DNA of 36,197 nucleotides from Desulfonatronaceae bacterium UBA663 (GTDB lineage Bacteria; Desulfobacterota; Desulfovibrionia; Desulfovibrionales; Desulfonatronaceae). This document shows, piece after piece, positions 1 through 36,197 of this stretch; positions within the stretch are counted from its first letter, which is position 1; every line of letters begins with the position of its first letter. Under the pieces are notes generated by a model, which was given only the letters and a program-made list of their open reading frames with translations, was not told the origin of the DNA and ran no database searches. The translations under genes were made by a program, and so were the position numbers. The stretch lies in NCBI GenBank assembly GCA_002299865.1, contig DBNV01000097.1:1456-37652 (forward strand), read 5' to 3'.

Positions 1-1074
1 GAGCCGTTTAACGGCAAGCCGTTAAACGGCTCGCTCGTCTGCCGTCTGATCGCCTGGGAAGTGACCCGTTCCTGCAACCTGGCCTGCAAGCACTGCCGGG
101 CGGAAGCGCACATGGAGCCGTATCCCGGGGAATTCTCCACTAAGGACGCCAAGGCGCTCATCGACACCTTTCCCGAGGTGGGCGATCCGATCATCATTTT
201 CACCGGCGGCGAGCCGCTGCTGCGGCCCGACATCTTCGAACTGGTGCGCTACGCCGACGCCAAGGGTCTGCGCTGCGTCATGGCCCCCAACGGCACCCTG
301 ATCACGGCGGACACGGCCCGCCAAATGAAGGAGGCCGGCATCCAGCGGACCAGCATCTCCATTGACGGGCCTGACGCGGCAAGCCATGACGCCTTCCGCG
401 GGGTGGGCGGCGCCTTTGCCGGGGCCATGCGCGGCATTGAGCACCTCAAGGCCGTAGGCCTGCCGTTTCAGATCAATACCACAGTGACCCGGGGCAATCT
501 CAGTCAATTCAGGAAAATCTTCCGCCTGGCAGAGAGCCTGGGGGCCACGGCTTGGCATATCTTTCTGCTGGTACCCACAGGCCGGGGCGCGAATCTGGGC
601 CGGGAGGTGATCACGGCCCAGGAATACGAGGAAGTGCTCAACTGGTTCTACGATTTCCGAAAGACCACATCCATGCAGCTCAAGGCCACCTGCGCCCCCC
701 ATTACCACCGCATCCTGCGACAGCGGGCCAAAGCGGACCGCATCCCGGCGACCATGGACAACTTCGGTCTGGACGCGGTCAGCCGGGGCTGCCTGGGCGG
801 CACGGGGTTCTGCTTCATCTCACATACCGGGCAGGTCCAGCCCTGCGGCTACCTGGAGCTGGACTGCGGCCAGGTCCGGAAAACGCCGTTTCCGGAGATC
901 TGGAAAAAATCGCCCCAGTTTCTTGAGTTGCGGGATCAGAAGCAATATCAGGGCAAGTGCGGAGTCTGCGAGTTCCACCGCGTCTGCGCCGGGTGTCGAG
1001 CCCGGGCCATGACCATGAACGGGCACTATCTAGCCGAGGAACCCCTGTGCTCCTATCAACCCAGAAAAGTATGA
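1..1074 (+). CDS. ahbD: Radical SAM/SPASM heme b synthase (Fe-coproporphyrin III decarboxylase) AhbD; 5' end lies outside the window
   Basis: Frame is open from base 1 (EPFNGKPLNGSLVCRLIAWEVTRSCNLACKHC). Has the CxxxCxxC motif, TGGEP, and SPASM cysteines (CLGG..CFIS..VQPC; CGVCEFHRVCAGC). Directly followed by an ahbA-like gene, as in Desulfovibrio. Confidence 0.85.
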   Translation, partial: EPFNGKPLNGSLVCRLIAWEVTRSCNLACKHCRAEAHMEPYPGEFSTKDAKALIDTFPEVGDPIIIFTGGEPLLRPDIFELVRYADAKGLRCVMAPNGTLITADTARQMKEAGIQRTSISIDGPDAASHDAFRGVGGAFAGAMRGIEHLKAVGLPFQINTTVTRGNLSQFRKIFRLAESLGATAWHIFLLVPTGRGANLGREVITAQEYEEVLNWFYDFRKTTSMQLKATCAPHYHRILRQRAKADRIPATMDNFGLDAVSRGCLGGTGFCFISHTGQVQPCGYLELDCGQVRKTPFPEIWKKSPQFLELRDQKQYQGKCGVCEFHRVCAGCRARAMTMNGHYLAEEPLCSYQPRKV

Positions 1075-1553
1075 CGGTCCGCGCCATGGATGCCCTCGAC
1101 AAAAAAATCCTGGACCTGATCCAGACCGACTTTCCCCTTGATCCCCGACCCTACGCCAGGATCGGCGAACAATTCGAGCTGACCGAGGCCGAGGCCCTGG
1201 CCAGGGTGCGTACCCTCAAGGGCAAAGGCATCATCCGCCGCATCGGCGGGAATTTTCAGTCCCGCAAACTGGGCTGGACCAGCACCCTGTGCGCGGCCCA
1301 GGTGCCCGAGGACAGGCTGGACGAGTTCGTGGCCGAGGTGAACCGCCACCCCGGCGTGACACACAATTACCTGCGCCAGCACGCCTATAACGTTTGGTTC
1401 ACGTTGATCGCCCCGGGCGTGGACAAGGTCCGTGAAATCCTGGCAGGCATCACGGCCAAGACCGGCATTGAAATCTTGAATCTGCCCGCAGAAAAGACCT
1501 TCAAAATCAAGGTCGACTTTCCCATGTCGGACAGTGACAGCGAGCAGGAATAG
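1071..1553 (+). CDS. ahbA: Siroheme decarboxylase subunit AhbA (NirD/L-like, AsnC/Lrp fold)
   Basis: ATGA overlap with the ahbD stop (alternative ATG at 1086). Motifs DKKILDLIQTDFPLDPRPY, GIIRRIG and HPGVTHNYLR..YNVWFT are typical of Ahb/NirDLGH. Confidence 0.85.
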   Translation: MTVRAMDALDKKILDLIQTDFPLDPRPYARIGEQFELTEAEALARVRTLKGKGIIRRIGGNFQSRKLGWTSTLCAAQVPEDRLDEFVAEVNRHPGVTHNYLRQHAYNVWFTLIAPGVDKVREILAGITAKTGIEILNLPAEKTFKIKVDFPMSDSDSEQE

Positions 1554-1683
1554 CTGGTTTTGGAGGTCGGCCGGTGTCTAGCTCTGTAATGCATCTCACT
1601 GGACGATGGTTCCTGTAGTCATTCCACCAGTGAGGTTTCCGATATCGACTCCGCTAAAAGCAACGTGTCGAGATTCCACACCC

Positions 1684-3156
1684 TCACGCGAACTGTCTGC
1701 ATTCCTCCTCTTCCGTAAAGGAGCAGACCATGTTCCGCCCCTTGTTTTTGGCCCGGTACAGGGCCGCGTCAGCCTTGCCCAGAAGGTCGGCCGAGGAGGA
1801 AAATACTCCGGTTTGCAGGGAAGCCACGCCGATGCTCGCGGTGATCCTGAAAAAACGGCCCTTAAAATGAAACCGCCAGCCGGCAATGGACTCCCGGATG
1901 CGCTCGGCCAGAATCCAGGCCTGCTCCTCGGTGGTATTGGAAAGCAGGACCACGAACTCCTCGCCGCCGTATCTGGCCGGGGTGTCCGAGCTTCTTAAGC
2001 TGCTCATCAGAATCCGCCCCACATCCTCCAGAACCATGTCTCCGGCCTGGTGTCCGTGGGTATCGTTGAGCCGCTTGAAATGATCCAAATCCATCATCAG
2101 CAGGCTCAAGGGGTGGCCGTAGCGTTGATGGCGCTTCATCTCCTGCAGCAACCGCTCGTCAAAATACTGACGATTGGGCAACCGGGTCAGGGCGTCGCGG
2201 TCAGCCTTGATGCGCATTTCCCGATACAACAGGGCGTTGCGCAACGCCAAAGACAAATGGTTCACCGCCGCCAGGATGGTCTGCAAGCGGTCGCGGCCCA
2301 GCCGGGCAATCCTTTCCGAGGCGATGCAGATGCAGCCAAAACTTTGCCCGCCGAAACGCAACGGCAGAATCAGCATGTCCTCGTCCTTGACTTCCGTCAG
2401 ATCACGCATGGACTCGATGCGGGACATGAACGTAACGTGATAGGCTGTGATTTTTTCCTCCGCATGCCTAGCCGCGTGTTCCAGCAGGAATTGAATCAGC
2501 CTGTCCTGGATCGCCTTGCTGTCATGCTCATGGATAAATAGCTCCGCCTCCATGTTCCGGTCCCGACTCCTTTGCCAGAACACCGCATCGACGCTCTTGA
2601 CCTCCAGGAGAATGCGCAAATCTTCGTGGGCTTGATGCAGAATTTCAATGGGATCCAGCGAGAAGCTGGCTCTGGTCAGTATCTTATTGAAAAACTGCAA
2701 TAAATCCGCCTGACGAGAAAGAATCTCCCGCTCCAGGCAGATCTCCCGGGCCATATGGTAGAGGTCCTTGTAAATCCCTCGGGATTCTGCGGCATGATCC
2801 ACTAATTCCCTGATCCGTTCCGGCTCGAAGGGATAGCGGATCACGGCGGAAAAACCGGCGTCCACGATGCGTTCCAGGTCGGACTGGGCCACGGCAGCGT
2901 CCAGAATGAGCACGCGGGATGGGAAATCCTCGCGGGAAAAATAATTCCTGGTCAGGCCCGCCAACTGGCCGTTCATCCCTCTCCAGGAGACAAAAGCCAA
3001 AACAGCGCTGTTGGTCCCCGGCGAAAAGACCCCCTTGGCCCCGCCACCAAAACGCTCCAGGGCGTACTTGGACCCAAAGACGGCCTGCAGTTCCTCTTCC
3101 TCACGCGGATCAAGACCAATGGACAGAATCGCGACGCGTTGCTGATCAATATTCAT
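1684..3156 (-). CDS. Diguanylate cyclase (degenerate receiver-like N-terminus, GAF-like middle region, GGDEF domain)
   Basis: D.LT.LPNR, MMDLDHFKRLNDTHGHQAGD, intact RYGGEEF active site with an RxxD I-site (RSSD), and ADAALYRAKNKGRN. Confidence 0.9.
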   Translation of the reverse strand: MNIDQQRVAILSIGLDPREEEELQAVFGSKYALERFGGGAKGVFSPGTNSAVLAFVSWRGMNGQLAGLTRNYFSREDFPSRVLILDAAVAQSDLERIVDAGFSAVIRYPFEPERIRELVDHAAESRGIYKDLYHMAREICLEREILSRQADLLQFFNKILTRASFSLDPIEILHQAHEDLRILLEVKSVDAVFWQRSRDRNMEAELFIHEHDSKAIQDRLIQFLLEHAARHAEEKITAYHVTFMSRIESMRDLTEVKDEDMLILPLRFGGQSFGCICIASERIARLGRDRLQTILAAVNHLSLALRNALLYREMRIKADRDALTRLPNRQYFDERLLQEMKRHQRYGHPLSLLMMDLDHFKRLNDTHGHQAGDMVLEDVGRILMSSLRSSDTPARYGGEEFVVLLSNTTEEQAWILAERIRESIAGWRFHFKGRFFRITASIGVASLQTGVFSSSADLLGKADAALYRAKNKGRNMVCSFTEEEECRQFA

Positions 3157-3299
3157 TGCTGTTGATCTCCCCTTAAGAATGAAACTTCGTCACTCTCATT
3201 CCACAGGGCATTGCAAGTCTAGGGCCAAAACAATCGCCGTATTATTAACCCGCGCCCCGAATTTGACAAAACCTGCTTTTTGTTCTTTGTGGCATAGGC

Positions 3300-4979
3300 A
3301 TGGATGGACGCATGGATGCTCATGAACCGCGCATCTGGGGTACCCTGGACCCCTTTCTGGAATCGGGCCCGGCCTGGGGACGGAAAGTGGCCAATGAGCA
3401 ATTCCTCAGGGCCCTGTTGGCCCAGGACCCCTTTGACGCCTATCATTTTTTCCTGTCCACGCCAAAGCAGGTCTGCGATTTTCAAAACACTCTGGGCAAA
3501 AACTGGCCGGAATTACTTGCCGCAAAACGCCTCAAGGTTTTTTTGCGTCAGGATCTGCCCAGACTCATGCGCAGTCACACCTATTTCTGCTTTCATCTTT
3601 CGGACTGCATCAACAACCCTTCAAACCTGGCCAGGCTGCGCAACAACCTTGGCCGGAACATCTTTCCCATCTCCAGCATCACCCATTCCTTAAGCTATCC
3701 GGACTATCCGGGCCGGTTCCTGGACCATCTCTGGCCGGGCTGCACCCTAAGAGACTGCATCGTGGCCACGTCCAGGGCCGGGAAGAACGCGGTGGAGTCT
3801 TCCTTCCAGCTGCTGCGCGACCGCCTCGGTCTGGACCCGCGAGACCATCCCCAGCCAGGCGTGGAAATCATCCCCCTGGGCATGAATGAACCCTTTGCCT
3901 GGGACGCCCGGGCAATGCTGCGGCAAAAAGGCCGTGGGCGGCTCACCGCCAGCGGCCTCCAGGCTGACCCTGATCAGTGCGTCATGCTGATTCTGGGCCG
4001 GATCAGCCCGCATTCGAAAATGGATATGATCCCGCTATTGCGGGCCTGGCAACGCGCTTTTACCCAAAAACGTCCCCATGCCCTGCTGGTTGTCGCCGGC
4101 TGGATCGAGCAGGGAGACGACTTCCCGGGCCAGTTTCAGCACCTGGCGCGCAACGTGGGCCTACCCTGCCTGATCGTTCCCAGTCCGGACGAACAGACCA
4201 AGCGGGAACTCTACGCCGCCGCAGACCTGTTCATCTCCCTGGCCGACAATCCCCAAGAAACCTTCGGGCTGACCCTGCTGGAGGCCGCCCTGGCCGGGCT
4301 GCCCGTGATCGCCTCGGACTACAGCGGATACCGGGACCTGGTGGAGCATGACCAAACCGGCCTGCTCATTCCCACATGGGGCCCGGAGGATTCCGCGAAC
4401 ATCGACGCCCTGGCCGGACTGATTCCGGATTACGAGGTCCAGTTCCTTCTGGCCCAACAGACTGTGGTCCATATTCCGGATTTGGCCGAGGCCCTGCGCT
4501 CCCTCTGCGCTCAGCCGGAATTGCGCCAAGCCATGGGCGAACGCGGCAGGCGACGCGCCCTGACGTTGTTTTCCTGGCCCAAGGTCATCGAGAGCTACAT
4601 AAGCCTCTGGAACCGGCTCCGAAACCTGGACGCGCCTCGTCCTTCCCGTTGCGTCCCCAGGTCACTGGAGCTTTCCTACGCCCGCATGTTTTCGTTGTTT
4701 CCCAAAGCGACGCTAAAGCACAACGCCCGGATCCGGGTGACCAAGGCCGGCGCCAAGGTCCTGCGGGGGGAAGACTTTCCCGTGATCTACGCCGGCCTGG
4801 ACCATCTCGTGTCCATGGACGTCCTTCGGCCCCTGCTCTTTTTGGCCCGAAAACCGGAAACCATCGCCAGAATCAAGGAAAAGCTGGACGCCATGGATCC
4901 GCCGCTTGGTCCGCAGCGGATCGACTTCTGCATCCACTGGGCCATGAAGCACGATCTGCTGGAGATTGTGGTGCATTGA
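3300..4979 (+). CDS. Glycosyltransferase family 4 (GT-B fold) protein
   Basis: GRISPHSK, E-x7-E motif (QETFGLTLLEA), GLPVIASDYSGYRDLVEHDQTGLLIP. Start could be 3300 or 3312. Confidence 0.85.
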   Translation: MDGRMDAHEPRIWGTLDPFLESGPAWGRKVANEQFLRALLAQDPFDAYHFFLSTPKQVCDFQNTLGKNWPELLAAKRLKVFLRQDLPRLMRSHTYFCFHLSDCINNPSNLARLRNNLGRNIFPISSITHSLSYPDYPGRFLDHLWPGCTLRDCIVATSRAGKNAVESSFQLLRDRLGLDPRDHPQPGVEIIPLGMNEPFAWDARAMLRQKGRGRLTASGLQADPDQCVMLILGRISPHSKMDMIPLLRAWQRAFTQKRPHALLVVAGWIEQGDDFPGQFQHLARNVGLPCLIVPSPDEQTKRELYAAADLFISLADNPQETFGLTLLEAALAGLPVIASDYSGYRDLVEHDQTGLLIPTWGPEDSANIDALAGLIPDYEVQFLLAQQTVVHIPDLAEALRSLCAQPELRQAMGERGRRRALTLFSWPKVIESYISLWNRLRNLDAPRPSRCVPRSLELSYARMFSLFPKATLKHNARIRVTKAGAKVLRGEDFPVIYAGLDHLVSMDVLRPLLFLARKPETIARIKEKLDAMDPPLGPQRIDFCIHWAMKHDLLEIVVH

Positions 4980-4988
4980 TCCCCTTAA

Positions 4989-5478
4989 CTAGAGTTTAGA
5001 GTCTTCTATTGCCGACCTTATTCAAAAAGAGGGCGCAAAGATTCGTTCAGCCGCTAAAAGATGGCTGTTATTGGCAGAAAAAGTTTTAGCTGGTCTGAGA
5101 ATCAGGCTGCTTTTCGCGAATACTATTCTGAAATCGCTTCCGGGAAGACGACTTTTTGTTCTTTTCTGTCCCAGAAGTCCCGAACTCTGGAGTTGCGGAA
5201 AATCAGAGCCAGGGCTTTGGCGGTTCAGCCTTCGGATCTGGCAGCGAGATTGAAGCCACTTGCATAGGATTTTTGACCACTAGACTGGCATAGGGTTTTC
5301 TTGGACCATGAATTGGGGGTAAGTAAGACAAAGTCCCTAGGGGGTGTTCCATGAGCAAAGGTTGTTTTAGGCAGGCCGCCTTCGGCGGCCGCGCATTTTG
5401 TGTAAAATGTCCAGTGGTTTCGAAATAAAATTTTCATCTGCTTGCCAGGTGGATCTTTGCGGAGACTCTAAACTCTAG
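4989..5478. mobile_element. MITE-like non-autonomous element, 490 bp, with perfect 16-bp terminal inverted repeats
   Basis: CTAGAGTTTAGAGTCT (4989-5004) and AGACTCTAAACTCTAG (5463-5478) are exact reverse complements. Both ends read CTAG, a possible target duplication. No transposase ORF is recognisable inside. Confidence 0.65.
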
Positions 5479-5606
5479 ATCAATGATTTCAACGTGTTGA
5501 AATCGCCAGACAGCCAAAAATCGGGAAAAGTGTCGAACTCCGGCGGTAAGATAACACCAGCACCGCTGCAGCATCACCCAAGTCGGGTATTTGGATAGGA
5601 GAGTTT

Positions 5607-7652
5607 GTGCCCAAAGAGATTATAACGGTGTGCCCGTACTGTGGCGCGGGCTGCCAAATGGTGTTAACCGTAGAGGGAAATAAAATAGAAAAAGTGTCGC
5701 CTTTTGACAAAGGTGACCGGTATTTGTGTCCCAAGGGCCTAAAGGTTGCAGATTTTGTACACAGCCCCAAGCGGTTGCTCAAGCCGCTGGTCAGAGGGAG
5801 AAATGGCTTTCGGGAATGTTCTTGGGAAGAGGCGGTAGGGATTGTTGTCGCCAAACTTTCAGCGCTGAAAGAGCGATACGGAGCGGATAGCATCGGGTTT
5901 ATAGGCTCCGGTTGTTTTACCAACGAAGAAATATATAGTTATCAAAAATTTGTTCGGGCCGTGATCGGGACCAATAATATTGATAGTTGTGCGAGGATCT
6001 GCCATATTCCTTCGCTGAAAGCGCTGATGAAGTCTATCGGTAGTGCCACAATGAGCAACACCATCGGCGAAATTGTCGACACCAAGGTGATTTTTATTGC
6101 CGGCTATAATCCGACGGCTGCTCATCCGCGGCTGGCGTACAAAAGTATCAAACCAGCCAAGCAGCGGGGCAGTAAAATAATCGTAATGGACCCGCGGAGA
6201 ACGCCCATCGCCGAGTTGGCCGATGTGTTTTTACAACTTCGGCCCGGTGCCGAAATCCCGATTCTTAACGCCATGGCTCGAATTATCATCAAAGAGGGCT
6301 TGGTGGATCCTGGGTTTATAAGCAACCGAACTGTGGGTTACGAAGAATTAAAGCATAAAGTAGAGCCGTATACTCCGGAATATGCCGAAAAAATAAGTGG
6401 GGTGGCGGCCGAAAGCATCATTGAGGCCGCCAGACTTTATGCGACCGGCGACAGTTCAGTCGTTCTTTGGGGAATGGGCATGACCCAGCATGTGAGCGGG
6501 GTTGAAAATGTTTCCGCCCTCGTAAACTTGGTGTTGTTGACCGGTAATGTCGGTAAACCCAAGAGTGGCTTTAGTCCGGTGCGGGGGCAAAACAATGTGC
6601 AGGGAGCTTCCTTTCTTGGGGCCTTGCCGGATATCTTTCCGGGGTACAAGTTTGTTGGTGATCCAGCGGTGCGGCGGAAATTCGAGGAGTTTTGGGGCGT
6701 TGACCGCCTGCCGGAGAAAGTGGGTGCTACCTCTACTGAAGTTATTCCGGGTGTGCTGAATGGTAAAACCAGAATGCTTTATATTGCTGGCGAGAATCCC
6801 GCGATATCACAGGCAAATTTAAATATCACGAGAAAGGCATTGGCCGCAGTGGAGTTTTTGGTCGTTCAGGACATATTCATGACCGAGACGGCCGAATATG
6901 CCGACGTAGTACTTCCGGCCTGTACCTTCGCCGAAAAAGAGGGGACTTTTTTTCGGCTGGATCGGGCGGTGCAATTATTAAGTGCCGCTATTCCACCACG
7001 CGGTGAGAGTTTGCCCGACTGGCGGATAATTCAGATGATTGCGTCCGGGTTGGGGCACGCCGATTTGTTTCCCTACCAAAGCGCGACCGAGATTTGGGAT
7101 GAAATCAGAAAGGTGGTCCCGGGACTTGCCGGGATAACTCATCTTCGGTTGCAGGATGGTCAAGGGATACATATGCCGTGCCCGGACGAGTCTCATCCAG
7201 GTACTCCGGTCAGGTACACTGCCACTTTCCCGCAGCCCGGCGGCCGGGCGCGGTTTGTACCGGTGGAATTTGTTCCTTCCGCCGAGCTGACCGATGCGGA
7301 GTATCCGTTCTTGCTGACCACCGGCCGGGATCCACACCATTATAATACTGCCACCATGACCCGTCAGAGTCCGTATTTCACAAAACAGGTTGACCGGGCT
7401 TATCTGGAAATGCACCCCGAAGATGCCGAAAGATACGGATTGGCGGCCGGCGACCAGGTTGAAGTGGTCTCGCGCCGCGGGAAAACAACCCTGGTTATAA
7501 GAATTACCGATAAGGTCATGCGCGGGATGGGTTTTGCTCCTTTTCATTTCGGTGCGACGCCGATTAACTTGGTAACCAATGACGCTTTCGGCCCGGTGAG
7601 TAAAACTCCGGAGTACAAAGTTTGCGCAGTAAAACTTAAAAAACTGCTTTAA
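5607..7652 (+). CDS. fdhF: Cytoplasmic Mo/W-bis-PGD formate dehydrogenase catalytic subunit (FdhF-like, Cys-type)
   Basis: GTG start after GGAGAG. 4Fe-4S motif CPYCGAGC...LCPKG, active-site NNIDSCARICH (Cys-His), RGQNNVQG with the catalytic Arg, and C-terminal TPEYKVCAV. No Tat leader and no in-frame TGA. Confidence 0.85.
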   Translation: MPKEIITVCPYCGAGCQMVLTVEGNKIEKVSPFDKGDRYLCPKGLKVADFVHSPKRLLKPLVRGRNGFRECSWEEAVGIVVAKLSALKERYGADSIGFIGSGCFTNEEIYSYQKFVRAVIGTNNIDSCARICHIPSLKALMKSIGSATMSNTIGEIVDTKVIFIAGYNPTAAHPRLAYKSIKPAKQRGSKIIVMDPRRTPIAELADVFLQLRPGAEIPILNAMARIIIKEGLVDPGFISNRTVGYEELKHKVEPYTPEYAEKISGVAAESIIEAARLYATGDSSVVLWGMGMTQHVSGVENVSALVNLVLLTGNVGKPKSGFSPVRGQNNVQGASFLGALPDIFPGYKFVGDPAVRRKFEEFWGVDRLPEKVGATSTEVIPGVLNGKTRMLYIAGENPAISQANLNITRKALAAVEFLVVQDIFMTETAEYADVVLPACTFAEKEGTFFRLDRAVQLLSAAIPPRGESLPDWRIIQMIASGLGHADLFPYQSATEIWDEIRKVVPGLAGITHLRLQDGQGIHMPCPDESHPGTPVRYTATFPQPGGRARFVPVEFVPSAELTDAEYPFLLTTGRDPHHYNTATMTRQSPYFTKQVDRAYLEMHPEDAERYGLAAGDQVEVVSRRGKTTLVIRITDKVMRGMGFAPFHFGATPINLVTNDAFGPVSKTPEYKVCAVKLKKLL

Positions 7653-7700
7653 CCCTACAGCGCACGTTTTTACCGAAAAAAAGTTGCACTGTAAGGTAAA
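7649..7700. repeat. Short inverted-repeat element related to the 21526-21645 element; may also act as an RNA hairpin after fdhF
   Basis: ACCCTACAGCGCA (7652-7664) and TGCACTGTAAGGT (7685-7697) are reverse complements with 2 mismatches. Same TACAGCGCA/TGCACTGTA core as 21526-21645. Confidence 0.5.
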
Positions 7701-7757
7701 AACGGCAGAAAAAGGCCGATTGTATCCGGGCGGATGGTGTCAGAAACGAGGTTTTTT

Positions 7758-8543
7758 ATGAAGATTGCCATTAGCGGTAAGGGGGGGGTGGGGAAAACCC
7801 TGTTAGCCTCTTTTCTTGCCAAGGTATTTGCCGAGTCGGGTTATTCGGTCTTGGCAATTGATGCCGATCCGGATGCCAATTTGGCCGCCACCCTTGGTTT
7901 TCCCCAGGCCGAGAAGATAATCCCCATCTCCGAACTGGCCGGCCTAGTGCGAGAGCGGACTGGGGCCCAACCGGGCCAGTCCGGATCCTTGTTCAAATTG
8001 AATCCCAAAGTCGAGGACCTGCCGGAGAGGTATTGTCTGGAGCACAACGGCATCAGACTAATGGTGATGGGGCGTCTTAAAAAAGGGGGCAGTGGTTGCT
8101 ATTGCCCGGAAAGTATCTTGTTGAAAGCTCTGGTAAACCAGTTGCTCCTGGTTGGGAAGGAGGCTGTTATTTTGGACATGGAGGCCGGGATAGAACATTT
8201 GGGGCGGGCGACGGCCGGTGCGGTGGACAAACTGATTGTGGTGGTGGAACCAGGCCGACGAAGCATTGAGGCGGCCGAGAAAATTGAGCGTTTGGCCTGG
8301 GACATTGGTTTGCCGAATATCGCCGTGGTGGGGAATAAGCTTCGTAGCCAAGCCGAGCGGGATTTCCTGATCGACAGTCTCCCCGGCCGGGAATTTCTCG
8401 GCTTTATTCCTTATGACCCAGGGTTGGTAGCAGCCGATTTTGCCAACCGGTCCCTGATTGATTCCAGTCCACAGATTTTTGCCGCCGTAAACAATATCTA
8501 CCAATCTCTGTCGGCCGTTGCCAAAGCGCCGGAAGGAGGTTGA
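7758..8543 (+). CDS. cooC: CooC-family nickel-insertion ATPase (CODH maturation)
   Basis: MKIAISGKGGVGKT deviant Walker A, DADPDANL, CxC motif GCYCP, DMEAGIEHLGR. ATG at 7758 follows GAGG. Confidence 0.9.
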   Translation: MKIAISGKGGVGKTLLASFLAKVFAESGYSVLAIDADPDANLAATLGFPQAEKIIPISELAGLVRERTGAQPGQSGSLFKLNPKVEDLPERYCLEHNGIRLMVMGRLKKGGSGCYCPESILLKALVNQLLLVGKEAVILDMEAGIEHLGRATAGAVDKLIVVVEPGRRSIEAAEKIERLAWDIGLPNIAVVGNKLRSQAERDFLIDSLPGREFLGFIPYDPGLVAADFANRSLIDSSPQIFAAVNNIYQSLSAVAKAPEGG

Positions 8544-8547
8544 AGGT

Positions 8548-10530
8548 TTGGCGAATGAAAAAATAAAAGTACATTTCGATCCCGATTTAATTGAAATTGT
8601 GGTGGTCCAAGCCGCCAATTTGCTGGAAGCGGCGATCGCCGCCGGGGTGCAGATCAATGCTTCCTGCGGGGGTGCCGGGGTTTGTGGCACTTGCAAGGTC
8701 ATCATTGAAAAAGGGGAAGTGACCGGCAGCCGGACCGAGAAGCTTTCGGAAACGGAGTATGAACAAGGTTTCCGGATGGCTTGCCGGAGCAGCGTCGTTA
8801 CCGATTTGACGGTGCATATTCCGGTCGAATCAAGGCTGGAGAAAACTGCTTCCGTCCGAGGTAGCGGGGAGTTGGCGGCGGGCGGACAACAGCTTGATGC
8901 CGAGCCGGAGGTCTTGGCTGCCGGCTGGGAATTTAAGCCCCCTTTGAGCAAGCTGTTTATCGAATTACCACCACCGACCTTGGACGACAACGTCAGTGAT
9001 CTTTCTCGGCTATTGAGAGGTTTGAAGCGACAATATCACCTGGAAAACGTTGCGGTAGACTTCGGTGTGGTCCGGAAGCTGGCCGAGGTTTTGCGGGTCG
9101 GTGATTGGCAGGTCACGGTCACCACTCTTGTGGATGAAAGCATCGCCCAATCAAGTGGTGAGCGCAAGCAGACCATCATAAACATCGAGCCCGGAGATAC
9201 CAGAGGCCGGCATTACTCGTTGGCCTTTGATCTCGGCACCACCACGGTTCATGGGCAGTTGCTCGATTTGAACCGGGGGGAAGTCTTAGCTCTGGGCATT
9301 GATTACAACCGCCAACTCAGTTGTGGGGAAGACGTGATCACCCGGATTGCGTACTGCCGGCGACCGGGTGGACAGGCTAAGTTGCAGCAGTTGGCGGTTG
9401 CAACCATCAATGGGATTATCGAGCAAGTACTGGTCCGTACCGGGGTTGAGCGGAAACATATTGGTCACGTGGTGGTTGCCGGTAACACCACCATGCTCCA
9501 TCTCCTATTTGGTCTGGAGCCAAAATATATCCGGTTGGCGCCTTATGCCCCGGTCGCCAGTTCTATTCCCCGGGTGAAGGCAAATGATTTGGGTATCGAA
9601 TTGGGAGAATATGTTTACCTCCATGCGTTGCCCTCGGTGGCGAGCTACGTTGGCGCTGATATTGTTTCCGGGATTTTGGGGACCGGGGTATATCAGAGCG
9701 AGAAACTAACGCTCTTTATGGACATCGGGACCAACGGTGAACTGGTGGTCGGAAATTCCGATTGGCTGGTCGCGGCTGCTTGTTCGGCTGGTCCGGCCCT
9801 GGAGGGCGGCGGGATCAAGCACGGTATGATTGCCGCTAGTGGGGCCATTGAAAGTTTTGACCTCGATCCGTCAAGCTTCGAACCGGCGGTTGAGACCATT
9901 GGCGGGGCCAGACCCAAGGGGATCTGCGGCTCGGGTTTGATCAATACCGTTGCCGCACTATTGACCGCCGGGGTCATTAATCAAAATGGCCAATTTAACC
10001 TCAATCTCCCTACCAAGAGAGTCAGGAAGGGTAGCGATGGCGGTGAATACGTCCTGTGTTGGGCCTCTGAAACGCAAATCGGCAGGGATATTGTGCTCAC
10101 CGAGGTGGATATGGATAACCTCATCCGGGCCAAGGCAGCCATGTACGCCGGGGGTCGGACATTGCTCCAAAGCGTGGCGCTCGGCTACTCCGATCTGGAG
10201 CGGGTGATTATCGCCGGTACCTTTGGCAGTAAGATTAACATTGAAAAGGCAATTACCATCGGCTTGCTTCCCGACCTGCCTCGGGACAAGTTTATTTTCG
10301 CCGGCAATAGTTCGCTTTTGGGGGCAAGATTGACTTCGTTTTCTGCTGGCATGCTTGATGAAGGGGAGCGGGTGGCGCGGATGATGACCAATCTTGAATT
10401 GAGTGAAAGTGCCGTTTTTATGGAGAATTATGTGGCGGCGCTATTTTTGCCGCACACCAATGCGGCTGAGTTTCCATCGGCAGGGTTCCCCCTTTCAATA
10501 GAATCCCCCTTTCAGGAGGTGCAGAGGTGA
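8548..10530 (+). CDS. acsV: Reductive activator of corrinoid Fe-S protein (RACo/AcsV, ASKHA ATPase with N-terminal 2Fe-2S domain)
   Basis: CGGAGVCGTC...C 2Fe-2S domain, DLGTTT, GEDVITRI, DIGTNGE, CSAGPALEG, GICGSG. TTG start at 8548 after GGAGG. Confidence 0.85.
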   Translation: MANEKIKVHFDPDLIEIVVVQAANLLEAAIAAGVQINASCGGAGVCGTCKVIIEKGEVTGSRTEKLSETEYEQGFRMACRSSVVTDLTVHIPVESRLEKTASVRGSGELAAGGQQLDAEPEVLAAGWEFKPPLSKLFIELPPPTLDDNVSDLSRLLRGLKRQYHLENVAVDFGVVRKLAEVLRVGDWQVTVTTLVDESIAQSSGERKQTIINIEPGDTRGRHYSLAFDLGTTTVHGQLLDLNRGEVLALGIDYNRQLSCGEDVITRIAYCRRPGGQAKLQQLAVATINGIIEQVLVRTGVERKHIGHVVVAGNTTMLHLLFGLEPKYIRLAPYAPVASSIPRVKANDLGIELGEYVYLHALPSVASYVGADIVSGILGTGVYQSEKLTLFMDIGTNGELVVGNSDWLVAAACSAGPALEGGGIKHGMIAASGAIESFDLDPSSFEPAVETIGGARPKGICGSGLINTVAALLTAGVINQNGQFNLNLPTKRVRKGSDGGEYVLCWASETQIGRDIVLTEVDMDNLIRAKAAMYAGGRTLLQSVALGYSDLERVIIAGTFGSKINIEKAITIGLLPDLPRDKFIFAGNSSLLGARLTSFSAGMLDEGERVARMMTNLELSESAVFMENYVAALFLPHTNAAEFPSAGFPLSIESPFQEVQR

Positions 10531-11318
10531 GTTTTTCGATTGCAGTCGCCGGCAAGGGTGGTAGTGGAAAAACGTCGCTGGCAAGTCTAATCATTCGTTA
10601 CTTGAGAAAGAATGGTGTGGGACCGATCCTAGCGGTCGACGCCGACCCTAATGTCAATTTAGGAGAGAGTCTCGGAATTGAGGTGGAGCAGACGGTTGGT
10701 TCGGTGATCGCTGCTTTTGATGAGGAAAAGATGAATCTTTCTCCTGGGATAACCAAAGAGACTTACCTGGGATATCAATTGAGCACGGCGCTTGTCGAAC
10801 AGGAAGGGTTCGATCTTTTAGTGATGGGTCGGGGCGCGGGGCCGGGGTGCTATTGTTATCCCAATCATGTTTTGACGAACTTTATCAGTATCCTGGCCGA
10901 AAACTATGCTTATGTCGTGATCGATAATGAGGCCGGGATGGAGCATTTAAGCCGGAGAACCACACAGGATATTGATGTTCTGCTTGTGATCTCCGACCAT
11001 TCGGTACGGGGGGTCCGCACGGTGGCCCGGATCAGGGATCTGATCTTCGAACTTAAACTGGCGGTGAAAAGACAAGCGGCGGTCATTAATTTTGTTCCTG
11101 ACCGGTTGGACCCCTTCATCGTCGAGGAATTGGCCCGGCTGAGCATCGAACCGGTCGCGACCATCCCTTTGGATGAAGAGGTGCACCGGTATGATCTCCG
11201 GTTGAAGTCGCTGCTTGACCTGCCCGATACCACCGCAGCCGTTGGAGCAGTCCATGATTTAATGACTGAAATTTTATCAGGAAGGAGCAAAAATAAAAAT
11301 GTCGGCACGGATTATTAG
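10527..11318 (+). CDS. cooC: Second CooC/AcsF-family nickel-insertion ATPase (likely ACS maturation)
   Basis: IAVAGKGGSGKT, DADPNVNL, GPGCYCYPN, DNEAGMEHLSRRTT. GTGA overlap with the acsV stop. Confidence 0.85.
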   Translation: MSFSIAVAGKGGSGKTSLASLIIRYLRKNGVGPILAVDADPNVNLGESLGIEVEQTVGSVIAAFDEEKMNLSPGITKETYLGYQLSTALVEQEGFDLLVMGRGAGPGCYCYPNHVLTNFISILAENYAYVVIDNEAGMEHLSRRTTQDIDVLLVISDHSVRGVRTVARIRDLIFELKLAVKRQAAVINFVPDRLDPFIVEELARLSIEPVATIPLDEEVHRYDLRLKSLLDLPDTTAAVGAVHDLMTEILSGRSKNKNVGTDY

Positions 11319-12186
11319 TGGTATCGAGATCGCCAAGCAGATTCACCAAGAGCTGAAGCAGGAAATTGCCGCACTCAAGGAGCGGTACCGGCTCGTCCCG
11401 GGGTTGGCTACTGTTTTGGTGGGTGAAGACCCGGCCTCCCAGGTTTACGTCGGGCAAAAGGCGAAGACCTGCGCGGCCTTGGGTATTCACTCGGAAAGGC
11501 ATGACTTGCCGGCGGATGCTGACGAGGAGACTTTGCTGGCCCTGATCGACAAGTTGAATCACGATCCGGGAGTTCACGGCATTTTAGTGCAGTTGCCCTT
11601 GCCCGCCCACATTGACGAGCGCCGGGTACTTTATGCGCTTGACCCCCGCAAGGACGTTGACGGCTTTCACCCGATGAATCTGGGTAAGTTGATGATTGGT
11701 GAGCCTGATTATTTACCATGTACTCCTTACGCGGTGCAGCAATGTTTAATCCGGTCCGGGGTGGAAATTGAAGGGGCGGATGTAGTGGTGGTGGGTCGGA
11801 GTAATATCGTGGGCAAGCCGCTGGCCAACATGTTTTTCCAGAAACAAAAAGGGGCCAACGCCACGGTGACCATCTGCCATACCGGAACTCGGGACCTGGC
11901 CCGGCACACCAAGCGTGCCGATATACTAATTGCGGCCGTCGGCAAGCCCAGGGCCATCACCGCCGACATGGTCAAGAAAGGAGCGGTGGTGATTGATGTC
12001 GGCGTTAACCGCATCGGGAAAACCGAATCCGGTAAGGCCATTTTGGTCGGGGATGTTGATTTTGAGGCGGTCAAAGAGCAGGCGGGGGCGATCACTCCGG
12101 TCCCTGGCGGCATCGGCCCCATGACCATCACCATGTTGATGCTGAATACCTTGAAAGCGGCAAAAACAGCGTCCGGTATCGTTTAG
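11299..12186 (+). CDS. folD: Bifunctional methylene-THF dehydrogenase / methenyl-THF cyclohydrolase
   Basis: YVGQK, GILVQLPLP, KDVDGFHP, PCTP, GRSNIVGKP, DVGVNR, TPVPGGIGPMT. Confidence 0.95.
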   Translation: MSARIISGIEIAKQIHQELKQEIAALKERYRLVPGLATVLVGEDPASQVYVGQKAKTCAALGIHSERHDLPADADEETLLALIDKLNHDPGVHGILVQLPLPAHIDERRVLYALDPRKDVDGFHPMNLGKLMIGEPDYLPCTPYAVQQCLIRSGVEIEGADVVVVGRSNIVGKPLANMFFQKQKGANATVTICHTGTRDLARHTKRADILIAAVGKPRAITADMVKKGAVVIDVGVNRIGKTESGKAILVGDVDFEAVKEQAGAITPVPGGIGPMTITMLMLNTLKAAKTASGIV

Positions 12187-12571
12187 TCTGAAATGGTGGC
12201 TGCCAACGGTCGAAAATGTACTCCAAATGGCACCGGGGGCTGGTTGTTCACCTGGCGAAATGTGTTAATTGCAGTCAAATTGCAACATTTGGCCCCCGGA
12301 AGGCTTCAGTTCCCGGGCCGGGGTTTGTCCCCTGGACTGGTCCCATTCTTTTCAAGGTGTCTATTCCCTACACCAGAAGCCGGTTTTGACCATTGAAGGT
12401 TGGTTTCTTGGCAGCACGGGCTGTCCGTTGGCAAACTAATTCTAATCTGAACCAGTTAAGGATCAAGAAGTCGAGTGGTTGAGTGGTTGAAGCGAAACAA
12501 AGGCAAGGGGAGTTTTCGAGAATATGCCATTGGCGATGCAAGGCAAAGAGAGGACGAAAGGAGTGAAAAGC

Positions 12572-12790
12572 GTGTTAGAATATCAGGTTGAGCAAAAAAG
12601 TGCCCCCGGCAGGGAACAAGTGGCGGTATTGGGCGCAACCTTCGAGGAAGGCAAGCCCGAAGACGAGCTGGCCGGGAGCTGGCGACAGAAGTTGGGGAGC
12701 AGGGCGGAAAAGCTCAAATATTTGCAGACCGGTGAGCGGTATTGGTACGGAGAAGGGTATGGCAGCGAAAAGAGAGAGCCCCCGGCTTAG
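12572..12790 (+). CDS. Small uncharacterised protein (about 72 aa) within the WLP cluster
   Basis: GTG at 12572 lies 8 nt after AAGGAG. Co-oriented with the cluster, with a protein-like aromatic C-terminus (KYLQTGERYWYGEGYGSEKR). No domain recognised. Confidence 0.6.
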   Translation: MLEYQVEQKSAPGREQVAVLGATFEEGKPEDELAGSWRQKLGSRAEKLKYLQTGERYWYGEGYGSEKREPPA

Positions 12791-12859
12791 GAGTTGGGGG
12801 ATGAATAATGAGTGATGAAGTGGCGAGAAGAGAGAGCCCCCGGCTTGGGAGTTGGGGGA
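12765..12859 (+). repeat. Two 37-bp direct repeats (35/37 identical) separated by 21 bp
   Basis: GCGAAAAGAGAGAGCCCCCGGCTTAGGAGTTGGGGGA (12765-12801) and GCGAGAAGAGAGAGCCCCCGGCTTGGGAGTTGGGGGA (12823-12859). Confidence 0.9.
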
Positions 12860-12951
12860 ATTCAGGGAAAGTTTTTTGAGTTTGCAGTTTGGACGGTAAA
12901 GCTTTGCCGGGATCTGGGAGAAGAAGTTGAGCGTTAAGGAAGGTTTTAAAA

Positions 12952-13899
12952 ATGGCTTTTGAAATTCCGCAAACGAGATATAGTGGCAAAATTAAAGAAG
13001 TCCGGCTGGGTGAGGGAGATAAAAACATCGTCGTTGGTGGGGCGACGGTCTATCCTTTTTATCTTTTCGAGGGTGGGATGCCCAACCAGCCGCGGATAGC
13101 GATGGAGATCTATGATATGCCGCCTAAAGAGTGGCCGGAGGCCGCTTTGGCGCCCTTTGCCGGAGTGACCACCGATCCGGTGGCCTGGGCGCAGAAATGT
13201 ACTAATGATTACGGGGCCGAAATGATTTGTTTGCAACTGGTGAGTACCGACCCTAATGAGCTTGACCGAGGCGTCGAGGAAAGTGTGGCGGTGGTCAAGA
13301 GGGTGGCCGAGGCCCTTGATGGGCGGCCCCTGATTGTTTGGGGTTGTGGCAACGAAGAGAAGGATAGCGAGGTTTTGAGGGAAGTGTGTGCGGTCTGTGC
13401 AGGGAAGAACCTGCTTATCGGGCCGGTCGTGGTGGGGAATTATAAGAAAATCGGGGCGGCGGCCATTGGTTATCACCATACGATAATTGCATCGAGTCCG
13501 ATGGATGTCAACCTGGCCAAACAACTTAATATCCTGCTGGGTGGTCTGGGTGTTCCCGACGGGCGAATTATGATTGATCCCACGACTAGTAGTTTGGGTT
13601 ATGGCATCGAGTATTGTTACTCAACAATGGAGCGAATCCGAATGGCGGCCTTGACCCAGCAGGATGAGCGACTCCAGTTTCCCATTATTTGCAACTTGGG
13701 CAAAGAAGTGTGGAAAATCAAGGAAGTGAAAGCCGGAGCCACTCCTGAGTTTGGGGAGGCTAAGGAAAGGGGCGTGCTGATGGAGGCGATGTCGGCGATG
13801 CTGTTGCTTTTGGCTGGAGCCGACCTATTGATTATGCGGCATCCGGAGGCCATCGGGCTGGTTCGGGAAATGATTGCCGAACTGACAGTTACTCAATAA
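12952..13899 (+). CDS. acsD: Corrinoid iron-sulfur protein small (delta) subunit
   Basis: YPFYLFEGGMPNQPRIAMEIYD, SSPMDVNLAKQLNILL, IDPTTSSLGYGIEYCYSTMERIR, MRHPEA. Confidence 0.95.
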   Translation: MAFEIPQTRYSGKIKEVRLGEGDKNIVVGGATVYPFYLFEGGMPNQPRIAMEIYDMPPKEWPEAALAPFAGVTTDPVAWAQKCTNDYGAEMICLQLVSTDPNELDRGVEESVAVVKRVAEALDGRPLIVWGCGNEEKDSEVLREVCAVCAGKNLLIGPVVVGNYKKIGAAAIGYHHTIIASSPMDVNLAKQLNILLGGLGVPDGRIMIDPTTSSLGYGIEYCYSTMERIRMAALTQQDERLQFPIICNLGKEVWKIKEVKAGATPEFGEAKERGVLMEAMSAMLLLLAGADLLIMRHPEAIGLVREMIAELTVTQ

Positions 13900-13912
13900 G
13901 GGGGATCAAGAG

Positions 13913-14482
13913 ATGGTTGGGATGGCGGTGCAGGAGACCGGGTCGGTTTGCCGGTGTGCGGACAAGATTAGTGATAGTGCCGGTTCCGGACCGGGGGGGC
14001 AAGTAGTGGATGAAGTTTCCGGGATCGTTCGGGAAGTAATGACAAAATACCGGCACCACAAAGGCATGCTGGTGCACGCCTTGCAGGATGTCCAGCGAGT
14101 GTTGGGCTATCTGCCGGAGGATGCTTTGCGTATTGTCGCCGAGGAACTTGATTTCCCCTTTGCCCAGGTTTACGGGGTAGCTTCGTTTTACACCCAATTT
14201 TACTTTAGCCCCCGGGGGAAAAATATACTCCAGGTGTGTGTGGGGACAGCATGCCACATTCGTGGGGCGCCGGCCATTCTTGGTCGCTTTGAGCAGGAGC
14301 TCGGGATAAAGGCCGAAGAGACCACCGCCGATTTTGAATTTACCTTGGGGGCGGTCAGTTGTGTCGGTTGTTGCGGTTTGGCCCCGGTGGTGGTCGCCAA
14401 TGAGCGGGTGGTCAAGAAGAAGGACCACCACAAGATCATCACCCGTCTCAGAAAACAGGCGGAGGACTCTGCCGTCGGATAA
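13913..14482 (+). CDS. NuoE/HydC-like thioredoxin-fold 2Fe-2S subunit
   Basis: LQDVQRVLGYLP, VYGVASFYTQF, VCVGTACH...SCVGCCGLAP. Start position uncertain. Confidence 0.9.
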   Translation: MVGMAVQETGSVCRCADKISDSAGSGPGGQVVDEVSGIVREVMTKYRHHKGMLVHALQDVQRVLGYLPEDALRIVAEELDFPFAQVYGVASFYTQFYFSPRGKNILQVCVGTACHIRGAPAILGRFEQELGIKAEETTADFEFTLGAVSCVGCCGLAPVVVANERVVKKKDHHKIITRLRKQAEDSAVG

Positions 14483-14569
14483 CGGTGGTTGGTGGTCTGC
14501 CGGGGGCTTTTGTTCCTGGCATGCCGGCACCTGACCGCTGGTTGCTACTTTCAGAATAGGAGCGTCGTT

Positions 14570-16465
14570 GTGAATAAACTGCGGCATATAAATGACGTGC
14601 ACGTCCTCAGGGAGAGATTGCTTCTTGAGGAAAAAACAGCAAAGCAGCCCACGCTGAAGGTGTGTTGTGGAACCGGTTGTGTTGCTGCCGGCGGCCTGGA
14701 AACCGCCGCTGCCTTTGCGGCCGAAATAGAGAAGCAGGGGCGCGAGATCAAGGTGGTCAGGACCGGCTGCCTGGGATGGTGTGAAAAGGGGCCGCTGGTG
14801 ACGATTGAGCCGCAGCATCTTTTCTATCAAAGGGTTACAGCTTCTGATGTACCCCAGATAATGGATTTGACCATGGCGCGGGGAAGACCGCTGAACCGGT
14901 TCCTTTACGCCGAATCCGACACCGGGGAGTTTATTCGGTGGCGGGACGAAATACCTTTTTATCAGAAACAGACCAGTGTTCTTTTGCGTAATTGCGGGTG
15001 GATCAGTCCGACTGATATTTATGACGCCGTTAAAGTCGGCGGATATGAAGCCCTGGCCAAGGTGCTGGCCGGGATGACTCCGGAAGCGGTGATCGATACC
15101 ATCAAGCGTTCCGGGTTGCGTGGTCGCGGGGGAGCCGGATTTCCGACCGGGCTGAAGTGGGAATTATGCCGGAGGCAAGAGGGAACGGTGAAATACCTCA
15201 TCAGTAACGGGGATGAGGGCGACCCGGGTGCTTTCATGGACCGGAGTGTGATGGAGGGGGATCCCCACTCGGTGATCGAGGGGATGATTATTGCGGCCTA
15301 CGCCATCGGTGATGTCACCCAGGGGTTTGTCTATGTGCGGGCCGAATATCCGCTGGCGGTCACCAATCTGGAGTTGGCGCTGCGGCAAGCCGAGCAGTTG
15401 GGCTTGCTGGGAGAAAACATCCTTGGCACCGGCTTTAACTTTACCGTCGAGCTGAAAAAGGGGGCAGGGGCCTTTGTTTGTGGTGAAGCGACGGCGCTGA
15501 CGTGTTCCATCGAGGGCACAAGGGGTATGCCCCGCCAGACCCCGCCCTACCCGGTCGAGGCTGGTCTGTGGGATAAACCGACGGTGTTGAACAACGTGAA
15601 AACTTTCGCCGCCGTGCCGGCAATCATCAACCGGGGCGCTGACTGGTTTGCCGGTATCGGTACCGAGCGGTCCAAAGGGACCCAGGTATTAGCGCTCACC
15701 GGCAAAGTTAAAAACACCGGGCTGGTGGAGGTGCCAATGGGAACAACCCTCAGGGAGATCGTATTTGATGTCGGGGGCGGGGTGATGGACGACAAGCGGT
15801 TCAAGGCGGTCCAGATCGGCGGCCCTAGTGGGGGTTGCCTTCCTGAAAAACATCTTGATCTCCCGATTGATTTTGATTCCTTGTCGAGCGTCGGGGCCAT
15901 GATGGGCTCCGGTGGGCTGGTGGTGATGGATGAGGACGATTGCATGGTGGGAGTTGCCCGTTTCTTCCTCTCTTTTACGCAGAAGGAGTCTTGTGGGAAA
16001 TGTCCGCCTTGCCGGATCGGAACTTATCAGATGCTGAAGGTACTGGACAGAATTGTGGCCGGAGAAGGAAGGCCGGGGGATATCGAGCTTTTAGAGCGGC
16101 TGGGCGGCGAGATTAAGGCTACTGCCCTGTGTGGGTTGGGGCGGACTGCGCCCAATCCGATCCTGACCACTATCCGTTACTTTCGGGAGGAATACGAGGC
16201 CCACATTTATGGCAACCATTGTCCGGTCAAAGCGTGCCACGCCCTGGGAACTTACCGGATTGTTGACGAAGAATGTCTTCTTTGTGGCCTGTGTATGGAG
16301 GTTTGTGAGAAAAAGGCCGTGATCAGTGCCCGGCAAAGATACTATATCGACGAGGTCAAGTGCAATCGTTGCGGCATTTGTTTGCAGGCTTGTCCAGTGG
16401 AATGTATCCTTGTCGGTGAGTCAAACGGGATTGGCAAGGAGGGCGTTTATGAAGCCGGTCGGTGA
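14570..16465 (+). CDS. NuoF/HydB-like FMN and NAD(P)-binding subunit with N-terminal 2Fe-2S and C-terminal 2x4Fe-4S domains
   Basis: GTG at 14570 after AGGAG. Motifs CCGTGC...GCLGWC, SGLRGRGGAGFPTG, NGDEGDPGAFMDR, GAFVCGEATAL, GGPSGG, ESCGKCPPCRIG..LCGLG, HI...CP..AC, and two CxxCxxCxxxC motifs. Confidence 0.9.
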   Translation: MNKLRHINDVHVLRERLLLEEKTAKQPTLKVCCGTGCVAAGGLETAAAFAAEIEKQGREIKVVRTGCLGWCEKGPLVTIEPQHLFYQRVTASDVPQIMDLTMARGRPLNRFLYAESDTGEFIRWRDEIPFYQKQTSVLLRNCGWISPTDIYDAVKVGGYEALAKVLAGMTPEAVIDTIKRSGLRGRGGAGFPTGLKWELCRRQEGTVKYLISNGDEGDPGAFMDRSVMEGDPHSVIEGMIIAAYAIGDVTQGFVYVRAEYPLAVTNLELALRQAEQLGLLGENILGTGFNFTVELKKGAGAFVCGEATALTCSIEGTRGMPRQTPPYPVEAGLWDKPTVLNNVKTFAAVPAIINRGADWFAGIGTERSKGTQVLALTGKVKNTGLVEVPMGTTLREIVFDVGGGVMDDKRFKAVQIGGPSGGCLPEKHLDLPIDFDSLSSVGAMMGSGGLVVMDEDDCMVGVARFFLSFTQKESCGKCPPCRIGTYQMLKVLDRIVAGEGRPGDIELLERLGGEIKATALCGLGRTAPNPILTTIRYFREEYEAHIYGNHCPVKACHALGTYRIVDEECLLCGLCMEVCEKKAVISARQRYYIDEVKCNRCGICLQACPVECILVGESNGIGKEGVYEAGR

Positions 16466-16961
16466 GGTTTGTGCGGTGGTTAACACGCTGGAGTTTCTTG
16501 CCAAAGTCAAGTTCTGTGCTCGGTGTTGGTCATGTATGGTCGGGTCGGCGCAGGTCAGCGGGTTATTACGAAAACTCACCCGGGGGGAAGGAGTGCCGGA
16601 GGATTTTCAATTGCTGGGCCTGCTCTCTTTTGGGATGAAGGAGACGGCGCGCTGTAAAGGTGGTAAAGAGGCGGCCGGGGTGCTGGCCGATCTGCTCTCA
16701 TCCGAAGAATACGTGGCGCACGTGGAGAACAGACGGTGTCCCCAGCGGTCTTGCTCCGGGCTGACCACTTATCGGGTGGTTGCCGAGAGGTGTGCTATGT
16801 GTGGTTTGTGCAAACAAGTTTGTCCCGAGGGGGCGGTCTTAGGTGAGGAGTATCTGCCTTACCTTGCTGATAATGTACCCTACACCATCAGTGCTGAGAA
16901 GTGCACCAAGTGTGGCTTGTGCCTGCCGGTGTGTGCTGAAAACGCCATTGAGTTGGTCTAG
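16449..16961 (+). CDS. Stand-alone Fe-S protein resembling the C-terminal part of NuoF/HydB (4Fe-4S helical domain plus 2x4Fe-4S ferredoxin), about 170 aa
   Basis: ATG at 16449 after AAGGAGG. Motifs EVCAV, CARCWSC...RCKGG, AHVENRRCPQRSC, CAMCGLCKQVCP and CTKCGLCLPVC are colinear with the C-terminus of the preceding gene. Confidence 0.8.
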   Translation: MKPVGEVCAVVNTLEFLAKVKFCARCWSCMVGSAQVSGLLRKLTRGEGVPEDFQLLGLLSFGMKETARCKGGKEAAGVLADLLSSEEYVAHVENRRCPQRSCSGLTTYRVVAERCAMCGLCKQVCPEGAVLGEEYLPYLADNVPYTISAEKCTKCGLCLPVCAENAIELV

Positions 16962-16997
16962 AAGAGCTGATTTAACCAACGGAGAAGAGGAGAAGCA

Positions 16998-19643
16998 ATG
17001 AGTGAGTTGGTCAGGTTGCAGATTGACGGTCAGGAGGTAGCGGTTCCCAAAGGGGTGACCATCATTGAAGCCGCGGCCCGGATCCAAATCGACATTCCCC
17101 ATCTTTGCCATCTTAACGGTTTGGTGCCGAGTAGCGCCTGCCGCCTGTGTCTGGTTGAGTTGGAGGGGACTAAAGACCTGGTTGTCTCCTGTGCCAGAGG
17201 CGTGCGCGAGGGGATGGTGGTTTGGACCCGGACCGAACGGGTACTGGCGGCTAGGCGTTTTGTTTTGGAGTTGATCTGGTCGGCTCATCCCGGAGATTGT
17301 ACCACTTGTGAAAAGAGCGGTCGTTGCGAGTTGCAGAAGTATACCTATGAGGTGGGTATTGAGCGGAATAGGTTCCCCCTGCGCCGGGATGAACAGCCAA
17401 TAGATACCACCAATCCGCTTATTGAACGGAACCCCAGCTTGTGTATCCTCTGTGGAAGATGCGTCAGAATATGCCGGATGCGGAACGGTAATAATGTTTT
17501 TGATTTTGTCAGCCGGGGAATAACGACCAGGGTTACTACCGCGTTTGAAAAGCCGCTCCAAGAGTCGGGCTGTACTTTTTGCGGCAGTTGTGTCTCGGTC
17601 TGCCCGGTAGGTTCCCTGGTGGAAAGGCAACGTCGATTTCGGGGCCGGGAGTGGGAACTCAAGACCACCGAAACAGTGTGCCCTTATTGTGGTGGTGGTT
17701 GCAAGTTACTGCTCGATACCACCAAGGATCAGATTGTTAGAGCACGGACTGAGAAAAAAGACGACTACTTGTGCGTCCGGGGGAAATTCGGTTGGGACTA
17801 CGCCCTGAGCAAAGAAAGGCTTAAAACACCGCTGATCAAAAAAGAAGGCACGCTTGAAGAGTGCAGTTGGGATGAGGCGTTGTCATCTATTGCCAAGAGG
17901 CTGGCGAAAATAAAGGAGACTCGTGGTCCTGAGGCCCTGGGAGGGTTGGTTTCGGCTAATTATCCCAGCGAAACCCTTTATCTCTTTGGCAAGTTTGTTC
18001 GGGCCGGCTTGGGGACTAATAATCTGGACAGTTCGGTGCGGCTTTTGAGCTGGCCCACCTTATCCGGTTTTATCCAGGCTTTTGGCCGGATGGATGTGGT
18101 TGCTACGTTGTCCGAGATCGAAGCGGCCGACACCTTGCTGGTCTTGGATTCAGAGGTTGCCGTCAAAAATCCCATGGTCGGGGTCAAGGTCAGGAAGGCT
18201 TTGAAAACGCCGAAAAAAGGAGCAGAAGGAGCAAATCTTATTACTATTGATTCCAGAAAAACTACGGTTGCCGGGCTTTCCCACCTGCATCTGCAACCGC
18301 GGCCCGGCACTGCTACAGTACTGCTGGATGGCATGATCAAGGTGATCCTTAGTGAAGGGCTATATGACCAGGAATTTGTCGCTGCTAATTGCAGCAACTT
18401 CCAAGAGTTTTCAGCGCGCTTTCTCGAAATGGAGCTGGATGTGGAGGCCATTACGGGGGTTGCCGAAGAAGCGGTGCTGGCTGCGGGGAGACTTTACGCC
18501 GGGCAAGGCCAAAAGGCGGTCATTATTTTCTCTCCGGAAACGAGTGACCGGCACATGGTGGCCCGGATTATCAACCTGCTGCTGCTGACTGGTCGAGTGA
18601 ACGGGGGTGTTTTTCCCAGCCTGCTGCACAGCAATCTATGGGGCGCCGCCGAGGTGGGGGTGGTGTCTGAGTTTTATCCCGGCTACCGGCCGGTCGAGGC
18701 GGCGACGGCCCGAAAGGAACTTGAAAACTTGTGGGGCGTTTCCCTGCCGAGCGAACCGGGCCTTTCGGCGATTGAAATGATTCAGGCGGCTGCCGAATCG
18801 ATATTCGGAATGTATATCCTCGGTGAGAATCCGGTGGCTTCATTCCCGGATAAGGCTAGTATGGTCCGGGGACTTGCCGCCCTCGATTTTTTGGTGGTTC
18901 AGGATATTTTTCTGACCGAGACCGCTCAATTGGCCGATGTTGTTTTACCCGGTGTGAGTTTTGCCGAAAGCTCAGGCACATTTACCAATGCCGAGGGCCG
19001 GGTTCAAGAGCTGAACCGGGTGTTGCCGTCGCAGACCAAGCCGGACTGGGAGATCATTGCTGAAATCTCTACGCGGATGGGTTATCCGCTGTCCTATCAC
19101 TCCGAGCGGGAGATTGCCGCCGAACTCAAGACCCTGGTTTCTGAGTTTTCCGGACCCCGGAACTCAGCATTCAGATTAGTGCTGACCGAAGCGGAAGAAA
19201 TAAGTGCAGAGCCGGACCGCGAGTATCCCTACCGGTTGATGATCGGTGCCACCTTGTTTGGGTTCGGTGATGGCTCGTGGACGAGGCGTTCCGAGATTTC
19301 CCGGTTAGAAACTCCTTATATCGGGATGAGTCCGCAAGATGTCCAGTCTTTGGGAGTGGTTGCCGGCACCCGGGTCTTAGTCTCGTCACGGCGGGGCCGG
19401 ATTACTACCACCATCAAAGTGGATGAATCCTTGCCGGCCGGCCTAGTTTTCATGCCGGCCCACCACCCGGAGGGCAACAGTTTAACCAGCGCCAGCCTTG
19501 ACCCGGTGACCAAAAGCCCCAGGTTTGAGCTGGCGGCAGCGAGCATTGACCGTCTACAGGAGTCAGAACCCGAAAGTCAGTGTGCTGGGGACAGATCACT
19601 GCTAAATCTTAACCAGACATCGGGGATAGCTAAATGGAACTAG
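16998..19643 (+). CDS. NuoG/HydA-N-terminal Fe-S module fused to an FDH-like molybdopterin fold that lacks the catalytic residues
   Basis: 2Fe-2S (LCH..ACRLC..SC), HxxxCxxCxxxxxC, two 4Fe-4S (CILCGRCVRIC, CTFCGSCVSVCP), and CPYCGGGC..LC. Active-site segment reads NNLDSSVRLLSW (no Cys/Sec-His), and SLLHSNLWG replaces RGQNNVQG. Confidence 0.85.
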   Translation: MSELVRLQIDGQEVAVPKGVTIIEAAARIQIDIPHLCHLNGLVPSSACRLCLVELEGTKDLVVSCARGVREGMVVWTRTERVLAARRFVLELIWSAHPGDCTTCEKSGRCELQKYTYEVGIERNRFPLRRDEQPIDTTNPLIERNPSLCILCGRCVRICRMRNGNNVFDFVSRGITTRVTTAFEKPLQESGCTFCGSCVSVCPVGSLVERQRRFRGREWELKTTETVCPYCGGGCKLLLDTTKDQIVRARTEKKDDYLCVRGKFGWDYALSKERLKTPLIKKEGTLEECSWDEALSSIAKRLAKIKETRGPEALGGLVSANYPSETLYLFGKFVRAGLGTNNLDSSVRLLSWPTLSGFIQAFGRMDVVATLSEIEAADTLLVLDSEVAVKNPMVGVKVRKALKTPKKGAEGANLITIDSRKTTVAGLSHLHLQPRPGTATVLLDGMIKVILSEGLYDQEFVAANCSNFQEFSARFLEMELDVEAITGVAEEAVLAAGRLYAGQGQKAVIIFSPETSDRHMVARIINLLLLTGRVNGGVFPSLLHSNLWGAAEVGVVSEFYPGYRPVEAATARKELENLWGVSLPSEPGLSAIEMIQAAAESIFGMYILGENPVASFPDKASMVRGLAALDFLVVQDIFLTETAQLADVVLPGVSFAESSGTFTNAEGRVQELNRVLPSQTKPDWEIIAEISTRMGYPLSYHSEREIAAELKTLVSEFSGPRNSAFRLVLTEAEEISAEPDREYPYRLMIGATLFGFGDGSWTRRSEISRLETPYIGMSPQDVQSLGVVAGTRVLVSSRRGRITTTIKVDESLPAGLVFMPAHHPEGNSLTSASLDPVTKSPRFELAAASIDRLQESEPESQCAGDRSLLNLNQTSGIAKWN

Positions 19644-21514
19644 TTAAAACTAATAGCGCGGTTACGATCTTTGACCGGGTCAAGCAAAAGAAGCCTTGTC
19701 CGTTTGGTGCTGATGGTCGATGTTGCAAAACGTGTTCTCTTGGTCCGTGTCGGGTTAGCGGCACGGGTGATGTTGGGGTGTGTGGTGCGTCGGCCGAAGT
19801 CATTGCCGCCCGGAATTTTTGTCGCATGGTTGCCGCCGGCACGGCCGCCCATTCCGACCACGCCCGCGAGGTGGCTCTGCTTTTTCGGGACGTGGCCCGG
19901 GGCGAGGTTCCGGGCTTTGAGATCAAGGATGAGCAGAAGTTGTTGCAACTGGCCTTGGATTTCGGGGTTGAAATCGGGAGCCGGCATCTCCAGGACATCG
20001 CGATCGGGGTTGGAGAGCGGGCGCTGGCCGAGTTCGGCAAGCAAGAAGGGGAACTGGCATTTGTCAAGCGGGCGCCGCTGAAACGGCAGGAATTGTGGCG
20101 CAAGCTGGGGATCGTCCCGCGCGGCATAGACCGGGAAGTGGTGGAGATGCTGCACCGGACCAGCGTTGGCGTGGATCAGGACTATCGGAGCTTGATGCGC
20201 CAGGGGATGCGCACCGCCTTAGCCGATGGCTGGGGCAGTTCGATGATCGCCACCGACCTACAGGATGTTTTGTTTGGTACGCCGGCCCCGGTCAGAGGAA
20301 AGGTGAACTTGGGGGTGCTCCGGGAGGACGAAGTCAACATCATTCTTCATGGGCATGACCCTTTACTCCCCGAAGTAATTGTCCAAGCGGCTCAGAACGA
20401 GGAGTTGCTGGCCCTGGCTCGGGTGAAAGGGGCCAAAGGCATTAATCTCGCCGGGATCTGCTGCACGGCGAATGAACTGGTAATGCGGCACGGCATACCC
20501 ATCGCCGGCGCCTATTTGCAGCAGGAGTTGGCGGTCACTACCGGGGCGGTCGAGGCGATCGTGGTCGATGTCCAGTGTATTATGCCTTCGCTGGTCCAGG
20601 TGGCTGGTTGTTATCATACCGAGGTAATCACCACTTCGGAAAGGGCCAAACTAACTGGGGCCGTCCACCTGGAGTTTAATCACCACAACGCCCTGGAAGT
20701 GGCTAAGAAGATCGTAAGGCGGGCCGTTGAAAATTATGCCAACCGCGGCGCCGTTGACATTCCTCAGGATGAGATGGATATGGTGGCCGGCTTCAGCCGT
20801 GACACCATCAATTATTTGCTGGGCGGTCTTCACCGGGCCTCTTTTCGGCCCCTGAACGCCAATATCATCGACGGTCGGATTTTCGGAACCACCGGGATTG
20901 TCGGTTGTAACAATCCCCGGGTGAATGCGGGTTATGTGCATGAGACTTTGGTTAGGGAACTCATTGCCAATAATGTGCTGGTGGTGACCACGGGTTGCGG
21001 CGCTATCAATGCCGCCCGGGCCGGGTTGCTGCGCCCTGAGGCGGCGGCCGAGGCCGGCTCCGGGTTGCGAGAGGTCTGCGAAGCCATTGGAATCCCGCCC
21101 GTGCTCCATATGGGATCGTGCGTAGACACCAGTCGCATCCTGTTGCTGATCAGCGAGCAGGTGAAAGAGGGCGGCTTGGGGGACGATGTTTTTCAACGAC
21201 CGTCTACTGCTTGTGCCCCGGAGTGGATGAGCGAGAAAGCCATTGCTATTGGTCAGTACGCCGTTGCTTCCGGGGTGAGGACGATCTTCGGCGCCAGTTT
21301 TCCCACCACCGGCAGTGAGATTTTCTCTGATTTCTTGTTCAACGAAATTGAAGATCTTACCAAAACCAAGTGGGTTTTTGAGCCCGATCCGCTCGAAATG
21401 GCGCAGATAATTCTTACCCATCTCGGCAACAAAAGGAAAGCGCTGGGCATTGATAAGACCCGGAAGCGGATATTTTACGACATGGCCATGCGACGAGCTT
21501 TGGATGCCTTTTGA
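19634..21514 (+). CDS. cooS: Ni,Fe carbon monoxide dehydrogenase catalytic subunit (AcsA/CooS)
   Basis: D/B-cluster PCPFGADGRCCKTCSLGPC..VCG, AHSDH, C-cluster ligands HGHDP, ICCT, VQC, GCNN, TGC and GSCVD, and the SEKA lysine. All expected ligands are present. Confidence 0.95.
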   Translation: MELVKTNSAVTIFDRVKQKKPCPFGADGRCCKTCSLGPCRVSGTGDVGVCGASAEVIAARNFCRMVAAGTAAHSDHAREVALLFRDVARGEVPGFEIKDEQKLLQLALDFGVEIGSRHLQDIAIGVGERALAEFGKQEGELAFVKRAPLKRQELWRKLGIVPRGIDREVVEMLHRTSVGVDQDYRSLMRQGMRTALADGWGSSMIATDLQDVLFGTPAPVRGKVNLGVLREDEVNIILHGHDPLLPEVIVQAAQNEELLALARVKGAKGINLAGICCTANELVMRHGIPIAGAYLQQELAVTTGAVEAIVVDVQCIMPSLVQVAGCYHTEVITTSERAKLTGAVHLEFNHHNALEVAKKIVRRAVENYANRGAVDIPQDEMDMVAGFSRDTINYLLGGLHRASFRPLNANIIDGRIFGTTGIVGCNNPRVNAGYVHETLVRELIANNVLVVTTGCGAINAARAGLLRPEAAAEAGSGLREVCEAIGIPPVLHMGSCVDTSRILLLISEQVKEGGLGDDVFQRPSTACAPEWMSEKAIAIGQYAVASGVRTIFGASFPTTGSEIFSDFLFNEIEDLTKTKWVFEPDPLEMAQIILTHLGNKRKALGIDKTRKRIFYDMAMRRALDAF

Positions 21515-21525
21515 ACATTACGCTG

Positions 21526-21645
21526 TTAACACTACAGCGCAAGTAGGGGCGACGCATGCGTCGCCCCTACTGGGTGACCGGAGATGATGCCGCGGTGTAG
21601 CAGGTCGGGTTTTTCAGCAAAATCTAAATTGCACTGTAGTGTTAA
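21526..21645. mobile_element. 120-bp MITE-like element with 17-bp inverted ends, carrying a REP-like palindrome
   Basis: TTAACACTACAGCGCAA (21526-21542) and TTGCACTGTAGTGTTAA (21629-21645) are complementary at 16/17 positions. Confidence 0.6.
21543..21570. repeat. Perfect 28-bp palindrome with GTAG ends (REP-like)
   Basis: GTAGGGGCGACGCATGCGTCGCCCCTAC is its own reverse complement. A 5' GTAG tetranucleotide is the hallmark of RAYT-associated REPs. Confidence 0.75.
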
Positions 21646-21684
21646 AATTTATTTAACCAACCAAGTGGGGAGGGTTTTTGCAAG

Positions 21685-23889
21685 ATGTCCAAAATAATTG
21701 CCTCGGCCGCGATCAGAGGGGCGCGTAAAATTGTGGACCGCGCCGAAAAAAAGTGGCAGCAGGCACTGGATCGATGGGGAGCGAACGAGCCGGTGGGCTT
21801 TCCCAATACAGCTTATTATTTGCCGATCATCTACGGTATATTGGGCCTCAAGGTGGAGAAACTGGCCGACATGGAGCAGGTATTGCATAAATGTAAATTG
21901 TTACTACCACCGCCGGTGAAAGCGACCTGCCATTTACCCTACTTGGCACCGGCACTTGATGCCGGGATGGCCACTTTTTTCGCCGAAGAGATTATCGAGG
22001 CCATTAAATATTTAGAACAGCCTGATAGTTATACCAAGCAGGAGGATGTTACCGATAGTAACATTTGGCTGGGCGCCGCTGATGATGTCATCTTAAGAAA
22101 GCGCGGGGTGGAGTTTGTTGACGGTACCGCCCCCGGCTTTGCCGCCATCCTCGGAGCGGCGCCGACCAAAGAAATCGCCGTGAAAATCGCCCAGGAACTC
22201 CAGCAGAAGAACCTCTACGTTTTCATGTGTGCCGAGCATGATGGAAAACGGTTCTCCGAGCAGTTGTTGGCGGCTGTGGTGCAGATCGGGTGGCCGGTCC
22301 GCCTGGTTTCTTTTGGTCCGGAGGTGAGTGCGGTCGTTTTCGCCATTGGTTTTGCCACCAGGGTCGCCCTTTCCTTCGGCGGCATTGAGCCCGGCGATTA
22401 CCGAAAAATTTTGATTTATAACAAGGATCGGGTCTTTTCCTTTGTCTTGCCCTTGGGCTATGTTACCGATGAATGGTACGCCAATGCCCTGGGCTGTGTT
22501 AACTGGGGTTTCCCGATCATTGCCGATACTCCGATACCGGAGATCTTGCCCATTGGGATTTGCACTAATGAGCACGTGGTGTCGAATGTTCCCCATGATA
22601 AAATAGTGGCCAAGGCGGTAGAGGTACGCGGACTGAAGGTTACCGTGACCGAAGTGCCGGTGCCGGTGGCCTACGGCCCGGCCTTTGAGGGAGAACGGGT
22701 GCGGAAGGAAGATCTCTACCTGGAATGTGGCGGCGGCCGAACACCGATGGTGGAGTTGGTGATCACCAGGCCGATGAATGCGATCGAAGACGGGAAGATT
22801 GAAGTGCTTGGTCCCGAGATAACCGATGTTTCTGCCGGTGCCAAGTTGCCCTTGGCAATCGTGGTCGAGGTCGCCGGGAGAACGATGCAGGAGGACTATG
22901 AACCGATTCTGGAACGGCAGGTGCACCATTTTATTAACTACGCCCAGGGATTGATGCATGTCGGGCAGCGGGACATTGCCTGGGTGCGTATTTCCAAGGC
23001 GGCGGTGGACAAGGGTTTCAAGTTCCACCACCTTGGCGCGCTGCTGCATGCCAAACTGCATCAGGACTTCGGCCGGATATTTGACAAGGTCCAAGTGAAA
23101 ATCTTTACCAAGGAAAATGACGTGAGAGCGTTGGCGGATCAGGCTAGAATGGCGTACAGGGAACGTGACGCTCGAATCGAAGGTATGACCGACGAAACCA
23201 CCGAGACCTATTACTCCTGCACCTTATGTCAGTCCTTTGCCCCCAGTCACGTTTGCATCGTCAGTCCGGAGCGGAGCGGGCTTTGTGGTTCCTACAACTG
23301 GATGGACTGTAAAGCGGCTTACGAGATCAATCCAACCGGACCCAACCAACCGGTGGACAAGGGGGAATGTCTTAATGCCAAGTACGGGCAGTGGCAGGGG
23401 GTGAACGAGTTTGTGTTCCAAGCTTCCCGGCAAAAAATCGAACGCTATAATTTTTATACCATCATCAATGATCCGATGACCACTTGCGGCTGTTGTGAGT
23501 GCATTGCGGCCGTTCTTCCCCTGTGTAACGGGGTGATGACGGTAAACCGGGAGTATGCCGAAATGACTCCTTGCGGGATGAAATTTACTACGCTGGCCGG
23601 CACCATCGGTGGTGGAATCACCACCCCGGGATTTATTGGGCACAGTAAATTCAACATTTGCCAGAAAAAATTTCTTGCCGGTGACGGCGGCCTGAAACGG
23701 GTGGTCTGGATGCCTAAAATGTTAAAGGAGATGATTGCCGGCCGACTTCAAGCCCGGGCCAAGGAGATCGGCGTGCCTGGCCTACTGGAGATGATTGCCG
23801 ACGAAACGGTGGGGGTCACCGAGGAGGAGATTCTACCCTTCTTGGAAGAGCGGGGGCACCCGGCGTTGACTATGGAGTCGATCATGTGA
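21685..23889 (+). CDS. acsB: Acetyl-CoA synthase, bacterial long form with N-terminal domain
   Basis: FPNTAYYLP, AFEGERVRK, A-cluster ligands YSCTLCQSFAPSHVC..GLCG and PMTTCGCCEC, GDGGLKRVVWMPK. Confidence 0.97.
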   Translation: MSKIIASAAIRGARKIVDRAEKKWQQALDRWGANEPVGFPNTAYYLPIIYGILGLKVEKLADMEQVLHKCKLLLPPPVKATCHLPYLAPALDAGMATFFAEEIIEAIKYLEQPDSYTKQEDVTDSNIWLGAADDVILRKRGVEFVDGTAPGFAAILGAAPTKEIAVKIAQELQQKNLYVFMCAEHDGKRFSEQLLAAVVQIGWPVRLVSFGPEVSAVVFAIGFATRVALSFGGIEPGDYRKILIYNKDRVFSFVLPLGYVTDEWYANALGCVNWGFPIIADTPIPEILPIGICTNEHVVSNVPHDKIVAKAVEVRGLKVTVTEVPVPVAYGPAFEGERVRKEDLYLECGGGRTPMVELVITRPMNAIEDGKIEVLGPEITDVSAGAKLPLAIVVEVAGRTMQEDYEPILERQVHHFINYAQGLMHVGQRDIAWVRISKAAVDKGFKFHHLGALLHAKLHQDFGRIFDKVQVKIFTKENDVRALADQARMAYRERDARIEGMTDETTETYYSCTLCQSFAPSHVCIVSPERSGLCGSYNWMDCKAAYEINPTGPNQPVDKGECLNAKYGQWQGVNEFVFQASRQKIERYNFYTIINDPMTTCGCCECIAAVLPLCNGVMTVNREYAEMTPCGMKFTTLAGTIGGGITTPGFIGHSKFNICQKKFLAGDGGLKRVVWMPKMLKEMIAGRLQARAKEIGVPGLLEMIADETVGVTEEEILPFLEERGHPALTMESIM

Positions 23890-24014
23890 TGAATGATGGG
23901 TGATGGGTGGGAGGTTGTTTCGACCAAAAGACCCCATGTCGCCCTGACGGGCGACGCCATCAAAGGGCGCCGATAATGCGGGGAAGCCGATAATGTAAGG
24001 AAAGGAGTCTGACA

Positions 24015-25361
24015 ATGCCGCTTACTGGGATCGAAATCTTCAAGATGTTGCCCAAAACAAACTGCGGCGAGTGCGGGGTGCCCACCTGTCTTGCCTTTGC
24101 AATGAAGCTGGCTACCGGCAAGGCCGAACTGGCCGCTTGCCCTTATGTCTCCGAGGAGGCGAAAGCCAAACTGGATACGGCCTCCGCGCCGCCGGTCAGG
24201 CTGATTACCGTTGGTATTGGCGACCAAGCCTTAAAGGTTGGCGGCGAAACGGTAATGTTTCGTCATGAAAAAAGGTTTGAGAATCCTCCCGGCCTGGCCC
24301 TCCTTATCAGCGATACCATGGAGTCGGCCGAGATCGAGGCGCGGTTGGAGAGATTTAAGCAGTTTCAGTATGAACGGGTTGGGCTTATTCTACGTCCCGA
24401 ATTGATCGCGGCAAGGGCCGATTCCGGGCGGGCGGACAGATACGCGTCTCTGGTTGATCAGGTCAAGCAAAACAACCCGGGCGGCATCATCCTGATGAGC
24501 GACGATCCGGAATTGCTGGCGGCTGGTCTGGAGGTTTGTGCCGATCGGAAACCGTTGCTTTATGCCGCTACTGCCGAGAATTTGGATCGTCTGGTCGATT
24601 TGGCCAAAGCGAACTCGTGTCCGGTGGTGGCAAAGGCCTCTGGCTTGGAGAAACTTGCCGAGCTGACCAACAAATTGACGGCGGCCGGAGTTAAAGATCT
24701 CGTGCTCGATTCCGAGCCCGGAACCATGCGTCAAGCGTTTGAGGACCAGGTGATCATCAGAAGCGCCGCCTTGAACAAAAAGTTTCGCCCGTTGGGTTTT
24801 CCGACCATTGCTTTTCCCGGCAAGCTGAGCGCTGATCCGCTGAAAGAAGCGGTGATTGCCGCTGCTTTGGTGGCGAAGTATGGCGGGATCATCGTTCTTT
24901 CCGATTTTCAGGGGCACAGCCTGTTCCCGTTGCTCCTGGCCCGGATGAATATTTATACCGATCCCCAGCGGCCGCTGGCCACTACCGAGGGCATTTATAA
25001 AATCGGTGGCCCAGATGAAAAGGCGCCGGTGTTGCTCACCTGTAACTTTTCCCTGGCTTACTTTATTGTTTCCGGGGAAGTGGAAGCCAGCAAGGTTCCT
25101 TGCTATCTGCTGATCAAGGACACCGCGGGGCTTTCGGTGCTGACGGCCTGGGCGTCGGGGAAATTCGGCGCTGATACCATTGGTCCCTTTGTTAAGCGGT
25201 GCGGTATTAGCGAGTTGATTGCCCATCGTAAGTTGATAATCCCGGGTTATCTCGCTGCCGAACGCGGTGAGTTGGAAGAAGAGTTGTCCGACTGGGAGAT
25301 TCTGGTTGGTCCCCGGGAAGCGGCCCATCTTCCGGCCTATCTTAGAACTTTGATATCGTGA
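24015..25361 (+). CDS. acsC: Corrinoid iron-sulfur protein large (gamma) subunit
   Basis: LPKTNCGECGVPTCLAFA..CPY 4Fe-4S, GGETVMFRHEK, NIYTDPQRP, GLSVLTAW, VGPREA. RBS AAGGAG. Confidence 0.97.
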   Translation: MPLTGIEIFKMLPKTNCGECGVPTCLAFAMKLATGKAELAACPYVSEEAKAKLDTASAPPVRLITVGIGDQALKVGGETVMFRHEKRFENPPGLALLISDTMESAEIEARLERFKQFQYERVGLILRPELIAARADSGRADRYASLVDQVKQNNPGGIILMSDDPELLAAGLEVCADRKPLLYAATAENLDRLVDLAKANSCPVVAKASGLEKLAELTNKLTAAGVKDLVLDSEPGTMRQAFEDQVIIRSAALNKKFRPLGFPTIAFPGKLSADPLKEAVIAAALVAKYGGIIVLSDFQGHSLFPLLLARMNIYTDPQRPLATTEGIYKIGGPDEKAPVLLTCNFSLAYFIVSGEVEASKVPCYLLIKDTAGLSVLTAWASGKFGADTIGPFVKRCGISELIAHRKLIIPGYLAAERGELEEELSDWEILVGPREAAHLPAYLRTLIS

Positions 25362-25374
25362 GAGGGGGAAAATA

Positions 25375-26253
25375 ATGCTACTCATCGGAGAGAACATTAA
25401 CGTTATGTCGAAGACCATTGGTCCGGCATTGCGGGAAAGGAACCCCGGGCCGATTCAGGAGATGGCCAAAGCCGGGACCGAGGCGGGCATGGATTACCTT
25501 GATCTTAATATCGGTCCGGCCCGTAAAGGCGGGGAGGAAGTGATGGCTTGGCTGGTCAAGACGGTGCAGGAGGTCACTGATCTGCCGTTATGCCTGGATA
25601 CGACCAATCTGGCGGCGATGGAGGCCGGGTTGAAGGAATGCAAAGGCAAGGCACTGATTAATTCGGTCTCCCTGCAGCCCGAAAGGTTGGAGCGGGGGTT
25701 GCCCCTGGTCCAAAAGTACGGCGCGGCCATGATCGGACTTTTGTGGGGCGCTGAAGGAATGCCACGCGATGCCGCCGAAAGGGGGATGCTGGCTGTTGAC
25801 CTGATCTATCAGGCCAATCAGGCGGGTATTCCTAATGAGGATATCTGGATTGACCCGGTGCTGGCCCCGGTGAGCGTGGAGATTAACCAGGTGCAAGCCT
25901 GTTTTGAGTTCATGGGCATGCTGGGTGAGATTGCTCCCGGGTGTAAGTCCACCCTGGGCTTGTCTAATGTTTCCAATGGCGCTCCGACCCACCTTCGACC
26001 TTATCTTAATCGGACCTGCCTGATAATGCTGATGCGGTACGGGCTTTATTCGGCGATTGCTGATGCCTATGATCCGGAGTTGGTGCGGATCGCCAGGGGT
26101 GAAATGCCGGAGATTGTTGACCTGGTATACCGGATAATGGATGGCGAGCAACCCGAGCTGGCTGCTCTGGATCAAAAGGAAGTGGAATATGTGAAAACGG
26201 TGCGGGTGCTTACCGGCAGGTCACTTTATTCCGACTCCTGGCTGGATGTTTGA
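25375..26253 (+). CDS. acsE: Methyl-THF:corrinoid Fe-S protein methyltransferase (pterin-binding TIM barrel)
   Basis: LIGENINVM, LDLNIGPA, LCLDTTN, LINSVS, IDP, GLSNVSNG. Immediately downstream of acsC. Confidence 0.9.
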   Translation: MLLIGENINVMSKTIGPALRERNPGPIQEMAKAGTEAGMDYLDLNIGPARKGGEEVMAWLVKTVQEVTDLPLCLDTTNLAAMEAGLKECKGKALINSVSLQPERLERGLPLVQKYGAAMIGLLWGAEGMPRDAAERGMLAVDLIYQANQAGIPNEDIWIDPVLAPVSVEINQVQACFEFMGMLGEIAPGCKSTLGLSNVSNGAPTHLRPYLNRTCLIMLMRYGLYSAIADAYDPELVRIARGEMPEIVDLVYRIMDGEQPELAALDQKEVEYVKTVRVLTGRSLYSDSWLDV

Positions 26254-26399
26254 CCGGTCTTTTCCCACGGCCGTCTATTCAGCCATTAACCTGAATCCGG
26301 CAAGCGGACAGGTTTAAGCACCAAGACACACAAAACCAACAAGTTAGTGGTCCTTTGTATCCTTCGTGAATAAATTTCTAAACAAGGAGGCTGATTTTC

Positions 26400-28076
26400 A
26401 TGCTACCACCCGATATTGAGATTGCCCGGAGCGCTAAAATGAGGCCGGTGCTGGAGGTGGCCCATGACCTCGGATTGACGGATGACGATCTCGAACTTTA
26501 CGGCAGGTACAAGGCCAAAATCGGTTTGGAGGTTTATCAACGTTTGCAGGATAAGCCACCTGGTCGTTTGATCGGAGTTACCGCTATCTCGCCCACCCCG
26601 GCCGGCGAGGGCAAGACCTGCACCTCGGTGGGCCTGACTCAAGCCTTGGGTCGTCTGGGTAAAAAAGTGGTCCTCGCCCTGCGTGAGCCCTCCCTCGGTC
26701 CGACCTTTGGGGTCAAGGGTGGTGCGGCCGGCGGCGGTTATTCCCAGGTTCTGCCCATGGAAGACATCAACCTGCACTTTACGGGCGATATGCACGCCAT
26801 TACCGCGGCGCATAATCTTCTGGCCGCCGTGCTCGACAATCATCTTTATTTTGGCAACGAACTGAACATTGATCCCAAGCGGGTGCTTTGGCGCCGGGCT
26901 ATGGACATGAACGACCGGCAACTACGGAACATCGTGTGCGGGTTGGGCGCCAAGATCGACGGTCTGCCGCGGGAGAGCGGATTTGATATCACCGTGGCCT
27001 CCGAAATCATGGCGATAATGTGTTTGTCCGAAGGCGTTCAGGATTTCAAAGAACGGGTCGGCCGGATCCTGGTGGCTTATACTCGCGACGGGCAGCCGGT
27101 TTTTGCTCGCGATTTGAAGGTCACCGGGGCGCTGGCGGTGTTAATGAAGGACGCCCTGAAGCCGAATCTGGTGCAAACGCTGGAGGGACAACCGGCTTTA
27201 ATTCACGGCGGCCCTTTTGCTAACATCGCTCACGGCAACAACTCCATTATTGCGACGCGCACCGCGCTACGGTTGGGGGACTATGTAGTTACCGAGGGGG
27301 GGTTTGGCTCCGACCTGGGCGCTGAAAAGTTTTTGAACATTGTTTGCCCCTATGGTGGTTTTACGCCGGACGTGATGGTATTGGTGGCCACTGTCAGGGC
27401 CCTTAAGCTCCACGGGGGTGTTTCGTTGAACAACCTTACCCAGTCCAATCTGGAGGCGCTCCGGAAGGGTTTAGCCAATCTGGACGCCCACATAGATAAT
27501 ATTACAAACAACTTTGGTTTGCCGGTGGTGGTGGCTATCAACCGTTTCCCGACTGACGAAAAGTCAGAGTTGAATCTGGTGCGGGAGCATTGCCTGGCCC
27601 GTGGTGTATCGGCCGTTGTCTCGGAGGTCGTGGCCCGGGGCGGCGAAGGGGGTGTGGCCTTGGCGGCCGAAGTGCTTCGGGTGTTGGATTCGAGAGTGGG
27701 AAGTTATCGTCAACTCTACGCTTGGAATCTGCCGATCAGGGAGAAAATCGAAATCCTGGCCTGCAGGGTTTACGGCGCGGACGGGGTTGTTTACACTATC
27801 CAAGCCGAAAACGACATTGGAGACTTCACCCGCCTGGGCTTTGATCAACTGCCGATCTGCATGGCCAAGACCCCAAATTCGCTTTCCGACAACCCCAACC
27901 TTCTTGGTCGTCCCACTGGGTGGCGGCTTACCGTTCGCGAGCTGCGGGCTTCGGCGGGGGCCGGCTTCCTAGTGGCCTTGGCCGGTAAGATTATGACCAT
28001 GCCGGGTTTACCGCGTGTGCCGGCTGCCGAGAAGGTGGACATTGACGAGCAAGGGGAGATTTCGGGATTGTCTTAG
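26400..28076 (+). CDS. fhs: Formate--tetrahydrofolate ligase
   Basis: TAISPTPAGEGKT, REPSLGP.FGVKGGAAGGGYSQV, INLHFTGD, HGGPFANIAHG, TEGGFGSDLGAEKF, MTMPGLP. RBS AAGGAGG. Confidence 0.97.
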   Translation: MLPPDIEIARSAKMRPVLEVAHDLGLTDDDLELYGRYKAKIGLEVYQRLQDKPPGRLIGVTAISPTPAGEGKTCTSVGLTQALGRLGKKVVLALREPSLGPTFGVKGGAAGGGYSQVLPMEDINLHFTGDMHAITAAHNLLAAVLDNHLYFGNELNIDPKRVLWRRAMDMNDRQLRNIVCGLGAKIDGLPRESGFDITVASEIMAIMCLSEGVQDFKERVGRILVAYTRDGQPVFARDLKVTGALAVLMKDALKPNLVQTLEGQPALIHGGPFANIAHGNNSIIATRTALRLGDYVVTEGGFGSDLGAEKFLNIVCPYGGFTPDVMVLVATVRALKLHGGVSLNNLTQSNLEALRKGLANLDAHIDNITNNFGLPVVVAINRFPTDEKSELNLVREHCLARGVSAVVSEVVARGGEGGVALAAEVLRVLDSRVGSYRQLYAWNLPIREKIEILACRVYGADGVVYTIQAENDIGDFTRLGFDQLPICMAKTPNSLSDNPNLLGRPTGWRLTVRELRASAGAGFLVALAGKIMTMPGLPRVPAAEKVDIDEQGEISGLS

Positions 28077-28247
28077 CTGTGCAGATCATTCGATATCCCA
28101 AGCCGATGCCATCATCTTATTCCGTCTTGTCCCGACACTCAACCTGTCACAGCCAATCTTGACTCGGGGGGGGATTTATTATATTCAACATCTATCGATT
28201 TTGACGCATCCGACAATCCCACTCAATATTGGGAGGTCCAACGGAAT

Positions 28248-29138
28248 ATGAAACGTATTGGCTTGTTTTTGTTGACTAACATCGCCATTTTGCTGGTCCT
28301 GGGCATTGTCCTGCATGTTTTGGGCGTGGATAGAATGCTCGACGAAAGCGGCGTGGGTTTGAACTACGCCGACCTGCTCGTCTTCGCGGCAATTTTCGGC
28401 TTCGGCGGCTCCTTCATCTCCTTGGCCATGTCCAAATGGATGGCCAAACGCATGACCGGGGCCCAGGTCATCACCACCCCCCGCAATCCGGCCGAGACAT
28501 GGCTCGTGGCAACAGTGAAGAACCAAGCGACCCGGGCCGGTATCAGCATGCCCGAAGTGGCCGTTTTCGACTCCGCCGCGCCCAACGCCTTTGCCACGGG
28601 CATGAGCAGGAACAACGCCCTGGTGGCCGTGAGCACGGGGCTGTTGCGGACCATGAACCAGGACGAGGTAGAAGCGGTCCTGGCCCATGAAGTCAGCCAT
28701 GTGGCCAACGGCGACATGGTCACCCTGGCCCTGATCCAGGGCGTGGTGAACACCTTCGTCATCTTCATCTCCCGCGCCGTGGGCCATTTCGTGGACCGGG
28801 TCATCTTGAAGAACGAGGGAGGCCACGGCATCGGCTTTTTCATCACCACCATCGTGGCCCAGATCGTGTTCGGCATCCTGGCCAGCATGATCGTGCTTTA
28901 CTTCAGCAGACAGCGGGAGTTTTGGGCCGATGCCGGCGGGGCCAAACTTGCGGGCCGGGAAAAAATGATCTCCGCCCTGGAAAAGCTCAAAAAAAGCCTG
29001 CAAGAACCCCTGCCGGACCAGATGGCGGCCTTCGGCATCAATGGCAAGCCCGCTGGACACGGCCTGAAAATGCTGTTTATGAGCCACCCCCCTCTGAACA
29101 ACCGCATCGCGACCCTTAAAGGTCAAGCAACCCGCTAG
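28248..29138 (+). CDS. htpX: Membrane zinc metalloprotease HtpX (peptidase M48)
   Basis: [18 protein letters not shown], HExxH motif ([14 protein letters not shown]), [17 protein letters not shown]. Confidence 0.95.
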
Positions 29139-29188
29139 CCTTTTGATCGCGGAATGCGCCGCGCAGTGCGCCGCAGAATACGCTACCC

Positions 29189-29221
29189 AGTTCGTCCCGC
29201 CAAGGCGGGACGAACTTTTTT
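29189..29221 (+). terminator. Rho-independent terminator downstream of htpX
   Basis: Perfect 12-bp stem AGTTCGTCCCGC / GCGGGACGAACT with a CAAG loop, followed by a T run. Confidence 0.8.
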
Positions 29222-29283
29222 CAGATCATGGCCACAGCGCATCTGCGCGCGACCTGCCCGACACAAGCCATAAAGGCCCCACC

Positions 29284-30138
29284 ATGCTCACGCATTCATT
29301 CCGTCACCTCCCGGGCATCGGGCAGGCCCGGGAACAAAAACTCTGGGCGAACGGCATCCACTGCTGGGAAAACGCCTTAAACTGCAAAGGCCCCTGCCCC
29401 TGTCGACTGACCGACGCAGCGCGCGATGTCCTGGCCGAATCTCCGGATCGCCTGGCCGACGGCGACGCATCCTGGTTCGCCCAAAAACTGCCCAGGGACG
29501 AATCCTGGAGGCTCTGTTCCCACTTCGCCCACCGTACTGCGTACGTGGACATCGAAACCACCGGCGGCCCAGGCCCGGTGAACATCACCACCATCGCCCT
29601 TTTTGACGGCAAAAGGGTGCGCACCTATGTCCAGGGCCGCGACCTGGACAGGTTTTGCGACGACATCCGGGAGTTCCCCCTGGTAGTCACCTTCAACGGC
29701 CGCTGCTTCGACGCGCCGATCCTGCAAAGGGATCTGAAAGTCGCCCTGCCCGCCGCCCATGTGGACTTGCGCTTCCTGCTCAAATCCGTAGGCGTCTCGG
29801 GCGGCCTGAAAGCCTGTGAGCAACGCTTGGGAATGCATCGGGAGGAACTGGACGGCCTGGACGGATACTTCGCCGTGCTGCTCTGGCAGGAGTATGAAAC
29901 ACGGGGCGACGAACAGGCCCTGGAAACGCTTCTGGCCTACAACGCGGCGGACGTCCTCTCCATGCCCGTGCTTTTGGAATACGCCTACGCGGCCAAACTG
30001 GAACAAACGCCCTTCACCCACCTGCCCCGGATCCGGGCCACCAGGACCGCCAACCCGCACCAGGCCCATCCCGGCGTGATCAAGCGCATCCGCAAACGTT
30101 TCGGAATCCGATTCCTGCCCAAAATGACGTCAGGCTGA
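29284..30138 (+). CDS. RNase H-like (YprB/DnaQ-like) exonuclease domain protein
   Basis: MLTHSFRHLPGIG, YVDIETTG, VTFNGRCFD, HVDLR, GGLK, YNAADV. ATG at 29284 is preferred because the longer track ORF would span the terminator. Confidence 0.8.
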   Translation: MLTHSFRHLPGIGQAREQKLWANGIHCWENALNCKGPCPCRLTDAARDVLAESPDRLADGDASWFAQKLPRDESWRLCSHFAHRTAYVDIETTGGPGPVNITTIALFDGKRVRTYVQGRDLDRFCDDIREFPLVVTFNGRCFDAPILQRDLKVALPAAHVDLRFLLKSVGVSGGLKACEQRLGMHREELDGLDGYFAVLLWQEYETRGDEQALETLLAYNAADVLSMPVLLEYAYAAKLEQTPFTHLPRIRATRTANPHQAHPGVIKRIRKRFGIRFLPKMTSG

Positions 30139-30181
30139 CGGGACCTCGAAAGCAAGGACACCCTGGACCGGGACCAGGATC

Positions 30182-32131
30182 CTAACTGACCTTGCTTCCC
30201 GGCGGCACCTGATCGGAAGGAGCCAGCAGACGCAACCCCTCTGGGGCGTGCACGGCCAGGACCATGCCCTGGGACAGGGCGCCGCGCAGCTTGCGGGGTT
30301 TGAGATTGACCACGACCACCACCTGTCGGCCGACCAGCGCCTCGGGGGGCCAGTACTGGGCGATCCCGGCGACAATGCTGCGCGCTTGATCCTCGCCCAG
30401 ATCCACATGCAGATGCAGCAGTTTATCCGCGCCCTTGACCGGCTCGGCTGAAACCACCGTGCCGACACGCAGATCCAGCCTTTGGAAGTCTGTGAACTCC
30501 AGGAGTTCCGCGACGGCCCGGGGAGGTAAGGCGGAAGGCTCTGCGACCTGGCCCTGTGCGACTGCGCCGGCCAAGACCGGCGCAGTCGCTGAAGCCTTGA
30601 GTTCGATCCTTGGAAAAAGATTGGACGCCCAGGCCACTTCGGTCCCCGGCGCCAGCAGGCCCCAATGCAGCAGTTCGTCGGCTAGATGCCGCCACTGTTC
30701 GGCGGGCCGCCTCTCGCCCAACTGGGCCAGCATGGCCTCGCTTTCCTCGGGCATCACCGGCCAGAGATGTACGGCCACCTTGCGCATGGCTTCCAGGAGC
30801 GTATACATCACCGTACCCAGTTCTTCCCGGCGCTCATGCTTGAACAGGGTCCAGGGCTGGGACGCGTCCACGTACTTGTTCAAGGCCCGCACCAGGGTCC
30901 ATAGGGACTCCAAGGCCATGGAGAACTGGAACCGGCCGAACAGGTCCTGAAAGTTCTTCAGGAATTCCGTCGCCAGGACATGAATATCCTCGTCCTCCGA
31001 CCGGATCGGACCGGGCTCGGGCACGCGACCGGCAAAGTACTTCCGGGTCATGCTCAGCACCCTGCTGAACAGATTCCCCAAATCATTGGCCAGATCCGCG
31101 TTGAACCTGGTCGCTAGGGCCTCCTCGGACACGTTGGCGTCGTGGCCAAAAGGCATCTCCCGCAGGAGAAAATAACGGAACGGACCCTTGCCGTAGGTCT
31201 TTGCAAGAGCCAGCGGGTCCACCACGTTGCCCAGGCTCTTGCTCATCTTGGTGTCCTGGACCAGCCAATAACCATGCACGTTCAGGCGCCGGTATAAGGG
31301 CAGGCCTGCAGAAAGCAGCATGCACGGCCAAAAAATGGCGTGGGGTTTGAGAATGTCCTTGGCCACCAAGTGCTGGGCCTCGGGCCAGAAGGTTCGAAAG
31401 CGTTCTCCTTCCGGCCATTCCAGGGCCGTAATGTAGTTGAGCAGGGCGTCGAACCAGACGTAGGTCACGTAATCCCGGTCAAAGGGCAGCTCAATGCCCC
31501 AGGCCAGACGGCTTTTGGGTCGGGAAATGCACAGGTCGCCCAGATCCTCGCGAAGCAGGCCGAGCACCTCGTTGCGGTAACGTTCCGGCCGGATGAAATC
31601 CGGACGCTCCTCGATATGCCTGCGCAACGGCTCCAAATATTTGGACATCCGGAAAAAATAATTCTTCTCCTTGATGTATTCCGGGGCCTGGAGGTGGTCC
31701 GGACACAGGCCGTCCTTGAGTTCCTTGTCCGTGTAGAAGCGCTCGCATCCGAAACAGTAATGCCCGCCGTACTCGCCGTGGTAAATGTCGCCGCGGTCGT
31801 AAATGCGCTGCAAAAACTCCTGGACCCTGGTGACGTGCCTGGGCTCCGTGGTGCGGATGAAGTCGTCGAAGCTCAAGTCCAATTCCTCCCAAAGCTCCCG
31901 AAATGCAGCACTGATCTCGTCCACATAGGCCTGAGGCGTGGCCTGCCGGGCCTGGGCCGCACGGACGATCTTGTCGCCGTGCTCGTCGGTCCCGGTCAGG
32001 AAAAATGTTTTTCGGCCCATCAGCTTTTGAAAGCGGATCATGGCGTCGGCGGCCGTGGTGGTGTAGGCGTGACCGAGATGGGGCTTGGCATTGACGTAAT
32101 AGATGGGCGTGGACAGAAAGAAGGGTTTCAA
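30182..32131 (-). CDS. metG: Methionine--tRNA ligase with C-terminal tRNA-binding domain
   Basis: TPIYYVNAKPHLGHAY (HIGH motif), TGTDEHG, zinc knuckle CFGC..CPDH, YVWFDAL, KMSKS, and a C-terminal OB fold (DFQRLDLRVG..NLKPRKLRG..SQGM). Confidence 0.97.
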   Translation of the reverse strand: MKPFFLSTPIYYVNAKPHLGHAYTTTAADAMIRFQKLMGRKTFFLTGTDEHGDKIVRAAQARQATPQAYVDEISAAFRELWEELDLSFDDFIRTTEPRHVTRVQEFLQRIYDRGDIYHGEYGGHYCFGCERFYTDKELKDGLCPDHLQAPEYIKEKNYFFRMSKYLEPLRRHIEERPDFIRPERYRNEVLGLLREDLGDLCISRPKSRLAWGIELPFDRDYVTYVWFDALLNYITALEWPEGERFRTFWPEAQHLVAKDILKPHAIFWPCMLLSAGLPLYRRLNVHGYWLVQDTKMSKSLGNVVDPLALAKTYGKGPFRYFLLREMPFGHDANVSEEALATRFNADLANDLGNLFSRVLSMTRKYFAGRVPEPGPIRSEDEDIHVLATEFLKNFQDLFGRFQFSMALESLWTLVRALNKYVDASQPWTLFKHERREELGTVMYTLLEAMRKVAVHLWPVMPEESEAMLAQLGERRPAEQWRHLADELLHWGLLAPGTEVAWASNLFPRIELKASATAPVLAGAVAQGQVAEPSALPPRAVAELLEFTDFQRLDLRVGTVVSAEPVKGADKLLHLHVDLGEDQARSIVAGIAQYWPPEALVGRQVVVVVNLKPRKLRGALSQGMVLAVHAPEGLRLLAPSDQVPPGSKVS

Positions 32132-32158
32132 GCCGCTGCCTCCGCGACATGGCGTTGT

Positions 32159-33379
32159 CTATTCCAAGGATGATTTTGTGGGCTTGCCTGAGGATTGGCT
32201 TTGAGGCTCGCCTTGAGAAGGCTCGCCTTGAGGCCCTGCGGTCGACTGGCCGTGGTTCCGGGACTTGCCGCGGGGAGGACGCGAACGCCGCTTGGACTTT
32301 CGAGATCCGGGCCGATCCTCGCGTTTATTTTTCTCTCTGTCTTCTCCTCCCGCGGCCTTCGGCGGCTGCGGCAAGGCCTCCGGTTTATCGTGCTTGCCTG
32401 TGGAGGGCGCAACAGTGCTCGCCTCGGGCCGGGACTCCGGCGCGGGACGGACGGGCTGCTCGGGTCCGGCCTCGGGCTTTGGCGGCGACGGCAACGCAGG
32501 CACCTCCAGGTCCTTGACCTGAGGGTCCGGCTTGGACGGCAATCCGCCCCGGCTCGGAGTCACGATCTTAAACCACTCGTCCAGATCGATCTCTCGTTCC
32601 CCTCCGGATTCCAACCACACGCTCAGGGTGCGCCGAAAATAATTGGCCCGGATGACCTTGGCCGGACCCAGGGCCGTAGCGAACTTCTTGTCGACCTTGG
32701 GGCACTGGGCTAAAAACTCCTCGTAATTGCTCTGCTCGTAACTCAGACAGCACAACAGGCGGTTGCAGATCCCGGAAATCTTGGCCGGATTTAGGAACAG
32801 ATTCTGCTCCTTGGCCATCTTGATGGTGGAGGGGGCGAACTGCCGCAGAAAGCGCCGGCAACAAACCAACTGGCCGCAGTTACCGATCCCGCCGACCATC
32901 TGCGTTTCATGACGGGCTCCGATCTGGCGCAGTTCGATCCGGGTCCGGAAAACCTTGACCAAATCCTTGACCAGCTCCCGAAAATCGATCCGGTTCGGGG
33001 CTGTAAAAAAGAAAAGAATCTTGCTCCCGTCGAAAAGCACGACCACGTCCACCAGTTTCATCTCCAGACCGCGCTCCTGGATGCACTGGCGGCAAAGCTC
33101 GAAGGCTTGGCGGGCCAAAGCCCTGTTCTCCCGGTCCCGGTCCAGGTCTTCCTTTGTTGCCGGGCGGAAGATCACCGGTGCCAGGGTCTCGGCACGGTCC
33201 TGATCCGCGGATGATTCAGACACGGGTTCGGGCGAGACCCGCTCCACCCTGCCCATGTGCAGTTCACCGTCCACCTGTGCCAGGATGTGGTCGCCCACGG
33301 TCACCACGCAGGGTCCGGAACGGAAAAAATACAGCCTGTTCCCGATGGGGATGCGCACGGCAAGAATCTGGCCCATCAC
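32159..33379 (-). CDS. ricT: PSP1/RicT (YaaT) family Fe-S regulatory protein with a long low-complexity C-terminal tail
   Basis: [61 protein letters not shown] overlap with the alaS stop and located upstream of metG. Confidence 0.85.
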
Positions 33380-36027
33380 GCTTCCCTTAAGCCCGCAAGC
33401 AGGGTCGCGGCCTGCTCCAGCACCTTGGGGATCCCGGAGGGGTCGCCGCCGCCGGCCTGGGCCATGTCCGGCCTGCCGCCGCCGCTGCCGCCCACGAACG
33501 GGGCCAGTTTCTTCACCAGATCAGAGGCCGTGAACCGACCGTGCAGGTCTTTGCTCACGGAGATGATGAGCATGACCTTGCCCTCGTTCTCCGCAACCAG
33601 GACGATCACCCCGGAATCCATCTTGGAACGCAGGTCGTCCATCAGTTCCCGCAACGCCTTGACATCGCGCACGTCCGCGCGGGCGGCCAGAAGGCGAGTG
33701 CCGTTCACGTTCCGGGCCTGGGCAACGAGATCCTGACTGCGGACAGAGAGCAGCCTGCCCTCCAGAGCCGCGTTTTGCTTCTGCAGCTCGCGCACCTGCC
33801 CGAACAGGGCGTTGACCTTGGCAGTCAGGTCAGAGAACGGGGCCTTGAGTTGTTGGGAAATTTCCCGCAACAACGCGGCCTGGTTTCGATAATGCCCCAG
33901 GGCCTTGATTCCGGCGAGGGCCTCGATCCGACGAACCCCGGCGGCGATCCCGGATTCCGAAAGAATAATGAAGGCGCCGGCCTGGCCCGTGGACCGCAAA
34001 TGCGTCCCGCCGCAAAGCTCCGTGGATTCGCCCGGCACCTCCACCACGCGCACTTCCCGACCGTACTTTTCGCCGAAAAAGGCCAGCGCGCATTTTTCCT
34101 GGGCCTGTTCCGGCGTGGTCACAGCCACATCCAGGGAGATATCCTCCAGAATAATTCGGTTCACCTCATCCTCCACGGCGCGCAATTCCTCGGCGGTCAC
34201 AGCCGCGGTATGAGTAAAGTCAAAGCGCAGGATCTCCGGGGAAACCAGGGAGCCAGCCTGCCGCACGTGCTGCCCCAGAACCTTGCGCAGGGCCGCTTGC
34301 AGCAGATGCGTGCAGGTATGGTGGCGGGCCGTGTCCAGGCGCCGGCTCTCGGCCACGCACAACCGTGCCTCCTGATCCAGGAAGATTGCGCCAGCCAGGA
34401 CCTGGATCCGATGCGCCGCAAGTTCCGGGCCGACCTTGAGCGCGTCCAGAATCTCCGCCTCGCCGGAAGGCGTGACAGTCCGCCCAAGATCTGCGGTCTG
34501 GCCGCCGGAAGCCGCGTAGAACGGTGTTCTGGCCGTAATCATCCAGCCCGATTCCCCGGCCTTGAGGACGCCACGGCTCTCGCCCTGATCGTCGGTCAAG
34601 GCCGTGATCCGGCTTATGGCCTCAAACTCGTCGTAGCCGACGAACAGGGACGTCAAACCAGCCTCCAACAGCGGCCCGAACAACACGGACGGATCGATCT
34701 CGCCGCTGCCCTTCCAGGCCTTCTTGGCTCTGGACTTCTGTTTAGCCATGCACTGCCTGAACACGGCCTCATCCACGCTAAACCCATGCTTGCCGGCCAC
34801 GTCGTGGACGATGTCCAGGGGAAAACCAAAGGTGTCGTAAAGCTTGAAGGCCGTTTCCCCGGACACGCTGGACTCGCCTTGCGCCGTCAGCCGTTCCAGC
34901 TCTTCGGCCAGAAGTTTTAGGCCCTTGTCCAAGGTCTGGCCGAAACGCTCCTCTTCCTGTCTGACCACCTTGACCATGAAGGACAGATTCTCCAGCAGCT
35001 CGGGATAGGTGCCGCCCATGCGCCGGCTGATGTCCGCGCTGATCATATACAAAAACGGGTCGTGCAAGCCCAGCAGACGCCCGAACCGATACGCCCGGCG
35101 GATCAGGCGGCGCAGCACGTAGCCGCGGCCCTCATTGGAGGGCACAATGCCGTCGGCCACGAGAAAGGCCACGGCACGGCTGTGGTCCGCAATTACGCGC
35201 ATGGCCGTGTCCGCGTCCGGATGTCCGCCATAGCTCTTGCTGCAGAGCTTGCCAAGATGGGTGAGGAGCGGGGTGAACAGGTCGGACTCGAAATTGGAAT
35301 GAACGCCCTGACACACCGCGCTGATCCGCTCCAGGCCCATGCCCGTGTCGATACTCGGCCGGGGCAAGGGGTGCAGAGTGCCGGAGGCATCCCGCTCATA
35401 CTGCATGAACACCAGGTTCCAGATTTCCAGAAAACGCTCGCAGTCGCACCGGCCGATGCCGCAATCCGGGCCGCAAGCCATGGCCTCGCCCTGATCGATC
35501 AGGATTTCCGAGCATGGTCCGCATGGACCGGTGTCGCCCATGGACCAGAAATTATCCTCCTCGCCCAGGCGACAAATCCTCTCTCGAGGTAATTCCGCGA
35601 TTCGCTCCCAAAGCCCGACGGCTTCGTCATCGTCCTGAAACACCGTGGCGTAGAAGCGCTCCTTGGGCAATGCCATCTCCTCGATCAGGAAGCGCCAGGC
35701 GAATTCAATGGCCTCGGCCTTGAAATAGTCGCCGAAGGAAAAATTGCCCAGCATCTCGAAAAATGTGTGATGTCTGGCGGTGCGGCCCACGTTTTCCAGG
35801 TCGTTGTGCTTGCCGCCCACGCGCAGACATTTCTGGGAGGTCACGGCACGTTTGGACTCGCGCTTCTCCTGACCCAGAAAGACCCGCTTGAACTGCACCA
35901 TGCCCGCGTTGGTGAACAGCAGCGTGGGATCCTCCCGGGGCACCAGGGAGGAACTGGGCACGATCTCATGCCCGTTTCTGGCAAAATACTCCAAAAAACG
36001 CCGCCGGATGATTTCTGTGGTGATCAC
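33376..36027 (-). CDS. alaS: Alanine--tRNA ligase
   Basis: [44 protein letters not shown], editing motifs HHTCTH and [22 protein letters not shown]. Confidence 0.98.
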
Positions 36028-36197
36028 GGAAAAGGACTCTTTAACCGAGGGTAATTATGAAAAATTTTATTCATTAACGCCATCACACATCCACATTCGG
36101 TCATGTTCACAGACCCTGACGCACCCGGCAAGTATCCGGTCCTGAAACTCGCTTGCGCGGACGTGAACATGAACGGGCCCGACCTGGTCCGACCAGG

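Follow-up and report, generated by a model that had tools for sequence, protein, structure and literature searches.

A Bfu-type module with a free-standing BfuB arm beside cooS, a likely electron partner of CO dehydrogenase/acetyl-CoA synthase

Introduction

Calculations of the energy yield of the Wood-Ljungdahl pathway take ferredoxin as the only electron carrier for CO dehydrogenase (CODH). In the window analyzed here (the whole 36,197-nucleotide stretch from contig DBNV01000097.1 of Desulfonatronaceae bacterium UBA663), acsD and cooS are separated by four redox genes, designated E, F, F' and G. The locus raises the question of which cofactors these genes encode, and whether they serve CODH, another enzyme of the pathway, or neither.

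Results

Organization of the locus

All features described here are on the forward strand. The gene acsD (12952..13899; NF003376) is followed after a 13-nt spacer by E (13913..14482), F (14570..16465), F' (16449..16961) and G (16998..19643). The cooS/acsA gene (19634..21514), which passes TIGR01702, starts within G with a 10-nt overlap, and acsB, encoding acetyl-CoA synthase (ACS; 21685..23889, 734 aa; NF040764), is followed by acsC, acsE and fhs. The preliminary description had reported NuoE-, NuoF- and NuoG-like genes plus an extra Fe-S gene at this place, beginning 13 bp after acsD and overlapping the cooS start by 10 bp; the ORFs and family models agreed on every point. Likewise, a scan of 28 window ORFs gave no H-cluster, NiFe large subunit or membrane Nuo gene, as that description had stated, and the window ORFs contained no CooF-type polyferredoxin.

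The start of F was most likely the GTG at 14570, with AGGAG upstream; a relative of ~90% identity has 25 other letters in place of 14465-14558, which bears on this assignment. F' starts at the ATG at 16449 and overlaps F by 17 nt. The exact 10-bp overlap between G and cooS is local to the window, because most relatives have a G tail ~25 residues shorter and a longer CooS N-terminus; G and cooS again abut or overlap in loci L018-L020. A G-CooS fusion or frameshift was ruled out, as the genes were separate in the three-frame view and in five relatives, and an apparent F-F' fusion in L053/G083 was an artefact of an N-gap. A Logan contig was identical over 11000-30500, although it may be the source of the same DNA. 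Promoter and terminator scans stayed at shuffle level (15 vs 11.6 and 28 vs 24.9, respectively). A search of sequencing runs listed no RNA run holding the locus, a result with no bearing on its expression.

The module is part of a Wood-Ljungdahl island running from fdhF to fhs (5607..28076), which showed atypical composition (GC3 0.55-0.68 vs 0.75-0.81 in five flanking genes), and acsB was present in 0 of 8 congeners. Its fdhF (5607..7652; TIGR01591) retains the CARICH ligand motif and has no N-terminal NuoG-type Fe-S domain. Simple transfer of the entire island from another phylum was not borne out, as the window AcsB groups with AcsB of the same order (SH-aLRT 99).

The flavin core formed by E and F

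E is a BfuC/NuoE-like subunit (PF01257 and HoxE/NuoE models) with one [2Fe-2S] site (C109, C114, C150, C154). F, of 631 aa, is a BfuB with an N-terminal 2Fe-2S domain, FMN, SLBB and NADH_4Fe-4S domains and two Fer4 domains (PF01512, PF10531, PF10589, Fer4). Its best PDB match was 7t2r_B, the HydB of a NiFe-Bfu enzyme (E 1e-233), followed by 8a6t_B. The motifs quoted in the preliminary description were all found (GDEGDPGAFM at residue 214, GGPSG at 417, DDC at 456 and HI..CP..AC at 545), and the assigned sites comprised the B5 2Fe-2S cluster, an FMN/NAD(P) site with AFM, F302, GEAT and GGPSG, and B1, B2 and B3/B4.

AFM, the Phe and GGPSG are signatures of bifurcating BfuB, and a Glu is tied to NADH selectivity (PMC12018979). 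Among 46 module F proteins, AFM was present in 45 (one F being N-terminally truncated) and GGPSG in all 46. The NADH-selecting Glu was absent in 45/46, the window F included, so F is probably of the NADP(H) type. The HydB of Thermoanaerobacter kivui, which carries a GES motif, is NADP-dependent (PMC8578170). GES or GEA also occurred in 37 of 49 control BfuBs, indicating that it is not specific to the module clade. In the Bfu family, B2 is defined by three Cys, a conserved His and a fifth ligand, Cys or Thr. F has the Cys3His set (C458, H545, C551, C556), with Val (V496) at the fifth position, which was Thr in 38, Val in 7 and Ala in 1 of the 46 relatives. In Tsi NfnABC, zinc at B2-like sites is compatible with bifurcation.

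Of the features of Bfu family members, the BfuB domain set together with BfuC, the AFM/Phe/GGPSG signatures, the B5 [2Fe-2S] site and a BfuA with A1 and A2 were present. The Bfu-type core proposed earlier was confirmed by cofactor motifs and PDB matches. Judged from these residues, the module would be bifurcating, and it is predicted to couple the reduction of NAD(P)+ to that of ferredoxin.

G and the additional arm F'

G, a NuoG/FdhF-like BfuA of 881 aa, matched Fdh alpha subunits and 7t2r_A in the PDB. When 18 G proteins were aligned with two FdhF, the A1-A5 Cys/His motifs were observed in 18/18 G, whereas G lacks TGR, the arginine of RG(Q/H)N and the Cys/His that ligate Mo. The Mo/W-ligating Cys/Sec, His and Arg by which a BfuA is classed as Type 1 Fdh-Bfu were absent from all 18 and present in both FdhF controls. 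G is thus a molybdenum-dead FdhF fold that retains the A1-A5 wire. The G proteins of Nitrospirota have no domain IV.

F', of 170 aa, contains NADH_4Fe-4S and two Fer4 domains and no flavin domain. Its ligands for B1, B2, B3 and B4 were invariant at 15 of 16 positions in 64/64 rows, and the remaining one, C155, was kept in 62/64. The structure model (pLDDT 88) matched 8a6t_B with a Foldseek TMq of 0.79, the highest query-normalised TM-score among the matches listed. F' is therefore a free copy of the BfuB C-terminal, ferredoxin-side arm with four conserved sites. These assignments of F' and G, like the probable NADP(H) type of F, go beyond the preliminary description. A complex prediction with two CooS(1-410) chains and F' scored 0.00 and was counted neither for nor against contact.

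CooS and the host genome

The D-cluster (C22, C30), B-cluster (C31, C34, C39, C50) and C-cluster ligand sets of CooS were intact, with ligand roles that we take to be those of solved CODHs. This CooS is the sole copy in the genome, the other PF03063 match being Hcp. The only NuoH-family gene of the host lies in a compact, Ech-like cluster with a NiFe-type large subunit. The host also has another Fe-S/NAD-binding cluster ~4 kb from fdhD (contig C64) and a second E-F-G set (contig C83).

Linkage of the module to cooS

The four-gene module keeps next to cooS in several bacterial phyla. Among 63 F' loci, which are mostly kin and include the near-duplicates L021 and L078, 41 had cooS within or adjacent to the module. 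Three gene orders were seen (33 cooS-EFF'G, 7 EFF'G-cooS as in the window, and 1 F'-cooS-E-F). This answers the survey of gene order that the preliminary description had proposed. Neither cooS nor acs genes were found in any of 56 control BfuB loci classed as lacking F', a set including L053, which does carry F'. The module also accompanied cooS copies without adjacent acsB (L042, L072, L165).

Co-occurrence was analyzed within a single class of Nitrospirota, in 101 genomes, 82 of which had F'. Of the 101, 79 carried F' together with cooS and 16 carried neither; the other 6 were discordant, and in 4 of these the contig ends at the locus. Of the 16 genomes lacking both, 12 still keep acsB, probably after one loss; the 10 cooS-less AcsBs placed in the AcsB tree formed one clade, so that the co-loss may be single. 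The linkage was not strict. The module was apart from cooS in G025 and lay 2.7 kb upstream of acsE, rather than beside cooS, in G039. Furthermore, G028 and G074 kept cooS-acsB without F', and F' was found in 2 of 61 Bipolaricaulota genomes compared with 23 for cooS, indicating that a CODH of this type can do without the module.

Phylogeny, another check proposed earlier, placed the module BfuBs in one clade (26 rows vs 21 others, SH-aLRT 99), and the window CooS fell together with CooS from other phyla that are linked to the module (97). All three trees came from quick runs in which SH-aLRT was the only support measure, and covered selected sequences (26 BfuB of the module with 21 others, 34 AcsB, 40 CooS). 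In the CooS tree, L174, L180, L181 and L189 were marked 'other' though E or F follows their cooS, and its group counts are left out here.

Downstream of G, no conserved catalytic redox partner was observed in 39 loci, except cooS (5) and nfnSL (2). In G028 and G074 the nfnS-nfnL pair directly followed cooS, and in L075 and L091 it followed G. Because L075 and L091 carry both systems, retention of NfnSL after module loss fits G028 and G074 equally well as replacement, and the latter was not adopted. An ORF best-matching the window FdhF was found in 0 of 63 F' loci within a 10-kb flank, where the window's own spacing is 8.8 kb and many loci are shorter. Thus, of the two couplings in the preliminary description, the one to CODH had good support from gene order, co-loss and trees, and the one to the FdhF of the cluster gained none.

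Discussion

Proposed function and alternatives

Taken together, we slightly favor the view that E-F-F'-G is a Bfu-type module and likely the dedicated electron partner of CODH/ACS, through which the CO2/CO step is predicted to be coupled jointly to NADP(H) and ferredoxin; the evidence for this partnership is genomic throughout. The module is predicted to dock physically on CooS, which would join the wire at its mid-potential end, so that electrons may pass between the D-cluster, F', G (A3/A4) and A2-A1-B1-FMN. F' would take the role of CooF in the predicted CodhABCSF. In CODH, the D-cluster is where ferredoxin docks (10.1101/2024.08.05.606187), and B3/B4 of F' could occupy that site. In the reductive direction, likely in this H2-using sulfate reducer, NADPH and reduced ferredoxin would supply the four electrons needed by two CO2 at about -440 mV, taking the potentials from Table 1 of PMC9304861 with CO2 reduction at -520 mV. 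Such a scheme would work only because ACS consumes CO. With an ACS step of -38 kJ/mol, the effective couple would be about -320 mV. The ferredoxin demand of the carbonyl branch would then be halved, and in the reverse direction acetyl-CoA cleavage would reduce ferredoxin.

Alternatively, CODH may sit at the low-potential end. F' would then be a private, tethered ferredoxin leading from B3/B4 of F to the D-cluster, and mid-potential electrons would come from another enzyme, such as FdhF or a hydrogenase, docked on the dead FdhF domain of G; such a layout would resemble the direct channel of methanogen Fdh-Hdr-Fmd complexes. In its favor, it is precisely the ferredoxin-side arm of BfuB that is copied in F', A5 and the Mo scaffold, a possible docking surface, were kept in G, and the window FdhF has no N-terminal Fe-S domain of its own; a ferredoxin-level donor also suits CO2 reduction at -520 mV. 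However, the surroundings of the module hold no conserved third catalytic subunit and domain IV is lost from Nitrospirota G, and we consider this arrangement rather unlikely. Doubtful as well is a module that serves CODH without bifurcating or without docking, either as an NADPH:CODH diaphorase or as a ferredoxin:NADP+ reductase acting through free ferredoxin and co-regulated with cooS. The soluble NADPH/ferredoxin enzyme NfnSL at the positions described above, the unlinked module of G025 and the Val at the fifth B2 position of the window are consistent with it. Nevertheless, non-bifurcating homologues lack B2-B5 (PMC9304861), whereas F keeps these ligands together with AFM, the Phe and GGPSG, and a plain reductase would have no need of a conserved A1-A5 wire that ends blind.

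The HylABC-FdhF2 complex is a characterised precedent (PMC5861303) for a module partnered with FdhF, here alone or for both CO2-reducing steps, and the island fdhF is intact and without its own Fe-S input domain. Since FdhF does not follow the module in the 63 F' loci surveyed, many of them short, and the host has the C64 cluster near fdhD and the C83 E-F-G set, we regard this partnership as very unlikely. The automatic names NuoE, NuoF and NuoG would suit a detached NADH-input module of membrane complex I, and detached nuoEFG near Wood-Ljungdahl genes were so interpreted in two reports (PMC8671834, PMC6305446). The sole NuoH-family gene in the Ech-like cluster, the lack of membrane nuo genes in the window and the association of the module with cooS across genomes leave hardly any credence for it.

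Relation to known systems

A Codh-Bfu was predicted in 2022 (Schut, PMC9304861) and CodhABCSF in 2025 (Feng, PMC12318220), and the class was unpurified as of the 2025 paper. The preliminary description could not exclude such a bioinformatic account; one exists, with a different composition. As here, a BfuABC core is encoded with cooS and CO/CO2 is the proposed third reaction. The published form, however, comprises 4 sequences from Firmicutes only, has a Type 2 BfuA without A3/A5 and a CooF linker, and is read as CO oxidation or detoxification; the present one has no CooF in the window, an F' arm, an 881-aa A1-A5 G and a likely NADP(H) site, and lies mostly in acs operons. The CooF, shorter A subunit and restriction to Firmicutes of the published form indicate that the F'-bearing form is new, and the E-F-F'-G-cooS form was not described in the literature searched, subscription journals being outside that search. 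The BfuB of the published form belongs to clade 49, as does 7t2r_B.

The NiFe-Bfu HydABCSL of Acetomicrobium mobile (7T2R) provides the closest relative of F, an A subunit matching the Fe-S part of G and a similar Type 3 layout, in which an external catalytic unit feeds A3; it differs in its NAD-type GEE, Cys as the fifth B2 ligand, HydSL as partner and the lack of F'. Similarly, HydABC of T. kivui (8A6T), the second-best match to F, performs NADP-dependent bifurcation with a GES motif, but its HydA has an H-cluster and it has no link to CODH. HylABC-FdhF2 of Gottschalkia (Clostridium) acidurici also combines an A1-A5 subunit lacking a catalytic site with a separate catalytic subunit, which is a formate dehydrogenase there, and uses NAD; a linkage to FdhF is unconserved here. 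The CODH/ACS-ferredoxin complex of Clostridium autoethanogenum (9G03) has a related CooS with the D-cluster as electron port, although free ferredoxin binds transiently and a flavin module is absent.

If electrons of NADPH and ferredoxin are confurcated by the module into CODH/ACS, the carbonyl branch would need only half as much ferredoxin, and reduced ferredoxin could be a direct product of acetate oxidation. ATP estimates would then change for most Thermodesulfovibrionia-type Nitrospirota, of which 82 of 101 sampled genomes have F', and the locus would offer the first testable member of the predicted, unpurified Codh-Bfu class. Tentatively, and with somewhat less than even confidence, we propose a physical connection between a CODH/ACS that is widespread in the subsurface and a module that bifurcates between NADP(H) and ferredoxin. 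The duplicated flavin-free BfuB arm, a fourth type of subunit, would provide the connection. Mid-potential electrons, drawn by the synthesis of acetyl-CoA, would then reduce CO2 to enzyme-bound CO and halve the ferredoxin requirement, with a CBS pair as a possible energy-sensing switch. F', with its 170 residues, provides a marker for tracking the system. The CBS pair was observed in the core of about half of the relatives.

Conservation of the module beside cooS

The Wood-Ljungdahl cluster in the window was ordered fdhF, cooC, acsV, cooC, folD, acsD, E, F, F′, G, cooS, acsB, acsC, acsE, and fhs. The 13-nt acsD-to-E spacing and the 10-nt G/cooS overlap agreed with the preliminary description, and the most likely starts of F and F′ were 14570 and 16449. 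At 19560-19700, the G tail was ~25 residues longer and the CooS N-terminus shorter than in most relatives. A perfect 28-nt palindrome lay between cooS and acsB (21543-21570); counting both strands, the genome had 23 occurrences of its 9-nt arm, often in similar hairpins, a REP-like pattern. Two hairpin-capable 37-nt copies (95% identical, 58 nt apart) were located upstream of acsD at 12765-12859, the first overlapping an 88-codon ORF (12524-12790) with no family match.

Next, 133 loci were retrieved with the F′ alignment, among which 63 carried a stand-alone F′. As observed, cooS stood at the module edge in 40 of these 63, either before E (33 loci, one with cooS 2.8 kb away) or after G (7 loci), and was inside the module in locus L028; none of the remaining 22 had a 1.5-kb flank on both sides. 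The taxa in the record titles were Nitrospirota, Bipolaricaulota, Actinomycetota, and Syntrophomonadaceae, with Chloroflexota given for one protein match. Neither cooS nor acs genes were found in the 56 BfuB loci assigned to the F′-less group, of which 30 were at least 10 kb long, and no other conserved catalytic partner was detected 3′ of G in 39 loci. A complex coupled to CODH and/or FDH had been suggested; the CODH link gained genomic support and the FDH link did not, with no ORF in the 63 F′ loci having FdhF as its best match. In L028, L165, L180, and L181, E and/or F came after a cooS of a second Nitrospirota paralog clade that had no adjoining acsB; F′ lay upstream in two of these loci (L028 and L165), the latter with a fragmented G.

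The same linkage was counted in 101 genomes from the class of G021, which we take to be Thermodesulfovibrionia. F′, cooS, and acsB were present in 82, 82, and 95 genomes, respectively; 79 had both F′ and cooS, 16 neither, 3 cooS only, and 3 F′ only. Of the 81 genomes with both F′ and acsB, 65 had them 3.8-10.8 kb apart on one contig and 16 had them on different contigs. Contig-end breaks were seen in G031, G083, G091, and G115; the module was apart from cooS in G025 and upstream of acsE in G039. G028 and G074 carried nfnS-nfnL immediately 3′ of cooS, and L075 and L091 contained both module and nfnSL. In twelve genomes, acsB was retained but both cooS and F′ were missing; ten of these were included in the tree and formed one clade, so this absence may reflect a single loss. 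Among 61 Bipolaricaulota genomes, cooS was present in 23 and F′ in two, both beside cooS. Therefore, F′ is nearly always accompanied by cooS, but cooS occurs without F′. Loci L149-L152, L155-L160, L187, and L188, from the 12 Nitrospirota genomes that kept acsB alone, with a long-branch AcsB and mostly acsE-D-C-B order, had no cooS match and are read as ACS without CODH. At L018:11910-15696, acsB was split by an insertion that carried a LAGLIDADG domain and gave a weak intein match.

Sequence features of the subunits

G retained A1-A5. The Mo-ligating Cys/His, the RG(Q/H)N arginine, and TGR were missing from all 18 aligned copies and kept by both FdhF controls, indicating that the module was rightly described as having no catalytic site. 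F′ showed 36% identity to F residues 467-608, and 15 of its 16 metal ligands were kept in 64/64 alignment rows; its predicted model (pLDDT 88) overlaid the C-terminal arm of HydB with TMq up to 0.79. The conserved Cys, His, and Lys set was present in the window CooS (35 aligned copies), with cluster roles that we assume.

In the PDB comparison, F was closest to solved bifurcating B subunits (7t2r_B, E 1e-233; next 8a6t_B and 7q4v_B), with NuoF at ~1e-112. It carried the B1, B3, B4, and B5 cysteines, a Cys3His B2 site, and the AFM, Phe, and GGPSG signatures. These signatures are listed in the available text of PMC12018979, where Glu286 is tied to NADH selectivity. The equivalent position read GEAT in the window F, GES or GEA in 45/46 module F proteins and 37/49 control BfuBs, and GES in T. 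kivui HydB, which is NADP-dependent according to the accessible part of PMC8578170. From these motifs, we infer that F would use NADP(H). A long C-terminal extension was found on 22 of 46 module BfuBs (e.g., at L029:7587-9926, at L034:7496-9898, and at further module loci from Nitrospirota); both extended copies scanned had a CBS pair, which may confer adenylate regulation on the predicted bifurcating core. L034 (5145-9898) and L035 had tandem BfuB genes ahead of F′.

Proposed mechanism and published systems

The genomic support points to a predicted function of E-F-F′-G in serving CODH. In the reading adopted here, CooS would sit at the mid-potential end as the third-substrate unit, passing electrons through F′ and the A wire of G to the FMN/B1/C1 site, which would exchange with NADP(H) and ferredoxin; the wiring order, nucleotide, and bifurcation itself are inferred. 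Taking -380 mV for NADPH and -500 mV for ferredoxin (PMC9304861, Table 1), merged electrons would lie near -440 mV. This would be insufficient for free CO2/CO (-520 mV) but ample when ACS consumes CO, since an ACS step of -38 kJ/mol would give an effective couple of ~-320 mV. Such a pull would offer a reason for CODH needing bifurcation, which was called unclear in the available text of PMC9304861.

One main rival places CODH at the ferredoxin end; the other is a non-bifurcating module. Ferredoxin at the CODH D-cluster is described in the accessible portion of 10.1101/2024.08.05.606187. The sequence hallmarks of Bfu were found in the present system, with Val in place of the expected Cys or Thr ligand at the fifth B2 position of the window F.

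Codh-Bfu was named from four Type 2 sequences, Firmicutes only, in the part of PMC9304861 available, and CodhABCSF, with CooF, is yet to be purified according to that of PMC12318220. As so described, Codh-Bfu has CooF and a Type 2 A, both missing from the present system, which would work like it with a different architecture. E-F-F′-G-cooS is a real, conserved feature that differs from the form predicted in print. The sections available of PMC6305446 and PMC8671834 noted nuoEF(G) near Wood-Ljungdahl genes without reading them as a CODH module, and those of PMC5736913, PMC12827605, PMC7325909, PMC5861303, and PMC6203783 held no description of this system.

History of the module and its host

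A quick tree (26 module and 21 other rows) placed module BfuBs in one clade (SH-aLRT 99). The window CooS clustered (97) with CooS from module-linked loci of Actinomycetota and Bipolaricaulota, whereas AcsB clustered with two same-order genomes (99), whose acs regions, as fetched, showed no module. Because CooS groups across phyla and AcsB within the order, transfer of E-F-F′-G-cooS as a unit fits this limited sampling. GC3 was 0.55-0.68 in the island and 0.75-0.81 in flanking genes. acsB was found in none of eight congeners, and scoring of up to 17 candidates in each of 200 other genomes from the phylum gave no close F′; the flanking AlaS showed 72-74% identity to three congeners.

The host genome (91% complete) encoded dsrA, a group-1-type NiFe hydrogenase, an Ech-like cluster, and MetF, with no RnfC above the cut-off. 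In its second E-F-G set (L163:6602-12903, contig C83), F was of the GEET type, the 834-aa G terminated in a DHODB Fe-S motif, and an NfnL/GltD-like gene came next. This arrangement may combine a Bfu core with an Nfn-like unit; G-like frames of similar size were present in 8/8 congeners. On contig C64 (L192:1022-8995), a cluster encoding an Fe-S protein and a HydG/AsrB-like NAD-binding subunit lay ~4 kb from fdhD and might be another partner for FdhF.
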